In this document: piece after piece, positions 1-64,000 of the stretch
Numbering within the stretch: position 1 is the first letter of the stretch
How the letters are laid out: each line of letters begins with the position of its first letter
Origin: Oscillospiraceae bacterium
GTDB lineage: Bacteria > Bacillota > Clostridia > Oscillospirales > SIG627
Reading direction: 5' to 3'
NCBI GenBank assembly: GCA_015065085.1
Contig: SVQW01000002.1
Location: 132,197-196,196 of the forward strand
DNA: 64,000 nucleotides
Program-made: the position numbers and the translations under genes
Notes under the pieces: generated by a model
Seen by the model: the letters and a program-made list of their open reading frames with translations, nothing else
The model's database searches: none
What the model was told of the DNA's origin: nothing

Positions 1-1396
1 GTCCGCCAAGATAAAATGTCGGTGGAACATCATTGGGATCACTTAAAGGCGAAAATGCATGGGGGACATAGAAATTTATACCTCGCACCAGCATATGGTC
101 AAGCAGATACTTCATGAACTTAGTGCCTTCCGCCCAACCGAAAGCACCGAATATTTCACACATTGCCCTGCCCTTCATATGTGGCTGATAATGCGCAAGC
201 GATGAACCGAGCTTTGCAAGACAGTAGTTGAAGAAACGGTTTTCCATCTCTTTATAACTCACAAATCCGCTGTTGGCACACTCCGTAAGTCCCGGCATTA
301 TCTGGTGGAGCACCACATCTATACCCGACATATCCTGAGGACTGAGCGCTCTGAAATAATGTCCCGCGCCGTATGCAGTTCGGGCATGAATGTTATTATC
401 CTCAATAACATGTCCTATATATTCCACACCATGCTCATGACACCAGTCGGCCAGCATGGCAGGGAAATTATCATGATATGAATGTGTGATATAATCCATG
501 TATGCCACACGGTACTCTTCGTGGCCGATGTCACGGAACTCAAACCACAGTGCCAGAAGATTGCGCATACCGTTTGTACCGTACAGCTTTTCAAAATGCT
601 TTGCAACACTTTCATGCCAGGGATAATAGGTAAATATCTCACCGAGAACGGTAAAAGGGTTATTATGGTTATTTCTGAAACCGGGTTCATCCGAGAAAAA
701 TCCTGCAAAAACATTGCCGAAATATTCGCCCAGGTTTTCATAGTGCTTGTCATAAACTTCGCGTATGTATACCCTTGTTGCCTCAGGATTGAGCTTATCG
801 CAATATTGCAAAGTGCGGTCTTTCAGTACGCTTTGCGCCTTTATGAGAAACACTATACGCCACATACCCTCGGGAAGATCAAAATATACATTTCCGTCTT
901 TTAAATTACCGCTCAGATCGATAATATTACCGGTAAGTACCTTGCTGTCAGGTATATGCTCACAGGCGAACACTGCCAGTATTTCTTCGTCCTCCGCTTC
1001 CCGCCACACATCCGCCAGTGCGCACCCTTCGGTAACAGGTCCCGGGACATCCATATGACGCTCGGTTATATTCCATTGGGCATACTCACGGTGCTGTGCT
1101 ATATATCCGTTGGCATAGCCGGAAGGAAAATGCTTATCGTCCAATATCCACGCTTTCATGCCATGCGTTGCGCAGAAATCAAATATAAGACGGCAATCGC
1201 TCCACCAATCTGCGTTGCAGAATTCCTCGTGTGTCCGTGATTCCAGACAAACGGCACGTATACCGCTTTCGTATATTTTTTCAAGCTCAGCAACTATTTT
1301 TTCGTCATCCTCATTGTGGAGCCACAGAAACGGTGCAATGTAATTGTCCGGATTTTGTGAAAGTACATCAAAAATACGATTATCCAACTTCAACAC
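1..1396 (-). CDS. glycoside-hydrolase-like protein, N-terminal ~465 codons (3' end runs off the left edge, so it is absent from the ORF track)
   Basis: My own translation of the minus strand from GTG 1396 (or in-frame TTG 1387, preceded by AGAGGTG) is open to position 1. It reads VLKLDNRIFDVLSQNPDNYIAPFLWLHNEDDEKIVAELEKIYESGIRAVCLESRTHEEF...WILDDKHFPSGYANG...FFSDEPGF. The PFxW / G-I-R / DDxxFPSG-A-G pattern resembles cytoplasmic hydrolases usually annotated as GH106-like or 'GH2 sugar-binding' proteins. An extended -10 (TGTTATACT, 1415-1423 minus) lies upstream. Confidence 0.6.
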   Translation of the reverse strand, partial: MLKLDNRIFDVLSQNPDNYIAPFLWLHNEDDEKIVAELEKIYESGIRAVCLESRTHEEFCNADWWSDCRLIFDFCATHGMKAWILDDKHFPSGYANGYIAQHREYAQWNITERHMDVPGPVTEGCALADVWREAEDEEILAVFACEHIPDSKVLTGNIIDLSGNLKDGNVYFDLPEGMWRIVFLIKAQSVLKDRTLQYCDKLNPEATRVYIREVYDKHYENLGEYFGNVFAGFFSDEPGFRNNHNNPFTVLGEIFTYYPWHESVAKHFEKLYGTNGMRNLLALWFEFRDIGHEEYRVAYMDYITHSYHDNFPAMLADWCHEHGVEYIGHVIEDNNIHARTAYGAGHYFRALSPQDMSGIDVVLHQIMPGLTECANSGFVSYKEMENRFFNYCLAKLGSSLAHYQPHMKGRAMCEIFGAFGWAEGTKFMKYLLDHMLVRGINFYVPHAFSPLSDPNDVPPTFYLGG

Positions 1397-1585
1397 CTCT
1401 GATTTGTTTTACTCAGTATAACACAAAAAAGGACTTATGTAAAGCCCTTTTACATTTTTTGTTTATTTGGTAAAAGCACATCTGATGCTGAGTATTTACT
1501 TTTTGAAGAACGAAATCCGCTTTACATCACTGCAAAAACGGCTCTCATCGTAAAGATTTTATCCGTTAAAAACCAAATTACAACG

Positions 1586-1616
1586 AAAAAAGCACTTCGG
1601 TAAAGAAGTGCTTTTT
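1586..1616 (-). terminator. intrinsic terminator after the tRNA
   Basis: 8-bp stem AGCACTTC/GAAGTGCT (1591-1598 / 1605-1612) with a 6-nt loop. A T5 run follows on the minus strand. Confidence 0.6.
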
Positions 1617-1619
1617 CTA

Positions 1620-1692
1620 TGGAGCATAGGGGACTTGAACCCCTGACCCCCACACTGCCAGTGTGATGCGCTCCCAACTGCGCTAATGCCCC
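1620..1692 (-). tRNA. tRNA-Ala (anticodon GGC)
   Basis: The 73-nt reverse complement GGGGCATTAGCGCAGTTGGGAGCGCATCACACTGGCAGTGTGGGGGTCAGGGGTTCAAGTCCCCTATGCTCCA folds as a cloverleaf. It has a 7-bp acceptor stem with the G3:U70 alanine identity pair, a GCGC D stem, anticodon loop CTGGCAG and a GGTTCAAGT T-loop. CCA is not encoded. Confidence 0.93.
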
Positions 1693-1795
1693 GAATTCCG
1701 CCGATTGAATACCGACGGGAGCAGTATAACCAAAAAGAGCTGAACTTATATCGGATACTGCATAAAAACATGTTTTTGCAAATGATTATTGATCT

Positions 1796-2659
1796 TTACT
1801 CCTGGGACTTGTGATACTCCAGCATTTCGGCAAATATCTTTGATGCCACGCCGGAATTCTTATTTACGTATATGTAGGAATCGCGATGAAGTCCGTCATT
1901 GATATGTACAAGTTTTATATGTTCTTCAGACTCTCTTCCCCAGGAAACACGGGGGTACAGCGTAACACCCATACCCAGCTTTACATATTCTCTTATGAAG
2001 TAAGGGTCATCACATTCAATAATTACATCATGCTTTACACCGTTTTCGCGCAAAAGCTTTTCGGCATAATCGCCCATACTGGTGCCGCTGGGCATACATA
2101 TAAATTTTTCACCCGAAAGATGCTTTAGATTAACGGAAGACATTCTGGAAACGGGATTATCCTTATGAACCGCAAGAAAGATTTCATCATGAACAAAAAG
2201 CCAGCTCGTGAAAGCATCGTTTTTAATGTCGCTGTCTGAAATTATTATATCATACTGCGAACGGTTGATGTTGTCGCCGTGATCGGAGTGCTTGATGTTA
2301 AATGAAACAGCGGGATATTTCTGTCTGAAAAGCGAAATAACATTTGTTACTATGCGTCGGTTGGTCATAACAAGAAGATTTATTTCACCCGAAGGCTGAG
2401 AATTGAGATTGAGCATCTCGATAGTTGCCTTTCTTATCTCATTCTCGCTGTTTTCCAGCGCACGAAGAAATATCTTGCCGTATTCATTAAGACGCAAAGT
2501 GTTGGCTGTGCGATCAAAAAGCTTTACGTTAAGTTCGTTTTCCAATTTTTTTATAGTTGCCGAAACTCCCGACGGCGGTACCATAAAAATACTTGCCGTA
2601 TGAGAAATATTTTCGGTTCTTGCAACATGCATAAAATACTTGAGCTGTAATATTTCCAT
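1796..2659 (-). CDS. LysR-family transcriptional regulator
   Basis: N-terminal winged HTH (MEILQLKYFMHVARTENISHTASIFMVPPSGVSATIKKLENELNVKLFDR) plus a LysR substrate-binding-type C-terminus. ATG start with GAGGTAAAA RBS. Confidence 0.9.
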   Translation of the reverse strand: MEILQLKYFMHVARTENISHTASIFMVPPSGVSATIKKLENELNVKLFDRTANTLRLNEYGKIFLRALENSENEIRKATIEMLNLNSQPSGEINLLVMTNRRIVTNVISLFRQKYPAVSFNIKHSDHGDNINRSQYDIIISDSDIKNDAFTSWLFVHDEIFLAVHKDNPVSRMSSVNLKHLSGEKFICMPSGTSMGDYAEKLLRENGVKHDVIIECDDPYFIREYVKLGMGVTLYPRVSWGRESEEHIKLVHINDGLHRDSYIYVNKNSGVASKIFAEMLEYHKSQE

Positions 2660-2856
2660 TTTTACCTCGTTGCCACATTGAAGACTGTATACTTTTGTTT
2701 GTATAGTCGCATTATATCACAAATTACAGTAAATTTCAAGATATGCCACAATAATATTTACTATAATTTACAAATTATTAAACAAACGCGGTAAACGTTT
2801 TGAAAAAATTGTTTAAAAGCATGGCTGTCTCATCGACATTATCTACATAGATGCAC

Positions 2857-2884
2857 AAAAAAATGTAGGGGTCAATGCCTACAT
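2857..2884 (-). terminator. probable intrinsic terminator of the YitT/GH/M20 operon
   Basis: Hairpin ATGTAGG/CCTACAT (2863-2869 / 2878-2884). On the minus strand a T7 run follows (complement of A 2857-2863). It is part of a larger composite inverted repeat (see findings). Confidence 0.45.
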
Positions 2885-2970
2885 CAGCCCTAAAACAATG
2901 AACAGATGTGGGCGTCCGCCCCTACAAAATGTGTTTTTTACATTAAATCCGTTTAAAGATACCGTACATT

Positions 2971-4299
2971 TTATAATTTTATTTCCGCCTTGTCTTCACA
3001 ATAGGATATACGCTCTCCCGATGCCCAAAGTGTATCCAAATAATCAAAGAACTCCTGTTTTGATGCAAATGTGGGTTCAAACTCGTCTATCACCTTTTGG
3101 GCATATGAAGCATTGTCGCAAAGCAAACGGTACAGTGTTGCAAGCTGCCATTTTGCACAGCTTACGCACGCCTTTTCAACATCCGCAATGATATAATCCG
3201 CACCGTGGCTTGTTCCCCTTGCACCGGGTGCGTAAGGATGAAGCGCAGGAATAACCGATGAAATATCACCCATATCCGTACTGCCCGTAGATATGGCGGG
3301 ATTATCGAAGAATTCAACATCCGGATATGCTTTTTTTGCGGTCTCCATCATCAGTTTGTGCAGATTCATGTCATTTCTGAGAGGGCTGTAACCGGGAATA
3401 TCGTCAATTTCGATATTTGCTCCCATCGACAGTGCACCGCCGCAAAGAGCACGATTGATGCGCTTGTTTGCCAATCTTATTGCATCGAAGCTTGCTCCGC
3501 GCACATATGCCTCTATCGTAACCTTTTCGGGAATGGCGTTAACTGCCTCGCCACCATGGGTAATGATGGGATGGAAACGGATATAATCACTTTCCTTGAA
3601 GGTTTCACGTAACGCATTTGCGGCAGAAAGGCCCTGTGTTGCCGCATAAAGCGCATTGCAACCGTTCCAGGGGCTTCCGCCCGCGTGTGCAGACACACCC
3701 TTATACGTGATATTCTTTGCGACGCATCCAACACTTCCTCTGTTTGCCGAAAGTGCTGTGGAAGTGTGCACCATAAAAGCGATATCAACTCCGTCAAAAT
3801 AACCGCGGCGCAGAAATTCAGGCTTACCGCCGAAATATTTAATTATTCCCTTATCCTTAAGTTGTCTGCGATAGCCTATTTCAATAAGCTCCTCGGCAGG
3901 CACGGCACAAAGACGTATTCTTCCGCACATGCCCTCCAGTACACCGGGCTCCTTGAGTGACGCCGCTATTCCCAGCAATGCCGCGCTCTGAGCACTGTGT
4001 CCGCAGGCATGAACCGCACCCGTGTTAGGGTCAGCCTCCTTGTGGTTAGGACATATCAGAGAATCCATTTCACCCAGAATAAGCACCTCGGGACCGGGGA
4101 TACCTGTATCAAGAACAGTATAAAATCCGGGAATATCGCCCGCACGTATAAGCTCATACCCCAAGGCAGTAAACTTTTCTTCAAGATATGCCGAGGTCTT
4201 CCATTCCTTATAACCTGTTTCGGGATTTTTCCATATATAATCGTGTGCTTCAAAAATGAGATTACGGTTTTTATCTACCGCCGCAAAAAGCTTTTCCAT
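2971..4299 (-). CDS. M20-family amidohydrolase/peptidase (AbgB-like)
   Basis: HACGHSAQSAALLGIA metal-site motif and M20 dimerisation-type middle region. I moved the start to ATG 4299 (MEKLF...) because AAAGGAG lies 7 nt upstream. The track start at 4341 would overlap the upstream gene. Confidence 0.85.
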   Translation of the reverse strand: MEKLFAAVDKNRNLIFEAHDYIWKNPETGYKEWKTSAYLEEKFTALGYELIRAGDIPGFYTVLDTGIPGPEVLILGEMDSLICPNHKEADPNTGAVHACGHSAQSAALLGIAASLKEPGVLEGMCGRIRLCAVPAEELIEIGYRRQLKDKGIIKYFGGKPEFLRRGYFDGVDIAFMVHTSTALSANRGSVGCVAKNITYKGVSAHAGGSPWNGCNALYAATQGLSAANALRETFKESDYIRFHPIITHGGEAVNAIPEKVTIEAYVRGASFDAIRLANKRINRALCGGALSMGANIEIDDIPGYSPLRNDMNLHKLMMETAKKAYPDVEFFDNPAISTGSTDMGDISSVIPALHPYAPGARGTSHGADYIIADVEKACVSCAKWQLATLYRLLCDNASYAQKVIDEFEPTFASKQEFFDYLDTLWASGERISYCEDKAEIKL

Positions 4300-4316
4300 G
4301 TATTTCTCCTTTAAAT

Positions 4317-6029
4317 TCATAAATACAGTGCAAGGCTGCAATGCTTACGAAGTGTAAGCGAAAGTGTTCCGTTTCGGGAAGTATATTCTGCATTTTCAAA
4401 TATATCCGTCAGCTTAACATCACGTCCGAAAATCTTCATTACGTCAATATTATATGTCTTATCCTGCTCGGTAAAATTAAAGATATACAGTGCATCTGCA
4501 CCCTTTTTGAACCACACCTGCGGAAGCTCGGCTCCCGTGTCCACAGGTACCGACGCATAAAAGTCGGCGTACTTCACTGTGGTTTTCGCAAGCTTTAAGC
4601 CTTTATCGTTAAGAAGGCTGAGCTTATCACTCAGAATCACAGACGAACCGGTCATAAGTATCTGGGTACACCAGAACTTTGCTTCGTTGTAATTGAAATC
4701 CTCTCCCTCACGCCAACGGAATTTTTCGCTTTTTACCGCTTTGTAATATCCCTTTTTGGGATTAAGGACATTTGTGTCCCTTTCAAACGAGGTTTCGGGT
4801 CCGCGGACAACAAGATAATCCATATCATTCTGATATATATTTCTCTGTGCGGGTATGGCAGGATAGTATATTTCACTGCATTTCACGATATGGTTCCAGG
4901 TGTTGTGAATGTCAAGCCCCGTACGTCTGGAGTTAACTCCGTCTCCGCCGTATCCGTAAGGAAGAGAGCATCCCATTATGTGGCTTTCCTCTCCTACGCT
5001 TTCCCTGATAGCGGATATTAACTTCTTCAAAGCATCATAATGACCTGCGGTGCTGTCATGAAAACGATCGCATTTGAGAAGGTTACTGATAAAATCTATT
5101 TTATAAAATCCGAAGCCCGCATCTTTAAGGTAGGAGAAAATTTCCTTTACGAATTTCTCACCCTCGGGATGAGTGGGGTCAAGAACATAAAACTCCTCGT
5201 CCATTATGGGGTCGCCGTACTCATCAAGCACCAAAAAATCATTACGGCGCATAACGGTTCCGCACAGATAATGCAGTCTTGTCGGTGCCGTCCATATACC
5301 TGCGGTGTAGCCCTTTGAATTGATATATTCCGTTGTTTTCTTAAGTCCTCCGGGGAATCTTATACCCTCGCGCCAATCGCCCTCGCGCTGCTGCCAGCCG
5401 TCGTCTATGGCTATATACTTTATCCTTTCCCGCAAGGTATCATCGGCATATATAAAATCAGTGTTTTCCTTTACGTCATCCTCTGTGACGGAAGTGAAAT
5501 AGTAATCCCAGCTTCCCCAGCCTATAACATTTTCCCATTTCTGCGGAGTACCGTTTTTCTCCGCAATAAGCCTTAGCGCATCTCCGTGTGTCATACCGCA
5601 TGCAATGATGAAAGTCTCGGCAGGTATATCGCCTTTATAGGAAAAAGGCACAACGGTTTCAAGTACCATTTCATTTTTGTCGCGGAAATAATGCATCTCG
5701 GAATAAAACTTGCAGGGAAGCTTAACTGCAAATGTTATTCCCACGCCGTTTTTGTCCATCAGCGACATATAAAACTTACTTCTCGTATCCTCTTCAAGGT
5801 TTTTCACGCTTTTAAAGCCACTGTCAAAAAAGTCGTGAACCATAGCATACTCAAAATCCGCCTGTACATCAAAAACATACTTTATTTTGCGCACGGATTT
5901 ATTTCCATAAGGCACATTCAAAGACACTTCATACACATCTCTGCAAACATTTTTCAGGTTTGCTTCACGCAAGCAGGGTATAACCGTGCCATCCGCATAT
6001 TCGATAAACGTAGTTTTTAATTCAAACAT
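4317..6029 (-). CDS. alpha-galactosidase-like glycoside hydrolase (clan GH-D, GH36/GH27-type)
   Basis: IAIDDGWQQREGDW, GFGFYKIDF (K-x-D nucleophile motif) and RTGLDI. No signal peptide. The start overlaps the upstream stop by 8 nt. Confidence 0.75.
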   Translation of the reverse strand: MFELKTTFIEYADGTVIPCLREANLKNVCRDVYEVSLNVPYGNKSVRKIKYVFDVQADFEYAMVHDFFDSGFKSVKNLEEDTRSKFYMSLMDKNGVGITFAVKLPCKFYSEMHYFRDKNEMVLETVVPFSYKGDIPAETFIIACGMTHGDALRLIAEKNGTPQKWENVIGWGSWDYYFTSVTEDDVKENTDFIYADDTLRERIKYIAIDDGWQQREGDWREGIRFPGGLKKTTEYINSKGYTAGIWTAPTRLHYLCGTVMRRNDFLVLDEYGDPIMDEEFYVLDPTHPEGEKFVKEIFSYLKDAGFGFYKIDFISNLLKCDRFHDSTAGHYDALKKLISAIRESVGEESHIMGCSLPYGYGGDGVNSRRTGLDIHNTWNHIVKCSEIYYPAIPAQRNIYQNDMDYLVVRGPETSFERDTNVLNPKKGYYKAVKSEKFRWREGEDFNYNEAKFWCTQILMTGSSVILSDKLSLLNDKGLKLAKTTVKYADFYASVPVDTGAELPQVWFKKGADALYIFNFTEQDKTYNIDVMKIFGRDVKLTDIFENAEYTSRNGTLSLTLRKHCSLALYL

Positions 6030-6642
6030 TTTTATAATCCCCGTCTTTTTTGTGTTTTATAATCCCGATAACTGCATCTATACCGAGAGTTTTAATCAGA
6101 AGGCCAACAAAAGAGCATATCGCAATGCTCCACCCCGACAGCATTCCGCCTGCAACAACTATGGCAATATCAGTGACAAGAAGTGCCTTTCCTATGTCCA
6201 TACGGCTGAATTTTCTTACTATCAATGCAATAATATCTGTACCACCCGAGCTTGAATCAACATAAAACATTACACCGCTTGCAAGCGCTATTATTGCCGC
6301 GCCAACCACCGAAGAAATAAATACATCGGATACCACGGGAGAGCTGACAGGGAAAGCAATGTCCATAAGCCCTATAAAAAGAGTTGTAACAACCGAACCC
6401 ACCAATGTCCTTACAGCCATACCGCGTCCCAGAACCGCAAACGCCAGTATCAGTAATGCAAAATTTATAACCATAAGTATAACACCAGGGGAAAACGGCA
6501 AAAATGCTTCAAGTATAACGGATATACCGCTGGTTCCGCCCAAAAGCAGTGCATGGGGAAATATAAAGAAATTGGTACTGACGGCATAAAGCAATCCGCC
6601 GATTACTATCAGAGTATAATCCTTTACTTTCTCAAATTGCAT
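6022..6642 (-). CDS. YitT-family integral membrane protein (short form)
   Basis: Polytopic hydrophobic protein with the LLGGTSGISVILE motif typical of YitT/DUF161. At 206 aa it appears to lack the usual C-terminal soluble domain. Confidence 0.75.
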   Translation of the reverse strand: MQFEKVKDYTLIVIGGLLYAVSTNFFIFPHALLLGGTSGISVILEAFLPFSPGVILMVINFALLILAFAVLGRGMAVRTLVGSVVTTLFIGLMDIAFPVSSPVVSDVFISSVVGAAIIALASGVMFYVDSSSGGTDIIALIVRKFSRMDIGKALLVTDIAIVVAGGMLSGWSIAICSFVGLLIKTLGIDAVIGIIKHKKDGDYKNV

Positions 6643-6713
6643 ATAGCACCCCTTAAATTGTTACTTTGTTGATATTATACTGTCCGAGCAATAAAATGTC
6701 AACACAAAAACGT

Positions 6714-6762
6714 AAAAAAGAAAAATTCGGGCACGTTTCCCCTAAAAAGCAACGCGCCCGAA
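6714..6762 (-). terminator. intrinsic terminator after the GH127 gene
   Basis: Stem TTCGGGCACG / CGCGCCCGAA (6726-6735 / 6753-6762, 9 of 10 bp). On the minus strand TTTTTCTTTTTT follows. Confidence 0.55.
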
Positions 6763-6775
6763 TGTTTATTATTTA

Positions 6776-8647
6776 TCAAAAATAAATGCTGAAAAGTCTT
6801 TTATCATCGCTCATGATATTTGTTCCCGAGGCATAGTCGCATGCATCCGCACGGCTGCCGTCGGAAAATGTAAGTGTGTACGCCGTATTGACATTTGGCT
6901 TTTCAATTCTTTCGGCAGTGCAGGTGAGATTATCTGCCGTAATGGGAGAAGAGAACATTTCCTCCTCCGTATTTCCTATAAGCTTTGTACGGCAGAGAAG
7001 CGAAACACCCTTACGGATAATATAACGCGGTGCGCTCAAATACAAAACGGAATCCACGTTCCCGTCGGAATCCCACTCATCAAACCTTGACGCTTTCCAG
7101 TCAAATGCCTTTTCGGGCACAGGTGATATGAGGCGTACCTCCGTGCTGTCATCAAACTCAGCCAGTATTTTAACCTTGTCCGATTTTGCATCAAGGGTAA
7201 AGAACCCTCTTTCGGGTGTATAAGTCACACCCTCGGCAGTGATTTTGTTGACAGTGCTGTATGAGGGGATACGCATACGTATTTTTCTTATATCAGAGTC
7301 CCTGAAATCCACAGTTATTTCAGCCTTGCCGTCGGCTATATAATCACCATCGCAAATGACCTTGACCCCGTCGATGCACACCTCACAGGGTGAATAGAAA
7401 TTGATTACAACCGCCTCACCGTCCGTCATAATACAGCTTTCCGCCATATTCATAAAGCCGCGCGGCATATTGTTGACACAGCAGTGGTTGTATACAAATC
7501 TCGCCTGAAGCTTGGCAACAAGATGCCTGCCCGATGCCCTTGCGGCACGTGCTCCCCATTTGCCGTCCTTGAATGCACTGGCCATAAATGGATTATAGAA
7601 GGCCATTTCAAAGGTATCCATATATTTTGCTTTACCCGTAATGCAGAAAAGCTCATGGCACAGGCGCATAAGATGTATCACATCGCAAGGCTCGGTCAGG
7701 CTGTTGATACCGTAAGCTGCATCGCCGAAAACATCGTTATACGCAACGCTGAACAGCAAATTTTTCTCGTGCTCCATGAGAATATCGTAAAAGCTTTCGC
7801 AGGCATCAAGATACTTTTTATTTCCCGTCACGCGGTAAAGCTCGCATATGCCGTCGAAGCAGGACATCATTTCATAAGCCTTTGCCCATTTGTTGGACGG
7901 TCCCTCATACCACTGAGTAAGCGGTTTTTTGCTGAGAGCATTGGCAATCAGTCCGGGCATAATACGGGAATTTTCCCAGCGGTCGGCTATACTCAGACAG
8001 AAATCCAGATACTTTTTATCCTCCGTCAGACGGTAAAGAATAAGCATGGGCTTCATGATGGAGCAGCTGGGCATACCCTTGAATGTGCCCGTATCGCCTA
8101 TATCAGTATTTGTTTGTTTGAGTTCAGAAATAAGCTGGTTCGCCATACCCGTACAGCAATCAAGAACCCTTTTATCGTCTGTTATGCCGTAACACTCCAG
8201 CATTGCCCAAAGGGTATATTTTCTGCACCAGATATTCCAGTTCCAGTTATTTGAGGTCTTTTCTGGCGGAGCGGAAATAAAATTGTGCGAGGTTTTATAT
8301 GTTCCCAGATACCCGTCCTCTCTCTGCAAAGAAATAAGCTTTAATGCGCCTTTATGTATAAATTCCTTAAGGCTGCTCTCACCCGTATATCTGTACACAC
8401 GGCAGGCACTTATTATCCATTTACCCCAGAATTCGCCCTGCCATATTCCCACACCGTATATTTCGCTGTCATCATCCACACAGTTAACAAAGGCATCCTC
8501 CGCTTCTTTATAAACCATATTGCGGGCATGGTCGGAAAATATTCTCTGAGAAAAAAATGTATCCATGAGCTCTCCGGGATATCCCTTGACCTTTACATTT
8601 TCAAGTGGAGCTTTACGGACACGGTCTTTAACTTCATAATCAAGCAT
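6776..8647 (-). CDS. glycoside hydrolase family 127 (DUF1680, beta-L-arabinofuranosidase-like)
   Basis: GIWQGEFWGKWI and HCCVNNMPRG (Cys-rich catalytic/zinc motif of GH127). Start set at ATG 8647 (MLDYEV...) with AAAGGAG 8 nt upstream. The track start at 8665 lies inside that RBS. Confidence 0.8.
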   Translation of the reverse strand: MLDYEVKDRVRKAPLENVKVKGYPGELMDTFFSQRIFSDHARNMVYKEAEDAFVNCVDDDSEIYGVGIWQGEFWGKWIISACRVYRYTGESSLKEFIHKGALKLISLQREDGYLGTYKTSHNFISAPPEKTSNNWNWNIWCRKYTLWAMLECYGITDDKRVLDCCTGMANQLISELKQTNTDIGDTGTFKGMPSCSIMKPMLILYRLTEDKKYLDFCLSIADRWENSRIMPGLIANALSKKPLTQWYEGPSNKWAKAYEMMSCFDGICELYRVTGNKKYLDACESFYDILMEHEKNLLFSVAYNDVFGDAAYGINSLTEPCDVIHLMRLCHELFCITGKAKYMDTFEMAFYNPFMASAFKDGKWGARAARASGRHLVAKLQARFVYNHCCVNNMPRGFMNMAESCIMTDGEAVVINFYSPCEVCIDGVKVICDGDYIADGKAEITVDFRDSDIRKIRMRIPSYSTVNKITAEGVTYTPERGFFTLDAKSDKVKILAEFDDSTEVRLISPVPEKAFDWKASRFDEWDSDGNVDSVLYLSAPRYIIRKGVSLLCRTKLIGNTEEEMFSSPITADNLTCTAERIEKPNVNTAYTLTFSDGSRADACDYASGTNIMSDDKRLFSIYF

Positions 8648-8656
8648 AACAAAAAC

Positions 8657-8689
8657 TCCTTTCATGCGTACATTTTAACATGAAAGGAG
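8657..8689 (-). terminator. perfect 11-bp hairpin: araC terminator that also contains the GH127 Shine-Dalgarno
   Basis: CTCCTTTCATG (8657-8667) and CATGAAAGGAG (8679-8689) with an 11-nt loop. On the minus strand TTTTTGTT follows, then the ATG at 8647. Confidence 0.5.
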
Positions 8690-8710
8690 CTTTGTTACAA
8701 TATCATTTAT

Positions 8711-9580
8711 TTACTTATCCTCACTCTTTGGTGACAATTCTTTACTTTTTCTGTACTTTACGGGCGTTATGCCGTAATAATCATTGAAAAGACGGTAAAA
8801 CTGTGTCTTGCCCGCAAATCCGCAGTCAAGGCAGATATCCGTCACCGTCATATCGGTGTTTTCCAAAAGTTCCAGGGCTTTTTCAAGCCGTTTTTCGCGT
8901 ATATAGTCAGTCAGATTCCTGCCGTAGCACTCCTTGAATTTGCGGCTGAAATATGATGGATTATAAAAACAGTCGGCGGATATATCACGAAGAGTAATTC
9001 TTTCCGAAATATGGGTGTCGATATATGAAGTTATATCCGACACAAATTTACTGTACTCTGCACCCGTATGCTCGCGCAGCTTACGTATCATCATGGCAAA
9101 AATCACTTGCAGACAGCCATACAGAACAGTGTTGTAGCCATCCTTTTTCTGTTCATACTCCTCTATCATGACATCCACTGTTTTTTCAATCACGGCAAGC
9201 TCACTGCCGCGGAACGGTATACGCTCCAGTCCGTTATACTCCCCTGTTATGGAATCAAACCTTTCAAGAGCGAATATATCAAAAATGTTTTCAGAATTTA
9301 CCAGCTTTTCACTCATAAACTCAGGCTTGAACAGAATGTTTACAAACTCCATATCCGAGCGCTTTATTTCATGCACCTGAGAATAATTTATGAAAAGCAG
9401 ATCACCTTTGGTAACCTCATACACGCGGTCATTTATGATGTGCACTCCCTTGCCCGAGCGTATGTACACAAGCTCCACAAACTCATGTCTGTGACTGTAA
9501 GTGTCGTGGTCTGCCGCAAGACGCTTTACATTTATAATTTCTCCGTTTTTGAATGAATTTTTCGGTGTGAATATTTTCAT
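8711..9580 (-). CDS. AraC-family transcriptional regulator (cupin + HTH)
   Basis: N-terminal cupin (HRHEFVELVYIRSGKG) and a C-terminal double HTH (YFSRKFKECYGRNLTDYIREKRLEKALELL). Start moved to ATG 9580 (MKIF...) with AAGAGGT RBS. Confidence 0.9.
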   Translation of the reverse strand: MKIFTPKNSFKNGEIINVKRLAADHDTYSHRHEFVELVYIRSGKGVHIINDRVYEVTKGDLLFINYSQVHEIKRSDMEFVNILFKPEFMSEKLVNSENIFDIFALERFDSITGEYNGLERIPFRGSELAVIEKTVDVMIEEYEQKKDGYNTVLYGCLQVIFAMMIRKLREHTGAEYSKFVSDITSYIDTHISERITLRDISADCFYNPSYFSRKFKECYGRNLTDYIREKRLEKALELLENTDMTVTDICLDCGFAGKTQFYRLFNDYYGITPVKYRKSKELSPKSEDK

Positions 9581-9611
9581 AATACCTCTTTTACAAAGCA
9601 TTAAACGCTTA

Positions 9612-11462
9612 TTACTCTGCCGATATTTCAATCTGCATCATTTTGAAATTGCCCTCCGTTTTGCGGTAAATGCCGTTTTTATTGAGCTGTGCTCCGATTA
9701 CACGCTCACCGCCTGCGATATGGTAGGTTTTGTTTTCATCGACACACGGATACACGGTAACACCCGTCTGAACAAGCTTGTTTGAGAAGATCTGCACTTT
9801 TATGTTTTTAAAATCTCTGTCATTGAACTGGAGCACGGTAAAGGATTTTGTATCACACAAAATACGGCATTCAGCATTGCTCCAGAAAGCTCTCTGTTTC
9901 TTGAAATCCGCAACCATTCCGCACAGCATACTTTGCGTCTCGGGTGAAAAATGAGCCACATCACAGCTGAAGCCTATCGTCCCTGCAGAAAGAAAGCCTT
10001 TAAGCCAGCTTGGCGAAACATCACTAAGTCTTTCGCACACGGCATCTCCGGTAGCAAAAACATGCTCGGGATTCTCTTCATCATACCCATCCATACCAAC
10101 ACTTGACGCTCCAAGCACCGCCCAGCGTTCTATCACCTGGGGCGGAAGACGCAGCATTGATTCCTTGAATATTCTCATGCCGTGATAAGGGCTTTGGTTA
10201 TCCGAAGGCCAAAAGCTGTCAAAATCTCTGCAATTCGAAAGAGTCATTCTCAATCCACCCGAGGCACAATTTGTAATATAAAGCTCGGGGTATTCATTAC
10301 GGAAACGCTTTATGAGCTGACGGTAGCCCTCAAAATATTTTACAAAAGCCCTTCCCGTAGTATCAAATTCAAGGTCGGCATTGAAATCAAATTTGACATA
10401 TTCAACACCAAACCGGTCAATAACGCCGCTGACGGCATCAAATATAAAATCTCTTACCTCACTGCGTGAAAAATCCGCAAAATACGTACCCTTATATTTT
10501 ATAAAATAGTCACGGTGGCAATTCAGTGAATTGGTGTTCTCCATAGTACGCTCAGGTTCAAACCACAGTCCGAATTTCATTCCGTTGCGTCGCACTTCGT
10601 CCGCAATTTCCGCCATCCGTCCCTTGAATCCCGAATTGAGATTTTCCGTCCAATCGCCTATATTTGTCACCCAGCCCGCACTGTTTCCGAACCAACCCGC
10701 ATCAATCACAAAGTATTCCGCACCAAGTTTTGCGGCGGCAGGAATCTGCTTCATGGTGCTTTCAAAATCAATGCGGTCAAAGCGGTACAGCCATGTATTA
10801 TAAATAACAGGAAGAGCACGGCGAGGCATATTGATATTGCAGTAACGATGAAGTCTGTAACATTCAAAATCCCGTCTGTCTGTAAATTCATAGTATAGTA
10901 TTTCAGGCAAATCTATGCTTTCGCCGGCATTCACCGTGTACACCATGTTGTTCGACCACATTCCCAATTCCATAGCAACATAGCTGTTTTCACCGGGGGC
11001 GGCACATCGCTGTGCCGTCATGTTCCATGAGCAGTCGGCAATAAGATGGAACACCATGCCTCGGTTAGCCTGACAGCTCCACAGCGCCATAAACGGAGCG
11101 GCACCGTTTGCCGAACGCACAGAATCGGTATGCGCAGATATTTCGGTGTTAAGCATATGCCACTGACCCATACTTTCGTTCTGCCAGCTGTTAAACTGAG
11201 TATACACCTCATATTCACCGCCGTCAAAGGTTATGCGCGAGCGAAGTGCAGTAAATGTAAGAGGCGCGTCACTTGTATTTTCAAGGCGGTCTCTGCGGGA
11301 AAAAATACCATCGTTCTTTTGTCTTATATCTGCAGTGAGCGTATACTTACCGTAATCGGCAAATATTCTGCCGTCGGAAATTTCAAGCGTCGCCTCGGGG
11401 ATTTCCGAAAGTGAGCACACATTCCAAAGCTGAAAATGATTTTCGGTAAGAATTCTGTTCAT
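9612..11462 (-). CDS. GH36 alpha-galactosidase family protein
   Basis: YFVIDAGWFG, FGLWFEPE, YVKFDFN and NCASGG motifs, characteristic of GH36. No signal peptide. Confidence 0.85.
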   Translation of the reverse strand: MNRILTENHFQLWNVCSLSEIPEATLEISDGRIFADYGKYTLTADIRQKNDGIFSRRDRLENTSDAPLTFTALRSRITFDGGEYEVYTQFNSWQNESMGQWHMLNTEISAHTDSVRSANGAAPFMALWSCQANRGMVFHLIADCSWNMTAQRCAAPGENSYVAMELGMWSNNMVYTVNAGESIDLPEILYYEFTDRRDFECYRLHRYCNINMPRRALPVIYNTWLYRFDRIDFESTMKQIPAAAKLGAEYFVIDAGWFGNSAGWVTNIGDWTENLNSGFKGRMAEIADEVRRNGMKFGLWFEPERTMENTNSLNCHRDYFIKYKGTYFADFSRSEVRDFIFDAVSGVIDRFGVEYVKFDFNADLEFDTTGRAFVKYFEGYRQLIKRFRNEYPELYITNCASGGLRMTLSNCRDFDSFWPSDNQSPYHGMRIFKESMLRLPPQVIERWAVLGASSVGMDGYDEENPEHVFATGDAVCERLSDVSPSWLKGFLSAGTIGFSCDVAHFSPETQSMLCGMVADFKKQRAFWSNAECRILCDTKSFTVLQFNDRDFKNIKVQIFSNKLVQTGVTVYPCVDENKTYHIAGGERVIGAQLNKNGIYRKTEGNFKMMQIEISAE

Positions 11463-11551
11463 AACGCATCCATCCTTGTTTCTGTTTGTTTACAGGAACA
11501 TTATACAATATCAGACAGGAAATTTCAACATATTTTTTGTATTTTACTTAC

Positions 11552-11580
11552 TTGATTTTAAAAGCCTGCAGGTGTATAAT
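11552..11580 (+). promoter_or_regulatory. sigma-A-type promoter for the EamA transporter gene
   Basis: TTGATT (11552-11557), 17-nt spacer, TATAAT (11575-11580), about 30 nt upstream of the ATG at 11611. Confidence 0.5.
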
Positions 11581-11610
11581 GTATGAGTTGACTGCAAAAC
11601 GAGGTGAATT

Positions 11611-12462
11611 ATGGATAATATCTGGGTATTATTTGTTTTTTTATACAGCTTGCTTAAAGGCTCACGTGACGGAATGAAAAAAGCCGCCATCAAAAAAAGC
11701 GGAGCAAACGAAATTTTATTTTTCTATACACTCATAGGTCTGATACTGACAATTCCATTTTCGGCATCGGCATTTTCACTTAAGCCGTTTTACATATTCC
11801 TTATATTCATTAAAGCGGCAGTGGTGTGCACTGCATGGCTTTTCTCCTTTATAGCGCTGAAAAGCATGTCGGTCAGCCTTTTCGGAATAATGGATCTGTC
11901 GCGTATGGTATTCTCCACAATGCTGGGAGTTTTTGCACTGGGTGAAAGCTTCACCTGGCAGAAAGCCGTGGGGGTTATACTGGTAGTAACAGGACTTATG
12001 CTGGTAAATCTAAAAAAGGATACATCTTCAAAGGGTATGTCGTTTTCCATTCTCATGGCTGCACTTCTCAACTGCTTTTTCAATGCACTTTCGGGTACAA
12101 TGGACAAGGTACTGATGCAGTACATGGAATCCGCACAGCTTCAGTTCTGGTTTATGCTTTTCATGACGGTAATTTACGGTGCAGTGCTTGTGATAAAGAG
12201 AGAACGCATTTCGGTAAAGCACATAAAAACCAATTACTGGATACCGCTTATGAGCATTTCCCTTGTTGTTGGAGACAAGCTCCTCTTCGAAGCCAATGCT
12301 TCTCCCGCCAGCGAAGTAACACTTATGACGATAATAAAGCAATCTTCGGTGATTGTCACGGTACTTACGGGCTGGCTGGCATTTAAAGAAAAGCACATTC
12401 TGTACAAGCTTATGTGTACGGCAATCGTTCTTACAGGTATTTTCATTGCCGTGTTATTATAA
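11611..12462 (+). CDS. EamA/DMT-family transporter
   Basis: About 10 predicted TM segments in two halves. GAGGTGA RBS 4 nt upstream of the ATG. Confidence 0.85.
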   Translation: MDNIWVLFVFLYSLLKGSRDGMKKAAIKKSGANEILFFYTLIGLILTIPFSASAFSLKPFYIFLIFIKAAVVCTAWLFSFIALKSMSVSLFGIMDLSRMVFSTMLGVFALGESFTWQKAVGVILVVTGLMLVNLKKDTSSKGMSFSILMAALLNCFFNALSGTMDKVLMQYMESAQLQFWFMLFMTVIYGAVLVIKRERISVKHIKTNYWIPLMSISLVVGDKLLFEANASPASEVTLMTIIKQSSVIVTVLTGWLAFKEKHILYKLMCTAIVLTGIFIAVLL

Positions 12463-12500
12463 AAAGTGCTCCCGAAGCTTTGCTTCGGGAGCATATTTTT
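12461..12500. terminator. bidirectional intrinsic terminator between convergent genes
   Basis: Perfect 12-bp stem TGCTCCCGAAGC / GCTTCGGGAGCA (12467-12478 / 12482-12493), flanked by A5 and T-rich runs. Confidence 0.8.
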
Positions 12501-13558
12501 TACAGTAATCTTACCAGCTCGTCGCCTACCTGACTTGTTGTTGCTTTTCCACCCATATCGGGAGTGAGTACTTTGCCGTCCACCATAATCTGTTCAATGG
12601 AATCAATCAGCTTCCTGCCCCATTCTTCATGACCGAAGAAATCCAGCATCTGACTTGCAGACCATACCGAAGCAAGAGGATTTGCAATCTGTTTGCCCGC
12701 AATATCCGGTGCCGAGCCGTGGATAGGCTCAAACATAGAGGGATATTTTCTCTCCGGATTTATATTTGCTCCTGCCGCAAGTCCCATTCCGCCGGAAATT
12801 GCCGCACCAAGGTCGGTAATTATATCGCCGAACAAATTGGAGGTAACAACCACCTCAAATCGTGAAGGGTTCTTCACAAAAAACATGCTTGCCGCATCAA
12901 CCAGAAGCGAATCTGTCTTTACATCAGGATATTCCTTACCTACTTCGGCAAAAATACTGTCCCAGAACACCATAGAATAGTTAAGAGCGTTTCCTTTTGA
13001 AATGCTGGTAAGCTTTTTGCCGGCTGCACGTGCCGTTTCGTAGGCATAGCGTATAATTCTTTCTGTTCCTTTACGTGAAAAAACGCCCGTCTGCAACACA
13101 ACTTCATTGGGCTGACCCTTGAAAAGCCAGTTACCCTCGCCCGCATATTCGCCCTCGCTGTTTTCACGTATTACCAGCATATCAATATCACTGCACTTTA
13201 CATCTTTAAGCGGACAGGGTGCACCCTTCAACAGCTTGACCGGGCGCAGGTTTACATACTGATCGAACTCATGGCGTATTGTAAGCAAAAGATCCCAGAG
13301 AGAAATATGGTCGGGAACGCCGGGATAGCCCACCGCGCCGAGATAAACAGCATCAAATTGAGAAAGTATCTTTATTCCGTCCTTCGGCATCATTCTGCCG
13401 TTTTCAAGGTAATATTTACATCCCCACGGGAAATGTGTAAATTCAAAGGAAAAACCGCCGTCCAGCTCTGATGCACGGTTAAGCACCTTTATTCCCTCGC
13501 TGAGTACCTCGGGACCGATTCCGTCACCTGCGACAACTGCTATTTTATATTTTTTCAT
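12500..13558 (-). CDS. tartrate dehydrogenase / D-malate dehydrogenase (decarboxylating), isocitrate-isopropylmalate dehydrogenase superfamily
   Basis: Full-length similarity by eye to DmlA/TtuC-type enzymes: KIAVVAGDGIGPEV, YVNLRPV, IRENSEGEY, NLFGDIITDL, EPIHGSAPDIAGK. Confidence 0.9.
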   Translation of the reverse strand: MKKYKIAVVAGDGIGPEVLSEGIKVLNRASELDGGFSFEFTHFPWGCKYYLENGRMMPKDGIKILSQFDAVYLGAVGYPGVPDHISLWDLLLTIRHEFDQYVNLRPVKLLKGAPCPLKDVKCSDIDMLVIRENSEGEYAGEGNWLFKGQPNEVVLQTGVFSRKGTERIIRYAYETARAAGKKLTSISKGNALNYSMVFWDSIFAEVGKEYPDVKTDSLLVDAASMFFVKNPSRFEVVVTSNLFGDIITDLGAAISGGMGLAAGANINPERKYPSMFEPIHGSAPDIAGKQIANPLASVWSASQMLDFFGHEEWGRKLIDSIEQIMVDGKVLTPDMGGKATTSQVGDELVRLL

Positions 13559-13575
13559 ATCTTTTACCTTGCCTT

Positions 13576-13785
13576 TCAGTTCTGCTTGCGAACGAATTTA
13601 TACTCATCGTAAAATTTATAATACGGACAATCGTACTTTTTGCCGTATGCCATGCGCGCCATTTCGTCCTCGTCAAAGCTTACGGTACATTCGTTTTGTT
13701 CGGTATCAATATTGTAGTCGTAATATGCACAGGTTTCGCACTGTGCATTTTTGTTTTCGCCTGCCACATCCATTCCTCCATGCAT
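13576..13785 (-). CDS. 69-aa acidic/aromatic four-Cys miniprotein (uncharacterised)
   Basis: The ATG overlaps the upstream stop (TAATG). An alternative GTG at 13767 lies behind GGAGGA. Has CxxC plus two more Cys (CETC...C...C). The C-terminal KKYDCPYYKFYDEYKF repeats the tail of the upstream protein. Confidence 0.6.
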   Translation of the reverse strand: MHGGMDVAGENKNAQCETCAYYDYNIDTEQNECTVSFDEDEMARMAYGKKYDCPYYKFYDEYKFVRKQN

Positions 13786-16070
13786 TAAAAGTCATAAAAC
13801 GGATAATCGTATTTTTTGAAGTCGTAATAGGAATAGTCCTTGTTCTCTTCTTTTTCTTCCTTTTTATTCTTTTCCATCTTTACTTCACGCATTTTAAGGC
13901 TGATTTCATCAAGCATATCAAGCGCCTCGGTCTTTGTGCCGTCCGCCACACGGTCAATCGGCTCGCCCTTTTCGGTCAATTCAAGCTTCATTTCGCTTTC
14001 GTCACATTCCACCAGACATGGATGGAGCTTTAATGAAAGGCTTTTATGCGTTCCGAATTCTTTGTAGTAATGCACATACATATCCGTAAATCTGAAACCG
14101 CTGACGCGCATGAAAGCATTCCATCTGCGGTGCTCCAGCCAGGCAAGTCTGTGACGCATCCATGCATCCTCCGTCACAACAAGATCGCCCTTTGCAAAGC
14201 TTTCATACTTTTGGTAATCCTTTTTGAGCGCTTCAAGATAAGTATCATAGTCCTTTTCGTCAAAAACAGAGGCGGTTGCCATACCACAGGAAAACATCTT
14301 ATACGGGATATGCACCGCACGTGCCGAATTAGCCCAGAAGGTGTAATCATCCCTTGTGCGCTTCTTGTTACTCTTAGCTCGTTTTTCGGCATCCGCGGCA
14401 AAATTATACTTTTCATCCAGCGAATCCGCCTTTATGCTCAGTTCGGGACTCAATACATTTCCCGCACTGTACATCTCGCCCATCGAGCCGAAAGCATACA
14501 TATATATGTCGGGATAAAACATTTTGGAAGAGGTGAAGAGCCTTGCGTTGTTGAGCGCCTTGCACATTTCAGTATCATATATTGCGTATGCTATGACCGT
14601 TTTTTTGTTGTGCGCGGATTCAAGATGATATTTTCCGATTTCACGTCGCAACGCATCCGCAACAGTAAGATTAAGCTCGTCCGAACCCAATGCCACAACG
14701 AAATAGTCGGTGTCAAGAAGAGAAATGCCGTCCTTGTTCTTTTTCTCGAGCAGCTGAGGAATGTTTTCGAATCTCACATCTGCGCCAAAAAAGCTGAAGG
14801 AGCAATAGGGATTAGAAAATTCTCCTCTTTTATTCTTGACGAGTATTGGGTCATTTTCCGTTGCGGATTTTATTATATCGCAATTTATGCGGTTGAGTCT
14901 TCCCTCAAAATCCTCCTTGGTTTCATTGGCAACAACATTTATTCTGAGCTTACTGTCCAGTACCTGTCCGCACCAGTAAGTACCGGTAAGTACCTCGGTT
15001 CCGATAGAACCTGTACCGAAAACAGTTACGTTAAGGTCGGTATTAAGCCCCGGCTTTCTTCTGTGGATAAGCGGCTGATACAGCGGCACCTTCTGCAAAA
15101 GATTGCAGGCCAGCTTGCGGTAGCACTGAGCGGGAGTAACCGACGGCATTTCGCCTTCCTCAAGCCTTGAAGAAAGCATTTCAATAAAGCTCTTTTCTGC
15201 CAGAACATACGAATCATCCTGGCTAAACATGAATATTTCGGAATTTTTGAGATAACCCACATCCTTGCCGTCAGCCATTTTAGTCAGAGTGTGAAGGTTG
15301 TTTATCTCCTGCTCATCAATAAGAAAATACTTATTTTCAATATTCTTTTTCTTTTTTACATGTAAAATGTCATCCTGCAGGCAGATAGCGCCCATTGACT
15401 TTGCGGTTTTAATAAGCTCACTGCTCTTTTCGCTTTCGTCATCATGATATGCGTCGGTAAAAATAATCAGGGGCTTGGGGCTGTCTGCGTTATTCTCGGA
15501 CAGACTTGAAGCAAGTACTGCCGAGCGGGAATTAAGCTCGCTGAAATAGCAACGCATACGGCGTGAAAATTTCATAATGCACCATACTTTAAGCTTGGGG
15601 AATATATTAACCAGCACATCCAGTATTATTGCGCCCCCTGCAATGGGCGAGATAATATTGAGAACAGAGGCAAATATTCTGAAGCCTACACACATCCACT
15701 CACGTCCGAAAGCATAAAGAGAAGCCTGCTTCAAGCTCTGCATATATCCCTCGTAATCCGCATCCATACTGAAGGTCTGAAGCGATGCCACAACCGAAGA
15801 AAACAGTTCCTCCCACCAGGTAGATACCACAGCATCCCTTTCGGGCGATCGTACAACGTACAGACTTACGGCATACCTCATAAGAAATACCGCCAAAAGA
15901 AGTATTCCTGAAATTATAAATACGCTTTTTTCATTGAAGAAAGCAGTTCTGCACTCATTCTTTTTGCAGAAGTACCTGATTATCTTATATATGTACCAGC
16001 CAAGCATTGCCAGTACCATCAAAAACGCAGCCATCATAAGTGCGCCTATCAATTCATGGGGCCATACCAT
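13785..16070 (-). CDS. membrane-anchored protein with Rossmann-like (TrkA_N-like) domain and C-terminal RyR-like domain
   Basis: N-terminal hydrophobic helices (LIGALMMAAFLMVLAMLGWYIY; VFIISGILLLAVFLM; ISPIAGGAIILDVLVNIF). GxGxxG at NVTVFGTGSIGTE (about 15001-15038). C-terminal LAWLEHRRWNAFMRVSGFRF...KLHPCLVE (13998-14147). Start set at ATG 16070 (GAAAGGAAG RBS spanning the esterase stop). The track start at 16121 has no RBS. Confidence 0.8.
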   Translation of the reverse strand: MVWPHELIGALMMAAFLMVLAMLGWYIYKIIRYFCKKNECRTAFFNEKSVFIISGILLLAVFLMRYAVSLYVVRSPERDAVVSTWWEELFSSVVASLQTFSMDADYEGYMQSLKQASLYAFGREWMCVGFRIFASVLNIISPIAGGAIILDVLVNIFPKLKVWCIMKFSRRMRCYFSELNSRSAVLASSLSENNADSPKPLIIFTDAYHDDESEKSSELIKTAKSMGAICLQDDILHVKKKKNIENKYFLIDEQEINNLHTLTKMADGKDVGYLKNSEIFMFSQDDSYVLAEKSFIEMLSSRLEEGEMPSVTPAQCYRKLACNLLQKVPLYQPLIHRRKPGLNTDLNVTVFGTGSIGTEVLTGTYWCGQVLDSKLRINVVANETKEDFEGRLNRINCDIIKSATENDPILVKNKRGEFSNPYCSFSFFGADVRFENIPQLLEKKNKDGISLLDTDYFVVALGSDELNLTVADALRREIGKYHLESAHNKKTVIAYAIYDTEMCKALNNARLFTSSKMFYPDIYMYAFGSMGEMYSAGNVLSPELSIKADSLDEKYNFAADAEKRAKSNKKRTRDDYTFWANSARAVHIPYKMFSCGMATASVFDEKDYDTYLEALKKDYQKYESFAKGDLVVTEDAWMRHRLAWLEHRRWNAFMRVSGFRFTDMYVHYYKEFGTHKSLSLKLHPCLVECDESEMKLELTEKGEPIDRVADGTKTEALDMLDEISLKMREVKMEKNKKEEKEENKDYSYYDFKKYDYPFYDF

Positions 16071-16090
16071 AAAATCTCTACTTCCTTTCG

Positions 16091-16723
16091 TTACAGCTTC
16101 CTGTTTTTGCTCATAAGCCATTCTATAAGCTTATCATTATAGGCGTGCTCCCAGACATTGTGTCCGACACCTTCAACACGTGAATAGGTAACATCCCCTC
16201 CGCGTGCTTTAATACTTTGTACCATATGGTCGGAATTGACAACGCTTACAACACTGTCCTCCACACCGTGAAATACCCACACCGGCATATCCAGCACTCC
16301 TGCATTCCAGGGCATTCCGCCGCCGCATACAGGCGATATAGCGGCAAACATTCGGGGGCATGCCATTGCGGTGAACCAAGTACCGTAGCCTCCCATACTC
16401 AGACCGGTAAGATAAATTCTTTGCTTATCAACCTCAAATTCCTCAGAAATCTTCTGAATGAAGCTTATTATCGACTCCACCTTTGCTGCCCAGAAAGTAT
16501 CAGGAGGGCACTGAGGCATAACAAAAATACAATCATATTCGTTTTTTGCCATAAGCTTCGAAAAGCCGTGAACATCCACCTTTGATAGGTCATCACCGCC
16601 CTTGCCCCTTTCACCCGCACCGTGAAGCTGGACCACAAGGGGGAGATTGCTTTTTTCGTTTTCGGGTGAATACTTAACAAACGGGAAAGCCCATTGTGAG
16701 CCTCTGCATTCTGTTCTTTTCAT
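16091..16723 (-). CDS. alpha/beta-hydrolase, esterase/serine-hydrolase family (LpqC/carboxylesterase-like)
   Basis: Oxyanion region LHGAGERG, nucleophile elbow GLSMGG, acid FHGVEDSVV and His in GVGHNVW. No signal peptide. The ATG lies 4 nt after the upstream stop, with a GAAAGG RBS. Confidence 0.85.
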   Translation of the reverse strand: MKRTECRGSQWAFPFVKYSPENEKSNLPLVVQLHGAGERGKGGDDLSKVDVHGFSKLMAKNEYDCIFVMPQCPPDTFWAAKVESIISFIQKISEEFEVDKQRIYLTGLSMGGYGTWFTAMACPRMFAAISPVCGGGMPWNAGVLDMPVWVFHGVEDSVVSVVNSDHMVQSIKARGGDVTYSRVEGVGHNVWEHAYNDKLIEWLMSKNRKL

Positions 16724-16727
16724 AAAA

Positions 16728-19700
16728 TCAGCCTTTCAGTATACTTTCGATTTCGGCACCTGAAAGATGATTTTGGGTTATCAGTGCATCTACCAGTGCA
16801 TCCATCTTTTTCCTGTTCTTTTCTATTATTTCAACAGCAAGCTGAAGCTGTTCGGCAAGTATCTTATTTACCGATGAGCGGACCTCGCGTGACAGCTCAC
16901 CGCTTCTTGCAGACTCGCTTTCTATGGTGGCAAGCCCGAATTCTTCGTCCATGCCGTAGGTACAGATTATGTGCTGTGCCATATTGGTTGCAGAATTCAA
17001 ATCTCCGCTTGCTCCTGTGGAAATACCGTCCTTATTACCGTAATAAACAATTTCCGCTGCTCTTCCGCCCAGTGCAGTGCGTATACGGCTGACAAGCTCA
17101 TCCTTTGTGTAGCTTCCTTTATTTTCGGTATCACCATGTTGCATATATCCGCCGTGGTCGCCACGTGCAACCACCGTAAGATATGACGGTGTTTCACCGC
17201 TTTCGTAGCATATAAAGGCGTGTCCCGCTTCATGTCTTGCGGTGCGCTCCAGCTGAGACGGATCCCACTTTTTCTTTTCACCGCTTGTAAAGGTTTCAAA
17301 GGCTTCCTCAAATGCTTCGTCGGTAACCTTAATATCACCCTCGCGGATGGCAGTTCTTAAAGACATTTCAAAAACCGATTCCAGTGCGGCAAGGCTCATG
17401 CCGGTGGAACGCACGGCTATATTTTCAATTTTTTCTTCACTGATGGTGTATATTGGGTTTTCAGATGCTTTAAGCCTCATGTAACGGATTCGTTCCTGCT
17501 TATTCGGCAAATCGATGTATACCCGTCTGTCAAAACGGCGCATAAGCGCACCGTCAAGGCTCTTGGGACTTCCCGGCTCTACGTCGAAATTGGTGGCAGC
17601 CAATACGAACACAGGCTTTGTAACATCGTTCTTGAAGCCGTCCATTTCCGTAAGAAACGCTGTGAGAATTTCCTCTGCTCCGCTGTTGTTGTCACCGCCC
17701 TTACGTTCTTTGGCAATGGCATCTATTTCATCCACAAAAACTATGGCAGGCGCGTATTTTCTTGCCGTTCTGAACAGCTCATGCACCTTTTCGGGGCCTT
17801 CGCCTACATACTTTTTCAAAAACTGGTTTCCCTCGGCAGTAATAAAAGTAGCGTCCGATTCACTCGCCATTGCTTTTGCAAGCATGGTTTTACCCGTGCC
17901 GGGCGGGCCGTAAAGCAATACACCTCTGGGAGCTCTCACACCCGTACCTATGTACTTTTTGGGGTTTCTGAGATATTCGGCAAAGTATTTCAGCTCTTTC
18001 TTGGCATCCTCGGCACCGATAACTTTATCAAAGCTTATATTGGGCTTGGACACATTACTGAGTATATTCTCGGAATCCTCAGCATCAAGCGCGATCTCCA
18101 TTCTGAAATCAAAAAGTCTTATTTCAGCCGTCTTGCCTCCGTTCTTAAGGCACTGGGCGGTTTCAAACCTCACCAGTTTATTGGCCTTTGCAAGTGTCTC
18201 CATGCTGTTTTGCTGGTGAAGGGCGGCACAGATAATATCCATATCCTGCGAAAAGCTCTTTTTATTTCCCTCAAGAGTTATTACACCCCTGACGCCCTGG
18301 CGCATGAAGGAAACCTTTTCCTCGTCGTTGAACTGATGGGCGCGGGTTTCCAGCAGATACGTGGGAAGCTGATTATAATTCTCGCGTATAAAGTGCAAAA
18401 AGTCGCGTGCGGAGGAATCCACATCCTCTACATTGAGATACTCGTTAAGCGGATTTCTTATGCCGTAATTCACATCAAAAAGCGCCAATGCTATTTCGTT
18501 TTCCCGTATTACCTTTTTGGCACTGTCAAGGTCAGAAACATGTATAAAACTGCATCCGCATCTTGCGTCACTGCACAGCTGTGCAATCTCTTCCTGAGCG
18601 AAAACGATAACCTTTGGAGGCTCCATTCCTTCAAAGAGCGACAGCACCTCGTCATTGTCACTTGGCAAATCAAGAGTAATATTTATATTGTTTATCTTTT
18701 TTACAGAGCCTTTGAGTGAGTCTGATGCGGCAAGACGGAAAAGCTCGAAAAGCTCATCGTCAAAAAACGCCTCCGCACGGCTTCGTACCGTTCTGGCATC
18801 CGTAGCTCCGCCCTCTGCAAACAGCAGTGCAGTATACACCTTTTCGTCTATATCTACCTTTACACCTATCTCGTTCTCAAAGTCGCGGGCATGTCGCAAT
18901 ACCTCATTCTTGGCAATCATGCGCAGGCTGTGGGCTGAAATGTGATTGAACATAACCACGTTTCCCGAAGCAAAGCGGGAGCATATGGCACCCGGGAAAA
19001 ACGGAACACCCGTTTCGGGATTTTTGTCATTCTGAAGTGCTTTTAGAATAACCTTACGTGTAACGCATGAGAAATCTCCGTTTTCGGAGTTTTCATAAAG
19101 CTGTTTTCCCGCATTGGTGGTAAGTATTATTATGGTATCCGAGAAGGACACCTCGTTATCGGTATAGTTGTCGCGCAGTCTGCCTGCATCCAGCATCTGC
19201 AAGAACAGATGTATAACGCACATATGAGCCTTTTCAATTTCATCAAACAGCAGTACGCATCTGGGGTTCTTCTCAACAAAGCTTGTAACATTACCGGCCT
19301 TGCCGTTTTTATATACCTTGTCCGAACCGCAGAATTCAATATTTGCTTCCTTATCGGCATACTCACTCATATCAAAACGCATGAAAGGAAGCCCCAGCTC
19401 CATTGCGGCACTTTCCGCCAGAAAAGTTTTTCCCACTCCGGGAGGACCCGCAAAAAGAAATGTAGCGCGGGGTCTGGTGCGGGTTTTGTCGGTAAGTGCG
19501 AGAAGCTCGGAGCGAAAATACCCCGAGGCAAAAACGCTTATGGCATTATCCTGTCCGAAAATTTTACCGGACAGTGCCTTTTGTATATTCTTCACCTTGT
19601 TTACAAGGTATTCCATCTTTTCCTTGGGATTGTCAGGCAGCTTTTCCTGAGGCAGCTTCACCTCGGGCTGAGGCTTTTTTGCGGGCTTCTTTTCTTCCAA

Positions 19701-20246
19701 AGCGACATCTTCATCGCAATCCATTTTGAATTTTTTGGCAAAATTTTCTTTTATTTTTTTCTTTTCTTCATCTGAAATCGAAGAAAGCGGTTTTTCACCT
19801 TCATTGCCGTTTTTCTTGCCCGATTCCCATTCGGTGCCGTAGCTTTTACGTATACAATTTCTTATTCTTTCGTTGGGAACGGCAAATATGACCTCGAGAA
19901 GCAGCTCGGGGGTAAGGCAGGGATGCTTTTTTTCAACCGCTTTTTCGGTTGCTTCCTTCAATTTACGCTTCATATACAATTCATCCAGGAATCCCGTAGA
20001 TTTGGGGTCGGACACATACTCATTGAGTATGTCGGAAGCAACATCCATGTCTATTCCGTTTTTAATGAATATTTCCTTAAAGATTGTTATTATCGCCGTT
20101 TCTTTCGTTCCGGTACTTTCCTGCACCGTTTTTATTACCGCCAGAAGAAACCGCTCCACCGTGAGAATTCCCAAAGTATTGTTGCCTATAAACTTTGAGT
20201 AAGACAGCAACGAATCCAGCAAAGCACTGTTTTTTATTTCAGCCAT
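16728..20246 (-). CDS. 1172-aa soluble hybrid AAA+ protease: Clp_N-like + ClpB-D2-type AAA + REC-like + FtsH-type AAA + M41 metalloprotease
   Basis: N-terminal double Clp_N-like repeat (LTVERFLLAVIK / LTPELLLEVIF). AAA_2 module: IFGQDNAI, GPPGVGKT (~19423-19450), DMSEY, LLFDEIEKAH. Central CheY-like segment: KVIVFAQEE...ALALFDVNYG (~18270-18625). Classic AAA module: GPPGTGKT (~17886-17915), VFVDEIDA, ATNF, RRFDR. HEAGH zinc motif at 17220-17234. No TM segment. Confidence 0.9.
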   Translation of the reverse strand: MAEIKNSALLDSLLSYSKFIGNNTLGILTVERFLLAVIKTVQESTGTKETAIITIFKEIFIKNGIDMDVASDILNEYVSDPKSTGFLDELYMKRKLKEATEKAVEKKHPCLTPELLLEVIFAVPNERIRNCIRKSYGTEWESGKKNGNEGEKPLSSISDEEKKKIKENFAKKFKMDCDEDVALEEKKPAKKPQPEVKLPQEKLPDNPKEKMEYLVNKVKNIQKALSGKIFGQDNAISVFASGYFRSELLALTDKTRTRPRATFLFAGPPGVGKTFLAESAAMELGLPFMRFDMSEYADKEANIEFCGSDKVYKNGKAGNVTSFVEKNPRCVLLFDEIEKAHMCVIHLFLQMLDAGRLRDNYTDNEVSFSDTIIILTTNAGKQLYENSENGDFSCVTRKVILKALQNDKNPETGVPFFPGAICSRFASGNVVMFNHISAHSLRMIAKNEVLRHARDFENEIGVKVDIDEKVYTALLFAEGGATDARTVRSRAEAFFDDELFELFRLAASDSLKGSVKKINNINITLDLPSDNDEVLSLFEGMEPPKVIVFAQEEIAQLCSDARCGCSFIHVSDLDSAKKVIRENEIALALFDVNYGIRNPLNEYLNVEDVDSSARDFLHFIRENYNQLPTYLLETRAHQFNDEEKVSFMRQGVRGVITLEGNKKSFSQDMDIICAALHQQNSMETLAKANKLVRFETAQCLKNGGKTAEIRLFDFRMEIALDAEDSENILSNVSKPNISFDKVIGAEDAKKELKYFAEYLRNPKKYIGTGVRAPRGVLLYGPPGTGKTMLAKAMASESDATFITAEGNQFLKKYVGEGPEKVHELFRTARKYAPAIVFVDEIDAIAKERKGGDNNSGAEEILTAFLTEMDGFKNDVTKPVFVLAATNFDVEPGSPKSLDGALMRRFDRRVYIDLPNKQERIRYMRLKASENPIYTISEEKIENIAVRSTGMSLAALESVFEMSLRTAIREGDIKVTDEAFEEAFETFTSGEKKKWDPSQLERTARHEAGHAFICYESGETPSYLTVVARGDHGGYMQHGDTENKGSYTKDELVSRIRTALGGRAAEIVYYGNKDGISTGASGDLNSATNMAQHIICTYGMDEEFGLATIESESARSGELSREVRSSVNKILAEQLQLAVEIIEKNRKKMDALVDALITQNHLSGAEIESILKG

Positions 20247-20248
20247 TA

Positions 20249-20548
20249 TTAAATATCCCCTTTTGAATCATTTTTTTCTATTTTATATCCCAGTGCGATT
20301 ATAAGCTTCAGCGTCCCGATTGCCGTTATGCGGTCGTATTCCTTTTCTGATTCGGGAAGCTCATTATACGGCACAAGGCAGGGTGTGGTCTTTTTTATGT
20401 CGTCCCTTTTTTCGCCTAATGTCCAGCCCTCGGCAATACGCGCCTTTGCCCAGGTTTCATGAACATTTTCGGCTATTTTTTCCGTAAGCTCAATAAGCTC
20501 GCGGTCAAGACTTATATTATCTGTATTTATGGGTTTTGGTGTATACAT
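20249..20548 (-). CDS. stand-alone RyR (ryanodine-receptor-type) domain protein, 99 aa
   Basis: IAENVHETWAKARIAEGWTLGEKRDDIKKTTPCLVPYNELPESEKEYDRITAIGTLKLIIALGY matches the bacterial RyR-domain signature (HExWa...GWxxGexrd...kxxPxLvPyxeLxexeKexDR). GGAG RBS. The stop lies 2 nt before the next ATG. Confidence 0.85.
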   Translation of the reverse strand: MYTPKPINTDNISLDRELIELTEKIAENVHETWAKARIAEGWTLGEKRDDIKKTTPCLVPYNELPESEKEYDRITAIGTLKLIIALGYKIEKNDSKGDI

Positions 20549-20617
20549 ATTTTCTCCGTTATTATAGAATTCTGAAAATGCTTCTTATGCGACAGGCAAT
20601 TCAAATTTTATTTATCA

Positions 20618-21559
20618 TCAGTAGAAAAGTCCCAGCGAATTAAGAATGAATATCCATCCGAAAAGAGTAACAAGGCAGAAGGCAGAGGTCAATACCACCG
20701 CTTGCGCCGCCAGCTTTTCGTCACCGCCCATCTGCTGTGCCATAGTGAATGATGAAACGGCAACAGGCGAGCCGAAGGTGACCAGCAGGCACACAAGAGG
20801 CTCTCCGCGAAAGCCCATAAGCACCGCCGCCGTAAGAGCTATAACGGGAACTATGATAAGCCTTGCCGAAAGAATTATAAGGTTTTCTTTTTCGTATCCC
20901 TTTATGCTTGAAAAAGTGAAGCTTGCACCCAGTGTTATTATGGCAAGAGGGGTTGCAGCCTTTGAAATATCGCTCACCGACTTTTCAATAAGCTGAGGCA
21001 TTTTCAAGCCGGTTGCAAAAAACAATACACCGATAAGACAGCCTATTATAAGAGGGTTGGTAATAATTCCTTTGATGAGCTTTTTGAAATTTACATTTCC
21101 GTCGCGGAAACGTTCCAGGCAAACCACTGCAAGCACATTGAAGGTGGGCACAACTATCGCAACCATAAGCGAGGTAAGACCCGTGGTTTTATCCGAGCAG
21201 ATATAGTCCGCAAGAGGCACACCGAGAATTGCAAAGTTAGAGCGGAAAAAGCCCTGAAGCATAACGCCGCGTCGGGTATTGTCCTTTGTTACTGATTTGA
21301 CGAAGAAATAGCCCGCCGTAAACACGGCTATAACGCATATTTCGGTAAAAACAATGAGCTTTATGTCAAACACATCGCCCGACTCTGTTTTATAGATATT
21401 ATAAAACAGCAGTACCGGCAAAAACACCTTGAATACAAGCTTATTTATGCCGTCAAAAACCTTTTGGTCGGCTACTTTAAGATTTTTAAGCACATAGCCT
21501 ACCAGCATAAGTATGAATATGGGCATTATAGAGTCAAATGACAACTTGAGACTTTCCAT
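20618..21559 (-). CDS. AEC (auxin efflux carrier / malate-permease-like) family transporter
   Basis: 313-aa protein with about 10 TM segments, a two-half topology and a central loop, as in the Mem_trans family. Confidence 0.85.
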   Translation of the reverse strand: MESLKLSFDSIMPIFILMLVGYVLKNLKVADQKVFDGINKLVFKVFLPVLLFYNIYKTESGDVFDIKLIVFTEICVIAVFTAGYFFVKSVTKDNTRRGVMLQGFFRSNFAILGVPLADYICSDKTTGLTSLMVAIVVPTFNVLAVVCLERFRDGNVNFKKLIKGIITNPLIIGCLIGVLFFATGLKMPQLIEKSVSDISKAATPLAIITLGASFTFSSIKGYEKENLIILSARLIIVPVIALTAAVLMGFRGEPLVCLLVTFGSPVAVSSFTMAQQMGGDEKLAAQAVVLTSAFCLVTLFGWIFILNSLGLFY

Positions 21560-21577
21560 AAATTCTCCTTAAATCCG

Positions 21578-22546
21578 TTAAAGTACAACAACAAACAAAA
21601 GATACATAAGAGGTATTGTTATGACCGCCAGTGTGTGAGATATCATGGTCATGGCGGCACCTGTTTTGGTATCTCCGCCGTATGCCGCAGGGTATACAAT
21701 GGTGTTCATTCCCAGCGGTGTTGCAAAAGCAACAAGCGCCAGTGAAACGATTTCGTCATTTGTTCCCAAAAGCTTCAGTATTGAAACTATAACGGCAGGA
21801 ATGACTATAAGTCTTGCTGCTGTAACAATATAGACTTTTTTATTGACAAACAGACTTTTGAACTCATATCCGCCGATAACAACACCTGCCAGCACCATAG
21901 CAACAGGGCCCATACAGCTTCCCGCGTTGGAAAACGCCGTAAGCAAAAATTCCGGCACAAAGCGTTTTAAATTGAGAAGTCCGAAAGCGACACCCACAAC
22001 AAGCGCCAGCATTGGAGGTGCAAGAAATCCCTTCATGATGTTTTTTATAACACCTGCATTCTGTTCCTTGGGAATGAGTATGTAAAGTCCCCAACTGCTG
22101 CAAATTATACCTACTATCAGGGTAAACATGGAGTATTTGAAAAACATTTCGCTTCCCCATACACCCAGTACAATAAAGTTACCCATAAATCCGTAGTTGC
22201 CGAAGGTAAGTGCATATTTATAGATATTACGCTGATAGGCAAGCTCGGCACTTTCACGGTGGCGTCTGACAAACAATGCAGACAGCGGGTACGCCGCGGC
22301 GACAGCCACAGCCACTACAACAGCGCCGTACAGAATCAGCTTGGAGTTTTCTTTAAAGGTTTCAACGGTACAGTTAGTCATCTGATTATGCAGGCTTAGT
22401 GCAGGAACAAATATGTAGGTCTCCAGACGCGACATGGTGACATAAGCATTGGAGGGAAGTATATTACTCTTTCTGAGCACAATTCCCAGCACAATAAAAG
22501 TGAACATCAACAGCATCTGATTGAGCGTCAAACCAAAAATTTCCAT
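21578..22546 (-). CDS. AEC family transporter (tandem paralogue)
   Basis: 322-aa polytopic protein with the same architecture as the adjacent gene. Confidence 0.85.
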   Translation of the reverse strand: MEIFGLTLNQMLLMFTFIVLGIVLRKSNILPSNAYVTMSRLETYIFVPALSLHNQMTNCTVETFKENSKLILYGAVVVAVAVAAAYPLSALFVRRHRESAELAYQRNIYKYALTFGNYGFMGNFIVLGVWGSEMFFKYSMFTLIVGIICSSWGLYILIPKEQNAGVIKNIMKGFLAPPMLALVVGVAFGLLNLKRFVPEFLLTAFSNAGSCMGPVAMVLAGVVIGGYEFKSLFVNKKVYIVTAARLIVIPAVIVSILKLLGTNDEIVSLALVAFATPLGMNTIVYPAAYGGDTKTGAAMTMISHTLAVITIPLMYLLFVVVL

Positions 22547-22577
22547 TTATCTGACCTCGCAATTTTTTATTTGTGTG

Positions 22578-23039
22578 TTATTCTTTATATATCATGTCGT
22601 CGGTACCCAGATTTTCAAGTACCGGCAGCATCCCACGCGCCTCGGATTTTGCAGTTTCGAGGTCATGCTCAAGGTAATTTCCGCATTCAATTTTTGTATT
22701 TCCCGGAATTTCACCTTCATAATTCGCCGTGAAGCTAAAGGCGTCCTTCACCAGCTCAAGTGCATCGGCACGGCTGACTGTATCGCGGAGCAAAAGATAA
22801 AAGCCCGTTCTGCAGCCCATTGGACCGAAGTATATCACACTTTCGCCGAAACGGCTGTTTCTCACGTATGTTGCAAATATATGCTCCATGGTATGCATGG
22901 AGCCGTTGGTCAGGTAATCCCCTCCGTTGGGCTTCTTCACACGGATATCGTATGTTACAACATCGCCGTCGATGCGTGAAATATACACGCCTCTTTCAAG
23001 AATATCGTGGTTGACCTTAAAGCTTTCGATTTTTTTCAT
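22578..23039 (-). CDS. luxS: S-ribosylhomocysteine lyase
   Basis: HTMEH metal motif, GCRTGFY, N-terminal FKVNHD and a length of 153 aa. Confidence 0.95.
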   Translation of the reverse strand: MKKIESFKVNHDILERGVYISRIDGDVVTYDIRVKKPNGGDYLTNGSMHTMEHIFATYVRNSRFGESVIYFGPMGCRTGFYLLLRDTVSRADALELVKDAFSFTANYEGEIPGNTKIECGNYLEHDLETAKSEARGMLPVLENLGTDDMIYKE

Positions 23040-23049
23040 CGTTTTTTCC

Positions 23050-24102
23050 TTACCTTATGTAAATCTTAAAATTATCTGTTTTATAGCCATCAAAGGCTCC
23101 CTGCGCCTCCACGCGGACAGTATGCAGTCGGCCCTCCTTTTTAAAGGCACGCAACACCTCATACACTGCTACCGACGACTGTGGAACACTGTCCTTATCC
23201 CATATATCATCACAAGCATCAATTGCATCCTGAACAGCGACAGGATCACTTTGTCTGCCTGTCAGAAATTCTTCCAGACGTACATATACACGGTGCCATA
23301 TATCCGGGGTAAGAGGTGCGATGCTCCGTATTGCAAGGGCGTGTGGCGAAAGCTTATAACCGCCTTCAAACACTTCTACCGTTGATGCCGGCGGAAGGGA
23401 TTCGATAATTCTGAACTTCACATCCTCGGGAAATGCCAGTGCAGTGGTCGCAAGATAGGTATCTCCATCCTCGGAAATGCCTATCATCATGGGAAAATTA
23501 ATGCGGGTAACAAAAATTCTGTCCGGAATCTGTTGGCGCATCACCAGCCCAACCACCTCGGACGGAATATATGAAAATGAACAGCTCATAGCCTCGTCGG
23601 TTGCCATGCCGTTATTCACAAGACAGGATATGTGCTGACACGCAAGGTCGCTCATGTGTATTGCGGTACCATCCGAAAGGTGCGGGTAATTGCTGATAAC
23701 ACCCTCGGTTTTAGAAGAAAATACGTATCCTTTTTTCTCCAGCTCCAGAGCTAATTCACAGCGCTTTTTATCCGTTTCCTCGTTGAGAAAAACTCCTGCG
23801 GTGCCGTTGGCAATATACGAAAGAGTTCCGTCGGAGCTTACAAAGGGATGACCCCACCGTACATCTCCGCCTGATTTTGAACGGCTGTGAAGAAAACCCA
23901 TATTCCCCTCAAATTTTATGCCGTCGGTTTCGTTGAGAAAATCAGCCATGTCACCCACTACCTTTACGCTGTTGAGCTTTTTGCCGTCATGGGTGGTAAT
24001 GCCCGTATAATAACCACCGCCATAGCCTTCCTGTTTTTTCATCATTTCACACAGAATGGGTGCAGCTCTTCTTTTTCCTATATATCCAGCTATATTACAC
24101 AT
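23050..24102 (-). CDS. class-II (Ntn) glutamine amidotransferase-domain protein
   Basis: Start moved to ATG 24102 so that the product begins MCNIAGYIG (N-terminal nucleophile Cys). GGGAGAG RBS upstream. The C-terminal half is uncharacterised. Confidence 0.75.
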   Translation of the reverse strand: MCNIAGYIGKRRAAPILCEMMKKQEGYGGGYYTGITTHDGKKLNSVKVVGDMADFLNETDGIKFEGNMGFLHSRSKSGGDVRWGHPFVSSDGTLSYIANGTAGVFLNEETDKKRCELALELEKKGYVFSSKTEGVISNYPHLSDGTAIHMSDLACQHISCLVNNGMATDEAMSCSFSYIPSEVVGLVMRQQIPDRIFVTRINFPMMIGISEDGDTYLATTALAFPEDVKFRIIESLPPASTVEVFEGGYKLSPHALAIRSIAPLTPDIWHRVYVRLEEFLTGRQSDPVAVQDAIDACDDIWDKDSVPQSSVAVYEVLRAFKKEGRLHTVRVEAQGAFDGYKTDNFKIYIR

Positions 24103-24175
24103 ACTTATCTCTCCCAAAGTCATACTTTTACCGATACATTATACAACATATAAAGCGAAAAATCAACATTAAAAC

Positions 24176-24205
24176 ACAAAAAAACAGGCTGTTGCCTGTT
24201 TTTTG
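24176..24205. terminator. intrinsic terminator (bidirectional shape) after the PHP gene
   Basis: Stem AACAGGC / GCCTGTT (24183-24189 / 24194-24200), flanked by A-rich and T-rich runs. Confidence 0.7.
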
Positions 24206-24213
24206 CGTCAGTA

Positions 24214-24999
24214 TTATACATCTTTTTTCTGTATATCCGTAACAGTGGGTCTGCCAATATAGTTAAGCCCGTATTTTTCAACCATCTCATAAGCTTTCTT
24301 AAGCGATTCGCCGTCAAATGCCGCATTCACATCATGGGCATCAAAGCCGAAAACCACAGGACATTTTTCCTGACCTGCCATTTCCCAAAAGCTTCCGTAC
24401 GGATAGTTGCGCCCGTCGCGTATTCCCAAAAAGTTCAATTCCAACGGAACATTATACTCGCGGGAGTTAACACATATTCTACGCATTTTTTCGTTATATA
24501 CCGCTTCGTTCCCCGTAAATCTCACCATATCGGGATGTGCAATATATGTGAATACGCCGCTTTTAATACCTGAAACAATACAATTTACATACTCTTCGAG
24601 CACCCCTTCATCTTCGGTTCTCTTGTTGCAATGAATTCCGTCGGGAAGCTCCTCGTGCATGTAATGCTCGCCCAGAATCAGATATTCCGCTCCGCTTTTT
24701 TTGACAAAATTGAACATATCATTGAACTTTTCAGGGTAATATTCCATTTCAAAGCCGATTTTGATGTCAATCTTGTCCTTATATTTTTCACGAAGACCGG
24801 TGAGCATGGAAAAATATTCCCCTACCCTTGCCGTCGGTACTCTGTAACCTGCTTCCTTTCCGCATGAGCATATAAATGGTGCATGATCTGAAAATCCCAT
24901 GTGCGTTATTCCGCAATCAATTGCTCTGAGTATATACTCCTCGGGCGTTCCGGTAGCATGGGAGCACATAAAGGTATGTGTGTGGTAGTTGTATGTCAT
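24214..24999 (-). CDS. PHP-domain histidinol-phosphatase family (HisJ-like) protein
   Basis: YHTHTFMCSHA, GFSDHAP and a later HPD motif, as in the PHP metal-dependent phosphoesterase fold. Confidence 0.85.
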   Translation of the reverse strand: MTYNYHTHTFMCSHATGTPEEYILRAIDCGITHMGFSDHAPFICSCGKEAGYRVPTARVGEYFSMLTGLREKYKDKIDIKIGFEMEYYPEKFNDMFNFVKKSGAEYLILGEHYMHEELPDGIHCNKRTEDEGVLEEYVNCIVSGIKSGVFTYIAHPDMVRFTGNEAVYNEKMRRICVNSREYNVPLELNFLGIRDGRNYPYGSFWEMAGQEKCPVVFGFDAHDVNAAFDGESLKKAYEMVEKYGLNYIGRPTVTDIQKKDV

Positions 25000-25017
25000 G
25001 ATATTGCCTTTCCTGAT

Positions 25018-26463
25018 TTACACTCTGAAAAATTCCTCGCCCAGTTTTTCAAGTATTGCCTTTGCAAGGTTTATACCGGCAACCTGGGCACCCGCTCCGT
25101 CGGGATGAACGCCGTCGATAAAGGTAATATTCCAGTCCTTGGTTTCCACAACGGTTATATTCTCATATTCCTCGGTTACAAAGCGGATAAGACCTGCCTT
25201 CTGCTGACCGAAGGGAATTGCATAGAAAATGGGAGTGGAGGGATACTTCTCAACCATGACATCCAGCGCCTTTTTAAGTTCGTTTTTAAACTGGTTATCT
25301 GCGAACCGTGAGTCGTTTGTACCGTGGTTAATAACGATAACATCGGGAACAAAACCCTCGATCTCGCTTACGTTTTCGCTGATATTGGTAATGGCGTTGA
25401 TAAAGGTGTTAAAGGAGCCGACGGAAATAATACCCGTAGCGCCATAGCCCACACTGTGAGTAACCGCGCCCAGCATTTTTGAGCAATAATAAGGATATGC
25501 ATGAGTAGCGCTGTTTCCGTCGCTGTCTGCAAGCATATTGAGGGCACGTATGCCTTCGGTTATGCTGTCGCCGTAGTACGCAATAACCTTGTTCTGAGGA
25601 ATTATTCCGTAAACCTTACCGTCATTTACCGTAATATCCTTAAGTGCAAAACCCTTTTCCTCAACCCATTTGCCTTCGCCCTCGGTCATACCGTCCGCCC
25701 ATATACAAACCGTATGTTTGCCGTTGTCGGGGAGCTGAACCGTGGGAATTGTTATATGCTGACGTATGGGCTGTGCACCGTCTATTGAATAAGCAAAGAA
25801 CGGTGTTTTGCCTGTGGTTATGACGGTAAAATTCACATCAAAGCTGTTTGCGCCGTCCGTCATAAAGTGGAAGGTGCTTCCGTCTGACAGAGTGACATTG
25901 TGCTTTACACCGTCAATATCCTTTTCAAACCAACGGCCTACAAAGCCGGGGGTACTTTTGCCAAGCAACTTATATGAGGGATAAGCAATACCCTCCAGCC
26001 AAATCTGGTATTCCGCCATTTTCACATCCTCCTCGTCCGAACCTTCGACGCTGAAAATATAAGCTTCTCTCATCTTATCCGACCACAGCACCTTGCCATC
26101 AAACGCTTCCGCAACAAAGCGTGCAGGCGCAAGAGTTCTTCCGCCCAAAAGAAGCGGTGCCACATCCATAGCGTATTCGGTGCCGTTAATGTACATAATG
26201 TTGCTTCCGATAGTGGCAACAACCGTTTTATCGCCCTTGGTTGCAGTAACGGTTCTGGTAGGATCATCCCATTCAACAACTGCACCCATCTTTTCAAAAA
26301 CAGCACGTAACGGAACCATAGTTCTTCCGCCTATTATCTGCGGTTTCACGTCAAATTCTACTATTTCACCGTCCAAAAGCACTGTCACTGTCTCATTTTC
26401 GTAAGCCAAAGCAGTAAAAATACATACTGTCAGAAGTAACATACAAACAAGAAACTTTTTCAT
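25018..26463 (-). CDS. secreted SGNH/GDSL hydrolase with copper-amine-oxidase-N-like 'stalk' domain
   Basis: Signal peptide MKKFLVCMLLLTVCIFTALA. GRTMVPLRAVFEKMGAVVEWD stalk repeat. SGNH blocks YYGDSITEG and DGVHPD. Start set at ATG 26463 (AGAGGTG RBS). The track start is a GTG inside that RBS. Confidence 0.8.
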   Translation of the reverse strand: MKKFLVCMLLLTVCIFTALAYENETVTVLLDGEIVEFDVKPQIIGGRTMVPLRAVFEKMGAVVEWDDPTRTVTATKGDKTVVATIGSNIMYINGTEYAMDVAPLLLGGRTLAPARFVAEAFDGKVLWSDKMREAYIFSVEGSDEEDVKMAEYQIWLEGIAYPSYKLLGKSTPGFVGRWFEKDIDGVKHNVTLSDGSTFHFMTDGANSFDVNFTVITTGKTPFFAYSIDGAQPIRQHITIPTVQLPDNGKHTVCIWADGMTEGEGKWVEEKGFALKDITVNDGKVYGIIPQNKVIAYYGDSITEGIRALNMLADSDGNSATHAYPYYCSKMLGAVTHSVGYGATGIISVGSFNTFINAITNISENVSEIEGFVPDVIVINHGTNDSRFADNQFKNELKKALDVMVEKYPSTPIFYAIPFGQQKAGLIRFVTEEYENITVVETKDWNITFIDGVHPDGAGAQVAGINLAKAILEKLGEEFFRV

Positions 26464-26487
26464 ATAAAACACCTCTTCAAATTCTTT

Positions 26488-27684
26488 TTACATACTCAGA
26501 AATATTTCCCACAGTGCCAGCACAAGTCCCACAACAGTCAGTATAAATACAAGGACGTTGTTGAACTCGGAATGGGCAAGCTCCAGGTCGCTTTCCAGCA
26601 TTTCCAGAAGGTCCTTTACCTGCTCGACAATGGGGGCAATATGCTGGCTTTCCAGAAGCATTGCGCTGAGCTGACCGATTTCGGAAATTTCAGCCCTTTC
26701 CACCTTTTCCAGCACCATTATTATCTTTCTTCTCAAATCGCGGGTCTTGCCCATACGCAGAAAGAAAAATATTTTTTTCTTTTTGTAAAACTTGCTCTGA
26801 TAGCTCAGAACATTATTCACCAACGCCTTGAGCGTCATGGCGAATTCCACCGAAAACAGTATTCCGTGATTTACTGTTAACGGGCACTCTCCCATAAGAA
26901 AATACGGGTTTACGGCACCGTAGGCATTAACTCCGTATTCTTTCTGATGCTCTATATACTCATTGTGCCGTTTTGTGCCTATGAGGTTTATAAACAGAAA
27001 AGACTGACCGAAGGCGTAAATTCTCATGAAATCGCGGCTGCTCCAGCTAAGCTTCAATCGGTCACTTGCCAGATTGTCCGAAACAAATTCATATCCCTCA
27101 TCTCCCGTTATAAATCCGTACAAACGCTTTTTTTCTGCTTCTTCAAGTGACTGTGCCGTCTGGTAATTACCGATTTTTGTTATTTCGCAAAGAGTGCTGT
27201 ACTCAGAACGCTCGGCAGTAATTCCCAGAGCGGAGCAGATATCTTCCGCAAGCTGATAACAGGACATTTTTCCAAATCCGAAATCATACTGCTTTATTCC
27301 TCCGCTCTGGCGGAGCTTTATTATATTGTCGGTATCGGTATTCTTGAGGGAATAGTGAAAGGAAAGAGCTACTATATTAAGCTCCGGAAAATAAGCAATC
27401 ATGGTTATCCAGTCGCTTATGCCCTCTTCCTTCATATTTTTGGGCTTATGCTCCGTCAGAAACACACGACAGACATCATAAGTCTGCATTCCGCCGTGCA
27501 GAAAATTCTCTGCAACGCTGAGGTCCTTGAGATACTGCTCGGTCTTGTTTGACTTAGAGTCATAAACATATGCATCACAGTATTTTTCCTTCACCTTTTT
27601 TACAAATCCGACAGTGTTTTTCCACTTGTTGGATTCATAGTACAAAGAATGCGTAAGGTTTAAATCTATACTAAGATCCTTCAT
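26488..27684 (-). CDS. hypothetical protein, 398 aa, C-terminal single TM (tail-anchored)
   Basis: ATG with AAAGGAAG RBS. I recognise no motif. A long helical region is followed by VLVFILTVVGLVLALWEIFLSM at the extreme C-terminus. Confidence 0.65.
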   Translation of the reverse strand: MKDLSIDLNLTHSLYYESNKWKNTVGFVKKVKEKYCDAYVYDSKSNKTEQYLKDLSVAENFLHGGMQTYDVCRVFLTEHKPKNMKEEGISDWITMIAYFPELNIVALSFHYSLKNTDTDNIIKLRQSGGIKQYDFGFGKMSCYQLAEDICSALGITAERSEYSTLCEITKIGNYQTAQSLEEAEKKRLYGFITGDEGYEFVSDNLASDRLKLSWSSRDFMRIYAFGQSFLFINLIGTKRHNEYIEHQKEYGVNAYGAVNPYFLMGECPLTVNHGILFSVEFAMTLKALVNNVLSYQSKFYKKKKIFFFLRMGKTRDLRRKIIMVLEKVERAEISEIGQLSAMLLESQHIAPIVEQVKDLLEMLESDLELAHSEFNNVLVFILTVVGLVLALWEIFLSM

Positions 27685-27701
27685 TTTTCACTTCCTTTCA
27701 G

Positions 27702-28808
27702 CTATGCTTTGCTGATTACATCTATTTTGAACTCATAGCTGTCGTCCATTATATCATCTTCGGTGAAAGAGGTGAAAAGTATTTCCTTTGCCCCTGTTCT
27801 TTCGCGGTCATAGGTAAGATAAATCCTTCCGTCGTGAAAGTCGATATCGGGATAGGAAATATCCGGTCTTGGGTCTATCAGCTTTTTGTACTTCCATGTT
27901 TCGCCGTCATCTTCCGAAAGATACGCCGTCATTTTACAGCGTGTTTTGCTGTCATCGTTAAGTACAAGCAACACTCTTCCGCTTGGTGTGCGTGACACAT
28001 AGAACCTGCTGTTTGCCGCCACAATTCCGCTGTTTTCAGCCTTTTCCCAGGTGTTTCCGTCATCGTGGGAAACGCTTTGTGCAAGGTATCCCACATCTGT
28101 TCTTGCGAACATACGTATTGTGCCGTCTTCTTTCTGATACGCCATAGCCTCATCAAAAGGGGTGCTGACTTTTTCAGCGCCGTAAAGATGTGTGTAGCTC
28201 TTGCCGTTGTTGTCCGAAATACTGTAACCGTATCGTTCGCTCATCTGGTCATAATTGAAATTTATCCATCTGCCGCTTTTTGTAACAAGCGGCTTGCAAC
28301 GTAAAAAACCTATATCAAGATATCTCGGCTGTGAAAAGCTCAGCACCTCTGCATCCGGTTCATCACATACACTCACCCACTCCGCATGCAGAAAATCAGG
28401 GAACTGATATCCGTCCACACAGACCCACGGCTGATTGGGCTTTAAGTTCTCGGGCTTGGGGTCTGTTTCGTAAGCGGTATTGTTCTGCACCCAGAACACA
28501 TAAAGCTTGCCCTCGGGAGATGTCCAAAGCTGAATGTCCAGCGCGTGAATGAATTTTTCTTTATTACCGGGTATAACCAGTACGGGATGTGACCAGGTCT
28601 TGCCTTTATCATCGCTGTAAATGAGCAGGTTATAGTTATCCATGTGCGGCTCGCGCGTTCCACCGGAATACCAGCCTGCAAATATTCTTCCGCCTTTTGT
28701 TACGGCAAGAGTGGGACAGCCCTGAAAATGACGTATTTTTTCTGAATACTTTTCGTCCGTGGGATACATGAGCAGTTCACATTGGATTTTTGATGCGTTA
28801 TTATTCAT
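27702..28808 (-). CDS. BNR/Asp-box repeat glycosidase-like protein (sialidase/GH33-superfamily fold)
   Basis: Four Asp-boxes (SDDKGKTW, SDNNGKSY, SHDDGNTW, SEDDGETW). No signal peptide. Confidence 0.75.
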   Translation of the reverse strand: MNNNASKIQCELLMYPTDEKYSEKIRHFQGCPTLAVTKGGRIFAGWYSGGTREPHMDNYNLLIYSDDKGKTWSHPVLVIPGNKEKFIHALDIQLWTSPEGKLYVFWVQNNTAYETDPKPENLKPNQPWVCVDGYQFPDFLHAEWVSVCDEPDAEVLSFSQPRYLDIGFLRCKPLVTKSGRWINFNYDQMSERYGYSISDNNGKSYTHLYGAEKVSTPFDEAMAYQKEDGTIRMFARTDVGYLAQSVSHDDGNTWEKAENSGIVAANSRFYVSRTPSGRVLLVLNDDSKTRCKMTAYLSEDDGETWKYKKLIDPRPDISYPDIDFHDGRIYLTYDRERTGAKEILFTSFTEDDIMDDSYEFKIDVISKA

Positions 28809-28834
28809 TTCGAAGTCCCTCGTGACTTACAGCT

Positions 28835-31078
28835 TTAAAGACATTTTACCGTATACTGACCGGAAGCCACCTTTTTGCACGCTGTGCCGTCCTCGAACGC
28901 AAAGCCATTTTCCAGATATGCAGTGGCTTTCACACCATCGGGTATTTCCAGCGTAAGAGTTATCTTTCCGTTTTCCTTCTTCCAGCCCGAAACAATCTTG
29001 CCCATAGGTGCTTCATAATAGCCCTCGGCATTGTCAAGAGCGGTGGCAAAGCAAGGTCTTATATCCACCTCGGAAATATCGTTGAGATTGGGGTTGAATT
29101 GTATACCTGCAAGGCATTTTATAAACCATGCGCTGATATCGCCCCAGAAATGGTGGTTCATGGAGTCTACTCTGTCGGTCAGGAATCTTTCCCAAAGCGT
29201 GGTAGCACCCTGCGCAATCCAGTTACCGTAGGAGGGGAAGTCGGGTCTTATTATCATTTTCAGTGCAAGGTCGGTGTAACCGAAACGGGAAAGCACGTGG
29301 AAAATAACCCTTGCGCCCAAAACACCTATATCTATATGTTCATCCGCCTCATGAACAAAATCAATAAGGCGCTCAACGGCTTTTTCGGTTTCCTCGGGAG
29401 TGAATACACCATAATAAATGCACATCGCCTGGCTGCTCTGACAGCTTCCCTTGACGGTCATTGTTTCAAAATCGATAAGGTTTTTGCGTATAGCCGCCTT
29501 ATAATTGCCCGCAACAGTCAAAGCAAAATCACGCTGAGGCACCATGCCTACGGCATCAAACATAACCGCCATCTTATTGGCTATATCCATGGAAATAACG
29601 GTATCGGTAACTACCAGAGGAGCCTTGGGAGGACGGATATCGTTGATATGACACCAGTCGCCAAGACCTATGTGTATAGTTCCGTCCGCGTCATTGCGTG
29701 TTGTGAGATAGTGCAGATATTTCATGAACGCATGGGCACAGTCTTTTATTGTATCGGTATCACCACGGTAAATGTACATGTAGTAAGGCAGATATGCCAG
29801 CACGCAGTCCCATGCAGGTCCGTTGCCCCAGTGGAAGCCCCATCCGGTGGTGGGAATAATTCCCGGAAGAGCACCAAGTTCGTTCTGAGCCTTGCAAATA
29901 TTTTTTAACCATTCTTTGTAGCTTTTTTCGGGAGCAAAGTTCAGCATAACGTGCTCGCAGGACAGTGCCGCATCAGCAGTCCAGCCGTTTTTCTCACGCT
30001 GAGGGCAGTCCGTGGGAAAATAATGGAAGTTTGAGATATCGCTTCTGCGGGTTATTTCCTGAAGTGTGTTAACGGTTTTATCGGAACAGGTAAACCCTCC
30101 GCGGGATTTAATATTTGAATGTATTACAAGATATGTAAGAAGCTCCTTGGTAGCCTGCCCGGGAGTTATTCCGGTAACCTTTACATAGCGGAAGCCGTGG
30201 TAAACAAATGTTGGGGTGTAGGTCTCATTTCCCGAGCCGTTGCACACATAAATATCTTTATGAACTATGTCCTTATCGAAATCCCATTTCTGGTTGAACC
30301 ACAGATTCTTCAAAAGCGGCTCGCCGTTTTTATCAAGGCCCTCAAAGTGTACCATTTCCACCTTCTGACCTTTTTCGCCCTTTATATTGAGGCGGCAGAT
30401 ACCGGCATTCACAATGCCGAAGTCATAGATATATCCATCCTCCGCTTTTATGATTTCAACGGGCTTTATTTCGGTTTCCTTAACAATGGGTTCAACCGTA
30501 CACAGACGAAGCTCACCTCTCGGAGGGAGTGTTTCTATTGCATTATTCCATGCACTGTCATCAAAGTTCTTTTCGTTCCAGCCCGAAATTTCACAGTTTG
30601 CATCATAGTATTCACCAAAGCGGTAATCATCAGAAAGTATTGGAGACGGAAATGTTTTAAATGTACTGTCGGTTTCCACCACAATCTCGTTGCCGTCAGC
30701 CGATTTATAGCTGAGTGTCATGGCGACAAGAGGGGCACTTCGGAAAGGTGCCTTATCAAAATCCCATATATGTCCGCCGGGGTTATTCTGGAAACCGTTG
30801 CCCAGAAGAAGCCCGATTACGTTTTCCCCTTTATCAACGGGAATTTCGTACTCATCGCAATAAATGTAGTCATCGGTGTTGGATATATATGGTGCAAGAT
30901 AGCCCTTGGTGTATCTCTTTCCGTTGAAATACAATTCGTAAAATCCGCATGCCGCTATAACTATCTTAGCCGTTGAATCAGTATCCGAAACAAAGCTTTT
31001 TCTCAGATACGGTGCGGGAACATTTTTTTCAAAGGTATTAAACTCATTGGTTGCTTTAATAAACTTATTGATGTTCAT
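28835..31078 (-). CDS. alpha-L-rhamnosidase (GH78)
   Basis: FYELYFNGKR N-terminal domain, YHGFRYVKVTG, and TDCPQREKNGWTADA (the GH78 six-hairpin signature DCPQRE..GWTgD). Confidence 0.88.
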   Translation of the reverse strand: MNINKFIKATNEFNTFEKNVPAPYLRKSFVSDTDSTAKIVIAACGFYELYFNGKRYTKGYLAPYISNTDDYIYCDEYEIPVDKGENVIGLLLGNGFQNNPGGHIWDFDKAPFRSAPLVAMTLSYKSADGNEIVVETDSTFKTFPSPILSDDYRFGEYYDANCEISGWNEKNFDDSAWNNAIETLPPRGELRLCTVEPIVKETEIKPVEIIKAEDGYIYDFGIVNAGICRLNIKGEKGQKVEMVHFEGLDKNGEPLLKNLWFNQKWDFDKDIVHKDIYVCNGSGNETYTPTFVYHGFRYVKVTGITPGQATKELLTYLVIHSNIKSRGGFTCSDKTVNTLQEITRRSDISNFHYFPTDCPQREKNGWTADAALSCEHVMLNFAPEKSYKEWLKNICKAQNELGALPGIIPTTGWGFHWGNGPAWDCVLAYLPYYMYIYRGDTDTIKDCAHAFMKYLHYLTTRNDADGTIHIGLGDWCHINDIRPPKAPLVVTDTVISMDIANKMAVMFDAVGMVPQRDFALTVAGNYKAAIRKNLIDFETMTVKGSCQSSQAMCIYYGVFTPEETEKAVERLIDFVHEADEHIDIGVLGARVIFHVLSRFGYTDLALKMIIRPDFPSYGNWIAQGATTLWERFLTDRVDSMNHHFWGDISAWFIKCLAGIQFNPNLNDISEVDIRPCFATALDNAEGYYEAPMGKIVSGWKKENGKITLTLEIPDGVKATAYLENGFAFEDGTACKKVASGQYTVKCL

Positions 31079-31113
31079 AAAATCACCTCATGTTAATGTA
31101 TTTATTTTAATTG

Positions 31114-32397
31114 TTATTCAATTGATGAACACTGGTCGGATTTTATAAATTTCTTCCAGAAGAAATACGATATAAAAGCAAGAAGCACCGATACCGCCGC
31201 AAATGCCATCCACACCGCAACAACAGGTACCCAGTTATTGTCAAACGCATCAGCCACTCTGGGAGAAACGTAGTTTGCAACAACTATTCCCAGAGAGGTC
31301 GTGGCATTAAGCAGTCCCGAAACCGTTGCCGATTTCCCCATTTTTGAAAACCGCATTGTCATATGGGAAAAAGGTATGGTAGCGGATGCGGAGGAAATCA
31401 TTACCACAAGCGAAACCATCAGAAGCATAAGCCATACATTTATTTTGCCAACAAAAAGCATTACGCCGAATATAGGCAAAAGAGACATAAGGCAAATCAT
31501 AATGGTCATACATTCGTTGTATACTTTTTTTCGGTATATGCACTTTATAAGAAGCTTGCCGACAACACCCAAAACTATCGGAATAACCGTAATTACACTT
31601 GCAACAGCGGAAGAAACACCGTCATAGCTTTCGGCAAGCATACTGGGCGTCACGGACGGTACACCGAGAAAGAACACCGACTGCAATACAGTAAGCGGAA
31701 GGAGAAAGCACATACCGCTGGTTATCATAACCTTTGCAAAACCCGCATCTTTTTTATTCCTCTCGGTTTTTTGCTCTGTCACGTTTGGGGCGGTATGATC
31801 AATATTTTCGTTTTTCACCATTTTAATATCAAAGAATTTTCCGGCAACTATCCAGTAAACCGAGCATACTGCCAGAACGATTGCCGAAACCGTGAAATTC
31901 ATTTTCCAGCCCGAAACCGAACCTGCGAGCAAATAGCTCATTATAAGTCCCAAAGTGGACGAAAAGTTTATGTAAAACACACCGTTGTATCTGTGCTCGG
32001 GCGCAAGGCAAGAAGCAACTATTTTGAAAACACCCGGCCATACGCCGAACTGCACAATACCGTTGAGCGCCCACACGGCCATCATGAAATAATAATTGCT
32101 GTTTAAGGTTATAAGTACGTTTGCAACCGCAGCACCTATAAAACCTATGGTAATAAGCTTATATGGCGAGTATTTATCTGCCGCCATACCTCCCAATATC
32201 TGAAAGGGTGCATATATCAGATAAAACATGGCTGAAATGGTGCCCGTCTGGCTTTTGGTGAGAACTCCCTCCTCCACCAGTCGTACCATTGCGGCACTGT
32301 AACAATTTTTGGTCATGTAAATTATGGCATATAAAATTGCAAGACTGAGAAACAACGCAAGACTTAATTTTTGATTTTTTAAATACTTGTTTTTCAT
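31114..32397 (-). CDS. MFS transporter
   Basis: 12-TM-type hydrophobic profile. Start moved to ATG 32397 (MKNKYL...) because the track start at 32544 would overlap 128 nt of the upstream SGNH gene. Confidence 0.85.
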   Translation of the reverse strand: MKNKYLKNQKLSLALFLSLAILYAIIYMTKNCYSAAMVRLVEEGVLTKSQTGTISAMFYLIYAPFQILGGMAADKYSPYKLITIGFIGAAVANVLITLNSNYYFMMAVWALNGIVQFGVWPGVFKIVASCLAPEHRYNGVFYINFSSTLGLIMSYLLAGSVSGWKMNFTVSAIVLAVCSVYWIVAGKFFDIKMVKNENIDHTAPNVTEQKTERNKKDAGFAKVMITSGMCFLLPLTVLQSVFFLGVPSVTPSMLAESYDGVSSAVASVITVIPIVLGVVGKLLIKCIYRKKVYNECMTIMICLMSLLPIFGVMLFVGKINVWLMLLMVSLVVMISSASATIPFSHMTMRFSKMGKSATVSGLLNATTSLGIVVANYVSPRVADAFDNNWVPVVAVWMAFAAVSVLLAFISYFFWKKFIKSDQCSSIE

Positions 32398-32416
32398 AAT
32401 GTTTAAACCAACCTGA

Positions 32417-33430
32417 TTAAAGCTGTGATTTGATTTTATCGTAGAGATTGTTAAAATAGTGCTCAAAACCGCTGTCATTGGGGTGAAGCCGCAAATCAGC
32501 GTAATACTTTGAATCGTGAGGCACAAAATCAATGCCGTCAACAAATACCGTATTATCCATACTTTCCGCCAATTCTTTTATATATCTGCTGACGCTTTCA
32601 AAGGGACCGAGGTCTCTTTTTTCATGCATATCGCTGCGCCATATGGGTGATATTGCAAATATCTTTGCAGTGGGGTGGCTTTTTCTGAGATTCGTGTAAA
32701 AGCCCTTGCACTTGCTCTTGAAGGTCTGTTCGTCATAAACGCTCCAGTCGTTTGTTCCATATGCTACGGTTATGTAATCCGGCTCAAAACTGTCTTTAAG
32801 CTGTGCCAGCTCGGGTGAAAACCTCTCTGCACCGATAGCCTTGTTGAATTCCTCCGCATTCATCGCTTCCGCAAGCATTGCAATATAGCGGTTTGACGGG
32901 CGCAGAGCATCGTAGCCGTGGGTTATGGAATCGCCGTATGCAATCAGCTTCTTCGGGGGCTTCAATGCCTTGATAAAAGCGTTATCATCAACCGTAAGTT
33001 TTTCTATTGCCGTGCTTACCGACCAGGGCAGATGTATACATACCGTTTTTGTTCCGCCGCCAAGCTTAAATTCCTTTTCAAAACCGCCCAATCCGGCATT
33101 TATGCCCGCGTAGTTATCCGGAATTTCCATATGTGAAAAATTATCAATACAGCCGACGGTTTTTTTATCGGCAAATACATCAATCGAAAAATACTTACGC
33201 GAAGATCCCTGCGCCGTAATCCCCTTCACAAGCAGGCTTTCGCTGTTTGTTTCAAACAAGAATTTTATTCCCGCCGAAGAAAGACTCTTCATATAAAAAT
33301 CAGGATTTGTTGTCTTGTAAAATTGCTCCTGATCCTTTGTGAATCTGTAAAAATGTATCAATCCGTCCCGCAATTCAACACGAACTGCGCCTGTTGTGAT
33401 TTCCTTTATTTTTTCAAAACTGAGTTCCAT
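32417..33430 (-). CDS. SGNH/GDSL hydrolase (esterase) with N-terminal beta-sandwich-like domain
   Basis: Blocks IAYGDSITHG, YGTNDW and DLRLHPNDSG. Cytoplasmic (no signal peptide). Confidence 0.8.
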   Translation of the reverse strand: MELSFEKIKEITTGAVRVELRDGLIHFYRFTKDQEQFYKTTNPDFYMKSLSSAGIKFLFETNSESLLVKGITAQGSSRKYFSIDVFADKKTVGCIDNFSHMEIPDNYAGINAGLGGFEKEFKLGGGTKTVCIHLPWSVSTAIEKLTVDDNAFIKALKPPKKLIAYGDSITHGYDALRPSNRYIAMLAEAMNAEEFNKAIGAERFSPELAQLKDSFEPDYITVAYGTNDWSVYDEQTFKSKCKGFYTNLRKSHPTAKIFAISPIWRSDMHEKRDLGPFESVSRYIKELAESMDNTVFVDGIDFVPHDSKYYADLRLHPNDSGFEHYFNNLYDKIKSQL

Positions 33431-33453
33431 ACATTAACCAACCTTTTATAGTA

Positions 33454-34641
33454 TCATTTGAGATATTCCATTGCAATGGCACAGTACGCCGCAACACCCC
33501 GCCAAAGCACGTCCTCGTCCACGTCAAAAGCAGGATTGTGATTGGCATTGGTTATTCCCTTGTCAGAGTTATTGGTGCACAGAAAGAAATACACTCCCGG
33601 CACTTTTTGGGCATAGTTTGCAAAATCATCCGACCCCATAAGTGCAGATGAAACTTTTGATACAACCTTTTCTTCGCCCAATTTTTCACTCACTGCTTTA
33701 TACACAAGGTTGCTCAACGCCTCATCGTTGACAACGGTGGCAGAGCCCTTTTTCAATTCCACATCGCACTCTGCCCCAAACGCCGAGGCAATGTGAGTGC
33801 ATATGCATTTCAATCTTTCCCCTATAAACTCACGTGTTTCGGGATTCTGTACTCTTGTACTGCCTTTGAGTACGGCGGTATCGGGAATGGTATTATGGTC
33901 TATACCTGCATGAAAGCTTCCGAAAGACAGCACCGCAGCCGTTCCCGCCGGAAGCTCTCTTGCAAAAATCTCTTCACAGGCATTTACAATTCTTGCCGCT
34001 ATGAGAATGGGGTCAATGCCCTTTTCGGGAAAAGCGGAATGTGTTCCCTTGCCTTTTACGGTGATGGTGAATTTGTCCTTACCCGCCGTAACCGGTCCCG
34101 AAAGCACTGCCAGAGTACCTGCGGACAGTTTGTCTCCTGCCAGATTGCCCACATGAAGAGCACAAATCGCATCAACACACTCCAGCGCACCCTCGGAAAT
34201 CATGTTAAGTGCACCCGTTCCGGTTTCCTCACCGGTCTGAAACAGCAGACGAACAGTTCCGTTCAATTCGTTTTTATATTCATTGAGCACCTCCGCCGCC
34301 GCAAGAAGTATTGCGGTATGTGCATCATGTCCGCATCCATGCATCTGACCTTCAATTTCCGAGCGAAACTCAAGTCCCGTACCCTCATTTATGTGAAGTC
34401 CATCCATATCTGCACGAAATGCAATTGTTTTTCCGCCGCTTTTGCCCCTTATTTCGGCAACAATACCGTCATCCGACTCATTAAGCTTATACGGTATACC
34501 CAAGGCATCCAACGCACTGCACACAATTTTCCGTGTTTTGGGCAGCCTTTCGCCGATTTCGGGATATCTGTGCAAATTGCGCCGCATATCAATAAGCTTT
34601 TTTTCATTTTTTCTTATTTTATCAATTATTGATTCTGACAT
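33454..34641 (-). CDS. M20D amidohydrolase (N-acyl-amino-acid / hippurate-hydrolase type)
   Basis: LHRYPEIG, MHGCGHDAHTAILLAAA, FQTGEE. Confidence 0.9.
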   Translation of the reverse strand: MSESIIDKIRKNEKKLIDMRRNLHRYPEIGERLPKTRKIVCSALDALGIPYKLNESDDGIVAEIRGKSGGKTIAFRADMDGLHINEGTGLEFRSEIEGQMHGCGHDAHTAILLAAAEVLNEYKNELNGTVRLLFQTGEETGTGALNMISEGALECVDAICALHVGNLAGDKLSAGTLAVLSGPVTAGKDKFTITVKGKGTHSAFPEKGIDPILIAARIVNACEEIFARELPAGTAAVLSFGSFHAGIDHNTIPDTAVLKGSTRVQNPETREFIGERLKCICTHIASAFGAECDVELKKGSATVVNDEALSNLVYKAVSEKLGEEKVVSKVSSALMGSDDFANYAQKVPGVYFFLCTNNSDKGITNANHNPAFDVDEDVLWRGVAAYCAIAMEYLK

Positions 34642-34663
34642 ACAATCACCGCTTTGTGTATTT

Positions 34664-35959
34664 TTAAATGCGTTTGGTTTTCATTTTTCTCGCAAACAAA
34701 GTAAGCGCCAGGAGAATTATATAAAGACATCCGATGGTGGCAAAAACAGCAGTCCAGCCGAAAGTGTCCTTTACGAAGCCGAAAATTGAAGCCTGAATAG
34801 CAGCACCCATATATACTGCCCAGTCAAATACACCCACGATGGTTGAGGAAAAAGCTCTTCCGCCCATATCACCCGCTATTGCCCATATAACACCCGTAAC
34901 CATGGCAAACACGCCCAGAATGAACAGCATAGCCGATGCTGCGCCCTGGCTCCTTATGAACGGGAACAGAATCATTCCGAAGAATGTGATTACCGACGCA
35001 AGAATAAGCATTGGTTCGCGTTTTCCTTTGAATATCTTATCTGTAATAAACGGGAACACAAACATTGCACATGCCTGCCCGAAAGGAAGCAGTATGGAGC
35101 TGAAAATTCCGCTCTTTATGGACAATCCCAGTTCTTCCATGAAGTACGTGGGAACCCAGGTCAGAAGTCCGTAACGTCCCACACCCGCAATAGCGGAAAT
35201 AAGGCAGAAAACGAGCACCTTAGGCTCAGTGAAAAGCACTTTATACGGGTAAAGATAGCCCTTTTCGTCAATAGATTTGGCAAGCTCCGCATCGCGTTGT
35301 GCCGCCGTCGCATCCGTTTCTTCAAAAGCCTTAAGCCCCACATCTTCGGGCTTTTCCTTGAAGAATGCCGCAAAAGCAATAAGCATCAGTACCATTGGTA
35401 TCATGGGATATCTGAACGCCGCTCGCCAGCCCCACTCGGGATTCCAGTCCATGCAAAGGAGTATGGTAAGATATGTAACAACCTGCGCCATACCGGAAAA
35501 AGCGGTCGTCAGTCCGGAAGCAAATCCGCGTTTTTCCTTGGGCCACCATTTATTCAGAACACCCAGGCCGTTCGCCCACACGGTGGACTGGAAAAAGCCG
35601 TTTAGTCCCCACAGTACCGCAATAACAGGTATTGAAGTCTGGAAAGAAATTATTACATTTATCACGGCAGAGGCGATAATGCCTATCATCATAAAGCGTT
35701 TATATCCAAAAAACGCACCCAGTCTGCCGTTAATGAGCTGTCCGAAAGCATAGCACCAGAAAAGTGCCGAAGACACAACGCCCAGAGCCGCCGTAGAAGA
35801 GCCGAGCCCCTCTGCCATCTGCGTCATGACAAGATTTATATTCTGTCTTCCGTTATAGAAAAACAGATATGTAAGACCGAAGCTGAGAAGCATAAGCCAG
35901 GCATATTTTTTGAACTTACCATAGTCTTTCTGTGAATATCCGTATGTATTTTGCTGCAT
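34664..35959 (-). CDS. MFS transporter (sugar-acid / organophosphate-permease-like)
   Basis: 431 aa, 12-TM profile, NGRLGAFFGYKR loop motif between TM2 and TM3. Confidence 0.88.
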   Translation of the reverse strand: MQQNTYGYSQKDYGKFKKYAWLMLLSFGLTYLFFYNGRQNINLVMTQMAEGLGSSTAALGVVSSALFWCYAFGQLINGRLGAFFGYKRFMMIGIIASAVINVIISFQTSIPVIAVLWGLNGFFQSTVWANGLGVLNKWWPKEKRGFASGLTTAFSGMAQVVTYLTILLCMDWNPEWGWRAAFRYPMIPMVLMLIAFAAFFKEKPEDVGLKAFEETDATAAQRDAELAKSIDEKGYLYPYKVLFTEPKVLVFCLISAIAGVGRYGLLTWVPTYFMEELGLSIKSGIFSSILLPFGQACAMFVFPFITDKIFKGKREPMLILASVITFFGMILFPFIRSQGAASAMLFILGVFAMVTGVIWAIAGDMGGRAFSSTIVGVFDWAVYMGAAIQASIFGFVKDTFGWTAVFATIGCLYIILLALTLFARKMKTKRI

Positions 35960-36069
35960 ATTTTTTCTCCTTACAGAATGGATATTTATTTGATTCTTGC
36001 TTAAACTGATTTTGGTTTATCGGCGATAAAGCCTGCGGCTGTTAATATTTATGAATACCGTTTTTATAA

Positions 36070-36750
36070 TCAAATTATGCCAAACAATATAAAGCCAACC
36101 GTATTTATTGCAAAATTGGCAAACATATGTACCAGCCAGGAGGGATAGACAGTACCGCTTTTTTCATTGAGATAATTGAAAATCAAACCGCCCGCGAAAA
36201 GCCCCGCCATAATGATAATGAATACATCAGGCTTGAACCAGCCCACCATCATGGCTATGTGGTACACCGCAAATACTGCTGCGCTGAACAGATAGGCAAA
36301 TTTTTTGCCCGTTATTCTTTTGAGTGTCAGGAAAGCAAATCCGCGGAAGAAAAATTCCTCCAGAAGCGAATTCACAAAGGATATATACAGTGAAACGTAT
36401 ATAAAGTTATTCCCCGTAACACCGATATTATTTGTCAGTGAACCCGTAACTGCCGAAAAATCAAACACTCCTCTGAGAAGCAGGTAACCACCCAGAATAA
36501 CCACATACACCAAAACGGCAAGTATGAGTGCAAGCTTCACTCCCTTTTTATCGGGCTTGAATATCTCTTTTATTTTTATATTCCTGTCATAAAATGAATA
36601 CAGTGCAGGAAGCACCAGAAACAATACAAGCTTTATGACCGATTTGGTGAAATAGTCTGCCTTGAGTACTCCGTCGATAACCGCCATAACGGCACAGAAC
36701 GCTACTATGAGCGACACCATTAAAATCGGTTTTTTGATATTGTTTTTCAT
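36070..36750 (-). CDS. CPBP-family intramembrane glutamic endopeptidase (CAAX protease/Abi type)
   Basis: EEFFFRGF, FAVYH and HMFANF motifs. The start overlaps the dagK-family stop by 4 nt (ATGA). Confidence 0.85.
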   Translation of the reverse strand: MKNNIKKPILMVSLIVAFCAVMAVIDGVLKADYFTKSVIKLVLFLVLPALYSFYDRNIKIKEIFKPDKKGVKLALILAVLVYVVILGGYLLLRGVFDFSAVTGSLTNNIGVTGNNFIYVSLYISFVNSLLEEFFFRGFAFLTLKRITGKKFAYLFSAAVFAVYHIAMMVGWFKPDVFIIIMAGLFAGGLIFNYLNEKSGTVYPSWLVHMFANFAINTVGFILFGII

Positions 36751-37646
36751 TTTTCTCCTTTATCGGGCACGGCCGCAGTATCCCTATGGGTGATAATCCG
36801 TATTGCCTTATTGAGATTTTTCACTTTGATAATCTTTTCGCCCTCGGCATATTCGCCGTCCAAAGTCCAGTTTATGTTTTCTTGTGTTTCGACGGTAATG
36901 CTGCTTGCACTCATGAATGTTATCATTTTTGTTTTATATTTTTTGGAGCTTAGTGCAATAACGATTTCATTAAGCTCGAAAAGGTCCTTGGGCAGTCTTA
37001 TCAACAAAAGTTCAAACATACCGTCGCTCAAATCCACCGTTTTGGGATCCAGGTTAAGTACACCCCCCACAGAAGTGGAGTTGCAGATAGCGCCGAAAAT
37101 AAAATCATCCTCTATAACAGTGCCGTCCGCCGTAAAGCGCAGATGCTTGCTTTTTAAATTTGCAATATCCTTTATTCCCTCAAACGCATAAGCAAGATAA
37201 CCAAGTGTATTTTTGGCGTTCTGGGGTGTTTTGTAGGAAATCTCGGTGAATGCGCCGAAGGACGCCACATAAGAAAAACTTCTGCCGTTAAAAGAGCCGA
37301 TGTCTATTTCACGGGCAGTACCCTTCATTATATCGTCCGCAGCCTTCATAATGTTTTTTGACAGCTTAAGGCTGTTAGCAAAATCGTTGGTACTGCCGGC
37401 GGGAATATAACCGATTTGTGTATCGGTGCCTGACTTCAGCACTCCTTCAACAACCTCATTGAAGGTACCGTCGCCGCCTATTGCCACCACAAGGTCATAG
37501 CCTTTGGAGTTTTTACTTGCAAATCTCCCGGCGTCCCCCACCGATTCGGTAAGATGCACCGTTGTATTATAGCCGTTTTTGCCGAACAGCACAAGAATAT
37601 CGGTTAAATACTTATTTGCTTTTCTGGTACCGGCACATGGATTCAT
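36747..37646 (-). CDS. diacylglycerol/lipid kinase family protein (YegS/DagK-like)
   Basis: NPCAGTRK and VAIGGDGTFNEVVEG. The N-terminus looks truncated (see the finding on the A7 tract). Confidence 0.85.
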   Translation of the reverse strand: MNPCAGTRKANKYLTDILVLFGKNGYNTTVHLTESVGDAGRFASKNSKGYDLVVAIGGDGTFNEVVEGVLKSGTDTQIGYIPAGSTNDFANSLKLSKNIMKAADDIMKGTAREIDIGSFNGRSFSYVASFGAFTEISYKTPQNAKNTLGYLAYAFEGIKDIANLKSKHLRFTADGTVIEDDFIFGAICNSTSVGGVLNLDPKTVDLSDGMFELLLIRLPKDLFELNEIVIALSSKKYKTKMITFMSASSITVETQENINWTLDGEYAEGEKIIKVKNLNKAIRIITHRDTAAVPDKGEK

Positions 37647-37779
37647 TATGAGTAAAAGATTTTTGTTTTTTTCAAATCATATCACTCCGCTTTTATTTAA
37701 ACAAAACTTTACTGTTTTATTTTTATATTTTGTGTTTTGATAATCCATCCATTGAATATTGTGTACTGCCGCAAATTAT

Positions 37780-38637
37780 TTAAAAGCTCATCATTACAAG
37801 CGAAACCAAACCGAGAATTACGCCCACCGTCTGCCGTCTTGTAAATCTGTCTTTAAAAATCAGCACTCCCGAAAGGGTGGCAAAAACTATTGTTGCTCCC
37901 GTTTGGGCAGGAAAAAGAAAGGTTCCGTCGATATTTGCAATGCCGTATGTATAAATCATCTGATACACCGCAAGAGAAAGCCCTACCGCGGCGGCATATT
38001 TTATCACACCAAATTCGATTTTGAAATTCAGTTTTTCCCTTTTTCTCAAAATGGGAAAAACAAGAATTCCTATAACGGCTGCCCACATATAAAGGCAGGA
38101 AATAAATGCCTGATTTTCATTCCCGATGGGAGATTCGCCAAAGAACTTCTGCACCGATGTGCCCAGCGAGGTTGACAGCATGGCAAACAGAGTAAGCATC
38201 AGCCATTTTCCCCGATTACCCTGCGATTGCTTACCACCGCCATTACAGATTATAAATGACAGTATTGTCAGAATGATTGCAATAAAGCGTATGAGCGAAA
38301 TGGGCTCATCAAAAACAAAATACGAAATAATGACGCACACCACCATACTGAAGTTTACTATCAATACGGTCAAAGACACGTTTCCGATCGACAATGCCTT
38401 GGTGTACAAAAGCTGAAATGCAACCGTACACACCGCACCGGCAAGGGCATACAGCCACACCGTCGGCGAACATCCGAAAACCCGTGGAAGAAAAAGAAGC
38501 GCCGAGAATATGAACACAAAAATATTAAAGCACAGCGCATCGGCTGAGTTTTTTACGTTTTTCTTGCTGAATGCCGTCTGAAAGCTCATTTTTGAACTGG
38601 ACAGTACCCCCAGCAAAATAACAAGTATATATTCCAT
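37780..38637 (-). CDS. EamA/DMT-like membrane transporter
   Basis: About 10 TM segments. Start set at ATG 38637 (MEYILV...) with AAGAGGA RBS. The track start is a GTG upstream. Confidence 0.75.
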   Translation of the reverse strand: MEYILVILLGVLSSSKMSFQTAFSKKNVKNSADALCFNIFVFIFSALLFLPRVFGCSPTVWLYALAGAVCTVAFQLLYTKALSIGNVSLTVLIVNFSMVVCVIISYFVFDEPISLIRFIAIILTILSFIICNGGGKQSQGNRGKWLMLTLFAMLSTSLGTSVQKFFGESPIGNENQAFISCLYMWAAVIGILVFPILRKREKLNFKIEFGVIKYAAAVGLSLAVYQMIYTYGIANIDGTFLFPAQTGATIVFATLSGVLIFKDRFTRRQTVGVILGLVSLVMMSF

Positions 38638-38791
38638 TGGTTTTCCTCTTTTCCGCACACGTTACCGTACAAATCACACTGTCGGGTATATTGCAAATTC
38701 CGTCAGGAATTTATATCGCTGATGAATTCACATAGTGAATTCATCATATAAAGACTGTATAATCCGGATACCGGTGTTTTCATCAGTATAA

Positions 38792-39445
38792 TTATCTGAC
38801 TACCGAAGAATGACTGTAAATGTAGAACTCTTCCTGACTCGGCATCCATTTCTTTTCTTTAGGCATGAATGTTTTATCAAACAACTCTACTGCGGCGGTA
38901 TCTTCACAGCAGTCGGCAGCGGTACTTGGAATATACATCCATTTTCTGCCGTCAAGTGCATTAGGTACAAGTTCACAAACAAGAAGTGCAGTCGGGAAGT
39001 TTCCTTCAACAACAAAACTAATATTTTTCTTTTTGCAACTTACAAACCCTCTGCTAACATAGTTGCCGGGATTTCCGAAATTGATATTGACATCATATCC
39101 CATTTTTCTTGCAACATCAAACGAATGTTCAATAAGCATCTTTCCGAATTTTTGCCTCTGATATTCGGGTGCAACGCAAAGTGGACCGAAAGAAAGGATC
39201 TCTTTTCTTTCACCATTTTCATCTTCAAGCCATGCCTTTGTATACATAATATTACCAATAATCTCGCCATCCATTTCAAGAACAAAGGCAAGTTCAGGAA
39301 TGAAATCGGGGTGATTCCGCATCTCGTGCACAAAATAATGCTCGTCAGCGCCCGGCTTATAAACATTCCAGAAAGCCTCGCGGGTAAGCTCTTCTACTGC
39401 CCTATAATCTTTTTCTTCTTCTAATCGTATAATCGAATTTTTCAT
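38792..39445 (-). CDS. GNAT-family N-acetyltransferase
   Basis: Acetyl-CoA motif YQRQKFGKMLIE. Start moved to ATG 39445 (MKNSIIRLEEE...) with AAAGGAA RBS. The upstream extension is hydrophobic junk. Confidence 0.75.
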   Translation of the reverse strand: MKNSIIRLEEEKDYRAVEELTREAFWNVYKPGADEHYFVHEMRNHPDFIPELAFVLEMDGEIIGNIMYTKAWLEDENGERKEILSFGPLCVAPEYQRQKFGKMLIEHSFDVARKMGYDVNINFGNPGNYVSRGFVSCKKKNISFVVEGNFPTALLVCELVPNALDGRKWMYIPSTAADCCEDTAAVELFDKTFMPKEKKWMPSQEEFYIYSHSSVVR

Positions 39446-39544
39446 TTCGTAATTCCTTTCGCCAAAATTCGACAATCTTACTGTCTTCACACCAAGCCAA
39501 TCCAAAAACACGGCTGACGTGTAAATTATAACACAAAAATGCAA

Positions 39545-39582
39545 AAATAACAATACTCTTATACAAGAATATTGTTATTTTT
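39545..39582. terminator. AT-rich long hairpin terminator after the ABM gene
   Basis: 16-bp stem with one mismatch (39545-39560 / 39565-39580), loop ATAC, flanked by A and T runs. Confidence 0.5.
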
Positions 39583-39591
39583 GAAATGTTA

Positions 39592-39879
39592 TTATTTCAG
39601 TTCAAATTCGCCCAGATTGCTGGTTTCGATATAGTCCTTTTTGATTTCGCGCAGGCGTGCCATGTGGGGCTGTTCTATGTGTGTCTGCTGGTGCTGTTTG
39701 GACTCCCATGCTTCAATGAGAAGTATCTCGTTGGGGTCCTTTTCGGAATAATAGTAATCGTATCGGATGCAACCGTCCTCTTTCCTTACCGCATCAACAA
39801 TATTTTCACTGTGCAGTTTTTCGATAAATGCCTCACGCTTGCCGGGAAAGCTTTTGAAAACAACGTAAATTGTATACAT
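39592..39879 (-). CDS. antibiotic-biosynthesis-monooxygenase (ABM) domain protein
   Basis: 95 aa, ferredoxin-like ABM pattern (YVVFKSFPGKREAF...LLIEAWESKQHQQTH). Confidence 0.8.
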   Translation of the reverse strand: MYTIYVVFKSFPGKREAFIEKLHSENIVDAVRKEDGCIRYDYYYSEKDPNEILLIEAWESKQHQQTHIEQPHMARLREIKKDYIETSNLGEFELK

Positions 39880-39907
39880 TTTTATTTCTCCTTTATGTAA
39901 AATATTT

Positions 39908-41167
39908 TCAACCCAACATTTTTATCACGTATGCCGCAATGGTTTTGGCGTAATCAACCAGCTTATCACACTCGATAAACTCATTGGGCTGGTGAGCACC
40001 GCCGATTTTGTTGAAGTCGCGTCCGATACCGAAGCCGAAAGCACGGTCGCTTCCGTACTTGGAAATAACAGAAAGGTCTGAAAGACAGGAACCGCATACA
40101 AGAGGCTCTTTTCCGGTAGTCTCTCTTGAAGCCTCCAGCATGAGCTTTATATCCTCGCTGTCCGGCTCGCAGTGTACATAGTGGAAGAAGCGTGTGTTTG
40201 GCACAAAGCCGTCACCCACAATGCCCATGGCATCCAGCTTTTTGGAGATAACTTCATGAAGCTGTGCAAATTCCTTATATATCTCATCCTTGGTCTTGTC
40301 GGTGTAGAATACAAAGTATACCTCGCCCATGCCAAGATCCGAACCGCCGTTTCCTGCACGCACACCCATATAACGCATAGCGGTTGAGGGAATAATGGTG
40401 CCTTTATAGTAGCGATTGTTTCCAAGCTCTGTTCTGCGTCTTTGGGCAAAAGCCTCCAGTTCTTCCATTATAACGGGAATGGCAGATGCCGTAAGTCCAG
40501 CGCTGTCCACAGGTTCTTTGGTGTGGAACAGATACTTCATTTCTCCTCCGCCCGAGCCGCAGTGCCAGATAAGATTTTCCTTGCAGTCCATATTTACAAT
40601 ATGCTTGCAAGGATACTTCATAACAGCCGCCATTGCACCGTGCGATCCGCCGTATTCTTCATCGGAATATGCGGCAAACACAAGGTTCTTTTTGGGCTTG
40701 AAGCCCTGCTCCTTGAGTAGCTTTATAATAAAAAGTGCAGTTGCAAGGGCATATTTATCGTCGCATGCACCTCTGCCGAACACCTTTCCGTCCTTTACAA
40801 ATCCCGCAGTGGGCTCAAATTCCCAGTTATTCAAGTCGCCTATTCTGACGGTATCGCTGTGTCCCATCAGCATAAGGTGATCACAGTCCTCCTCGCCTCT
40901 CCAGCGCGCTACGGTATTGTAGCGGTTTTCAAGATTTCTGCCGGGCATGTAGTCGGGGTGTTCGCTGAAGCCCTCAATTTCAAGCGGAGAATACATATCC
41001 GTCTCCATGCCCATTTCAATGCATAAATCGCGTATGTATTCAGCACATTCCTGCTCGTTTCCGTGATCGCCGAAATCTTCGGAATTGATTCTTATAAGCT
41101 TGCACAAAAGCTCAAAAAGCTCTTCCTTCTTACTGTCAATAAGCTGACAGATATTTTTGATTTCCAT
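39908..41167 (-). CDS. M20-family metallopeptidase (ArgE/DapE/CPG2-like)
   Basis: LMLMGHSDTV, GACDDKYALA, YSDEEYGG. Confidence 0.88.
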   Translation of the reverse strand: MEIKNICQLIDSKKEELFELLCKLIRINSEDFGDHGNEQECAEYIRDLCIEMGMETDMYSPLEIEGFSEHPDYMPGRNLENRYNTVARWRGEEDCDHLMLMGHSDTVRIGDLNNWEFEPTAGFVKDGKVFGRGACDDKYALATALFIIKLLKEQGFKPKKNLVFAAYSDEEYGGSHGAMAAVMKYPCKHIVNMDCKENLIWHCGSGGGEMKYLFHTKEPVDSAGLTASAIPVIMEELEAFAQRRRTELGNNRYYKGTIIPSTAMRYMGVRAGNGGSDLGMGEVYFVFYTDKTKDEIYKEFAQLHEVISKKLDAMGIVGDGFVPNTRFFHYVHCEPDSEDIKLMLEASRETTGKEPLVCGSCLSDLSVISKYGSDRAFGFGIGRDFNKIGGAHQPNEFIECDKLVDYAKTIAAYVIKMLG

Positions 41168-41178
41168 ATCAACACTCC

Positions 41179-42108
41179 TTATAATGATTTGAAGCTGAAT
41201 TTAAGATTGGTTTTATATTCCTCAAATGAGCCAAGCGGAATAAACTTATTGTTTTTAACAATATTCTCTCCTCCCAGAGAGGTGGTGCGTGGTTCAAGCC
41301 CCACGGCATACTCACTCTCGCCCAGCATCTTCCACAACAGAAAATCCGGAATAGTTTTTCTGCCGTAGGTGACGTATGCACTTATTTCACCATTTTCAAT
41401 TCCGACCGTAACGATATCATCGGTATACTTAACATCGACACATTCCTCCTGTGCCTTGTGTACCGGCGCTGTTATCTCCGACACCTCGGACGGAACGTTT
41501 ATAATTTTTGCACCGGGACGGACAAGCGGATAACCAAAATTGCAATGATAGCACAATGCGATATTTTCGGTATCAAAGCCCTCGTTGACAACCGTATCCT
41601 CGAGAGTAAATTCATCCGAAAACAGTTTGGTGGAAATTGTTCTTTTTAAAACAAGATTCTCGCCGCCCACGACACTTTCACGCATCTCGCCCGAAATTTT
41701 CATGACATATTCATCTCCCACCCAATCGGCAAAAACACTTACCTTTTGAGCAGCAATATTTGAAATTCTGCCATGCAGACCCAACTCCGGGGTAGGTCTT
41801 CCGATATTCTTGAGACCGCAGGTGGTTACAAGTCCACCGTAAAAACCGCGCATAAAGCTTTTTCCGTCCTTTTCATAATACATGGGCGAGGTTATTCCCG
41901 TCTTGGAAATCCAGCTTACAGCGCTTGTTTTATAAAAAGCCTGGGCAATGTCAAGACATCTGTCGGGCAAAACGGTAAAACGCAGATTGCCTGTGTTCAC
42001 CTCAACAGCATCTACACCCTTTGCCCTGCCGTCGTTGAAGGTAAATCGTCTGATGCCGCCTATCTGCTCCACAGAGCCTATATGTCTCAGCAATTCCTGT
42101 TTGTTCAT
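41179..42108 (-). CDS. aldose-1-epimerase-superfamily protein (DUF4432-like)
   Basis: N-terminal IGGIRRFTFNDGRAKGVDAVEVNTG and LHGRISN, matching the mutarotase-like fold family. Confidence 0.75.
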   Translation of the reverse strand: MNKQELLRHIGSVEQIGGIRRFTFNDGRAKGVDAVEVNTGNLRFTVLPDRCLDIAQAFYKTSAVSWISKTGITSPMYYEKDGKSFMRGFYGGLVTTCGLKNIGRPTPELGLHGRISNIAAQKVSVFADWVGDEYVMKISGEMRESVVGGENLVLKRTISTKLFSDEFTLEDTVVNEGFDTENIALCYHCNFGYPLVRPGAKIINVPSEVSEITAPVHKAQEECVDVKYTDDIVTVGIENGEISAYVTYGRKTIPDFLLWKMLGESEYAVGLEPRTTSLGGENIVKNNKFIPLGSFEEYKTNLKFSFKSL

Positions 42109-42126
42109 GCAGTACTCCTTTTGAAT

Positions 42127-43056
42127 TTAGTGGTTTTCACATCTTTCCGTCAATAACCGCATATCCTGCGGAATAGGGCAGAAAAGCTTGATTTCTTTTT
42201 TCGTTATGGGGTGCAGGAAAACGATACCCGCACAGTGAAGCCGCGTCCTTTCGTTTAACTGCGGTGCGCCGTAAAGGTCGTCACCGTAAATGGGCATGCC
42301 TATATAGCTCATGTGCACGCGCAGCTGATGGGTTCTGCCGGTACGGGGCACAAGATGCACCAGCGACAGCGAGCCGCATGTTTTGTGCACCTCATATTCC
42401 GTCACTGCCTCTTTTCCGTCGGGCGAAACACAGCGTAATATGACGCTTTCCTGCATTCTTTTTATGGGTGCCGATATAATATCCTTGGCAGGACAGGGCA
42501 CTCCGTTCACGACGGCAAAATACTCTTTTTGTATTTTCTGCCGCTTCATATCCTCGTTGAGCAGTTGTGCGGAAAGAGAATTTTTGGCAATCAGCACAAT
42601 GCCCGATGTATCACCGTCCAAGCGAGTTACGGCACGGAACGTAAAATCATGCTCACGGAAATAGTAAGCTATACCGTTGGCAAGCGTATCGTCATAATGT
42701 CTGTGGGACGGATGTGTGGGCATACCACGGGGCTTGTTGACGGCTATAACGTCCTCATCCTCGTAAATTATGTCCAGCGGAATGTTTACGGGCACTATAT
42801 TTTCGGACGGCTCATCGCGAAGAGTTACGATAAGCACATCACCGGTGTTTACGGTTTTATTGACATGCACAGAGTGACCGTTCAAGAGAATTCCGTCCTC
42901 GTGCTTTTTAAGGTCGCGCAGATTCGCGGAAGAGAAGCCGTTGCGACGCAGTATTTCCTTAACGGTTTTACCATCAAGGCTGAAATTTACAGTTATGGTA
43001 AGACTTTTATTCATATCATATAAATTATACAACAATAACAGCTCATTGTCAAGCAT
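42127..43056 (-). CDS. RluA-family pseudouridine synthase (S4 domain + catalytic domain)
   Basis: TRLDGDTSGIVLIAKN (catalytic Asp motif) and RTHQLRVHM. The start is uncertain (ATG 43056 or 43014, neither with a clear RBS). Confidence 0.88.
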   Translation of the reverse strand: MLDNELLLLYNLYDMNKSLTITVNFSLDGKTVKEILRRNGFSSANLRDLKKHEDGILLNGHSVHVNKTVNTGDVLIVTLRDEPSENIVPVNIPLDIIYEDEDVIAVNKPRGMPTHPSHRHYDDTLANGIAYYFREHDFTFRAVTRLDGDTSGIVLIAKNSLSAQLLNEDMKRQKIQKEYFAVVNGVPCPAKDIISAPIKRMQESVILRCVSPDGKEAVTEYEVHKTCGSLSLVHLVPRTGRTHQLRVHMSYIGMPIYGDDLYGAPQLNERTRLHCAGIVFLHPITKKEIKLFCPIPQDMRLLTERCENH

Positions 43057-43163
43057 ATATACAAAAATACGGAAATTTTATTTGCATCGAAAACAAAAAG
43101 AGATATACTCATAAAATAGCATAAAACGTCACAAACATATGTGTTTATGGCACGTGTTTTTTA

Positions 43164-43193
43164 TTGACAGCCTCACGTGATATATGGTATAAT
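43164..43193 (+). promoter_or_regulatory. sigma-A-type promoter for the 822-aa orphan gene
   Basis: TTGACA (43164-43169), 18-nt spacer, TATAAT (43188-43193). The track ORF start (TTG 43164) is actually the -35 box. Confidence 0.5.
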
Positions 43194-43241
43194 TGTGGCA
43201 TAGATCTGCGAAAAACAAGTCACGAAAGGTACTGTATACAT

Positions 43242-45707
43242 ATGGACAAAAAGCTTATTTTGCATGTGGATTGTACAAAGGAATATAATAAGGAGAACTA
43301 TTTTGAAATAGGAACTACGGCAATCACGGGAACTTCGGCAGGCAGATACAGAGAAACCGACGGCGCGCATCTGTCGCGATTCGGATACAGATTCATGCTG
43401 GAGAACAAGGACAAGCCTCATCTTATTGTGGTTAAATATCCGGACGACAAAGAGCGCTTCATGTGCGTGACAAATGATTCGTCATACGACCTTGACAGCG
43501 GAATAACCTGTGGCGGTGTGAATGCCGTAAGCGGTAAAATGCTGGAATCGGAAATTTATTTTTATCCAAGATGGCAAGAAGAAACCGTTGTATTTACTTC
43601 GTGGGGTAAAAATTGTCCTGCGGCAGTATCGGAATTTTCTGTTTATGAAATTGACGGCTTCAACAAAGCCGAGCTTTCGGACGAATGCTACAAAACCGAC
43701 AGACGCTCATTCGGCATCCAGTATGAAGACCCCTGCAATGTAGGCTTGAGCGTCGGAGCAAAAAATTTAAACGAGTTTATTGAGCGACACATAGAATATA
43801 TGAAATTCAGCGGAAGAAGCCATCTTACATATCCCGTCAACTGGTATCACGGTCCCATCGTGCCGGTGGAATGTCAGCCCTCCAGCCGCTTTATTCTTGT
43901 GGGCATGCAGAACAGAAAAAGGTATATAGTTGCACGCAAGAATAATATCGATGATTGGCTGGAATACTGGCTTACACGCTTTGATGAAGAGGGATTTACC
44001 TTCAAGGGCTCCATGACTCTGATGAGACTCGGAAGACTTATGCAGGGAATGAATGCCGATTCGGAAAGTGTAAAAAACGGTGCAGATACATATAATAATG
44101 TGCTGTTCAACGGTGAAATCCAGCAATCGCTCAACGATTGGACCGCAGTATTTAATCCAATTACTTTTGAAAGCTGGTATGACAGCTTTACAAAGGGTAT
44201 CCCCATGTCCTTTGCGTACGGTGAGCAGCGCCCGCAGAAGAACGAGCTTTCCGACAGTGTCCGCGTGCCGATCTTCAATCCGTTGCATCCCGTTGTTCAA
44301 AACCAGGTACTGGAGCTGTTGGAGGAGCTTTGCAAAAAATATGCAAAGCATCCGTCATTTAAGGGGCTTTCCGTAAACATGTGGCACGGCACCATGCTGT
44401 GGTACGGCAACCTGCTTGCAGGATATGATGACGTAAGTACAGGCATGTTTGAAAACGAAACAGGTATTTCGCTTGGAATATCCCCGGACGATCCGAAACG
44501 TTTTGAAAAGCGCCATATAAAGCTTACAATGACGCTGCGTGATGCTTTTATCAACTGGAGATGCAAAAAAATACATGAATTTATCTGCCGCTGCAGAGAC
44601 ACAATATCTGCCGTAAGAAGCGATCTTACACTTACTCTCACCTTGTGGAACGAGACCTCCGCATCCTACGGATATCTGAATACTGTTCCCGGCGCACTGA
44701 CCGGATATGGTGCCAGACGAAGCTTTGACGAGATATACAAAGAAGGCGGTATCGACCTCAGACTTTACGGCAACGAGAAGAATATTGAAATCGCCATTGA
44801 AAAGACCTCAACACGCGATCAGAGTGAAAATGCACTCAGAGGCGAGGAATTTACAAATATGTTTGTCGACACGGCTTTTTTGGATGAAAACATTGCCAAG
44901 GCATTGCAGCACAGCAAAAACTCAACCGCCTTTATTTTCGATTCATGGGTTGAAATGTGGGGCAGAACAGTGCTTGAAGAGCGCCGCGATGATGACACAA
45001 ATATTGCCGCACTGTCACATTTTGAATTCGGAGACACCGATTTTATCGCGCAGGAAAATTCTTACTACGCCGATGATACACAAAACAAATTCTGGTTTGA
45101 CAGTCAGATGAGAATAACCTCGGCATTTCCTTCGGGTCATTATCTTGAGTGGCTTGCCAACGAGATTGCCGTGCATGACGCTCTTGAGGTAACACAGGGC
45201 GGACTCTATATGGATATGGCACATGCAAAGGAACAGCTCAGCTTTGCCGCACAATACCGCAAGCTTCCCAAGTGCAAATTCAAAACACTTGACGGTGAAA
45301 CGGGAATTGTGGTTGTGCGTTATCTCGAGAAAGACGGAAAAACCTATATATACGCGGTAAACCGTGAGCCTTACACCGTGGAAACAGAAATTAAAACAAA
45401 TGGTGCAACATACAAAATGACTCTCGGAAAATTCGAGCTAAAAAGCGAAATTCTCGATGCGGGCCTTATCCCGTACAGTTACACCGTCGAAATCCCGTCA
45501 GGTATAGAAGAATGTTATATATCCGACGTCAAAAAGGCAATAAACAAAATCGAAGAATCGTTTGAAAAAGGATTTTTTGCAGCAGGTGCTGAGGAGCTCA
45601 AGGAAAGAATGTCAAATGCCGTGGTACAACGCAATTTTTCTTTTATACGCCATGCACTTAAAAGCCAGATCATGAACAATGTATATAAGCTTCTGAGCAA
45701 AAAATAA
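43242..45707 (+). CDS. large uncharacterised cytoplasmic protein (822 aa), possibly glycoside-hydrolase-like
   Basis: Long uninterrupted ORF from ATG 43242 (MDKKLILHV...). No signal peptide or TM segment. I see only weak resemblance to GH-like TIM-barrel proteins (HPVVQNQVLELLEELCKKYAKHPSFKGLSVNMW). Confidence 0.75.
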   Translation: MDKKLILHVDCTKEYNKENYFEIGTTAITGTSAGRYRETDGAHLSRFGYRFMLENKDKPHLIVVKYPDDKERFMCVTNDSSYDLDSGITCGGVNAVSGKMLESEIYFYPRWQEETVVFTSWGKNCPAAVSEFSVYEIDGFNKAELSDECYKTDRRSFGIQYEDPCNVGLSVGAKNLNEFIERHIEYMKFSGRSHLTYPVNWYHGPIVPVECQPSSRFILVGMQNRKRYIVARKNNIDDWLEYWLTRFDEEGFTFKGSMTLMRLGRLMQGMNADSESVKNGADTYNNVLFNGEIQQSLNDWTAVFNPITFESWYDSFTKGIPMSFAYGEQRPQKNELSDSVRVPIFNPLHPVVQNQVLELLEELCKKYAKHPSFKGLSVNMWHGTMLWYGNLLAGYDDVSTGMFENETGISLGISPDDPKRFEKRHIKLTMTLRDAFINWRCKKIHEFICRCRDTISAVRSDLTLTLTLWNETSASYGYLNTVPGALTGYGARRSFDEIYKEGGIDLRLYGNEKNIEIAIEKTSTRDQSENALRGEEFTNMFVDTAFLDENIAKALQHSKNSTAFIFDSWVEMWGRTVLEERRDDDTNIAALSHFEFGDTDFIAQENSYYADDTQNKFWFDSQMRITSAFPSGHYLEWLANEIAVHDALEVTQGGLYMDMAHAKEQLSFAAQYRKLPKCKFKTLDGETGIVVVRYLEKDGKTYIYAVNREPYTVETEIKTNGATYKMTLGKFELKSEILDAGLIPYSYTVEIPSGIEECYISDVKKAINKIEESFEKGFFAAGAEELKERMSNAVVQRNFSFIRHALKSQIMNNVYKLLSKK

Positions 45708-45743
45708 AAAAACGGCTGAGTCAATGACTCAGCCGTTTTTTTA
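45704..45743. terminator. bidirectional intrinsic terminator between convergent genes
   Basis: AACGGCTGAGTC / GACTCAGCCGTT inverted repeat (45711-45737), flanked by an A-rich run (AAAATAAAAAA) and T7. Confidence 0.8.
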
Positions 45744-46847
45744 TTTCTGTTCAGCTGTTATCTTTTCAAAATAGTCCATGGCATTATCCCAGTCAAAAGC
45801 TGTCTGGGAATGGTCACCGCTTTTAACATGGTAAGCAATGCGACCTTCGTGGTACACTTTATTAAGCTCTGGCTTTTCGGGAGCAACAAGACCCTTGAGT
45901 CCGTAAAGCTCATATGCACAGCTTGCAAGCTGTGCAGAAAGGAATTCTGCATCGGGGTCTGCCCATTCGTCCTCGATTGAGCTTGTTATGTACAAATATC
46001 TGGGAGCCATAAGTGCACACAGCATGTGCTGGTCTACCGGCAGAAGCTCCTCACAGTCATTATACTCGTGAAACTTGTCGCACAGCCAGTCGCTGATGTT
46101 TATATCCACCGCATGCTCACCTTTTTTGTCTCGCAGAACAGCAGCACCCATACAACCCGAGTTATTTGGTACGGCAAGAAGTATACGTTGGTCGGTAACG
46201 CCTGCCCAAAGAGCCGCCTTGCCGCTTCTGGAGTGGCCGATACTGCATATCTTGGAACAATCAATATCACCGTCGGTTTCAAGATAATCTATAACACGGC
46301 TTGCGCCCCATGCCCAGGCTGAAAGGCTTGCCCAGGAGTGCTTATTTCTGCCCATAGGTGTTTTGACATGTGCAAAAACGCCTTTTTTAAATTCTGCGTG
46401 CCAGGTCCACTCGGGGTATATCTCACGGGTGGGCATAGCCGCAACGGCAAAGCCTCGGTCGGTTATGTCCTTAAGAGGAAGAGTTGCCTCCGACTCATCG
46501 CATCTGTACATATTACCCTTGTCATCATATCTGAAAAACTTTTCCATATTTTCATGCATGACGTAAACAAATACGGGAAGCGGTCCGTTTTGCTTTTTGG
46601 GCAGGTAAAGCTTGAAATTGAAAGCAAAATCGTCAAACCCAACCTTTATGCACTTAACGCGCATGCCGTATTCCTCGATTTCTCCCGTGTTTTCGAAATA
46701 CAGGTTTTCGGGGCGCTCAATGTCTCTTATACCGTAAACATAACGGCAAAACAAATCCATTATTTCGTCTCGGCGGTAGTTTTCCCAGGTTTTTACGTCC
46801 TTTACCTCTACACCGCCCAGTGTCGTAAGTATTTCGGGTAATTTCAT
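45741..46847 (-). CDS. alpha/beta-hydrolase, glucuronoyl-esterase (CE15)-like
   Basis: IGHSRSGKAALWAG matches the G-x-S-R-x-G-K nucleophile motif of bacterial CE15 esterases. No signal peptide. Confidence 0.65.
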   Translation of the reverse strand: MKLPEILTTLGGVEVKDVKTWENYRRDEIMDLFCRYVYGIRDIERPENLYFENTGEIEEYGMRVKCIKVGFDDFAFNFKLYLPKKQNGPLPVFVYVMHENMEKFFRYDDKGNMYRCDESEATLPLKDITDRGFAVAAMPTREIYPEWTWHAEFKKGVFAHVKTPMGRNKHSWASLSAWAWGASRVIDYLETDGDIDCSKICSIGHSRSGKAALWAGVTDQRILLAVPNNSGCMGAAVLRDKKGEHAVDINISDWLCDKFHEYNDCEELLPVDQHMLCALMAPRYLYITSSIEDEWADPDAEFLSAQLASCAYELYGLKGLVAPEKPELNKVYHEGRIAYHVKSGDHSQTAFDWDNAMDYFEKITAEQK

Positions 46848-46850
46848 TTG

Positions 46851-47732
46851 TTACTCTCCTATGTTTATGTCAAACTCTTTTTGCAATAGCTTTATTGTAA
46901 TGCTTGTATTAAGCTCCATGGCATCAATAGGATATGTTTCCTTTACGTAGCCTCGGTAAAACTTCTTTTTGAAAAAATCCATTATATACTGCGTAGATAT
47001 GTTTTCCTTAAGCATTGCTAATATTTCCGATGCGGTAACGGTAGCACTTTCCCAAGCTTTTTTAAGGAAAAAGTCCGCTTTTTCATCACTCAGAAGTCCG
47101 TAGTGAGGTACAAGAATATGCCGTACACCCAGTTTTTCCGCTCTTTTTATGGCATCACAGGTCATTTGATACCCCACAAGATATGACGGTACCACATCAT
47201 CCTCGCCGTTATACACTCCCAGTGTTTCACAGCCTAAAAGAAGCTTTTTTGCGGGACACCAGTAACCAACCGAGCATTTTGTATGCCCGGGAAGATTGAG
47301 TACGGTAAACTCCAAATCCCCTGCCTTGACTGTGTCACCGTCGCTTACCGCCATATCAACACTCAGCTCGTCAAACAAATCCTCGTATTCCGTCACACCG
47401 CACTTGACGGCAAATTTCATATCAAGGTCACGCATAACCGCTTTTGCGGTGGGCTTTTGAAATATTTTTGCGGCATATTCCCCTGCCACAACCTTAGCTG
47501 ACGGAAAACGTCTTTTCACATATGCCGAGCCGGCGGCATGGTCGTAGTGGGAATGGGTGAGAAATATATAGTCAAGCTCTCTTTCTCCCAGAACAGCTTT
47601 TACCTTATCAGCCACAGCGTATCCCGTGAAAGCAAAGCCCGTATCATACAGTATCGCAGTCTTTCCGTCATCCAGAAGAAACGCACTGTCGCCCGGCAAC
47701 ACTCTCACATCGGTAATTTTAAAATTTTCCAT
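46851..47732 (-). CDS. MBL-fold metallo-hydrolase
   Basis: LTHSHYDHAAG (HxHxDH) and a later LPGHT motif. Confidence 0.85.
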   Translation of the reverse strand: MENFKITDVRVLPGDSAFLLDDGKTAILYDTGFAFTGYAVADKVKAVLGERELDYIFLTHSHYDHAAGSAYVKRRFPSAKVVAGEYAAKIFQKPTAKAVMRDLDMKFAVKCGVTEYEDLFDELSVDMAVSDGDTVKAGDLEFTVLNLPGHTKCSVGYWCPAKKLLLGCETLGVYNGEDDVVPSYLVGYQMTCDAIKRAEKLGVRHILVPHYGLLSDEKADFFLKKAWESATVTASEILAMLKENISTQYIMDFFKKKFYRGYVKETYPIDAMELNTSITIKLLQKEFDINIGE

Positions 47733-49070
47733 TTATTTCAAGGAGTTAAGAAGCTTCGTCATTCCCTCGACGATAATATCATCTCCGCCGGGTTTAAGAG
47801 AAGAGCTCTTTGCCTCATATCCGCCCTCATCATAAGCTTTGGTTGTCGGAACATATCCGCCGGCGGTATTTGTCAGACAGCAAAGAATGGTCTGCTCAAA
47901 GGGAGATGCTTCATTTATGCGGTTGCCGATTTCGGTAAAGGGCTCACCGCCGATACCCGCAAACACAATGTCGCCTATCTTAACCGCGGACAGATAGTAA
48001 GGGAAGGATTCGGGACCTTTTTCCAGCTTGATTATACGGCTTGCTTCTGCAACTGCAGTGGTAAGTGCCATTTCCTTGTAAGGCAGTTCGTTTGCTCGTC
48101 CCGCTGTGTACAGATCGTAAATCTTTCTCATTTCTTCAATGCGGTCGTTTTCCTGATGTGAAGGCAGGTCAACACGCGAGAAAGCATAGGAAATTTCATC
48201 TGCATTCACCTTTTCGGTAATGGAACAGATGGAAAGCACTGCACCTGCAATTATTCTGCCCATGTGCTCGGCATGCTTTATGCTTCTGGGAACGCTGTCA
48301 AAGTCAATAACCGAAATAGCACTTTCTCCGGGTGTGGGATTTACGTTAACGTGGTTTACGTCGCCTTGTGCACCCTGAAGGAAAATACATTTTGTACCGG
48401 GAACTGCTTTTTCAAGAATATCACATACAAATCCCATATAATCGGCACTTATGTACTCACCGCCCACAGAATCGGGATGTGTACCGAAGTTTACAACAAA
48501 AATATTATCTCCGCCGTCCCTGAGAATTTTTATAAGCTTAACAGTCTCGTTGGGCGTACCAAGCGCGTGGTCAATTTCGGGGTTCTTTACACCGGGGTTG
48601 GTAGCCACACTTCCGTCCTTCATACGGTAACGGCGAATAAAGGAAATATTCTTTGCCTGAGTCTGACCGATTTCAAAGGTAGATTCCTTAAGGTCGTTAA
48701 GTGCATATACCGCCGCATCACGCGCGCAGGCAACAAAAAAGTCATCATATGCCTGAGTGCTGTACAAATCTGAAGCAAAATCCTTGCCCAGCAGAGGACC
48801 TGTATGAGTGTGGGAAAGATTTATAAAAATACCGTTGCTTTCAATTCCGGTAGCTTCTACAATGGCATTTTTTATAGCATCGAAATACTTTTGAGCCAAT
48901 TCGCAAACGTCAATTGCAATAACAACCGCCTTTTTCTTGCCGTCGTCAAAGGCAACCGCTCTGGCATAAAGGTTGTCCAGTATGCCTTTTACAAAACGCT
49001 TTTCATAATAACCCACAATCGGGGCACCGTAAGGGGGATTGATACAAACCTGTGCAAAACCTGTTTTCAT
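47733..49070 (-). CDS. neutral/alkaline-ceramidase-N-terminal-like hydrolase family protein
   Basis: INPPYGAPIVGY, LYARAVAFDDG and NLSHTHTGP resemble the Ceramidase_alk N-domain pattern. Abuts the next gene with no gap. Confidence 0.65.
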   Translation of the reverse strand: MKTGFAQVCINPPYGAPIVGYYEKRFVKGILDNLYARAVAFDDGKKKAVVIAIDVCELAQKYFDAIKNAIVEATGIESNGIFINLSHTHTGPLLGKDFASDLYSTQAYDDFFVACARDAAVYALNDLKESTFEIGQTQAKNISFIRRYRMKDGSVATNPGVKNPEIDHALGTPNETVKLIKILRDGGDNIFVVNFGTHPDSVGGEYISADYMGFVCDILEKAVPGTKCIFLQGAQGDVNHVNVNPTPGESAISVIDFDSVPRSIKHAEHMGRIIAGAVLSICSITEKVNADEISYAFSRVDLPSHQENDRIEEMRKIYDLYTAGRANELPYKEMALTTAVAEASRIIKLEKGPESFPYYLSAVKIGDIVFAGIGGEPFTEIGNRINEASPFEQTILCCLTNTAGGYVPTTKAYDEGGYEAKSSSLKPGGDDIIVEGMTKLLNSLK

Positions 49071-49117
49071 TTTATTCTCCTTATATATTAATTTTTATTT
49101 TTGCAAATCTGAGTTTT

Positions 49118-49828
49118 TCAAAACTTTGTCATGTTAAGATACTGAAAAAGTCTGTCGGGAAAATTAACTGTCATGCCGTCAACTCCAAGTGCGCACATTT
49201 TTTTCATAAGAGCTGTATTTAAAACTCCCCATGCACGTATTCCAAGACCCTTTTGACGCCATTTACGGCACATTTCTTCATCAATAAGCTCTGCCTTGGG
49301 TGCGATTTCCTCACCACCTGTTGCAATAAAGCTTTCCGTCTCTTCATCTGTGGGTACATTAGTCAGCCAGCCTGTTCTTGCACTGCTGTCAAGAGATTTA
49401 ATCTTTGCTATATAGTCAAACTTGAAAGAAGTGAATGTGGTTTTATCCATTATACCGTACTTTTTTACCAGCTCCAGGGTGTCCTTTTCCACGCCTTTGC
49501 CCTTAAGCTCAACAGCGAAGCTTATGCCGTAGCAAGAGAATTTATCAAGAAATTCTTCAAATGTAACTATTCTGTCAAAAAAGCCTGCGGTGCTGTTGCC
49601 ATATACCTTCAGCTCCTTAAGTTCATTCAGTGTAAAGTCCTCCACCCTGCCGCTGCCGTCGGTAACCCTGTCCACCGTGTCATCATGGAAAAGCACGAGA
49701 TGACCGTCCTTCGTGCGCTGTACATCCGTTTCAATTCCGTTTGCTCCCTGCAGAAGCCCAAGGTAAAACGAACAGAGTGTATTTTCCGGTGCATATTCAC
49801 TTGCACCTCTGTGTGCGTAATTTATCAT
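49118..49828 (-). CDS. glycerophosphodiester phosphodiesterase (GDPD)
   Basis: INYAHRGASEYAPENT and ETDVQRTKDGHLVLFHDDTVDR. Start set at the second ATG (49828), 8 nt after AGGAG. Confidence 0.88.
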   Translation of the reverse strand: MINYAHRGASEYAPENTLCSFYLGLLQGANGIETDVQRTKDGHLVLFHDDTVDRVTDGSGRVEDFTLNELKELKVYGNSTAGFFDRIVTFEEFLDKFSCYGISFAVELKGKGVEKDTLELVKKYGIMDKTTFTSFKFDYIAKIKSLDSSARTGWLTNVPTDEETESFIATGGEEIAPKAELIDEEMCRKWRQKGLGIRAWGVLNTALMKKMCALGVDGMTVNFPDRLFQYLNMTKF

Positions 49829-50008
49829 ATTCATTTCTCCTGAAATACTGTATAATATCCTGCAATTTTTTATGTATGCCGTTTTTCCGTTACAGCACCC
49901 GTAACGCCATCCTTCAAATAGGTGCAGCACAATCGGTACGGAAATAAAACTTTAATATATGCATCAGATAAAAACCATTCGCTTTAATTATAAAAGCTCT
50001 TTATGGTG

Positions 50009-50758
50009 TCAAATCCCTGCCAGTTTCTTAAAACATCCGAATACATATTTTGCCATGATTTCGGAAGCAAGCGGTGTGGGATGGCAGGCATCCACTCCTC
50101 CGGCAAGCCAATCGCCGTGACCGAAATTATCAGCATCGTCACTGTAATGGTCGGTCCACAACTTATGCGTATCTATCAAGTCCAGACCATATTGCCGTGC
50201 AACTCTGATTGTCGCCTCGCAATGTCCGTCCACCGACCAGTCATTATAGGTTGCCGTCATAAGTACGATAGCCGTTTCAGGGTCACGCTTTTTCACATCA
50301 TGAATAAGCTTTTTATAGTTTTCCTCGAATTGCTCCGGAGTAGTATATCTCGTCGGGTCGGGCTTAAGCGCATCATTGATACCAAACATCATAAAGGTTA
50401 CGTCAGATTTTCTGCCGTTAGCAAGAATACCTGTAAAATCATCAATTCTGTTGTGGGCACGGGTAAGAGTGTTTCCGCCTATTCCGTTTCTTATCACATC
50501 GATTCTGCCCGAAGCACCGTCAGAAACCAATATGGGACCGTCAAAGTACTTCATGGGCAGAAGTCCGTTTTCGCAAATTCCGTCGTATCTGAAAACCTTG
50601 TGTCCGTAAAAATGCTTGCTCAGTTCAACTGCGAATTTCGCAACATATGTTTCCTCCGCACGGCAGTGTTCAGTTCCTAACGTAATACTGTCACCTACAA
50701 AATTCAACGTGATGTGCTCACCGTTTTTTACAGCCTGTCCCATGTTGTAAAAGCTCAT
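50009..50758 (-). CDS. SGNH/GDSL hydrolase
   Basis: Blocks NFVGDSITLG, MFGINDA and DACHP. Confidence 0.8.
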   Translation of the reverse strand: MSFYNMGQAVKNGEHITLNFVGDSITLGTEHCRAEETYVAKFAVELSKHFYGHKVFRYDGICENGLLPMKYFDGPILVSDGASGRIDVIRNGIGGNTLTRAHNRIDDFTGILANGRKSDVTFMMFGINDALKPDPTRYTTPEQFEENYKKLIHDVKKRDPETAIVLMTATYNDWSVDGHCEATIRVARQYGLDLIDTHKLWTDHYSDDADNFGHGDWLAGGVDACHPTPLASEIMAKYVFGCFKKLAGI

Positions 50759-50975
50759 AAGCGAACTCCTTCATCTGTTTGTATTAATGTAAAAAACAAA
50801 TATCCTTCTGACTTTAACTAGTGTATCACAAAAACGTTTTAAAGTCAATCTGTTAAGTGAAAAAATATCAATTATATCGCAAAGTTGCAAAAGGCACATT
50901 GCACAACGTGACAGTTAATTATTATGCAATATTTACAAATTCATCGCTTTACTTTGATAAATTACTAAAATGCTA

Positions 50976-51005
50976 TTGCCTTTTTTTTCAAAAGTGTGAT
51001 AGAAT
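50976..51005 (+). promoter_or_regulatory. putative promoter of the amino-acid ABC operon
   Basis: TTGCCT (50976-50981), 18-nt spacer, TG-extended TAGAAT (51000-51005). Confidence 0.4.
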
Positions 51006-51041
51006 AGCTGTACAATTTTTAAGAAAGACGAGGAAAATCTC

Positions 51042-51872
51042 ATGAAGAAAATTCTTTCCATCCTTTTGGTACTTACAATGGCATTTGCTGTTCTCGGTCT
51101 GGCTTCCTGCACACAGGCACCCGTCGAGACTCCCGATGATGAAACTCCCGCAGAGCCCGACACCCTTGTTTGCGGCGTTACCATCTTTGAAAACATGAAT
51201 GAAAAAGACGAAAACGGTAACTGGACCGGCTTTGAGTCCGACTTTGCAGTAGAAGTCGGCAAGCTTATCGGCATGAACGTTGAGTTCCAGGAAATTGACT
51301 GGTCTCAGAAGTACAATGAGCTCAACTCCGGCGCTATCGACTGCATCTGGAACGGCTTCACCGCAAACTCCGCAGACAACGGAATTGCACGCTCCGAGCT
51401 CGTTGATTTCTCCTACGGCTATATGCTCAACCAGCAGTGCATCGTAACAAAGGCTGACAAGGTTGCTGAATTTGCAACTGCCGCTGACCTTGCAGGCAAG
51501 ACTGCTTGCGTTGAAGGCGGAAGCGCAGGTGCTGCTTACGCAGAGTCCGTAACCGACGCTGACAAAATCTTCGCTACCACCGCTCAGATCAATGCTTTCA
51601 CCGAAGTTAAATCCGGTGCTGTTGACTTTGCAGTAGTTGACATCATTCTTGCTCAGAACATTTGCGGAAACGGTGACTATGCAGACCTTGCTATTGTTGA
51701 AGCAATCGAGCTTGACTCTGAAATCTATGCTATCGGCTTCAAGAAGGGCAGCGAGCTTACCGCAAAGGTAAACGAAGCCATCAAGACTCTGGAAGCAAAC
51801 GGCAAGCTTATGGAGCTGGCTACAAAATACGGCTTTGAAAACGTTCTGAAGGTTTCCGAAACCATCGAATAA
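51042..51872 (+). CDS. amino-acid ABC transporter substrate-binding lipoprotein
   Basis: Lipobox LGLASC. Periplasmic-binding type-II fold pattern (FESDFAVEVGKLIG, DCIWNGFT). GAGGAAAA RBS. Confidence 0.9.
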   Translation: MKKILSILLVLTMAFAVLGLASCTQAPVETPDDETPAEPDTLVCGVTIFENMNEKDENGNWTGFESDFAVEVGKLIGMNVEFQEIDWSQKYNELNSGAIDCIWNGFTANSADNGIARSELVDFSYGYMLNQQCIVTKADKVAEFATAADLAGKTACVEGGSAGAAYAESVTDADKIFATTAQINAFTEVKSGAVDFAVVDIILAQNICGNGDYADLAIVEAIELDSEIYAIGFKKGSELTAKVNEAIKTLEANGKLMELATKYGFENVLKVSETIE

Positions 51873-51896
51873 TATTCACTTTAAAGGAAATAAATA

Positions 51897-52541
51897 ATGG
51901 GATTCTGGGATGTAAATTTAAGCCTTTTCGGCGGATTAAAATACACCTGCCTGATATTTGCGCTAACACTTGTGTTAGCGCTTCCTTTAGGTTTGGTGAT
52001 AGCATTCGGCTCAATGTCAAAATTCAAACCGCTTTCCTACCTTGTCAAAACCTTTGTATGGGTAATACGCGGCGTACCATTGATGCTTCAGGTAATCATA
52101 TTCTTCTACGTCCCCGGCTTTATGCTGGGTACACCTATACTTTCGCGTTTTAATTCCGTTATTGCGGCGTTTGTGATAAACTACGCCTGTTATTTTTCGG
52201 AAATCTACCGTGGTGGTATTGAGTCCATCTCAAAGGGTCAGTACGAGGCAGGTCAGGTGCTGGGCATGACGAAAAGCCAGATATTCTTCAAGGTTGTGCT
52301 CATGCAGGTGGTAAAACGCATTCTTCCCCCTATGTCCAACGAGGTCATAACACTTGTAAAGGATACCGCACTTGCCAGAGTTATAATGATTGTTGAAATT
52401 CTCCAGGCGGCACAGAATTTCGCTGCCTACGGTCTTATGTGGCCCCTGTTCTACACGGCTGTATTCTACCTTGCATTTGTCGGAATACTTACGCTTCTGT
52501 TCGGATATTTTGAGAGAAAGCTCTCATATTACAGAGTTTAA
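51897..52541 (+). CDS. amino-acid ABC transporter permease
   Basis: HisM/GlnP-type permease with an EAA-like loop ([24 protein letters not shown]). Confidence 0.9.
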
Positions 52542-52552
52542 GGAGGGTATGT

Positions 52553-53347
52553 ATGGCATTTCTTAATGTTGAAAGCATAAAAAAGCGCTTCGGCTCAAAC
52601 GAGGTTCTCAAGAACATCTCCTTCAGCCTCGAAAAGGGCGAGGTGCTCGCCATAATAGGCTCCTCGGGAAGCGGTAAAACCACTCTTTTAAGATGTCTCA
52701 ATTTTCTTGAAAAAGCAGACAGCGGAAAAATAACCGTTGGTAACGAGCTTCTTTTCGACGGCGACGACAAAAACACCTTCAACGAAAAAACAATCCGCGA
52801 AAAAAGGCTTCATTTCGGTCTTGTTTTCCAATCGTTCAATCTTTTCCCGCAATATACGGCGCTTAAAAATATAACTCTTGCACCCGAAATGCATCTCGCC
52901 GAGCGTGCGTCAAAAGCAAAAATGTCTCACGCCGAAAAGCGTGCAGAGCACGATAAAATTCTGCAAAACGCAAAAACGCTTCTGGATAGTGTGGGGCTTT
53001 CAATGAAAGCAGAAGCATATCCCTGCGAGCTTTCGGGCGGTCAGTGCCAGCGTGTTGCCATCGCCCGTGCATTGGCGCTCAGTCCCGACGTACTGTGCTT
53101 TGACGAGCCCACTTCGGCTCTTGATCCTGAGCTTACAGGCGAAGTACTGAGAGTTATCAGGGACCTTAAATCCAGTGACCGCACTATGATAGTGGTTACG
53201 CACGAAATGGAATTTGCGCGCAATGTTGCCGACCGTGTTATATTTATGTCGGACGGTGTAATTGAGGAAGAAGGCACTCCCGAAGAAGTTTTTGACAATC
53301 CAAAAAGTCCCAGAACACGTGAGTTTCTCACACGGCCTGAATTTTAA
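52553..53347 (+). CDS. amino-acid ABC transporter ATP-binding protein
   Basis: Walker [10 protein letters not shown], signature [15 protein letters not shown], Walker [12 protein letters not shown]. Confidence 0.93.
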
Positions 53348-53352
53348 ATACA

Positions 53353-53388
53353 ATCGGTATGCGTACATACGCATGCCGATTTTTTTTG
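53353..53388 (+). terminator. intrinsic terminator of the ABC operon
   Basis: 13-bp stem ATCGGTATGCGTA / TACGCATGCCGAT (one G-U pair), followed by a T-run (7-8 T). Confidence 0.8.
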
Positions 53389-53408
53389 ATTTTTTTACAA
53401 AAAGGTAC

Positions 53409-53437
53409 TTGACAAACGCATTTTTTTCTGATATAAT
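53409..53437 (+). promoter_or_regulatory. consensus sigma-A promoter driving the T-box leader
   Basis: TTGACA (53409-53414), 17-nt spacer, TATAAT (53432-53437). Confidence 0.65.
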
Positions 53438-53459
53438 ACGTGACAATATTAAACGCGTT

Positions 53460-53727
53460 GACGCGGAATAGTATGCAACAGAATTTCACCTTCAGAGAGA
53501 TGCCGTACGGTGCGAGGCATTGGGAAAGAATTGCAGAACTCACCGCCGAGCGGCTGCCATGAAAACAAGAAGTAATGACAGACGGGCGCTCCCGTAACAG
53601 AGTAAAGATGTGTTTGCATCCGAGTGCATCCTTTAAGGATGAAAAAGAGTGGTACCGCGGAAGGTTAAAAATTTTGCAATTAACGCTTTCGTCTCTTTGA
53701 AACAACAAAGAGATGAAAGTTTTTTTG
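53460..53727 (+). promoter_or_regulatory. T-box riboswitch leader, leucine-specific (specifier CUC)
   Basis: Stem I with S-turn AGUA (53470-53473), AG box AGAGAGA (53494-53500) and distal loop GGUGCGAG. Specifier loop GAA-CUC-A (CUC at 53539-53541). F-box-like CCCGUAA. Stem III CATCC/GGATG. T-box AGAGUGGUACCGCG (53646-53659). 14-bp terminator stem 53686-53719 plus T7. AAAGAG of the T-box can pair with CUCUUU of the terminator (antiterminator). Confidence 0.85.
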
Positions 53728-53762
53728 TTGTTCGGAACAATGCCGAAAGGAGTTCATATTTC

Positions 53763-55151
53763 ATGAAAAAAATCAACATTTCTGACATCACCCTGAAAAA
53801 GCTGTCTCAGAGCCGTGAGGTCTCACTGCTTTTCCGTGAAAAAACCGCCATTGCTTCAGCCGCAGACAGCCTGGGGGCGGATGCCATAGAGCTTGCACCC
53901 GTAAAAAACATCCGAGAGGATACAATAATTTATAAAACAATTTCCGCCAATATCAAAAAATCCGCCATTGCTCTTCCGGTCGGTTTCACTGTTCAGGAGG
54001 TAGAAGCAGCATGGGAATGCATAAAGGATGCGGTTCACCCGCGTCTGCAGGTGGAGCTTCCCGTTTCCACCGTTCAGATGGAATATGCTTATCATGTGAA
54101 AGCTGACAAAATGCTTGAAAAGATAGCCGAGCTGACCGCAAAAGCAAAGTCACTGTGCGAGGATGTGGAGTTATGCGCACTGGATGCCACACGCGCAGAT
54201 GAGGATTTTCTTTTAAAGGCAATAAGCACCGCTCAGCAAAACGGTGCGGGTATCATTACGGTATGCGATGATGCCGGAACAGCTTTGGTGCAGGAGATAT
54301 CGGCACTCACTGCAAAAATTAAAGCTCACACCGAGCTTCCCGTATACATTCAGGTTTCCGATGCGCTTGGTATGGCAGTCGCATCCGCTGTCGCCGCCAT
54401 CGGTGCCGGCGCAGACGGTCTTAAATGTGCAATGGCAGGCGAAAATGCACTTTCAATGGGCGCTGTTTCCAATGCTGTGGCTGCACGCGGAGACGCTATC
54501 GGTGCGAAAATTTCTCTCGAGCATACCCGTATACACGCAGGTATTGACGACCTGCTGTCAAAAATAAACCACGAAAGCTATGAAAGCGTCAACAATGTAA
54601 GCGAGAAGAAAAAAATACTTCTGGACACAGAAAGCACACTTTCCGATGTAGCTCATGCTGCATCCATTCTGGGCTATGACCTTTCGGACGAGGATGCGGG
54701 CAATGTTCACAAGGCTCTTTGTCAGGTGTGTGAGAAAAAGGGCTCGGTTGGTTCCAAGGAGCTGGAAGCTCTTATTGCAAGCTTTGCAATGCAGGCTCCA
54801 TCTACATATCATCTTGAAAGCTACACCACCACCAGTTCAAATGTTTCAAGCTCCATGTCCCAGGTAACACTTAAATGCGGCGAAGAACTGCTTTGCGGTG
54901 TCAGCACGGGCGACGGACCTATCGACTCGGTGTTCCGCGCCATTGAGCAAAGCATCGGACATCACTACGAGCTGGACGATTTCCAGATCCAGGCTGTCAC
55001 CGACGGAAAAGAGGCTCTCGGCTCCGCAGTGGTCAAGCTGAGAAACAACGGCAAGCTGTATTCCGGCAACGGTATTTCCACCGACATTGTGGCGGCAAGT
55101 ATAAGAGCTTATATCAACGCACTTAACAAGATAGTTTTCGAGGAGGCTTAA
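53763..55151 (+). CDS. 2-isopropylmalate-synthase-like protein with degenerate catalytic site and intact LeuA C-terminal regulatory domain
   Basis: Collinear with LeuA, but DTTLRDGEQ is replaced by SDITLKKLSQ, HxH...AN by IQVSDALGMAVAS, and GIGERAGNA by AGENALSMGA. The C-terminus is GDGPIDSVFRAIE...GISTDIVAASIRAYINALNKI. Start moved to ATG 53763 (AAAGGAG upstream). The track start lies inside the T-box leader. Confidence 0.8.
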   Translation: MKKINISDITLKKLSQSREVSLLFREKTAIASAADSLGADAIELAPVKNIREDTIIYKTISANIKKSAIALPVGFTVQEVEAAWECIKDAVHPRLQVELPVSTVQMEYAYHVKADKMLEKIAELTAKAKSLCEDVELCALDATRADEDFLLKAISTAQQNGAGIITVCDDAGTALVQEISALTAKIKAHTELPVYIQVSDALGMAVASAVAAIGAGADGLKCAMAGENALSMGAVSNAVAARGDAIGAKISLEHTRIHAGIDDLLSKINHESYESVNNVSEKKKILLDTESTLSDVAHAASILGYDLSDEDAGNVHKALCQVCEKKGSVGSKELEALIASFAMQAPSTYHLESYTTTSSNVSSSMSQVTLKCGEELLCGVSTGDGPIDSVFRAIEQSIGHHYELDDFQIQAVTDGKEALGSAVVKLRNNGKLYSGNGISTDIVAASIRAYINALNKIVFEEA

Positions 55152-55157
55152 TTTAAA

Positions 55158-57617
55158 ATGAAGCTTACCTTTTCGACAAAACACGTAAACCGCACGTCAT
55201 TTCTTGAAACTTGCAAATTTGCTTACGATTACGGATTTGCAGGCTTTGAGATCTACGATGCAATAAAGGAAAGAAAACAACATTACGACAGCATTCTCAG
55301 AAGTGACCGCGTTTCGGACTCAAAACGCAAGCTGGTTAACCGCAATCTCAATGTTTCGGCGCTGGTATATCCTTATGAGCTGGAAAGCGAGCAGGCAGAT
55401 GCTCAGACCATTCTCAGATATGTGGAGATGGCGCGCAACGCAGGTATAGAGCGTGTTATACTGCACATTGACGAAAAAACCGACAATGAAAATCTCCGCC
55501 AAAAGCTCAGCGATGCAATAAAGTACGCAGAAACGGCGGATATTCAGATACTTTTTGAAACATCGGGCTTTCTCTGCGAGACCGAAAATGTTATAGATAT
55601 TATCAACTTTTTCTCCTCCGCTGTAATAGGAGCTTCGTGGAATGTGCGCGAAACATATTTCACCGCCGGCGAAAGTGCGGAAACCACTATAAAAAATCTC
55701 GGTGCGTATATAAAATATGTCCGTCTGGGTGACAAAAAAGACGGCAGAACGGTGCTTATCGGTGAGGGTGAACTGCCCGTCAACAGCTTTTTAAACGCTC
55801 TTTCATCCCTCAATTATGACGGCTATATCTGTGCTGCCTGGAACGAGGAGATAAATGATGCGGATATAGTTCTTACCCATTTCACAAATTATATATCCGG
55901 GCTCTCGCGTGATAAAAAGGAATTCGACCGCACTTACTATAACCGTGACAAGTCGGGAACCTTTGTATGGAAAAAATACGACGTTATCGATGCAACCTTC
56001 TCCGACGTACTGGATACCATGGCTGAACGGTATCCTGACCAGTACGCTTTTAAATACACCACACTGGATTACACCAGAACCTACACCCAGTTCAGACGTG
56101 ATGTGGACGAATGTGCCGCCGCACTTATTTCACTGGGCGTAAAGGCGGGAGACCATGTTGCAATATGGGCAACAAACGTGCCCGCATGGTTTATAACCTT
56201 CTGGGCAACTACAAAAATCGGTGCAGTGCTTGTAACGGTTAATACGGCATACAAAATACACGAAATAGAATATCTTCTGCGTCAGTCAGACACACACACA
56301 CTGGTAATGATAGAGGAATTAAAAGATATTAATTACCGAGAAATAATCAAGGAGCTTTGTCCCGAGCTCAAGAGTCTTACACCGGGTCAGCCGCTTTATT
56401 CCAAGAATCTCCCATTCCTGCGCAATGTAGTAACAGTGGGCTTTTCCATGGACGGCTGTCTTACCTGGGAACAAATGCTGGAGCGCAGTAAGCTTATTCC
56501 TCACGAAGAAGTACGCCGCCGCGCCTCTCTTGTCAAGCCCGATGACGTGTGCAATATGCAGTATACCTCAGGAACAACAGGCTTTCCCAAGGGTGTTATG
56601 CTTACCCACAGAAACATTGTCAACAACGGCAAAACAATTGGAGACAGAATGGATCTTTCAACTGCTGACCGCATGATGGTACAGGTACCCATGTTCCACT
56701 GCTTCGGAATGGTGCTTTCCATGACCTCCACCATGACTCACGGCGGAACGCTGTGCCCTATGCCGTATTTCTCACCAAAATCCTCACTGGCATGTGTAAA
56801 TGATGAACACATCACCTGCTTCAACGGTGTCCCTACCATGTTTATCGCAATGTTCAATCACGCAGATTTTGCAAAAACTGACTTTTCGTATATGCGCACC
56901 GGCATTATGGCAGGTGCAAACTGCCCTGCCGACCTTATGCGCCGTGCCGCAGCCGAAATGAACATGAGAGAAATCATCTCGGTTTACGGACAGACCGAAG
57001 CTTCCCCCGGATGCACCATGGGCGAAGTGAATGAGGATATCGACCACCGTGTCGAAACAGTGGGAAGTCCTTTCCCGGGTGTAGAATGCAAAGTTATTGA
57101 CCCGGAAACGGGCGAAGAGCTTCCGGACGGCGAAAGCGGTGAATTTGTGGCGCGCGGCTTCAACATTATGAAAGGCTACTACAAAATGCCGGAAGCCACC
57201 GCACAGACCATTGATGCAGACGGATGGCTCCATTCCGGAGATATATGCTGCCGCACTCCAGACGGATACTACAAGGTTACAGGCCGTCTTAAAGATATGA
57301 TAATCCGCGGAGGTGAAAACCTGTACCCCCGCGAAATAGAAGAATTTTATCTCACAAATCCCAAGGTTCGCGACGTTCAGGTAGTAGGTGTTCCGGACAA
57401 AACCTACGGCGAAGAATGCTGTGCATGGATAATTCTTCACAATGGCGAAACAGCTGACGAGGCTGAAATGAAAGACTTCGGTAACGCATCCATAGCAAAG
57501 CACAAAGTGCCCAGATACTTCCTGTTCGTGAAGGAATTCCCCATGAATGCCGCAGGAAAAATACTCAAATACAAAATGCGTGAAGAATCGGTTGAAATAC
57601 TGGGAATAAAAAAATAA
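55158..57617 (+). CDS. fusion protein: xylose-isomerase-like TIM barrel (AP_endonuc_2 family) + AMP-forming acyl-CoA/acyl-adenylate ligase
   Basis: N-terminal ~260 aa have the sugar-phosphate isomerase/epimerase pattern (GFAGFEIY...ARNAGIERVILH...ILFETSG...YVRLGD...YDGYICAAWNEE). C-terminal ~550 aa carry YTSGTTGFPKGV, GWLHSGD and IIRGGENLYP. Confidence 0.85.
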   Translation: MKLTFSTKHVNRTSFLETCKFAYDYGFAGFEIYDAIKERKQHYDSILRSDRVSDSKRKLVNRNLNVSALVYPYELESEQADAQTILRYVEMARNAGIERVILHIDEKTDNENLRQKLSDAIKYAETADIQILFETSGFLCETENVIDIINFFSSAVIGASWNVRETYFTAGESAETTIKNLGAYIKYVRLGDKKDGRTVLIGEGELPVNSFLNALSSLNYDGYICAAWNEEINDADIVLTHFTNYISGLSRDKKEFDRTYYNRDKSGTFVWKKYDVIDATFSDVLDTMAERYPDQYAFKYTTLDYTRTYTQFRRDVDECAAALISLGVKAGDHVAIWATNVPAWFITFWATTKIGAVLVTVNTAYKIHEIEYLLRQSDTHTLVMIEELKDINYREIIKELCPELKSLTPGQPLYSKNLPFLRNVVTVGFSMDGCLTWEQMLERSKLIPHEEVRRRASLVKPDDVCNMQYTSGTTGFPKGVMLTHRNIVNNGKTIGDRMDLSTADRMMVQVPMFHCFGMVLSMTSTMTHGGTLCPMPYFSPKSSLACVNDEHITCFNGVPTMFIAMFNHADFAKTDFSYMRTGIMAGANCPADLMRRAAAEMNMREIISVYGQTEASPGCTMGEVNEDIDHRVETVGSPFPGVECKVIDPETGEELPDGESGEFVARGFNIMKGYYKMPEATAQTIDADGWLHSGDICCRTPDGYYKVTGRLKDMIIRGGENLYPREIEEFYLTNPKVRDVQVVGVPDKTYGEECCAWIILHNGETADEAEMKDFGNASIAKHKVPRYFLFVKEFPMNAAGKILKYKMREESVEILGIKK

Positions 57618-57659
57618 CGAACCGTTTTGAAACGTCCGTTAAATTTCCAAATCCGCATT

Positions 57660-57692
57660 GAAACCCGTGGACGATTGTCCACGGGTTTCTTC
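57660..57692. terminator. hairpin terminator between convergent genes
   Basis: 13-bp perfect stem GAAACCCGTGGAC / GTCCACGGGTTTC with loop GATT. The U-tracts are modest on both strands. Confidence 0.55.
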
Positions 57693-57719
57693 ACTTATCG
57701 CGACGTTGAGCACTCAGCA

Positions 57720-58568
57720 TCACATAAAACTCTTTCTGTATTTTGCGGGAGTCACACCTTTAACCTGCTTGAAGGTTTTGATAAAATAGCTAAGATCGTT
57801 AAATCCGCATGAAAATGCCACTTCCGTTACGCTCATGTCGGAATTTATAAGCTTTTTTATTGCCATTTCAATGCGATAGAAGTTAAGATACTCGATAGGG
57901 GTCTTGGTTGTCATTGCTTTGAAAAAATGGCAGAAATACTTAGGAGACATTTCAGCCGACTCAGCCATTTCATTCAAAGTTATCTGCGCATCATAATTAC
58001 CGCGTATAAAGGCAAGCACCATTCTCAGCTTATTTACGTTTTTGCCAAGTGTGACAGGCATGATTTCGGTGGGGTGATACAGATTCTCCTCCACTATTGC
58101 GGCAAACAAATTGTTCAATGCACCCATTACCTTGAATTTGTATGATGGATTAGTGCATTTCATGGCGCTGAAAACATCTCTCATGGCTCGGGAATACTGT
58201 GAATCCCTATTCGCATAAAACTCCTCCACCACATACTCATGGTTTTTAAGAGCCTGTGCGAGAGAAAAACTGCCCATAAGATACTCGGGAAGCAAATCCG
58301 TGCTGAAAACTATGCATTCATACACACAATCATCGGGTGAAAAATAATGCACTGTTTCGGAATTAATGAATAATATATCCCCTCTTTGTGCACAGTATGT
58401 ATTGTTATTAAGTCTTACGGTAAGCTTGCCCGAAAGAATGTGCAGAAACTCCACTTCTCCGTGCCAATGGGAATAAGATTCGCCGTATCTTACATGTTGT
58501 TTATCCACATGATAAAGCTCTATTGGGAAGTCACTTGTGCCCCTTTGAAGCACTTCATTATATATCAT
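57720..58568 (-). CDS. AraC-family transcriptional regulator (cupin + HTH)
   Basis: Cupin HWHGEVEFLHILSGK and C-terminal HTH PKYFCHFFKAMTTKTPIEYLNFYRIEMAIKKL. Divergent from fucI. Confidence 0.9.
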   Translation of the reverse strand: MIYNEVLQRGTSDFPIELYHVDKQHVRYGESYSHWHGEVEFLHILSGKLTVRLNNNTYCAQRGDILFINSETVHYFSPDDCVYECIVFSTDLLPEYLMGSFSLAQALKNHEYVVEEFYANRDSQYSRAMRDVFSAMKCTNPSYKFKVMGALNNLFAAIVEENLYHPTEIMPVTLGKNVNKLRMVLAFIRGNYDAQITLNEMAESAEMSPKYFCHFFKAMTTKTPIEYLNFYRIEMAIKKLINSDMSVTEVAFSCGFNDLSYFIKTFKQVKGVTPAKYRKSFM

Positions 58569-58694
58569 AATTCACCAACTCTGAAAATATTTACATTTTA
58601 TATTATTATAGCACAAGTATTATACTTATTTCAAGTATATAATTATCATGTAATATAGTGTTTTAAAAATATTTACAAATCAGGAGGAAATAAT

Positions 58695-60491
58695 ATGTCT
58701 AACAACAGATATGTAGGTGGCTATCCCGTTATAGGAATACGCCCCGTAATTGATGCAAGACGCGGCCCATTAAAGCTGCGTGAAAGCCTCGAGGCTCAGA
58801 CCATGGAGCTTGCCATGGCGGCAAAAAAATTATTCGAGGAAAACCTCAACTACTCCAACGGCGATCCCGTTAAGGTAGTTATTGCAAATCACAGCATCGG
58901 AAGAGTTCCCGAAGCAGCGGCTTGTGCCGAGCAGTTTAAAAAAGAAGGCGTTGATATCACGTTGTCTGTGACTCCCTGCTGGTGCTACGGCTCTGAAACA
59001 ATGGACATGGACCCTAACACCATTAAAGGTGTATGGGGATTTAACGGCACCGAAAGACCCGGTGCAGTTTACCTTGCAGCAGTGCTTGCCTCACACGCAC
59101 AAAAAGGGCTGCCGGCCTTTGGCATTTACGGCCATGAGGTTCAGGACAGAGACCAGGTAAGCACCATTCCCGAAGATGTAAAGGAAAAGCTTCTTCGCTT
59201 TGGACGTGCGGCTGTTGCAGTTGCTACCATGAGAGGCAAGTCTTATCTTCAGATCGGTTCTCAGTGCATGGGTATCGGCGGCTCTATCATGGATCAGGAT
59301 TTTGTTGAATCCTATCTTGGAATGAGAGTTGAATCCGTTGACGAGGTTGAAGTTCTCCGCCGTATGGAGGAAGGCATCTACAACGAAGAAGAATACCGTA
59401 AGGCTCTCAAATGGACCAAGGAGCACTGCAAAATGGGTCGCGATGACAACCCCGATTCCGTACGCTTTTCTGACGAAGAAAAGGAAAAGCAGTGGGAATT
59501 CACCGTTAAAATGTACTGCATTATAAAAGACCTTATGACAGGCAACAACGACCTTCCCGAAAGATTCGGTGAGGAAATGCTGGGTCACAATGCCATCGCG
59601 GGCGGATTCCAGGGTCAGAGACAGTGGACAGACCACTGGCCCAACTGCGACTATCCTGAGGCTCTTCTCAGCTCCACCTTTGACCACAACGGCGCACGCG
59701 AGCCCTACACTCTGGCTACTGAAAACGACGTTCTCAACGGTCTGGGCATGCTGTTCATGAGATTGCTCACTCACCGCGCTCAGATTTTCGCAGACGTTCG
59801 TACCTACTGGTCTCCCGAGGCTACAAAGCGTGTTACCGGCTACGATCTGGAGGGCAAAGCGAAGGAAAACGGCGGTATCATCCATCTTCTCAACTCCGGT
59901 GCGGCTTGTCTTGATGCCTGTGGCGAATGCAAGGACGAAAACGGCAACGCCATCATGAAGAAGTGGTGGGAAGTTACCGAGGAAGATATAAAGAAAATGA
60001 CCGACGCAACCGTATGGTGCGAGGCAGGCTTCGACAACTTCCGCGGCGGCGGATTCTCCAGCCACTTTACAACCCGTGCCGAAATGCCCGCAACCATGAT
60101 AAGACTCAATCTTGTCAAGGGTCTGGGTCCCGTTCTTCAGATTGCTGAGGGCTGGACAGTTCATCTTCCCGACGAGGTTTCCGACACTCTTATGGAAAGA
60201 ACAAATCCCACCTGGCCCTGCACATGGTTTACCCCCAGATGCACAGGCGAGGGTGCTTTCAAGAGTGCATATGACGTGATGAACAACTGGGGTGCAAACC
60301 ACGGCGCTATCAGCTACGGTCACATCGGTGCTGACCTTATCACCATGTGTTCCATGCTGAGAATTCCCGTTTGCATGCACAATGTACCCGAGGATCAGAT
60401 TTTCAGACCTGCGGCATGGAATGCCTTCGGTATGGACAAAGAGGGACAGGATTACAGAGCCTGCGCAGCTTACGGTCCTCTTTACAAATAA
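58695..60491 (+). CDS. fucI: L-fucose isomerase
   Basis: 598 aa. [12 protein letters not shown]...RESLEAQTM...[15 protein letters not shown] is collinear with E. coli FucI. AGGAGGAAATAAT RBS. Confidence 0.93.
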
Positions 60492-60504
60492 TCCGATTAA
60501 AAAT

Positions 60505-60540
60505 AAAAAATATCCAACCTTACGGTTGGATATTTTTTTG
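60505..60540. terminator. bidirectional intrinsic terminator (fucI / dnaJ)
   Basis: 10-bp perfect stem ATATCCAACC / GGTTGGATAT with loop TTAC, flanked by A6 and a T-run (6-7 T). Confidence 0.8.
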
Positions 60541-60542
60541 TT

Positions 60543-61688
60543 TTACTTTTTCAAATAGTCTTTCAGTTTGTCCACAAAGCTCTTCTTTTTGGCGTTATTG
60601 TTATTGCCCAGTGAGGACTCGAACTGTCGGAGTATTTCTTTTTGCTTGTCGCTGAGGTTTTTGGGTATTTCGACCTCTATTTGAATTATCTGGTCGCCTC
60701 GACGGGTGGAATTTATGTTCTGGATACCACGGTTTTTCAATGTAAACTGCTTACCGTTCTGCGTGCCCTCGGGAATTGTGTACTTTATGTTGCCATCCAG
60801 TGTGGGAACATCTATTTCTGCGCCAAGCGCCGCTTCAACCATGGTTATGGGCACTTCGCAAAATACTGTGTAACCGTCGCGCTCAAACACAGGATGCGGT
60901 CTTATCTGCACCTCAACTATAAGGTCACCGCTGGGGCCGCCGTTACGTCCTGCATTACCCTGGCCTCTTGCAGAAACGCGCTGTCCGTCATCGATACCTG
61001 CCGGAAAATTGATTTCCAGCTTTTTGCTTTTCTTTTCCAGGCCTGCGCCATTGCATTTTTTACATGGAGTTTTTATTATTTTACCGGTTCCGCGGCAATT
61101 ATCACACGTCTTTGTAGTCTGGAACATACCGAAAGCGGTACTCTGACGTACATTCATCTGACCCGTTCCGCGGCACTTAGGACAAGTTTCCGCAACAGTA
61201 CCTGCCGCCGCACCGCTTCCGTTACACTCGGAGCACTGCTCAATACGGCTGTAAGAAATCTCCTTTGTACAGCCGAAAGCCGCTTCCTCGAAGGTAAGCA
61301 TCATGCGATAACCTATATCATCGCCTCTGACGGGGCCGTTACGACTGCGTCCGCCGCCACCGAAAATTCCGCCGAACAGATCGCCGAAATCCATATCAAA
61401 GCCACCGAATCCTCCTCCGAAGCCGCCGAAGCCGCCACCTGCGCCTGCACCGTACTGAGGATCGACACCTGCGTGACCATACTGGTCATAAAGCTTTTTC
61501 TTTTCGGGATTGGAAAGTATCTCGTAAGCCTCGTTTATTTCCTTGAACTTGTCCTCTGCTTCCTTATCCCCGGGGTTTCTGTCGGGGTGGTATTTCATGG
61601 CAAGCTTTCGGAAAGCTTTTTTTATCTCATCGTCACTTGAGGTTTTGGGCAAGCCCAAAACCTCATAAAAATCTCTTTTTTCAGCCAT
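60543..61688 (-). CDS. dnaJ: molecular chaperone DnaJ
   Basis: J domain (DFYEVLGL...HPDRNPGD), G/F-rich linker and four CxxCxGxG zinc-finger repeats. Confidence 0.97.
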
Positions 61689-61708
61689 TTAGTGAAAAAA
61701 CCTTTCGA

Positions 61709-63538
61709 TTAATTATCGGATTTATCAGTAAAATCGGCATTGTAGGAGCCATCGGAGTTCTGCTGTGCACCGCCTGCATTGGGGTCAAAACCGCCCTGCG
61801 CATTGGGGTCACCCTGGTAAAGCTTTGCTGAAATTGCGTAAACCGCCTGTGTGAGTGCCTCGGTATCCGCCTTAATGGCTTCAATGTCCTCGCCCTTTAC
61901 AGTTTCGCGGAGTTTATCGATTGCCGCCTTTACGGGAGCCTTGTCCTCGTCAGTCAGCTTGTCGCCTGCATCAGTCATCGCCTTTTCAGCCTGGAACATA
62001 AGAGTTTCAGCCTGGTTTCTGGTCTCGATGTTTTCCTTTGCCTTCTTATCCTCTTCAGCGTGAAGCTCTGCATCCTTTATGGCTTTTTCGATGTCTTCCT
62101 GAGACATGTTGGTGGAAGCGGTAATGGAGATGTGCTGTTCCTTACCTGTGCCCTTGTCGCAAGCGGTAACGTTTACAATACCGTTGGCGTCAATATCAAA
62201 GGTAACCTCAATCTGAGGAATTCCGCGGGGTGCAGGTGCAATGCCGTCAAGATTAAATCTGCCCAGAGTCTTATTATCACGCGCCATTTCACGTTCGCCC
62301 TGAAGTACATGGATTTCAACAGAGGTCTGGTTGTCGGCAGCAGTGGAGTAAATCTGGCTCTTTTTAACGGGAATGGTGGTGTTTCTTTCGATAAGCTTAT
62401 TGAAGATACCGCCAAGAGTTTCGATACCCAAAGACAGAGGTGTGACGTCCAGAAGCAGAAGATCTTTTACATCGCCGCCCAATACACCTGCCTGAATAGC
62501 TGCGCCCATTGCAACACATTCGTCGGGGTTGATGCCCTTGAAGGGCTCTTTACCGATGAAGTTCTTAACCGCATCCTGTACAGCAGGAATACGGCTGGAG
62601 CCGCCTACGAGAAGGACCTTATCTATCTGAGAGGGCTGAAGACCTGCGTCGCTGAGAGCCTGACGGGTGGGACCCATTGTGTTTTCAACAAGGTCCGCGG
62701 TAAGCTCATTGAACTTTGCTCTGGTAAGAGTTGCATCGAAGTGCTTGGGGCCGGTAGCATCTGCTGTGATAAAGGGAAGATTGATGTTGGTAGACATTAC
62801 GCCGCTAAGCTCAATTTTTGCTTTTTCAGCAGCTTCCTTGAGTCTCTGAAGGGACGAACGGTCATTTCTAAGGTCGATACCGTTATCTCTCTTGAACTCG
62901 TCTGCCATCCAGTTAATAATACGTTCGTCAAAGTCATCGCCGCCCAGACGGTTGTTACCCGCGGTTGCGAGAACCTCAAATACACCGTCGGAGATTTCCA
63001 AAATAGAAACGTCGAAGGTGCCGCCGCCAAGGTCGAATACAAGAACCTTCTGTTCATTTTCCTTGTCAACGCCGTAGGAAAGAGCCGCCGCGGTAGGCTC
63101 GTTGATTATACGAAGAACCTCAAGACCTGCAATTTTACCTGCATCCTTAGTTGCCTGGCGCTGTGCGTCGGTGAAGTATGCGGGAACTGTGATTACCGCC
63201 TGGCTTACGGTAGTGCCGAGGAATGCCTCTGCATCCGCCTTAAGCTTCTGCAGAATCATTGCGGAAATTTCCTGGGGAGTATAGCTCTTATCGTCGATAT
63301 TTACCTTTTTGTCGGTACCCATATCACGCTTGATGGAGCTGATGGTTCTGTCGGGATTGGTAATAGCCTGTCTTTTTGCTATCTGACCTACCATTCTTTC
63401 GCCTGCCTTGGAGAAAGCAACAACGGAAGGAGTGGTACGTGCTCCTTCGGGATTGGTTATAACAGTGGGCTCACCGCCCTCGAATACTGCTACGCAGGAG
63501 TTGGTTGTACCTAAGTCGATACCTATGATTTTTGCCAT
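61709..63538 (-). CDS. dnaK: molecular chaperone DnaK (Hsp70)
   Basis: [24 protein letters not shown] and the rest of the full-length Hsp70 pattern. Confidence 0.98.
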
Positions 63539-63581
63539 ATCTGTTACCTCTTTCTTTATGATGGATTATTTTTTACGTTGA

Positions 63582-64000
63582 TTAGTTGACTACCTTTACC
63601 ATTGCATGGCGAAGCACCTTATCGCCGATTGTGTAGCCCTTCTGGAACACCTCAATAACGGTGTTCTGCGGTGCATCCTCGTTGTCCTCATGCATTACCG
63701 CGTTGTGAAGCTCGGGGTTGAATTCGCAGTCCAGCGCAGGTATTTCCTTAATATCCAGCTTTTCAAGATATTCGTTGAACTGCTTTATAATCATTTTAAG
63801 ACCTTCAAGAACCTTTTCGGGCTCATTATAAAGCTCGGCACGCTCCAGATTGTCTATAACCGGAAGCAATTTTTCTATAACATCGGTTTTTGCCGCGGAA
63901 TATATGTCTGCCTTTTCCTTGACAGTGCGCTTTTTATAGTTATCAAACTCCGCCACAAGACGCACGTACTTATCGTACATTCCCGCGTAATCCTCTTTCA
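63582..64000 (-). CDS. grpE: nucleotide exchange factor GrpE (5' end beyond the right edge)
   Basis: VRLVAEFDNYKKRT and the C-terminal beta-domain pattern. The frame stays open upstream of the track's internal Met through position 64000. Confidence 0.9.
   Translation of the reverse strand, partial: KEDYAGMYDKYVRLVAEFDNYKKRTVKEKADIYSAAKTDVIEKLLPVIDNLERAELYNEPEKVLEGLKMIIKQFNEYLEKLDIKEIPALDCEFNPELHNAVMHEDNEDAPQNTVIEVFQKGYTIGDKVLRHAMVKVVN

What the first reader, a model, noticed from the sequence alone, without database searches (positions are those of the whole stretch)
13576..20548. Translationally coupled five-gene module combining RyR domains, a Clp/FtsH-hybrid AAA+ protease, a serine hydrolase and a Cys-rich miniprotein: candidate undescribed system
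Seen in the sequence: five minus-strand ORFs are packed almost without gaps. The stop/start junctions are 2 nt (20249/20246), 4 nt (16728/16723), about 20 nt with the SD over the stop (16091/16070, or a 31-nt overlap if the 16121 start is used), and a TAATG 1-nt overlap at 13785. The five products are listed below.
(1) A 99-aa stand-alone RyR-type domain.
(2) A 1172-aa TM-less protein with Clp_N-like, ClpB-D2-type AAA, REC-like, FtsH-type AAA and HEAGH M41 protease regions.
(3) A 210-aa alpha/beta hydrolase with a GLSMGG elbow.
(4) A ~761-aa protein with N-terminal TM helices, a GxGxxG Rossmann segment and a C-terminal RyR-like signature.
(5) A 69-aa acidic/aromatic 4-Cys protein.
Established knowledge: each domain family is well known individually, and bacterial RyR domains have no assigned function. 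I do not recognise this combination as any named defence, secretion or proteolysis system.
Inference: this is an ATP-driven unfoldase/protease coupled to RyR-type sensor or adaptor domains, one soluble and one membrane-tethered, plus a hydrolytic component. The layout (NTPase, sensor and hydrolase, tightly coupled, embedded between metabolic genes) resembles prokaryotic conflict/defence or dedicated regulated-proteolysis modules.
Basis: partly seen in the sequence, partly recalled or inferred. Interest (0 to 1): 0.9.

Follow-up and report, generated by a model that had tools for sequence, protein, structure and literature searches.

The report
RyR-linked AAA+ protease gene module
Three of the five packed genes (a small ryanodine-receptor-type nucleotide-binding protein, a soluble two-ring AAA+ metalloprotease, and a channel-like membrane protein with its own RyR-type tail) recur together in many gut Clostridia, often beside TIR and CARF immune genes, and look like an undescribed nucleotide-signal-controlled conflict module, whereas the esterase and the small Cys-rich protein are seen only at this locus.

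Summary
In detail: all five minus-strand ORFs, their junctions and the main domain calls are real. They are not a distinct unit by spacing, though. They sit in a longer co-directional array, the next gene starts 17 nt downstream, and no promoter or terminator of their own was found.

Across 34 non-redundant loci carrying a homologue of the 1172-aa protease:
- The esterase and DUF6472 genes never recur.
- 19 loci carry the membrane protein family ("G4"), a stand-alone RyR protein, or both.
- YbjN pairs, a CARF-PD-(D/E)xK nuclease, TerB-like proteins and TIR-NTPases also recur, in a nearly fixed order.

G4 genes sampled independently were each followed by a RyR gene. RyR genes sampled independently each lay next to the protease. 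Seven G4 proteins carry the RyR domain fused at their C-terminus.

G4 has no Pfam model. It comprises three TM helices, two Rossmann (RCK-like) domains and a divergent RyR-type C-terminus.

Two 2026 preprints show that phage RyR domains bind or cleave cADPR-type Thoeris signals. My best reading (confidence about 0.5) is an undescribed modular conflict system in which RyR-type sensors couple an adenine-nucleotide signal to an AAA+ M41 protease and a channel-like membrane protein. No function has been tested, and the window has no TIR gene.

The parts
20249..20548 (-). g1: stand-alone RyR (R12-type) repeat protein, 99 aa; predicted adenine-nucleotide/ADPR-type ligand binder. Core component.
   Evidence: Pfam RyR E 1.6e-35, full length. 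B. thetaiotaomicron RyR 3NRT E 1e-36 and human RyR2 repeat E 8e-18. H30, W33, R48 and D72 lie at ligand-contact positions, but Thr55 replaces the phosphate-contact His. Adjacent to g2 homologues in 10 of 34 non-redundant loci and in 2 of 2 RyR-side samples.
16728..20246 (-). g2: soluble two-ring AAA+ metalloprotease, 1172 aa. It is the anchor gene used to collect most of the related loci. Core component.
   Evidence: AAA_2, AAA and Peptidase_M41. FtsH_fam TIGR01241 matches residues 728-1166 at 353.9 bits, below the 600 cutoff. No TM segment. More than 120 clusters at 56-62% identity with the same length. Catalytic motifs are invariant.
19842..20246 (-). g2 N-terminal helical domain (residues 1-135), possibly Clp_N-like; candidate adaptor-docking domain.
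   Evidence: No Pfam hit. A profile search against the PDB gives ClpA N-domain E 0.12, Hsp104 N E 1.1 and ClpC2 E 2.1. Sub-threshold.
18822..19604 (-). g2 first AAA+ module (residues ~215-475), ClpA/ClpB-D2 type, predicted active.
   Evidence: AAA_2 E 4.8e-34. ClpA TIGR02639 matches 215-475 against model positions 445-690. PADLOC DolB E 6.9e-28. GPPGVGKT and VLLFDE are invariant.
18147..18629 (-). g2 middle domain (residues ~540-700), an alpha/beta region possibly of receiver (REC) type; candidate regulatory or sensor domain.
   Evidence: The top three PDB profile hits are all response-regulator receivers, E 0.11-0.33. Pfam OKR_DC_1_N E 0.11. D591 is invariant. Not significant; no structure was predicted.
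17277..18044 (-). g2 second AAA+ module (residues ~735-990), FtsH type.
   Evidence: AAA PF00004 E 2e-52. GPPGTGKT, IVFVDE and the YVG pore loop are present. PADLOC IetA E 1.4e-44, a generic hit.
16740..17255 (-). g2 M41 zinc metalloprotease domain (residues 998-1169).
   Evidence: Peptidase_M41 E 9.6e-34. HEAGH 1005-1009 and GASGD 1078-1082 are invariant in 14 homologues.
16091..16723 (-). g3: cytosolic alpha/beta-hydrolase (esterase), 210 aa. Found only at this locus; occupies a slot that holds other small hydrolases elsewhere.
   Evidence: BD-FAE, Peptidase_S9 and Esterase_PHB hits. GLSMG at residue 107. No homologue in any related locus. The corresponding slot holds a His-phosphatase (L089/L113), a NERD-like gene (L130) and a HAD-like gene (L092), with NUDIX/HD genes nearby in L149.
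13785..16070 (-). g4 ('G4' family, long type): membrane protein, 761 aa (778 aa if it starts at 16121). Core component.
   Evidence: No Pfam, NCBIfam or PADLOC hit. AF2 model pLDDT 88.4, pTM 0.83. 233 homologues. 2428 50%-identity clusters at E<=1e-3. Next to g2 homologues in 15 of 34 non-redundant loci.
15567..16070 (-). g4 N-terminal membrane region (residues 1-168): three hydrophobic helices plus a conserved amphipathic hairpin (LTWWEEIFNS..HALQTFSMDEDY).
   Evidence: AF2 helices 5-35, 47-74, 85-100, 106-121 and 124-168. Hydropathy. Conservation.
14451..15554 (-). g4 tandem Rossmann-like (RCK/TrkA_N-like) domains (residues 173-330 and 344-540). The second carries GTGSIG.
   Evidence: AF2 secondary structure. 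Foldseek whole-length matches to Slo1/Slo2.2 (TM plus tandem RCK): probability 1.0 and E 4e-4 to 4e-3, but TM-score only 0.30-0.33. TrkA_N hits in 2 of 60 homologues, E 0.03. G352, G354 and G357 are conserved.
13788..14348 (-). g4 C-terminal helical domain (residues 575-761): a divergent RyR-type repeat (AWLEHRRWNAF..GFR..K-x6-HPCLVECD) followed by a YDFKxYDYP tail.
   Evidence: hhalign against a RyR profile gives P 0.004, in register. Short and 690-aa G4 paralogues hit the RyR profile at E 6e-7 to 6e-4. Pfam RyR E 0.005 for the L001 paralogue. Against: 0 of 60 long-type homologues hit Pfam RyR. H647, W650, K676 and H683 are invariant or nearly so.
13576..13785 (-). g5: DUF6472 protein, 69 aa, 4 Cys, acidic and aromatic. 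Found only at this locus; role unknown.
   Evidence: PF20076 E 3.4e-19. No homologue in any related locus. Present in all 23 contigs of this species.

Best explanation
The window carries a rearranged copy of a recurrent, modular conflict (defence-type) gene set of gut and rumen Clostridia.

Core components:
(i) a soluble two-ring AAA+ unfoldase fused to an M41 zinc protease (g2);
(ii) RyR (R12)-type nucleotide-binding modules, present as a stand-alone ~95-aa protein (g1) and as the divergent C-terminal domain of the membrane protein;
(iii) the membrane protein (g4) itself, built like a ligand-gated channel: three TM helices, two RCK-like Rossmann domains and the RyR-type domain.

Inferred mechanism:
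- An adenine-nucleotide signal is read by the RyR-type pockets. It is most plausibly an NAD-derived, cADPR-like molecule made by TIR-NTPases, which are encoded next to the module in several genomes and elsewhere or not at all in this one.
- The RCK-like Rossmann domain may also read the signal.
- Ligand binding switches the membrane protein and/or licenses the protease, with the small RyR protein acting as a ligand-dependent adaptor or regulator at the protease's N-domain.
- The outcome is proteolysis and/or membrane permeabilisation that arrests the infected cell.

What is shown: gene linkage, domain content, intact catalytic motifs, and conservation of ligand-contact residues. What is inferred: the ligand, the direction of control and the defence phenotype.

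The esterase (g3) and DUF6472 (g5) are not conserved parts of the module. The esterase sits in a slot that holds other small hydrolases in other genomes.
For: Linkage seen from three sides:
- From g2: of 34 non-redundant g2 loci, 15 carry G4, 10 carry a stand-alone RyR and 19 carry either. Many of the rest are short contigs.
- From G4: 5 of 5 sampled G4 genes are directly followed by a RyR gene (L149-L152; also L001/L085/L115).
- From RyR: 2 of 2 sampled RyR genes lie next to g2.

Fusion: 7 G4 homologues carry a g1-type RyR domain fused at the C-terminus (E 1e-11 to 3e-45).

Conflict context:
- TIR-NACHT or TIR-STAND genes lie directly after RyR in L001 and L149, and TIR-TPR follows g2 in L153.
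- The recurrent 422-aa neighbour is a CARF-PD-(D/E)xK nuclease (PADLOC E 2.8e-30).
- A PD-T4-6-like TIR-kinase, NUDIX and HD genes and conjugation genes lie nearby.
- In one human-gut species the cassette upstream of g2 alternates between strains.

Ligand logic:
- Phage RyR-domain proteins bind or cleave 2'/3'cADPR and cADPR through H-x-x-W, K/H and D residues.
- g1 keeps H30, W33, R48 and D72. G4 keeps H647, W650, K676 and H683.

Protease and G4:
- g2's catalytic motifs are all invariant.
- The G4 model is confident, and its best whole-length structural matches are TM plus tandem-RCK channels.

No known system matches.
Against: - No TIR gene lies in the 64-kb window. Most related loci also lack an adjacent TIR.
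- No phenotype or binding data exist for any member.
- The module is fixed in this species: the arrangement is identical in all 23 contigs, with no presence/absence polymorphism. It is embedded in a metabolic gene array with no GC anomaly.
- The g1 subfamily has Thr where phage and animal RyR repeats have the phosphate-contact His. This holds in 99 of 102 scored homologues, so ligand binding may be altered or lost.
- The window's own g4 matches RyR only weakly (E 0.47; 0 of 60 long-type homologues hit Pfam RyR). The structural matches to Slo channels have low TM-scores (0.30-0.33), and no K+ selectivity-filter motif is present.
- G4-RyR pairs occur without g2 (L150, L152), and g2 occurs without either, so the parts may belong to separable systems that merely co-localise.
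- Sampling is biased. Loci were collected through g2, and only a handful were collected through G4 or RyR.
Confidence: 0.5

Rival explanations
1. Housekeeping regulated proteolysis or ion homeostasis. G4 would be a nucleotide (ATP/NAD(H))-regulated channel or transporter regulator. g2 would be a cytosolic quality-control or regulatory protease that controls it. The RyR protein would be a metabolic (ATP) sensor. None of this would involve genetic conflict.
For: - The module is fixed in the species and embedded among metabolic and transport genes, with no GC shift and no signals of its own.
- RCK/TrkA_N-like domains classically regulate K+ transport (established knowledge).
- The animal R12 domain binds ATP (quoted).
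- In L151 the G4-RyR pair lies next to a canonical FtsH.
- In L156-158 a PnuC-type NMN transporter lies nearby.
Against: - Flanking genes differ in nearly every genome, while the module's own partners recur.
- The partners are typical defence genes: TIR-NTPases, a CARF nuclease and a PD-T4-6-like kinase.
- Some copies lie in conjugative elements.
- Cassettes swap between strains in one species.
- Tandem paralogues occur (L092).
- Close RyR relatives are phage-borne.
Confidence: 0.2
2. All five genes form one obligate system. The esterase would be the hydrolytic effector and the Cys-rich DUF6472 protein a dedicated subunit.
For: - The junctions are tight or overlapping: 2 nt, 4 nt, about 20 nt, and a TAATG overlap.
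- All five genes are retained in all 23 contigs of this species.
- The slot between protease and G4 holds some small hydrolase in several other loci.
Against: - No esterase or DUF6472 homologue lies in any of the other 33 non-redundant g2 loci or in the sampled G4/RyR loci, including the closest G4 relative, L152.
- The downstream tartrate dehydrogenase is equally tightly spaced at 17 nt, so spacing alone does not define the unit.
Confidence: 0.1
3. A counter-defence or anti-sponge device. In one version the small RyR protein is a cADPR-type signal sponge or glycosidase, as in phages, carried by mobile elements to blunt Thoeris-like immunity. In the other it is a host 'bait' that pairs with phage RyR sponges and hands them to the AAA+ protease for destruction.
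For: - RyR proteins 59-66% identical to g1 lie in 13 IMG/VR viral contigs next to phage genes (tail, PurZ-like, integrase) and without g2 or G4.
- Phage RyR proteins are obligate dimers that sequester or cleave Thoeris signals.
- Some G4-RyR and g2 loci sit beside T4SS coupling proteins.
- The g1 subfamily is unusually conserved (71-79% identity). It differs from the viral-contig copies at the phosphate-contact His, which 10 of 13 viral copies keep and 99 of 102 scored g1 homologues lack.
Against: - g2 was not found in viral contigs.
- The window copy is chromosomal, fixed and not in a recognisable mobile element.
- A sponge needs no 1172-aa protease or membrane partner.
- Heterodimerisation between host and phage RyR proteins has not been tested.
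Confidence: 0.12

Closest known systems
Thoeris-type TIR signalling defence systems (types I-XI; ThsB TIR plus a signal-activated effector, including the type IV caspase-like protease effector)
   Same: - TIR-domain proteins are encoded next to the module in several genomes (L001, L149, L153 and the human-gut species).
- The module has domains of a family (RyR/R12) shown to bind the Thoeris signals 2'/3'cADPR and cADPR.
- It carries a protease and a TM protein as possible cell-arresting effectors. Both effector types have precedents in Thoeris.
   Different: - The window has no TIR gene.
- The adjacent TIRs are fused to STAND/NACHT/TPR NTPases. The systematic Thoeris survey excluded that class.
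- No described Thoeris effector has a RyR domain, an AAA+ ring or an M41 protease.
- The system has more than two genes and its composition varies.
Phage RyR-domain anti-Thoeris proteins: RyDEP (glycosidase) and RyR Tad (sponge)
   Same: - g1 belongs to the same Pfam family, PF02026, and is a single R12-type repeat of about 95 aa.
- The H-x-x-W motif, the basic residue and the Asp of the ligand pocket are conserved.
- Relatives at 59-66% identity occur in viral contigs.
   Different: - g1 is chromosomal and tightly linked to an AAA+ protease and a membrane protein.
- The phosphate-contact His (RyDEP H100, Tad H154) is Thr in g1 and in 99 of 102 scored homologues of its subfamily. 10 of 13 viral-contig copies keep His.
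- No binding or anti-defence activity has been tested.
FtsH (membrane-anchored AAA+ M41 protease)
   Same: The C-terminal 440 residues of g2 align with the FtsH AAA module and M41 protease (TIGR01241 E 1.9e-105). Walker A/B, the aromatic pore loop YVG, HEAGH and the GASGD Asp are all present.
   Different: - g2 has no TM helices or periplasmic domain.
- It scores 353.9 bits, below the 600-bit equivalog cutoff.
- It carries an extra ClpB-D2-type AAA+ ring, an N-domain and a roughly 200-aa middle domain upstream.
Hsp100/Clp unfoldases (ClpA/ClpB/ClpC) and the ClpB-like DolB of the Dodola defence system
   Same: - The first AAA+ module of g2 is of the ClpA/ClpB D2 type (AAA_2; ClpA model positions 445-690; DolB E 6.9e-28).
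- The N-terminal domain faintly resembles Clp_N, the adaptor-docking domain.
   Different: - g2 has no D1 ring, no M-domain and no ClpP-docking loop. The protease is fused in cis.
- DolA (DUF6414) is absent.
- The Clp_N similarity is not significant (E 0.12).
TM plus tandem-RCK ion channels (Slo1/Slo2.2, MthK-type) and bacterial TrkA_N-RyR proteins
   Same: - G4 has N-terminal TM helices followed by two Rossmann-like domains, one with GxGxxG.
- Its best whole-length Foldseek matches are Slo channels (probability 1.0).
- From my own knowledge, not tested here: TrkA_N+RyR is a recorded bacterial architecture for PF02026.
   Different: - TM-scores are only 0.30-0.33.
- No TVGYG-type filter is present, and the protein has three rather than two or six TM helices.
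- Pfam TrkA_N hits only 2 of 60 homologues, at E 0.03.
- Channel activity is untested.
FtsH-containing MoxR-vWA ternary conflict systems (Kaur, Burroughs, Iyer & Aravind 2020, PMC7159879)
   Same: Both are conflict-type neighbourhoods that feature a soluble protein with two AAA+ domains, the second of FtsH type.
   Different: - In those systems the N-terminal AAA is an inactive FtsH-type domain, and the core includes MoxR and vWA partners.
- Here the N-terminal AAA is an active ClpB-D2 type, an M41 protease is present, and no MoxR-vWA pair is part of the recurrent set.

Membership tests
RyR domain (Pfam PF02026) - g1 | Full-length match to the RyR repeat model above the gathering score | tested here: met
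   121.6 bits against a cutoff of 27.4, E 1.6e-35, model positions 1-91 of 91. 3NRT E 1e-36.
RyR domain (Pfam PF02026) - g4 C-terminus | Significant match of the C-terminal region to a RyR repeat profile | tested here: inconclusive
   Window g4 scores E 0.47 against the enriched RyR profile. 0 of 60 long-type homologues hit Pfam RyR at E<0.1. hhalign gives P 0.004, in register. Short and 690-aa paralogues of the same family score E 6e-7 to 6e-4, and the L001 paralogue scores Pfam E 0.005.
RyDEP / RyR Tad (phage anti-Thoeris RyR proteins) | Conserved ligand-contact residues (H-x-x-W, basic residue, phosphate-contact His, Asp) | tested here: inconclusive
   g1 has H30, W33, R48 and D72, but Thr55 in place of the His. 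This assignment rests on spacing and on the alignment to canonical repeats.
RyDEP / RyR Tad (phage anti-Thoeris RyR proteins) | Encoded by a phage and able to bind or cleave cADPR isomers | not testable with these tools
   The window copy is chromosomal. Relatives at 59-66% identity lie in viral contigs.
Thoeris | A signal-producing TIR protein in the same operon | tested here: not met
   tblastn with five TIR proteins from related loci finds none in the 64-kb window. TIR-NTPases are adjacent in L001, L149, L153 and the human-gut species.
Thoeris | An effector activated by an NAD-derived signal, and phage protection | not testable with these tools
   Only inferred from the RyR-domain precedent.
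FtsH (TIGR01241 equivalog) | Score above the curated cutoff, plus the N-terminal TM anchor and periplasmic domain | tested here: not met
   353.9 bits against a cutoff of 600. No TM segment: the highest 19-residue hydropathy is 1.29.
FtsH (TIGR01241 equivalog) | Classical AAA module with Walker A/B and pore loop, plus an HExxH M41 protease | tested here: met
   GPPGTGKT at 780, IVFVDE at 835, YVG at 813, HEAGH at 1005 and GASGD at 1078. All are invariant in 14 homologues.
ClpA/ClpB/ClpC (Hsp100) | Clp_N N-domain plus D1 and D2 AAA+ rings | tested here: not met
   Only a D2-type module is present (AAA_2; ClpA model positions 445-690). Clp_N is not detected by Pfam, and the PDB profile match is E 0.12.
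IetAS / Dodola defence systems | Cognate partner gene (IetS subtilase; DolA DUF6414) next to the ATPase | tested here: not met
   PADLOC hits IetA and DolB on g2 only, and nothing on g1, g3, g4 or g5. No such partner was seen in the related loci.
RCK-regulated K+ channels (Slo/MthK) | Pore with a K+ selectivity filter, plus RCK domains | tested here: inconclusive
   Foldseek matches to Slo1/Slo2.2: probability 1.0, TM-score 0.30-0.33. No GYG motif appears in the sequence. TrkA_N hits 2 of 60 homologues.
MoxR-vWA-FtsH ternary systems (Kaur 2020) | MoxR and vWA partners; an inactive N-terminal FtsH-type AAA | tested here: not met
   No MoxR-vWA pair is among the recurrent neighbours. The N-terminal AAA is of ClpB-D2 type with intact Walker A/B.

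The most novel reading that the evidence does not exclude
Host-encoded RyR (R12) domains are the receptors of a previously unrecognised branch of NAD-derived immune signalling.

- A RyR-type pocket on a TM plus tandem-RCK, channel-like protein, completed in trans or in cis by a second RyR repeat, would gate the membrane protein in response to a cADPR-like molecule. This would be a bacterial counterpart of nucleotide-modulated ryanodine-receptor channels.
- A dedicated two-ring AAA+ M41 protease would execute or reset the response.
- In a variant reading, the protease would destroy phage RyR 'sponge' proteins captured by the host RyR bait.
Probability: 0.2. Interest if true: 0.9.

Novelty: new variant of a known kind. 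Interest (0 to 1): 0.7.

Why it matters
RyR (R12) domains were shown to be cADPR-type signal binders only in 2026, and only in phage anti-defence proteins. Their role in bacteria, and in the animal ryanodine receptor itself, remains open.

This locus and its relatives place host RyR-type domains in a recurrent gene set. That set contains a unique soluble ClpB-D2 + FtsH + M41 protease and an uncharacterised family of channel-like membrane proteins (at least 816 clusters at 50% identity with E<=1e-30, and no Pfam model). TIR-NTPases and CARF nucleases often lie beside it.

If the set is functional in immunity, it would add:
- a new receptor class and a new effector class (an ATP-dependent metalloprotease) to nucleotide-signalling defence;
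- a case from the TIR-STAND class that the systematic Thoeris survey excluded;
- a tractable bacterial model for how an R12 domain couples a nucleotide to a membrane protein.

Abundant human-gut and rumen Clostridia carry it, so it may also shape phage-host dynamics in those microbiomes.

Tried and rejected
It returned mostly canonical FtsH; only L005-L008 were family members. The single-protein metagenome scan worked better.
2. Pfam at relaxed thresholds on sub-regions of g2 and g4 gave nothing significant.
3. I predicted the C-terminal fragment of a natural G4-RyR fusion (P0189) to test whether the two RyR-type repeats pack like an animal R12 tandem. The model was poor (pLDDT 66, pTM 0.39, G4 part below 50), so I did not use it.
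4. A Foldseek search of the g4 model against BFVD, to fish for phage RyR folds, returned nothing below E 0.04.
6. I looked for strains lacking the module between the same flanks. All 23 contigs with the identical tartrate dehydrogenase carry it.
7. A tblastn search for a TIR gene in the window found none.
8. Known-system checks were all negative. PADLOC gave only generic hits. The Kaur 2020 FtsH ternary system has a different architecture. The Thoeris survey lists no RyR, AAA or M41 effector. Literature searches for M41 or FtsH-like defence found nothing relevant.
9. I checked whether the 2024-aa protein beside RyR in viral contigs relates to large proteins beside distant g2 genes. It does not; it is a surface adhesin-like protein.

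Full report
**1. Observation**

The five minus-strand ORFs are present exactly as described.

| Gene | Coordinates | Length |
|---|---|---|
| g1 | 20249-20548 | 99 aa |
| g2 | 16728-20246 | 1172 aa |
| g3 | 16091-16723 | 210 aa |
| g4 | 13785-16121 | 778 aa (761 aa from ATG 16070) |
| g5 | 13576-13785 | 69 aa |

Reading the junctions confirms the stated spacings:
- a 2-nt gap between g1 and g2;
- a 4-nt gap between g2 and g3;
- for g3/g4, either a 31-nt overlap or a 20-nt gap with a Shine-Dalgarno sequence (AAGGAAG);
- a TAATG overlap between g4 and g5.

Gene callers disagree on the g4 start: ENA/NCBI use 761 aa and JGI uses 778 aa.

Profile searches confirm most of the domain calls:
- g1 is a RyR domain (PF02026, E 1.6e-35, full length).
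- g2 has AAA_2, AAA and Peptidase_M41.
- g3 is an alpha/beta-hydrolase with GLSMG.
- g5 is DUF6472 (E 3.4e-19).
- g2 has no hydrophobic segment. Both Walker A/B sets, the YVG pore loop, HEAGH and the GASGD aspartate are present and invariant in 14 homologues.

Two calls are plausible but sub-threshold. The 'Clp_N-like' domain rests on a ClpA N-domain match at E 0.12. The 'REC-like' domain rests on the top three PDB profile hits all being receiver domains, at E 0.11-0.33.

g4 has no hit in Pfam, NCBIfam or PADLOC.

**2. The five genes are not a self-evident unit**

- The next gene downstream, tartrate dehydrogenase, starts 17 nt after the g5 stop.
- The AEC-family transporter upstream ends 69 nt before g1.
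- The simple scans find strong minus-strand terminators only at 24204-24179 and 12493-12467. These bracket a ten-gene co-directional array: a 357-aa gene, LuxS, two AEC transporters, the five genes, and tartrate dehydrogenase.
- GC content is unremarkable.
- All 23 contigs that encode the identical tartrate dehydrogenase have the same arrangement, so I saw no presence/absence polymorphism.

**3. Synteny from the protease side**

The g2 architecture is widespread. More than 120 90%-identity clusters share 56-62% identity and a length of 1125-1250 aa. Where named, they come from Ruminococcaceae/Oscillospiraceae, Clostridia or Eubacterium MAGs.

I collected related loci from four sources:
- The look-up of encoding contigs;
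- a metagenome scan that returned 51 loci;
- four distant relatives from the genome scan;
- loci reached through G4 and RyR.

I then searched all ORFs in these loci by jackhmmer with the five window proteins and with recurrent neighbours. After collapsing g2 proteins at 90% identity there are 34 non-redundant protease loci.

| Neighbour | Loci (of 34) |
|---|---|
| G4 family | 15 |
| Stand-alone RyR | 10 |
| G4 or RyR | 19 |
| YbjN-like genes (usually a tandem pair) | 11 |
| CARF-PD-(D/E)xK nuclease | 7 |
| TerB-like protein | 4 |
| TIR-NTPase | at least 5 (3 found by the search seed; L153 and L093 added by inspection) |
| Esterase | 1 (the window) |
| DUF6472 | 1 (the window) |

Several loci with no partner are contigs of 2-6 kb.

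Neighbour identities come from these hits: YbjN Pfam E 2.3e-6; Card1_endonuc E 1.3e-5; PADLOC CARF4--CARF_PDDEXK E 2.8e-30; VC1899/1XMX E 0.011.

Gene order is nearly constant: [YbjN YbjN][CARF nuclease][short G4] g2 [long G4][RyR][TIR-NTPase][TerB-like]. The window (RyR-g2-esterase-G4) and L159-161 (G4-RyR-g2) are rearranged variants.

**4. Synteny from the other two sides**

Each long-type G4 sampled was followed directly by a RyR gene; L153, reached through a g2 homologue, carries a short G4.

| Locus | Arrangement |
|---|---|
| L149 | short G4-g2-long G4-RyR-TIR/NACHT-NUDIX-HD-...-Tubulin_2/TIR |
| L150 | G4-RyR beside a T4SS coupling protein, no g2 |
| L151 | canonical FtsH-DUF308-G4-RyR |
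| L152 | CARF nuclease-405 aa-TerB-G4-RyR, no g2 |
| L153 | short G4-g2-TIR/TPR, near ClpP and TraG |

I chose two RyR homologues the same way, and both lay next to g2:
- YbjN-YbjN-g2-RyR (L156-158);
- G4-RyR-g2-CARF nuclease (L159-161).

Seven G4 homologues carry a g1-type RyR domain fused to their extreme C-terminus (E 1e-11 to 3e-45). This is a Rosetta-stone link between g4 and g1.

I conclude that the conserved core is g2 plus RyR-type modules (stand-alone or on G4). G4-RyR is the tightest pair. The esterase and DUF6472 are found only at this locus.

The position between G4 and g2 holds other small hydrolases elsewhere:
- a histidine phosphatase in L089/L113;
- a NERD-like gene in L130;
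- a HAD-like gene between two tandem g2 paralogues in L092;
- NUDIX and HD genes nearby in L149.

A role for the esterase as an interchangeable accessory, for example in signal turnover, therefore remains possible. It is unsupported.

**5. What G4 is**

The family is sizeable and unannotated:
- 233 hits in the word-indexed search;
- 2428 50%-identity clusters at E<=1e-3 and 816 at E<=1e-30 among 1.84 billion representatives;
- no Pfam model.

The AlphaFold2 model is confident (pLDDT 88.4, pTM 0.83). It shows:
- three hydrophobic helices plus a conserved amphipathic hairpin (residues 1-168);
- two alpha/beta Rossmann-like domains (173-330 and 344-540), the second with a GTGxIG motif;
- a helical C-terminal domain (542-761).

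The best whole-length Foldseek matches in the PDB are Slo1/Slo2.2 channels, which are TM plus tandem RCK. Probability is 1.0 and E is 4e-4 to 4e-3, but TM-scores are only 0.30-0.33. This is an architectural resemblance. It is not evidence of a K+ pore, and no GYG filter is present.

The C-terminal domain carries invariant or near-invariant residues W644, E646, H647, R648, R649, W650, R655, G658, K676, L682, H683, P684-V687, E688 and D718. The motif AWLEHRRWNAF..GFR..K-x6-HPCLVECD aligns in register with the RyR motif IAENVHETWA..GWTYG..K-x6-(H/T)PCLVPY (hhalign P 0.004).

For the window's own long-type protein this similarity is not significant on its own:
- E 0.47 against an enriched RyR profile;
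- 0 of 60 homologues hit Pfam RyR.

The short (~596 aa) and 690-aa G4 paralogues are members of the same jackhmmer family. They match the RyR profile at E 6e-7 to 6e-4 over model positions 17-79. One hits Pfam RyR at E 0.005.

**6. What RyR domains do**

Two 2026 preprints are directly relevant.
- RyDEP from a mycobacteriophage is an R12-fold homodimer that hydrolyses 2'cADPR and 3'cADPR. Other phage homologues sequester these signals. Contacts come from H75, W78, H100 and D117 (PMC13232231).
- 'RyR Tad' from a Pectobacterium phage sponges 3'cADPR, 2'cADPR and cADPR through H129/W132, K147/H154 and K170/D171 (10.64898/2026.06.04.730250).

g1 is a canonical repeat, with 3NRT at E 1e-36 and human RyR2 residues 862-954 at E 8e-18. 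It keeps H30, W33, R48 and D72. However, it has Thr where the phosphate-contact His sits. This substitution occurs in 99 of 102 scored homologues of its subfamily.

RyR proteins 59-66% identical to g1 occur in 13 IMG/VR contigs. These contigs carry bona fide phage genes and lack g2 and G4. Ten of those 13 keep the His. G4 also keeps it, as H683.

The stand-alone subfamily is very large and unusually conserved: 4270 clusters, with the top 120 at 71-79% identity. For comparison, g2 homologues are about 60% identical and G4 homologues about 40%.

**7. Best explanation and rivals**

The recurrent partners share a theme of nucleotide second-messenger immunity:
- TIR-NTPases as signal makers. One has an intact C-x-x-E-L catalytic motif, seen in the sequence.
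- CARF nucleases and RyR domains as signal readers.
- NUDIX and HD genes as possible signal degraders.

The surroundings also fit conflict genes: PD-T4-6-like kinases, conjugation genes, strain-level cassette swapping and tandem paralogues.

I therefore favour, at about 0.5, a modular conflict system. In it, RyR-type pockets couple an adenine-nucleotide signal to the AAA+ M41 protease and to the channel-like membrane protein.

The steps from ligand to output are inference. The following are my hypotheses only:
- the small RyR protein as an adaptor on the g2 N-domain;
- G4 as the membrane effector or anchor;
- pairing of the G4 repeat with g1 into an R12-like pseudo-dimer.

Against this reading:
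- the window has no TIR gene;
- the module is fixed in this species;
- the His-to-Thr change may alter or abolish ligand binding;
- the parts are separable (L150 and L152 lack g2, and many g2 loci lack RyR/G4);
- no functional data exist.

Rivals:
- housekeeping nucleotide-regulated proteolysis or ion homeostasis (0.2);
- the original five-gene system (0.1);
- a counter-defence or anti-sponge role for the RyR-protease pair (0.12).

**8. Comparison with known systems and novelty**

- PADLOC finds no system-specific match.
- The FtsH-containing MoxR-vWA ternary systems of Kaur et al. 2020 differ in having an inactive N-terminal FtsH-type AAA and MoxR/vWA partners.
- The systematic Thoeris survey lists 29 putative effector types without RyR, AAA+ or M41. 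It explicitly excluded Avs/STAND-linked TIRs.
- Literature searches for M41 or FtsH-like defence systems returned nothing relevant.

g2 fails the FtsH equivalog test because it has no TM anchor and scores below the cutoff. It fails the Hsp100 definition because it has no D1 ring.

I rate the finding a new variant of a known kind (nucleotide-signal-linked conflict systems), with a new receptor/effector combination. Interest is 0.7. It remains high because host-side RyR biology is an open question that these loci make directly testable.

Noticed in passing
L138, L139, L140, L144, L147 (viral contigs), around the RyR gene at ~8001-8280 (6777-7043 in L139): A conserved phage cassette. A RyR gene that keeps the canonical His is followed by a ~205-aa gene, a ~291-aa gene (phrog_2971) and a ~397-aa PurZ-like gene (phrog_1211, 2-aminoadenine pathway), with a radical-SAM gene upstream.
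   Followed up: partly
L095-L129 (human-gut metagenome loci), upstream of g2 at 10001-13450: In one gut species the protease and a DUF5640 lipoprotein are constant. The upstream cassette alternates between a TIR-STAND-TPR protein (~1040-1270 aa) and a 1505-aa transglutaminase-like protein plus a 761-aa TM protein. This is strain-level cassette swapping at a single locus.
   Followed up: partly
L092: 107-3574 and 4324-7878: Two tandem paralogues of the protease, separated by a 158-aa HAD-like gene and followed by a G4 fragment.
   Followed up: no
L151: 5463-10725: A G4-RyR pair lies directly downstream of a canonical membrane FtsH (with FtsH_ext) and a DUF308 gene. This may be coincidence, or a case where ordinary FtsH replaces the soluble protease.
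   Followed up: no
window 13788-13830 (g4 tail) and 13576-13785 (g5); alignment A5: The conserved G4 C-terminal tail YDFKxYDYP(F)xD aligns with the N-terminal Y-x-P-x-P-(I/V)-(D/N) strand of stand-alone RyR proteins in the natural fusions. The DUF6472 protein has similar aromatic/acidic strings (CAYYDYNID, CPYYKFYDEYKF). Unexplained.
   Followed up: no
window 20385-20396 (g1 residues 52-55, KKTT); P0241-P0360: The protease-associated RyR subfamily has Thr (or Gln/Glu-Thr) where animal, Bacteroides and most phage RyR repeats have His in KKHPCLVPY. 99 of 102 scored homologues lack His, whereas 10 of 13 viral copies keep it.
   Followed up: yes
L156-L158: 10066-10782: A PnuC-type NMN transporter gene lies two genes downstream of the YbjN-YbjN-protease-RyR set. 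It may be incidental, but it relates to NAD metabolism.
   Followed up: no
window 12466-12494 and 24138-24204: A strong bidirectional terminator hairpin (13 bp stem, 8 GC) lies between tartrate dehydrogenase and the convergent EamA gene. A terminator followed by a 10/12 sigma-70-like promoter lies upstream of the 357-aa gene. Together they appear to bracket a ~12-kb co-directional array that includes LuxS and two AEC-family transporters.
   Followed up: partly
L136: 1809-7883; L137: 2265-7916: In two 'viral' contigs the RyR gene (of the type lacking His) follows a ~1900-2000-aa surface adhesin-like protein and lies near a serine integrase. These may be integrative elements rather than phages.
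   Followed up: partly

Follow-up and report, generated by a model that had tools for sequence, protein, structure and literature searches.

The locus described here raises the question of whether a membrane protein carries a second, divergent RyR-like domain in addition to the stand-alone RyR protein of the same operon, and what such a pair would do. The locus lies in a 64,000-nt stretch of an Oscillospiraceae genome (the window). Its five genes lie close together on the minus strand: neighbours are 2 to 20 nt apart or overlap by 1 nt. The first gene (20249..20548) encodes a canonical stand-alone RyR repeat of 99 aa, ~70% identical to B. thetaiotaomicron 3NRT (E = 1e-36). A homologue search with this protein returned only near-identical stand-alone repeats. 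The second gene (16728..20246) encodes a soluble double-AAA+ protease of 1172 aa, recognized by Pfam, NCBIfam and sequence motifs. It contains a ClpA/B-D2-like AAA domain, an FtsH-type AAA domain and Peptidase_M41 in this order. Neither of its Walker A/B pairs nor HEAGH is disrupted, and it lacks a TM helix. The third gene (16091..16723) encodes an esterase-like alpha/beta-hydrolase of 210 aa (Pfam, NCBIfam), found only in this window's operon. It is followed by the gene of the membrane protein (13785..16121, the target) and by a gene for a 69-aa Cys-rich DUF6472 protein (13576..13785; Pfam), whose start shares 1 nt with the target stop codon. Neither the esterase gene nor the DUF6472 gene recurs in related loci, and both were therefore rejected as conserved components.

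The target ORF has 778 codons, and residue numbers given here count from its M1. AGGAAG is present 10 nt before the ATG of M18 (nt 16070), M1 is not preceded by an RBS, and the NCBI record of the protein has 761 aa. M18 is therefore the better and probable start, giving a protein of 761 aa. The positions reported in the initial annotation were right: residues 659–708 correspond to nt 14147–13998, VFGTGSIGTE to residues 366–375, and the end at 16070 to the ATG of M18. The target had no Pfam or NCBIfam domain, no PADLOC match and no PDB-sequence match. Searches of PDB sequences with phmmer and the family HMM matched zero RyR chains. Relatives were detected in 143 of 185,579 GTDB species genomes, and the best 80 matches were all from gut Clostridia; locus counts out of 80 refer to these best 80 of the 143. 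Conservation was analyzed in the best 120 homologues, with 35–44% identity. The family is without annotation and occurs mainly in gut Oscillospirales. Its layout is a TM region, two Rossmann-like domains and a degenerate RyR repeat. The full-length AF2 model of the target had a pLDDT of 89 and a pTM of 0.85.

Hydropathy, AF2 helices and Foldseek agreed with the earlier description of the target as a membrane-tethered Rossmann protein. Hydropathy peaks of 2.1–2.4 were found at residues ~17–49, 60–92 and 142–183, and AF2 placed TM helices at 21–52, 64–91 and 141–185 (all minus strand). TM helix 1 (15966..16061) had a hydropathy of 2.29. TM helix 2 (15849..15932) contains an invariant R82. TM helix 3 (15567..15701) has 45 residues and a conserved PIAGG, and continues into the cytoplasmic domain. 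TM helices 2 and 3 were also supported by conservation. Between them, residues 102–138 (15708..15818, minus strand) form two short helices of high conservation together with an acidic loop. AF2 modeled these helices at 102–117 and 123–138, and the family consensus of the stretch is LQTFSMDEDY; our guess is that it may be a pore or re-entrant element. Loops 48–65 and 175–200 are rich in K/R, so the large C-terminal part is placed in the cytoplasm.

Two Rossmann-like domains follow on the same strand. Domain 1 (residues 190–345; 15087..15554) is an alpha/beta domain in the AF2 model and has no GxGxxG. In Foldseek, it matched two-Rossmann proteins and Slo RCK pairs with E ~1e-3. Domain 2 (residues 361–545; 14487..15041) is TrkA_N/RCK-like by conservation and AF2. 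Its GxGxxG segment is VFGTGSIGTE (nt 14997–15026), in which G369 and G371 are invariant and G369-x-G371-x-x-G374 as a whole is invariant or nearly so. AF2 modeled a beta-alpha-beta unit here (strand 361–368, helix 372–384, strand 390–398), with GxGxxG at the first turn of the Rossmann fold. Pfam TrkA_N (PF02254) gave no match in the target at E ≤ 1, and one of 42 family members matched with E = 0.031. TrkA_N was sub-threshold in a ~600-aa paralogue (E = 1.2e-3; three precomputed matches exist in the paralogue family) and in the relative P0431 (E = 1.3e-4, 22.7 bits versus a cut-off of 23.8).

The best full-length Foldseek matches apart from two-Rossmann enzymes were RCK-gated K+ channels (Slo1, Slo2.2, MthK type), with E ~1e-3 and TMq ~0.3. 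Like the target, these channels combine a membrane domain with two RCK-type domains. Unlike them, the target has three TM helices only, with neither a K+ selectivity filter nor a 6-TM core. Channel activity of the target is a conjecture.

The C-terminal helical domain carries the motif EHRRW...G[FY]...LHPCLVEC. In the target, residues 659–708 read LAWLEHRRWNAFMRVSGFRF...SLKLHPCLVECDE. Helix alpha1 with EH664RRW667 is followed by G675–F676, an 11-residue insertion and LH700PCLVEC. E663, R665, R666, W667, R672, G675, H700 and E705 were invariant in the 120 homologues, and H664, P701, C702 and L703 were conserved in at least 90% of them; because of this conservation at 35–44% identity, the motif is not due to chance. 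After a ~25-residue insertion, a conserved helix is modeled at residues 736–755 (13857..13916, minus strand). The invariant D735 and D738 precede and start this helix, which is a candidate equivalent of RyR helix alpha2. The protein ends with a conserved tail, DFKKYDYPFYDF (residues 767–778; 13788..13823, minus strand), in which K769 and D772 are invariant. In fused relatives, according to the alignment and the Pfam RyR coordinates, the equivalent of DFKKYDYPFYDF leads directly into a canonical RyR repeat.

The RyR repeat fold consists of two long antiparallel helices per repeat and a terminal strand (PMC4530471). Canonical repeats (PF02026; 3NRT; Repeat12 and Repeat34 of RyR1–3) share with the target the alpha1 layout xEHxxW, a G-aromatic pair and K-x-H-P-C-L-V; HPCLVE in repeat 1 of RyR2 is identical to that of the target. 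The target differs from PF02026 repeats by the 11-residue insertion after the G-aromatic pair and the ~25-residue insertion before the putative alpha2.

The initial annotation had proposed to score both proteins against the RyR HMM. The 99-aa protein matched Pfam RyR with E = 1.6e-35. The target did not match: Pfam RyR (PF02026; gathering score 27.4 bits) gave nothing at E ≤ 1 for the full protein and nothing at E ≤ 10 for residues 640–765. Direct BLASTP between the target and the 99-aa protein also gave no match. Profile–profile comparison did find a likeness. When the unit from 120 family sequences was compared with a 56-sequence RyR alignment in hhalign, the probability was 70% and P = 4e-5. 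The alignment paired target residues 651–708 with RyR 17–63, the register proposed earlier, and covered 47 columns only, with 23% identity. The full-length family profile gave the same best place (P = 1.4e-3; next best 0.15), in a consistent register. In 60 column-shuffled controls the minimum P was 1.8e-3. With a small 8-sequence RyR alignment, P was only 0.009. Our own RyR HMM scored the 120 cropped units at a median of 4.8 bits, and shuffled sequences at a median of −0.6 (95th percentile 2.0).

The ~600-aa paralogue bridges the gap. It keeps the whole target architecture, and BLASTP aligned the two proteins with E = 1e-31 over a span that includes the unit. In hhalign, the paralogue unit matched RyR with a probability of 91% and P = 1.1e-6, including LVxYxxLxxxEKxxD. 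Pfam RyR was the better of the two families reported for it (E = 0.0024, 18.5 bits, below the cut-off). The order of an EHRRW-type unit and then a canonical RyR repeat recurs in other architectures, namely in P0431, P0429 and the kinase–Rossmann protein P0424. Pfam RyR was the best match of the P0424 unit (E = 0.0062, 17.2 bits, below the cut-off), and P0431 is a detectable relative of the target family (HMM E = 3.5e-28).

Rossmann domains dominated the Foldseek search with the full-length model, and RyR was absent from its matches; the C-terminus was therefore modeled alone. The AF2 model of residues 570–778 had a pLDDT of 87.6. Among its 13 PDB matches, 10 were RyR-domain structures (3nrt, 4n05, 6uag, 6uam, 6ug5 and 9l91), with a best E of 4.8. 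The seven or eight closest alignments to B. thetaiotaomicron RyR had rmsd values of 3.2–3.7 Å over 68 columns or 4.1 Å over 73, and TMt of 0.43–0.47. In BFVD, the top two matches were phage RyR proteins (best E = 0.37). No match in either database was significant. A hidden second RyR repeat in helices 570–650 was considered and rejected, as these helices had no RyR similarity (P = 0.4).

Because several sensitive tests converged on the same family and register, the unit was placed with RyR in spite of its partial alignment and the silence of Pfam. The first part of the degenerate repeat (residues 651–708; 13998..14171, minus strand) is supported by hhalign, Foldseek, our own RyR HMM and the paralogue bridge. 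It corresponds to the first ~60% of an RyR repeat; the second half could not be aligned, and helix 736–755 lies outside the hhalign alignment. Taken with the ligand-contact residues, these sequence and model comparisons support homology of the C-terminal unit to the canonical RyR repeat, as a degenerate copy, and bear out the second, divergent RyR-like domain claimed in the initial annotation.

The contact residues are known from two phage anti-Thoeris proteins of the same fold family. RyDEP uses H75/W78/H100/D117 (bioRxiv 10.64898/2026.05.28.727677) and RyR Tad gp68 uses H129/W132/H154/D171 (bioRxiv 10.64898/2026.06.04.730250). Both are dimeric and bind 2'cADPR, 3'cADPR or cADPR (same two sources), which makes cADPR-type signals a concrete candidate ligand class for the target. 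Their contact residues occupy repeat positions 30/33/55/72. In the target, positions 30, 33 and 55 correspond to H664, W667 and H700, which vary little or not at all in the family; the target thus keeps His, Trp and His where the phage proteins touch ADPR-type or adenine ligands. The Asp72 equivalent falls outside the target alignment, and D735 and D738 are candidates for the catalytic or ribose-contacting Asp. The paralogue has an Asp72 equivalent within EEKRKD. The 99-aa canonical RyR has H30, W33 and D72 and, at position 55, a Thr in place of the phosphate-contacting His of RyDEP and RyR Tad; this Thr was found in 40 of 43 partner RyR proteins. A further difference is that RyDEP and RyR Tad act against defence as small, soluble sponges or glycosidases of viral origin, whereas the target pair is cellular and one member is membrane-embedded with Rossmann domains.

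The canonical RyR repeat is genetically coupled to the degenerate unit. Among the best 80 loci, a canonical RyR gene of ~93 aa was directly downstream of the target homologue in 33, fused to it in 1 and elsewhere in the locus in 4. Among the best 120 homologues, 7 had a canonical RyR fused at the C-terminus, and it was adjacent or fused in all five contigs of relatives inspected. At the genomic level, operon, fusions, adjacency and recurrence indicate that the repeats occur as pairs. About half of the best 80 loci (39) included no RyR gene within 10 kb, so the canonical partner is facultative and pairing in trans is not obligatory. RyR repeats work in pairs, and the degenerate unit is likewise coupled to, or placed ahead of, a canonical one. 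The spacing of tandem RyR repeats is comparable in the fused relatives; in this window the second repeat is instead a separate gene. The earlier proposal that the two modules may share a ligand or bind one another is well supported genomically, by adjacency, natural fusions and the recurrence of the pair in other architectures, and it is plausible that the target is a candidate sensor or anchor of the module.

The initial annotation had described fusions of RyR with TrkA_N as frequent. They do exist, in 3 of 89 sampled multidomain RyR proteins and, in addition, in P0410, P0414 and P0437, but TrkA_N is not the commonest partner; Ion_trans, Ion_trans_2 and PKD channels are. RyR repeats were also attached to TIR, Abi_2 and TPR-S-cyclase domains. 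The TrkA_N/RCK+RyR and Ion_trans+RyR proteins (P0410, P0414, P0437, P0381, P0501 and P0431) have the same domain order as the target: a membrane segment and/or a TrkA_N/RCK-like Rossmann domain, then C-terminal RyR repeats. P0431 combines its TrkA_N match with an EH-x-RW unit and then a canonical RyR, as in the target family. In these proteins the domains are mostly recognized by Pfam and lie on one chain, whereas those of the target have no Pfam match and its second repeat is separate.

The neighbourhoods of relatives are variable, and most flanking genes are ordinary metabolic ones. A CARF4–PD-(D/E)xK nuclease gene was in the operon in 19 of the best 80 loci. Partners among relatives comprised CARF-nuclease, TIR, YbjN-like and double-AAA+ protease proteins, and TIR-STAND, TIR-kinase, NUDIX and HD genes flank two of the relatives (L001 and L002). 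TIR_2 was found in only 4 of 129 flanking genes across the best 80 loci, and TIR was rejected as a core partner. This window contains no TIR, CARF or cyclase gene and no defence gene near the operon, so a signal source is not visible in it. A TIR signal synthase in the same operon or island, as expected for a Thoeris-type effector, was likewise absent from this window. In PADLOC-DB 2.0, the RyR partner had no match, and the AAA+ protease matched only generic AAA models (IetA, DolB). The MoxR–vWA–FtsH ternary systems (Kaur et al. 2020, PMC7159879) were considered and set aside as distinct from this one; their source paper does not mention RyR.

We consider about evenly balanced the chance that the target is an RCK-like membrane protein with a split RyR pair, sensing an adenine or ADPR-type nucleotide and often accompanied by the soluble FtsH-like AAA+ protease. 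In this reading, the two repeats, degenerate and canonical, would form a back-to-back pair on the model of Repeat1 and Repeat2 in RyR Repeat12, or of the homodimers formed by B. thetaiotaomicron RyR, RyDEP and RyR Tad. The ligand of the pair would be an adenine nucleotide or a cADPR-like signal derived from NAD. The RCK-like module could then relay ligand occupancy to the membrane domain, to the protease of the operon or to both. In the membrane, the outcome would be gated ion flux or lost membrane integrity; for the protease, the membrane protein could act as an anchor, an adaptor or a substrate. A role in conflict or defence, more than in housekeeping, is suggested by how patchily the family is distributed, by its changing gene neighbours and by the accessory CARF-nuclease and TIR genes that accompany relatives.

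Housekeeping ion transport would give the same parts another use. An RCK-like ring would gate the target, itself a cation channel or transporter, the RyR units would be ATP/ADP/NAD sensors, the protease would serve membrane-protein quality control, and there would be no conflict role. Metabolic sensing has been proposed for Repeat12 of animal RyRs. The rank of Slo1 and Slo2.2 among the full-length structural matches, the prevalence of ion-channel domains among RyR partners, with P0501 as a bacterial Ion_trans+RyR protein, the conserved acidic loop and the mostly metabolic flanks, with no defence gene near in the window, are consistent with such a role. However, three TM helices without a recognizable pore signature, an acidic loop that the ~600-aa paralogue does not keep, and the restriction of the family to so few genomes argue against it, as do the variable neighbourhoods, the duplication of family copies within one MAG (L040 and L041) and the CARF-nuclease, TIR, YbjN-like and double-AAA+ protease partners of relatives; we regard it as rather unlikely.

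A role as anchor or adaptor of the protease, free of any small-molecule ligand, appears improbable. The membrane protein would recruit the protease to the membrane or be its regulated substrate, and the RyR units would serve only for docking between proteins. The 1172-aa protease lacks the TM anchor of canonical FtsH, its gene directly precedes that of the membrane protein in 23 of the best 80 loci and also belongs to this operon, and RyR repeats are known dimerisation modules (PMC4530471; bioRxiv 10.64898/2026.05.28.727677 and 10.64898/2026.06.04.730250). But in 41 of the best 80 loci the membrane protein occurs with no protease, docking alone would not need near-invariant His, Trp and His at contact positions, and the GxGxxG Rossmann domain also indicates nucleotide binding. 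That the RyR likeness itself is convergent or accidental, the C-terminus being an unrelated helical domain that shares a few residues, is very improbable. The silent Pfam model, the Foldseek E-values above threshold and the short alignment of low identity would fit it. Against it, four independent tests agree on family and register, RyR is the best Pfam match (E = 2e-3 to 6e-3) for the units of both the paralogue and P0424, the ligand residues are conserved, and the association with canonical RyR persists in at least four architectures.

The preferred reading of a nucleotide-sensing membrane protein could be extended further, with a low probability in our estimate. The family would then be a cellular, receptor-side counterpart of the phage RyR sponges, a membrane effector and possibly an RCK-gated channel or pore, in which the split pair senses an NAD-derived or adenine alarm and triggers membrane and proteolytic responses. 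The split pair may consist of the degenerate repeat in cis and the canonical repeat in trans. If true, RyR-repeat gating of a membrane channel would be a prokaryotic invention older than Repeat12 of animal ryanodine receptors. The locus itself may represent an evolutionary forerunner of membrane-channel regulation by RyR repeats. It links a canonical RyR to an RCK-like membrane protein with a cryptic RyR, often together with an FtsH-like AAA+ protease and a CARF nuclease, and offers a testable bacterial system for what RyR repeats sense. Domain databases miss a class of degenerate EHRRW-type RyR repeats, which recurrently lie ahead of canonical ones.

A single apparent operon of five close-set minus-strand genes was found in the window, with intergenic gaps of 2–20 nt or a 1-nt overlap. 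The genes encode a 99-aa protein with a canonical RyR repeat (20249–20548; Pfam E = 1.6e-35), a 1172-aa double-AAA+/M41 protease (16728–20246), a 210-aa esterase-like alpha/beta-hydrolase (16091–16723), the target protein (778-aa ORF, 13785–16121) and a Cys-rich 69-aa DUF6472 protein (13576–13785), whose start overlaps the target stop codon. Translation of the target most likely begins at M18 (nt 16070), because AGGAAG lies 10 nt 5' of its ATG, no ribosome-binding site precedes M1, and the NCBI record (MBE6688276.1, labelled 'hypothetical protein') has 761 aa. Residue numbers follow the 778-aa ORF. The DUF6472 and hydrolase genes were operon members in the window only and recurred in 0 of 80 related loci. 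None of the accessory genes of relatives (CARF4 nuclease, YbjN-like, TIR, NUDIX and HD) was located within the window.

The initial annotation had described the target as a membrane-tethered Rossmann protein, and the predictions agreed. Hydropathy analysis indicated three strong TM segments. The full-length AlphaFold 2 model, built from a 120-sequence alignment (pLDDT 89.2, pTM 0.85), contained long helices at residues 21–52, 64–91 and 141–185, two short conserved helices within residues 102–138, two alpha/beta Rossmann-like domains (190–345 and 361–545) and a helical C-terminal domain (578–778). The sequences quoted earlier were placed exactly: VFGTGSIGTE at residues 366–375, and the RyR-like stretch at residues 659–708 (nt 14147–13998). 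The K/R-rich loops predict that the C-terminal 600 residues are cytoplasmic. Between TM2 and TM3, the LQTFSMD(E/A)DY segment (15708–15818, minus strand) forms a pair of short helices with an acidic loop; it was near-invariant across the family and not conserved in the paralogue described below. It could be a metal site, or a re-entrant or pore-forming element. The family had no covering model in Pfam, NCBIfam or PADLOC, and a full-text literature search found no publication describing it.

The C-terminal domain carries the EHRRW-type unit, previously proposed to be a second, divergent RyR-like domain. Among 120 homologues (35–44% identity to the query), E663, R665, R666, W667, R672, G675, H700 and E705 were invariant, and H664, P701, C702 and L703 were kept in at least 90%. 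This conservation indicates that the motif is far from chance. The 99-aa protein shares about 70% identity with 3NRT, a B. thetaiotaomicron protein of known crystal structure. The target had no match in Pfam or NCBIfam; the Pfam RyR model, which recognised the 99-aa protein, did not match even the cropped region at E ≤ 10. BLASTP of the target against the 99-aa protein gave no match, and the family HMM matched no RyR chain among PDB sequences.

More sensitive tests all converged on RyR. The family region 645–712 was compared by hhalign with an alignment of 56 RyR sequences (operon partners, fused domains, 3NRT and RyR2 repeats 1–4), giving a probability of 70% and P = 4e-5. Target residues 651–708 were paired with RyR 17–63, exactly the register of the initial annotation. 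With the full-length family profile, the same site was the best (P = 1.4e-3; next P = 0.15); for column-shuffled RyR controls (n = 60) the lowest P was 1.8e-3 and the median 0.26. With our own RyR HMM, the cropped units of the 120 members had a median score of 4.8 bits and reached at most 13.9, and shuffled units had a median of −0.6 bits (95th percentile 2.0). E-values from small local databases are meaningful only relative to those databases.

Residues 570–778 were also modeled alone (AlphaFold 2, pLDDT 87.6). A Foldseek search of the whole PDB library (E ≤ 10) returned only 13 matches, and 10 of them were RyR-domain structures (3nrt, 4n05, 6uag, 6uam, 6ug5 and human RyR3 Repeat12, 9l91). 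Among the matches to B. thetaiotaomicron structures, the eight closest had rmsd values of 3.2–4.1 Å over 68–73 columns, with 19–22% identity and TMt of 0.43–0.47. BFVD gave seven matches, the top two being phage RyR-domain proteins. No E-value in either library was significant alone (all ≥ 0.37), and the weight of this model-based result rests on its specificity for RyR, not on E-values.

A paralogue of ~596 aa bridged the two groups. It has TM segments, a Rossmann domain and an EHRRW-type unit, and ends just after the unit. Its gene was found 5' of the AAA+/M41 gene in nine fetched loci, L001 (4638–6428), L002 and seven GTDB loci (L018, L038, L039, L050 and L083–L085), adjoining it in 7 of 9. 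BLASTP aligned it with target residues 65–705 (1e-31), and the whole architecture was common to both. Its C-terminal end is EHRRWNAYMRAEGYVFSGSKEKSSRNDLAKMHHDLVDFSSLTDEEKRKD. The hhalign comparison of its unit with RyR gave a probability of 91% and P = 1.1e-6, with the LVxYxxLxxxEKxxD segment included, and RyR was the better of two families reported by Pfam (E = 0.0024). Conservation of the paralogue was high, with identities of 70% or more across 120 hits. In an NCBI record it is labelled a 'urea transporter', probably a misannotation.

We conclude that the unit is a real yet strongly degenerate RyR repeat. It has insertions of 11 residues after the G-aromatic pair and of ~25 residues before the probable second helix (736–755), and its demonstrable alignment to RyR covers the first ~60% of the repeat only. 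The proposed domain was thus upheld by profile–profile comparison, our HMM, the paralogue and the non-significant, RyR-specific Foldseek matches, but not by the Pfam RyR HMM or BLASTP.

Two 2026 preprints describe phage proteins with RyR domains that form back-to-back dimers and in this state bind 2'cADPR, 3'cADPR and cADPR or cleave them (10.64898/2026.05.28.727677; 10.64898/2026.06.04.730250). The contact residues are H75, W78, H100 and D117 in RyDEP (10.64898/2026.05.28.727677), and H129/W132, H154/K147 and K170/D171 in RyR Tad (10.64898/2026.06.04.730250). Both sets correspond to repeat positions 30, 33, 55 and 72. Three of these contacts are conserved in the target, as H664, W667 and H700 at positions 30, 33 and 55. 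In the partner RyR proteins of loci L001–L085, H30, W33 and D72 were retained in 43/43, and position 55 was Thr in 40/43. The 99-aa protein of the window likewise carries H30, W33 and D72, with Thr at position 55. Most partners lack the phosphate-contacting His present at this position in 3NRT, RyR2 repeat 1 and, according to the preprints, RyDEP and RyR Tad. Speculatively, H700 of the target might complement the partner Thr.

The target family is coupled to the canonical repeat by gene order and by fusion. An extra C-terminal bona fide RyR domain, starting right after the conserved tail DFKxYDYP, was present in 7 of the 120 top homologues, and in 5/5 contig look-ups a ~93-aa RyR gene was next downstream of, or fused to, the target homologue. 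A scan of GTDB species genomes gave 143 relatives, of which the 80 best-matching loci were kept, all from gut Clostridia, mostly Oscillospirales. Of these 80, RyR was the next gene downstream in 33 and fused in 1, and another 4 had it at a different place in the locus; 39 had no RyR within 10 kb, and 3 were not assessable. Half of the relatives lacked a nearby RyR gene, so the partner RyR is facultative. The invariant family tail DFKxYDYPxxDF (13788–13823, minus strand) aligned with the N-terminal YxPxP(I/V)D of the RyR repeats in three fused proteins (P0070, P0074 and P0101); because of this alignment, the C-terminal end of unfused members may be a remnant of the first strand of the repeat, left by a past fission or fusion of genes. 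Tandem target-family genes occurred at L009:9808–15000 (748/762 aa) and L010:4574–9873 (742/741 aa), with the RyR gene after the second copy, which is the more divergent. One MAG carries the whole system twice, as L040 and L041.

The target was often coupled to a soluble FtsH-type protease as well. In the same 80 best-matching loci, the double-AAA+/M41 gene directly preceded the target homologue in 23 and lay elsewhere in 3, and 13 loci were not assessable for it. The 1172-aa protease retained both Walker A/B pairs and HEAGH and had no TM helix, an architecture unusual for an FtsH relative. A middle region of ~230 residues separates its ClpA/ClpB-D2-like AAA domain from the FtsH-type AAA domain and M41 peptidase that follow; neither this region nor the ~210 residues at the N-terminus had a family assignment. 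A CARF4-PD-(D/E)xK (Can2/Card1-like) nuclease was encoded in 19 of the best 80 loci (PADLOC E = 5e-30). At L040:4968–6224 this 418-aa protein is in the same operon, 5' of the AAA+/M41 gene, as in 18 other GTDB loci. Its gene often follows one or two ~159-aa YbjN-like proteins, which occurred in 14 of the best 80 loci, and neither Cas10 nor another cyclase turned up in the vicinity as a source of any cyclic-oligoadenylate signal. In L001 and L002, genes for several TIR proteins flank the target–RyR pair, accompanied by NUDIX and HD genes, and the stretch looks like a defence island. Directly 3' of the pair (L001:12602–22273; L002:12720–15968) are TIR-STAND/NACHT, Tubulin_2-TIR and TIR-kinase-FHA proteins. 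The ligands bound by phage RyR proteins are TIR products. Over all loci, TIR_2 occurred in only 4/129 flanking genes.

The new element is a degenerate RyR repeat that is invisible to the databases. It sits on a membrane and RCK-like scaffold, and its canonical partner has been separated from it. We infer that the two repeats would form a Repeat12-like pair binding an adenine- or ADPR-type nucleotide. The signal would pass to the protease, to the membrane domain or to both of them, and the system would work in conflict or defence. The degenerate unit may homodimerise, and the stand-alone RyR might just as well act as a modulator or buffer the ligand. A housekeeping RCK/RyR-gated ion transporter, to which the TM and Rossmann-like layout would lend itself, is a less favored but serious reading; the nuclease and TIR neighbors in relatives count against it. 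A role as anchor or adaptor of the protease with no ligand involved would suit the frequent gene adjacency and sits poorly with three conserved contact residues; we consider it unlikely. Chance resemblance between the unit and RyR would fit the Pfam and BLASTP results, and the shuffled controls and the paralogue make it very improbable.

RyR repeats were also surveyed in other architectures. The 99-aa protein, searched against 1.84 billion cluster representatives, had 5993 relatives. The partner domains in 89 multidomain RyR relatives included Ion_trans (10), TPR-S (6), PKD_channel (5), Ion_trans_2 (4), TrkA_N (3), cNMP_binding (3) and TIR_2 (2). TrkA_N fusions, previously called frequent, do exist (P0410, P0414 and P0437) but are not the commonest type (3/89 versus 10/89 for Ion_trans). 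Close relatives of the window RyR repeat were fused to Abi_2 (P0449), TIR (P0505), a voltage-gated-type ion channel from Ca. Brocadiia (P0501, a bacterial Ion_trans+RyR channel) and TPR-S with a nucleotide cyclase (P0495). The contexts of cellular RyR repeats therefore include ion channels as well as defence-type proteins. In P0431, P0429 and P0424, too, a degenerate unit of the EHxRW type precedes one or more canonical RyR repeats. P0431 has four TM segments and TrkA_N and is a distant family relative (HMM E = 3.5e-28); P0424 combines a protein kinase and a Rossmann domain, and its unit, EHRRW...THPCLL, matched Pfam RyR at E = 0.0062. As the order of degenerate before canonical repeat is the same in these architectures, it is a recurrent, probably ancient pairing. 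DUF7701 (PF24792) was found in 5/89 RyR proteins, with weak matches over or beside RyR repeats (P0437, E = 6e-7; the 99-aa protein, E = 0.19; also tied to P0381), and may be a further RyR-related repeat family.

What the first reader, a model, noticed from the sequence alone, without database searches (positions are those of the whole stretch)
16728..20246. Unusual single-chain architecture: Clp_N + ClpB-D2-type AAA + receiver-like insert + FtsH-type AAA + M41 protease, with no membrane anchor
Seen: there are two different AAA+ lineages in one polypeptide. The first is the AAA_2 type (IFGQDNAI...GPPGVGKT...DMSEY...LLFDEIEKAH...LQMLDAGRLRD). The second is the classic FtsH type (GPPGTGKT...VFVDEIDA...ATNF...RRFDR). 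An intact HEAGH zinc site follows. The N-terminus carries two Clp_N-like repeats instead of the two TM helices of canonical FtsH. Between the ATPase modules, the segment KVIVFAQEE...IALALFDVNYG...LPTYLLETR...MRQGVRGVI reads like a CheY-type receiver fold.
Established: FtsH is normally membrane-anchored with one AAA ring. Clp ATPases normally hand substrates to a separate peptidase.
Inference: this is a self-contained, signal-gated unfoldase-protease. Its membrane recruitment may be supplied in trans by the TM/RyR-like protein of the same operon.
Basis: partly seen in the sequence, partly recalled or inferred. Interest (0 to 1): 0.7.

Follow-up and report, generated by a model that had tools for sequence, protein, structure and literature searches.

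The report
Soluble two-ring Clp–FtsH fusion protease
This gene really does encode one 1172-residue soluble protein that joins a Clp-type unfolding motor, a receiver-like switch domain and a complete FtsH-type motor-plus-zinc-protease; the design is undescribed but conserved in hundreds of gut and rumen Clostridia, usually next to nucleotide-sensing (RyR, CARF, TIR) genes, which suggests a new regulated protease system, possibly for cell defence.

Summary
ORF 16728..20246 (-) is intact and encodes 1172 aa. It has five modules: a Clp_N-like helical head, an AAA_2 (Clp/Hsp100 D2-type) ATPase, a receiver-fold insert followed by a helix and β-hairpin, an FtsH-type AAA domain, and an M41 protease. 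There is no transmembrane segment.

It is not an artefact. The identical protein lies on at least 23 independent contigs, and more than 120 sequence clusters cover the full length. All catalytic and pore-loop residues of both ATPases and the zinc site are invariant.

The receiver fold is well supported, but it is a pseudo-receiver. Only the Asp at the acceptor position is kept, and the acidic pair, Thr/Ser and Lys are missing. The Clp_N assignment rests on fold similarity and weak sequence signals.

The family is restricted to Clostridia (Oscillospirales-type gut and rumen MAGs). Its neighbourhoods are modular: a TM–TrkA_N–RyR protein, a small RyR protein, YbjN-like genes, a CARF–nuclease, TIR–TPR/NACHT proteins and a giant transglutaminase-like protein. 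Distant members replace the head with a kinase, a WD40-like propeller or a NADAR domain.

Best reading: this is the proteolytic core of an accessory system coupled to nucleotide signals, probably a conflict system. Function is inferred, not shown. I found no description of it in the literature or in curated families. I rate it a new variant of a known kind, interest about 0.65.

The parts
19833..20246 (-). Residues 1-138: Clp_N-like all-helical head. The motif LT(A/P)E..L...I occurs twice.
   Evidence: AF2 pLDDT 86, seven helices. Top Foldseek hits are Clp/Hsp100 N-domains, TM 0.5-0.63. Profile against PDB: ClpA N-domain E 0.018. No Pfam hit. The start Met is invariant.
19620..19832 (-). Residues 139-209: variable linker rich in Lys, Glu and Pro, probably disordered.
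   Evidence: About 40% gaps and 14-21% conservation in the 120-sequence alignment.
18711..19619 (-). Residues 210-512: Clp/Hsp100 D2-type (AAA_2, HCLR clade) ATPase with its small domain. Key residues: Walker A K273, Walker B D335/E336, pore-loop Y312, R356/R358, N378, R424, D483-A-R485.
   Evidence: Pfam AAA_2 4.8e-34. ClpA D2 1.5e-48. PDB matches to ClpE/ClpB/ClpA D2. Motifs invariant in 120 homologues.
18252..18710 (-). Residues 513-665: pseudo-receiver with a CheY-like (βα)5 fold. D591 sits at the acceptor position. It has its own invariant loop, YLNxEDxxSxARDF (603-616), and invariant S646, G651 and R653.
   Evidence: AF2 pLDDT 87. Top 50 Foldseek hits are all receiver domains. Residue statistics. 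Profile hits only to receivers.
18072..18251 (-). Residues 666-725: long conserved helix (LHQQxSMxxLAKANKL) plus a β-hairpin that leads into the second ATPase.
   Evidence: AF2 secondary structure. Conservation 0.72-0.80. The PADLOC IetA profile alignment starts at residue 658.
17271..18071 (-). Residues 726-992: FtsH-type classic-clade AAA module. Key residues: Walker A K786, Walker B D839/E840, pore loop Y813-V-G815, N886, and second-region-of-homology arginines R903/R904/R907.
   Evidence: Pfam AAA 2e-52. FtsH_fam 1.9e-105. PDB FtsH cores. Invariant motifs.
16728..17270 (-). Residues 993-1172 plus the stop codon: M41 zinc metalloprotease domain. H1005-E-A-G-H1009, with D1082 as the third ligand.
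   Evidence: Pfam Peptidase_M41 9.6e-34. H, E, H and D are invariant in 120/120 sequences.
20249..20548 (-). Upstream partner: a 99-aa single RyR-domain protein. Its stop codon lies 2 nt before the protease ATG. It has H30, W33, T55 and D72 at the spacing of the ligand residues of phage RyDEP.
   Evidence: Pfam RyR 1.6e-35. Sequence. H30, W33 and D72 are invariant in 28 orthologues. RyDEP residues from PMC13232231.
16091..16723 (-). 210-aa cytoplasmic α/β-hydrolase (esterase with a GLSMGG nucleophile elbow). It is wedged between the protease gene and the TM gene and is private to this genome's operon.
   Evidence: Pfam BD-FAE, Peptidase_S9 and Abhydrolase_2. No homologue flanks the protease in the 73 other loci.
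13785..16121 (-). 778-aa membrane partner. It has 3-4 N-terminal TM segments, a Rossmann GxGxxG domain (TrkA_N-like) and a C-terminal RyR-like domain with invariant E-H-x2-W, H and D.
   Evidence: Hydrophobicity. Family profile against PDB: RyR domains, 8e-5. Family members hit TrkA_N (6/26) and RyR (8/26). Adjacent in 28/49 loci.
13576..13785 (-). 69-aa Cys-rich ORF (DUF6472) whose start overlaps the stop of the TM gene. It may be the last gene of the cluster.
   Evidence: ORF list. Pfam label from precomputed calls on independent contigs.

Best explanation
The gene encodes a cytosolic, self-compartmentalising AAA+ metalloprotease with two different motor tiers.

Inferred assembly. By analogy with FtsH, six chains assemble through the M41 domains. 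A Clp/Hsp100 D2-type ring sits on top of an FtsH-type ring, and substrates are threaded through both pores into the zinc-protease chamber. The Clp_N-like head, on a flexible charged linker, docks substrates or adaptors.

Inferred regulation. Between the rings lie a pseudo-receiver and a conserved helix-hairpin. These act as a regulatory or assembly switch for the FtsH-type ring. The topology (receiver, long helix, AAA+) resembles NtrC1/DctD-type regulators. The switch is not driven by His-Asp phosphotransfer.

Inferred role. The protein is not a housekeeping FtsH. It is the proteolytic core of an accessory, modular gene system found only in gut and rumen Clostridia. In this window it is translationally coupled to a soluble RyR-domain protein and co-transcribed with a membrane TM-TrkA_N-RyR protein. 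RyR domains are adenine-nucleotide/cADPR-binding modules. The most likely logic is that a nucleotide signal or metabolite sensed by the RyR partners controls proteolysis near the membrane, or is controlled by it. The purpose is probably a conflict (anti-phage or stress) response.

Shown versus inferred. Shown: the architecture, intact active sites, the fold assignments, conservation, the synteny and the head swapping. Inferred: the hexamer, ring stacking, the role of the switch, the nucleotide input and the biological role.
For: - Intact ORF with all modules.
- Both Walker A/B sets, arginine fingers, sensor residues, pore-loop Tyr/Phe, HEAGH and Asp are invariant in 120 homologues.
- No TM segment.
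- Receiver fold. NtrC-family receivers (FleR, LuxO, NtrX, DctD, HupR) are among the best matches. Phospho-chemistry residues are missing.
- Clp_N-like fold.
- The core D2-REC-(helix-hairpin)-FtsH AAA-M41 is present in most of the 150 best representatives of the insert family. That family has 227 clusters at E<=1e-10.
- Heads are swapped for Pkinase(+TPR), a WD40-like propeller or NADAR-DarT1 in distant members.
- 70 loci in GTDB species representatives, all Clostridia.
- Of 49 loci with full flanks, 43 carry at least one of TM-RyR (28), RyR (21), YbjN-like (22) or CARF-PD-(D/E)xK nuclease (20). TIR-TPR/NACHT is present in 10 and a giant transglutaminase-like protein in 8.
- Gene spacing is operonic, 2-60 nt or overlapping.
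- Several MAGs have two copies, and two loci have two copies within 10 kb.
- The RyR pocket residues H, W and D are invariant in the small partners and in the TM partner family. Phage RyR-domain proteins bind or cleave 2'/3'-cADPR (PMC13232231).
Against: - There are no experimental data for any member.
- In this window the cluster sits among ordinary metabolic and transport genes (LuxS, Mem_trans, Iso_dh). No TIR, CARF or YbjN gene occurs anywhere in the 64 kb.
- No PADLOC system model matches beyond generic AAA similarity.
- The family is absent from the phage, plasmid and IMG/VR collections.
- The partner sets are a mosaic. Some adjacency may therefore reflect defence-island clustering rather than one system. 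TIR co-occurrence with the TM-RyR gene is only weakly enriched (10 of 15 TIR loci against 34 of 70 overall).
- Six of the 49 full-flank loci have none of the four main partners.
- Whether a 150-residue receiver between the tiers allows coaxial stacking is unknown.
- The Clp_N assignment is statistically weak.
Confidence: 0.55

Rival explanations
1. It is a housekeeping or stress proteostasis machine: a stand-alone disaggregase-protease. The Clp_N head and D2 ring extract aggregated or misfolded proteins and feed them straight into a soluble FtsH module. The neighbouring genes are incidental.
For: Clp_N plus D2 is the hallmark of Hsp100 disaggregases, and single-D2 machines exist (human CLPB structures appear among the hits). 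All motors are intact. In this window the flanking genes are ordinary metabolism and transport. No known defence-system model matches.
Against: - The distribution is patchy and clade-restricted: 70 loci among 185,579 species representatives from one search pattern.
- Multiple paralogues occur per genome and per locus.
- The head is swapped for kinase, WD40-like or NADAR domains.
- Operonic linkage to RyR, TM-RyR, CARF-nuclease and YbjN-like genes recurs in 43/49 loci.
- TIR-NACHT/TPR neighbours are present.
- A dedicated regulatory pseudo-receiver has no counterpart in bulk quality-control proteases.
Confidence: 0.2
2. It is a regulatory protease of a signalling circuit, analogous in logic to the CalpL-type CARF-Lon / anti-sigma / sigma systems. 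It would cleave one specific partner to release a membrane effector or a transcription factor. The partner could be the small RyR protein, a YbjN-like protein, or the small protein paired with the sigma-like c6 gene. Here c6 and c9 are this report's names for two uncharacterised neighbour-gene clusters (c6 300-355 aa, c9 about 90 aa).
For: Small partner proteins are tightly coupled to the protease gene (2-nt gap here). A CARF-nuclease is adjacent in 20/49 loci. The recurrent c6/c9 pair has, by eye, a sigma-70 region-2-like motif in c6. A Clp_N-type head is typically an adaptor- or substrate-docking domain (established for ClpA/ClpC).
Against: The sigma-like reading of c6 has no Pfam or PDB support. 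No single small partner is universal. Two full unfoldase tiers seem excessive for a single cleavage event. Nothing was tested.
Confidence: 0.2
3. It is a fusion artefact: two neighbouring genes (a Clp-like ATPase and an FtsH-like protease) joined by a mis-assembly or frameshift around 18.2-18.7 kb.
For: None found.
Against: The identical 1172-aa product is on at least 23 contigs from independent assemblies. 120 clusters at 56-62% identity cover the full length. The junction region is itself a conserved, confidently folded domain. 70 species-level genomes carry the same arrangement.
Confidence: 0.01

Closest known systems
FtsH (membrane-bound AAA+ / M41 zinc protease)
   Same: The C-terminal 440 residues align end to end with crystallised soluble FtsH cores (E about 1e-71 to 1e-75). 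They share the classic-clade AAA domain with a second region of homology, an aromatic-hydrophobic-Gly pore loop, HEXXH and the Asp third ligand.
   Different: There are no transmembrane helices and no periplasmic domain. The NCBIfam FtsH equivalog score is 353.9 against a cut-off of 600. About 730 extra N-terminal residues carry a second, unrelated ATPase tier and a receiver fold. The gene is accessory, clade-restricted and sometimes multi-copy.
Class I Clp/Hsp100 ATPases (ClpA, ClpC, ClpE, ClpB, Hsp104)
   Same: It has a D2-type AAA_2 module with a complete catalytic set and a sensor-2 DAR motif. The N-terminal helical domain has a Clp N-domain-like fold.
   Different: There is no D1 and no M-domain, and I saw no ClpP-docking IGF/L-type loop by reading the sequence. 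The tier order is inverted: here the HCLR-clade module precedes a classic-clade module, whereas ClpA and ClpB have classic-type D1 before HCLR-type D2 (established knowledge). The peptidase is fused and is a metalloprotease, not a separate ClpP.
NtrC1/DctD-type receiver-AAA+ regulators (bacterial enhancer-binding proteins)
   Same: The topology is a receiver fold, then a long helix, then an AAA+ module. NtrC-family receivers (FleR, LuxO, NtrX, DctD, HupR) are among the best structural matches.
   Different: The receiver lacks the phosphorylation machinery apart from the Asp. The downstream AAA+ is FtsH-type, not sigma-54-activator type. There is no DNA-binding domain and no cognate kinase. The regulatory analogy is inference only.
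FtsH-containing MoxR-vWA ternary conflict systems (Kaur et al. 2020, PMC7159879)
   Same: A soluble FtsH-type AAA+ protein with two ATPase modules sits in a modular, variable conflict-type neighbourhood.
   Different: Those proteins have two FtsH-type AAA domains with the N-terminal one inactive. They are coupled to MoxR and vWA genes and occur in deltaproteobacteria, actinobacteria and planctomycetes. Here the first module is an active D2-type ATPase, and the partners are RyR, TrkA_N-RyR, CARF and YbjN-like genes. In the sections I searched, the text never contains the term 'M41' (0 occurrences).
Phage RyDEP / RyR-domain (PF02026) nucleotide-binding proteins (Lopez Rivera et al. 2026 preprint, PMC13232231)
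   Same: The 99-aa partner is a bona fide PF02026 protein (1.6e-35). It has H30, W33 and D72 at the spacing of RyDEP H75, W78 and D117, invariant in 28 orthologues.
   Different: The phosphate-binding His is Thr here (T55). The gene is cellular, not phage-borne. It is coupled to a protease and a membrane protein. No binding or glycosidase activity was tested.

Membership tests
FtsH (NCBIfam TIGR01241 equivalog) | Two N-terminal transmembrane helices flanking a periplasmic domain | tested here: not met
   The maximum Kyte-Doolittle 19-mer is 1.29 and no TM-like segment exists. The N-terminus is a soluble helical domain.
FtsH (NCBIfam TIGR01241 equivalog) | Classic AAA module with Walker A/B, an aromatic-hydrophobic-Gly pore loop and the arginines of the second region of homology | tested here: met
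   K786, D839/E840, Y813-V-G815, N886 and R903/R904/R907 are invariant or nearly so in 120 homologues. Pfam AAA 2e-52.
FtsH (NCBIfam TIGR01241 equivalog) | M41 domain with HEXXH and an acidic third zinc ligand | tested here: met
   H1005, E1006, H1009 and D1082 are present in 120/120 sequences. Pfam Peptidase_M41 9.6e-34.
FtsH (NCBIfam TIGR01241 equivalog) | Whole-protein score above the curated cut-off | tested here: not met
   353.9 bits against a cut-off of 600, with only profile positions 150-598 matched.
Clp/Hsp100 class I ATPases | D2-type AAA_2 nucleotide-binding domain with sensor-2 in a small domain | tested here: met
   AAA_2 4.8e-34. ClpA D2 1.5e-48. PDB ClpE/ClpB/ClpA D2. D483-A-R485 is invariant. 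The Pfam ClpB_D2-small model itself did not hit.
Clp/Hsp100 class I ATPases | D1 nucleotide-binding domain (and an M-domain in ClpB/ClpC) | tested here: not met
   Only one AAA_2-type module is present. Residues 139-209 are a low-complexity linker. All NCBIfam Clp scores are far below their cut-offs.
Clp/Hsp100 class I ATPases | Clp_N double-repeat N-terminal domain (PF02861) | tested here: inconclusive
   No Pfam hit even at E<=10. Profile against PDB: ClpA N-domain E 0.018. Top Foldseek hits are Clp/Hsp100 N-domains, TM 0.5-0.63 but E 0.14-1.5. hhalign against a ClpB N-domain: E 0.011, probability 4%. Internal repeat E 0.084.
Response-regulator receiver (REC, CheY-like) | (βα)5 flavodoxin-like fold matching receiver structures | tested here: met
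   AF2 pLDDT 87. All 50 best Foldseek PDB hits are receivers, E 5e-5 to 4.5e-4, target TM 0.65-0.76 where the target is an isolated receiver domain.
Response-regulator receiver (REC, CheY-like) | Phospho-acceptor Asp at the end of β3 | tested here: met
   D591 is present in 116/120 sequences and aligns with the acceptor Asp of 2msw.
Response-regulator receiver (REC, CheY-like) | Acidic Mg-binding pair after β1, conserved Thr/Ser after β4 and Lys after β5 | tested here: not met
   Positions 550-551 are A/S and S/D/G. T634 is present in only 48/120. Positions 657-660 have no conserved Lys.
Response-regulator receiver (REC, CheY-like) | Cognate histidine kinase or phosphotransfer partner | tested here: not met
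   No HisKA or HATPase gene appears in the called neighbourhoods or among the annotated members of the 25 most frequent flanking clusters.
RyR domain (PF02026), the small partner | Pfam model above the gathering score, with the H-x2-W ... D ligand residues | tested here: met
   121.6 bits against a cut-off of 27.4. H30, W33 and D72 are invariant in 28 orthologues. The His equivalent to RyDEP H100 is Thr.
Known anti-phage defence systems (PADLOC-DB v2) | A match to a system-specific protein model beyond generic ATPase similarity | tested here: not met
   The protease gives only generic AAA hits (IetA, DolB, TRIP13). RyR, TM778 and the hydrolase give none. Only the neighbouring c3 gene, this report's label for a recurrent upstream neighbour cluster, matches a model: CARF4--CARF_PDDEXK, 5e-36.

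The most novel reading that the evidence does not exclude
The cluster is an undescribed Clostridial immune or conflict system. In it, RyR domains serve as cellular receptors, or as hydrolases, for NAD-derived nucleotide signals such as TIR-made cADPR isomers or ADP-ribose. A TM-TrkA_N-RyR protein is the membrane effector or anchor. The two-tier Clp-FtsH protease, switched through its pseudo-receiver, is the executioner or the licensing step. Its N-terminal head (Clp_N-like, kinase, WD40-like or NADAR) acts as an exchangeable sensor.
Probability: 0.2. Interest if true: 0.85.

Novelty: new variant of a known kind. Interest (0 to 1): 0.65.

Why it matters
Every textbook AAA+ protease uses one of two designs. 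Either one motor lineage is fused to its peptidase (FtsH, Lon), or a Clp motor docks on a separate peptidase. This family breaks both rules:
- An active Clp D2-type tier and an active FtsH-type tier are fused in the opposite clade order to ClpA/ClpB.
- A receiver-fold switch lies between the tiers.
- A metalloprotease is fused at the end.
- There is no membrane anchor.

The family is abundant in gut and rumen Clostridia and has never been studied. It offers a natural test of three questions: how heterologous AAA+ rings cooperate, how a pseudo-receiver can gate a protease, and what bacterial RyR domains do in cells. RyR domains have only just been linked to cADPR immune signals in phages. The recurrent linkage to CARF-nuclease, TIR and NADAR modules makes it a candidate new defence or signalling system.

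Tried and rejected
- Assembly or fusion artefact: rejected.
- Canonical phospho-receiver: rejected on residue statistics and the absence of a kinase.
- True FtsH orthologue: rejected, because there are no TM helices and the score is below the cut-off.
- Pfam on the isolated head, the D2 small domain and the insert gave nothing useful except OKR_DC_1_N at E 0.12.
- PADLOC gave only generic ATPase matches.
- hhalign of the head against one genuine ClpB N-domain and the internal-repeat test were both weak.
- tblastn against the phage and plasmid collections and an IMG/VR scan found no relatives.
- Eight literature searches found no description of the architecture. The FtsH ternary systems of Kaur et al. 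are a different architecture.
- There is no correlation between head type and partner set among the 70 loci, because all carry the Clp_N-like head.
- Flanking cluster c5 is probably an antisense shadow of the YbjN-like genes. Cluster c6 gave no PDB or Pfam match.
- TIR enrichment next to TM-RyR is only weak (counts).

Full report
**1. The observation**

The minus-strand ORF 16728..20246 is one uninterrupted frame of 1172 codons.

Pfam places three modules:
- AAA_2 at residues 258-390 (4.8e-34)
- AAA at 776-912 (2e-52)
- Peptidase_M41 at 998-1169 (9.6e-34)

NCBIfam matches ClpA D2 over 215-475 (1.5e-48) and the FtsH family over 728-1166 (1.9e-105). The FtsH score of 353.9 bits is below the 600-bit equivalog cut-off.

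Against solved structures, residues 733-1172 align end to end with the soluble cores of FtsH (4ww0, 2ce7, 2dhr; E about 1e-71 to 1e-75). The first ATPase matches the D2 modules of ClpE, ClpB, ClpA, ClpC and Hsp104 (7e-34 to 1e-28). So two AAA+ lineages, HCLR-clade D2 and classic-clade FtsH, sit in one chain. No segment approaches transmembrane hydrophobicity; the maximum Kyte-Doolittle 19-mer is 1.29.

**2. It is not an artefact**

- The identical protein is recorded on at least 23 contigs from independent ENA, JGI and other assemblies, with the same gene order.
- The protein search returned 120 clusters at 56-62% identity covering about 100% of the length, 1122-1250 aa.
- In an alignment of these, the suspected junction region (515-735) is conserved.
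- A scan of GTDB species representatives found 70 loci with the same arrangement.

**3. The two uncertain domains**

*Middle insert.*
- Sequence evidence alone is thin. Pfam gives only OKR_DC_1_N at E 0.12. The family profile hits just two PDB chains, both receivers, at E 0.77.
- The AlphaFold model built from 37 family members is confident (pLDDT 87). It shows a (βα)5 unit, then a 26-residue helix and a β-hairpin.
- All 50 best Foldseek matches in the PDB are receiver domains (E 5e-5 to 4.5e-4). The TM-score normalised to the target is 0.65-0.76 where the target is an isolated receiver domain.
- Many of the best matches are NtrC-family receivers: FleR, LuxO, NtrX, DctD and HupR.
- Residue statistics over 120 homologues show that the Asp at the acceptor position is kept (D591, 116/120). 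The acidic pair after β1 (A/S, S/D/G), the β4 Thr/Ser (T in 48/120) and the β5 Lys are not kept.
- The family instead has its own invariant residues: L604, N605, E607, D608, R614, S646 and G651.
- No histidine kinase appears in any neighbourhood examined.
- Conclusion: the fold is a receiver, but it is a pseudo-receiver.

*N-terminal head.*
- There is no Pfam hit.
- The family profile's best PDB hits are ClpA N-domains (E 0.018), followed by Hsp104 N and ClpC2.
- The model is confident (pLDDT 86, seven helices).
- The eight best Foldseek hits are N-domains or N-domain-containing fragments of Clp/Hsp100 proteins (PfHsp101, ClpB, ClpC), and full-length ClpA and Hsp104 follow further down. TM is 0.5-0.63 but E-values are only 0.14-1.5.
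- hhalign against a genuine ClpB N-domain taken from locus L015 is weak (E 0.011, probability 4%).
- The two halves resemble each other only over a 17-residue motif, LTAERFLVAVID against LTPELLLxCIL (E 0.084).

**4. Catalytic competence**

The following residues are conserved in the 120 homologues.
- D2-type tier, all invariant or nearly so: Walker A K273, Walker B D335/E336, pore-loop Y312, R356/R358, sensor-1 N378, R424 and the sensor-2 D483-A-R485.
- FtsH tier: K786, D839/E840, pore loop Y/F813-V-G815, N886, and R903/R904/R907.
- Protease: H1005, E1006, H1009 and D1082 in 120/120.

Both motors and the protease are therefore predicted to be active.

**5. Family extent and head swapping**

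An exhaustive profile search with the insert found 323 representative clusters at 50% identity, of which 227 have E<=1e-10. Module HMMs show that the core D2 - receiver - (helix-hairpin) - FtsH AAA - M41 is present in most of the 150 best representatives.

Most members are 1100-1250 aa. A minority reach 1500-2126 aa and carry other N-terminal domains:
- a Ser/Thr protein kinase, some with TPR (P0213, P0235, P0219, P0216)
- a WD40-like propeller (P0211)
- a NADAR-DarT1 ADP-ribose-processing domain (P0148, 3.6e-43)

The head is thus an exchangeable module on a constant two-tier protease.

**6. Genomic context**

In the window, the 99-aa gene immediately upstream (20249..20548) is a bona fide RyR-domain protein (PF02026, 1.6e-35). 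Its stop codon lies 2 nt before the protease start.

Downstream follow three genes:
- A 210-aa α/β-hydrolase, private to this genome (no homologue in 73 other loci).
- A 778-aa protein with 3-4 N-terminal TM segments.
- A 69-aa Cys-rich ORF.

The 778-aa family profile hits RyR-domain structures at its C-terminus (6uhi, 8e-5). It keeps invariant E-H-x2-W, H and D residues and a GxGxxG Rossmann motif. Individual members weakly hit TrkA_N (6/26) and RyR (8/26).

All 70 GTDB loci come from Clostridia. They are Oscillospiraceae, Acutalibacteraceae, Ruminococcus, Faecousia, Lawsonibacter, Ruminiclostridium and similar gut or rumen MAGs.

Among the 49 loci with at least 3 kb on both sides, the neighbours are as follows.

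| Neighbour | Loci (of 49) |
|---|---|
| TM-RyR protein | 28 |
| Small RyR protein | 21 |
| YbjN-like genes (PF10722) | 22 |
| CARF + PD-(D/E)xK nuclease (PADLOC CARF4--CARF_PDDEXK, 5e-36) | 20 |
| TIR-TPR or TIR-NACHT-TPR proteins | 10 |
| Giant transglutaminase-like protein | 8 |

Forty-three of the 49 have at least one of the first four.

- One locus has FHA and TIR-kinase genes directly upstream.
- Two loci hold a second paralogue within 10 kb.
- Several MAGs carry two loci.
- Spacing between the protease, TM and RyR genes is 7-60 nt or overlapping.
- No relative occurs in the phage, plasmid or IMG/VR collections.

**7. What the RyR link suggests**

A 2026 preprint (PMC13232231) shows that phage PF02026 proteins (RyDEP) bind or cleave the TIR-made Thoeris signals 2'- and 3'-cADPR. 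They use H75, W78, H100 and D117, and the pocket is shared with the animal RyR Repeat12 domain.

The window's small RyR protein has H30, W33 and D72 at exactly that spacing, invariant in 28 orthologues. It has Thr in place of the phosphate-binding His. The TM partner family keeps H, W, H and D.

Add the CARF-nuclease, TIR and NADAR modules in related loci, and the recurring theme is nucleotide or NAD-derived signalling. This is context, not proof. The window itself has no TIR, CARF or YbjN gene in its 64 kb. The enrichment of TIR genes next to TM-RyR is weak.

**8. Mechanism**

Shown:
- a soluble chain with a docking-type head
- a disordered charged linker
- an active D2-type motor
- a pseudo-receiver plus helix-hairpin
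- an active FtsH-type motor
- an M41 protease

Inferred from established FtsH and Clp mechanisms: the chain hexamerises through M41, the two rings stack, and substrates are threaded through both pores into the protease chamber.

Inferred from topology and the best structural matches: the receiver-helix unit controls assembly or activity of the second ring, as in NtrC1/DctD. The input would not be His-Asp phosphotransfer. It could be partner binding, Ser/Thr phosphorylation or a small ligand at the invariant NxED/R loop.

Inferred from synteny: the RyR partners couple the protease to a nucleotide cue and to the membrane.

I rate this overall reading at about 0.55. The bulk quality-control alternative gets about 0.2, and a dedicated single-substrate regulatory protease about 0.2.

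**9. Comparison with known systems and novelty**

The protein works like an FtsH core with an added Clp tier, but it fails membership tests for both families. For FtsH, it has no TM helices and scores below the cut-off. For class I Clp ATPases, it has no D1 and no M-domain, and I saw no ClpP-docking loop by reading the sequence.

The tier order, HCLR clade then classic clade, is the reverse of ClpA/ClpB (established knowledge).

The FtsH ternary systems of Kaur et al. 2020 differ. They have two FtsH-type modules with the first inactive, they are coupled to MoxR and vWA genes, and they occur in other phyla.

Eight literature searches found no description of this architecture. Public records call it only 'AAA family ATPase'.

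I rate it a new variant of a known kind, the AAA+ protease. There is a roughly 0.2 chance that the whole cluster is a new nucleotide-signalling immune system.

Noticed in passing
window 16091-16723 (-): A 210-aa cytoplasmic α/β-hydrolase (GLSMGG esterase, PHB-depolymerase-like) sits 4 nt after the protease stop and overlaps the start of the TM gene. It is absent from all 73 related loci, so it is a private addition to this operon.
   Followed up: partly
window 13576-13785 (-): A 69-aa Cys-rich ORF (DUF6472 in precomputed calls) overlaps the stop of the 778-aa TM gene by one base. It may be a fifth gene of the cluster.
   Followed up: no
L040:6874-8196 (+), and 20 of 49 related loci: A CARF + PD-(D/E)xK nuclease (PADLOC CARF4--CARF_PDDEXK 5e-36; Pfam Card1_endonuc is weak) lies upstream on the same strand as the protease gene. 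No cyclase or Cas10 was seen nearby.
   Followed up: partly
L015:7389-7952 (+), and 22 of 49 related loci: One or two YbjN-like genes (PF10722, 107-187 aa) lie upstream of the protease gene. A co-occurring 'c5' cluster on the opposite strand is probably their antisense shadow ORF.
   Followed up: partly
L024:3860-8281, L011:5187-7484, L001:14257-17814, L001:5722-7981: TIR-TPR, TIR-NACHT-TPR, and an FHA gene plus a TIR-protein-kinase gene lie next to the protease cluster in about 10 of 49 loci. This is typical of conflict or defence islands.
   Followed up: partly
L070:238-5445, L003:2600-7780: Giant (about 1730 aa) transglutaminase-like proteins lie upstream in 8 of 49 loci. L003 also has a Tubulin_2 gene.
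   Followed up: no
L003:17120-19618 and L070:14990-17875: A second paralogue of the two-tier protease lies within 10 kb of the first. Several MAGs (CANQXF01, CANRKP01, JAFSCD01) carry two loci.
   Followed up: no
P0213, P0235, P0219, P0216, P0211, P0148 (representative proteins): Distant family members replace or precede the head with a Ser/Thr kinase (with or without TPR), a WD40-like propeller, or a NADAR-DarT1 ADP-ribose-processing domain. Their organisms and neighbourhoods could not be looked up.
   Followed up: partly
L071:3543-4607 with L071:4594-4860, and about 10 other loci: A recurrent gene pair, c6 (300-355 aa) and c9 (about 90 aa), lies upstream of the protease. By eye, c6 contains a sigma-70 region-2-like motif (…EIHLRLIKT…WMFRVAxNIKRDF…), but it has no Pfam or PDB match.
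   Followed up: partly
window residues 603-616 of the protease (about 18399-18440, -): An invariant acidic/basic loop, YLNxEDxxSxARDF, lies between β3 and α3 of the pseudo-receiver, next to D591. It could be a metal, ligand or partner site that replaces the canonical phosphorylation pocket.
   Followed up: no
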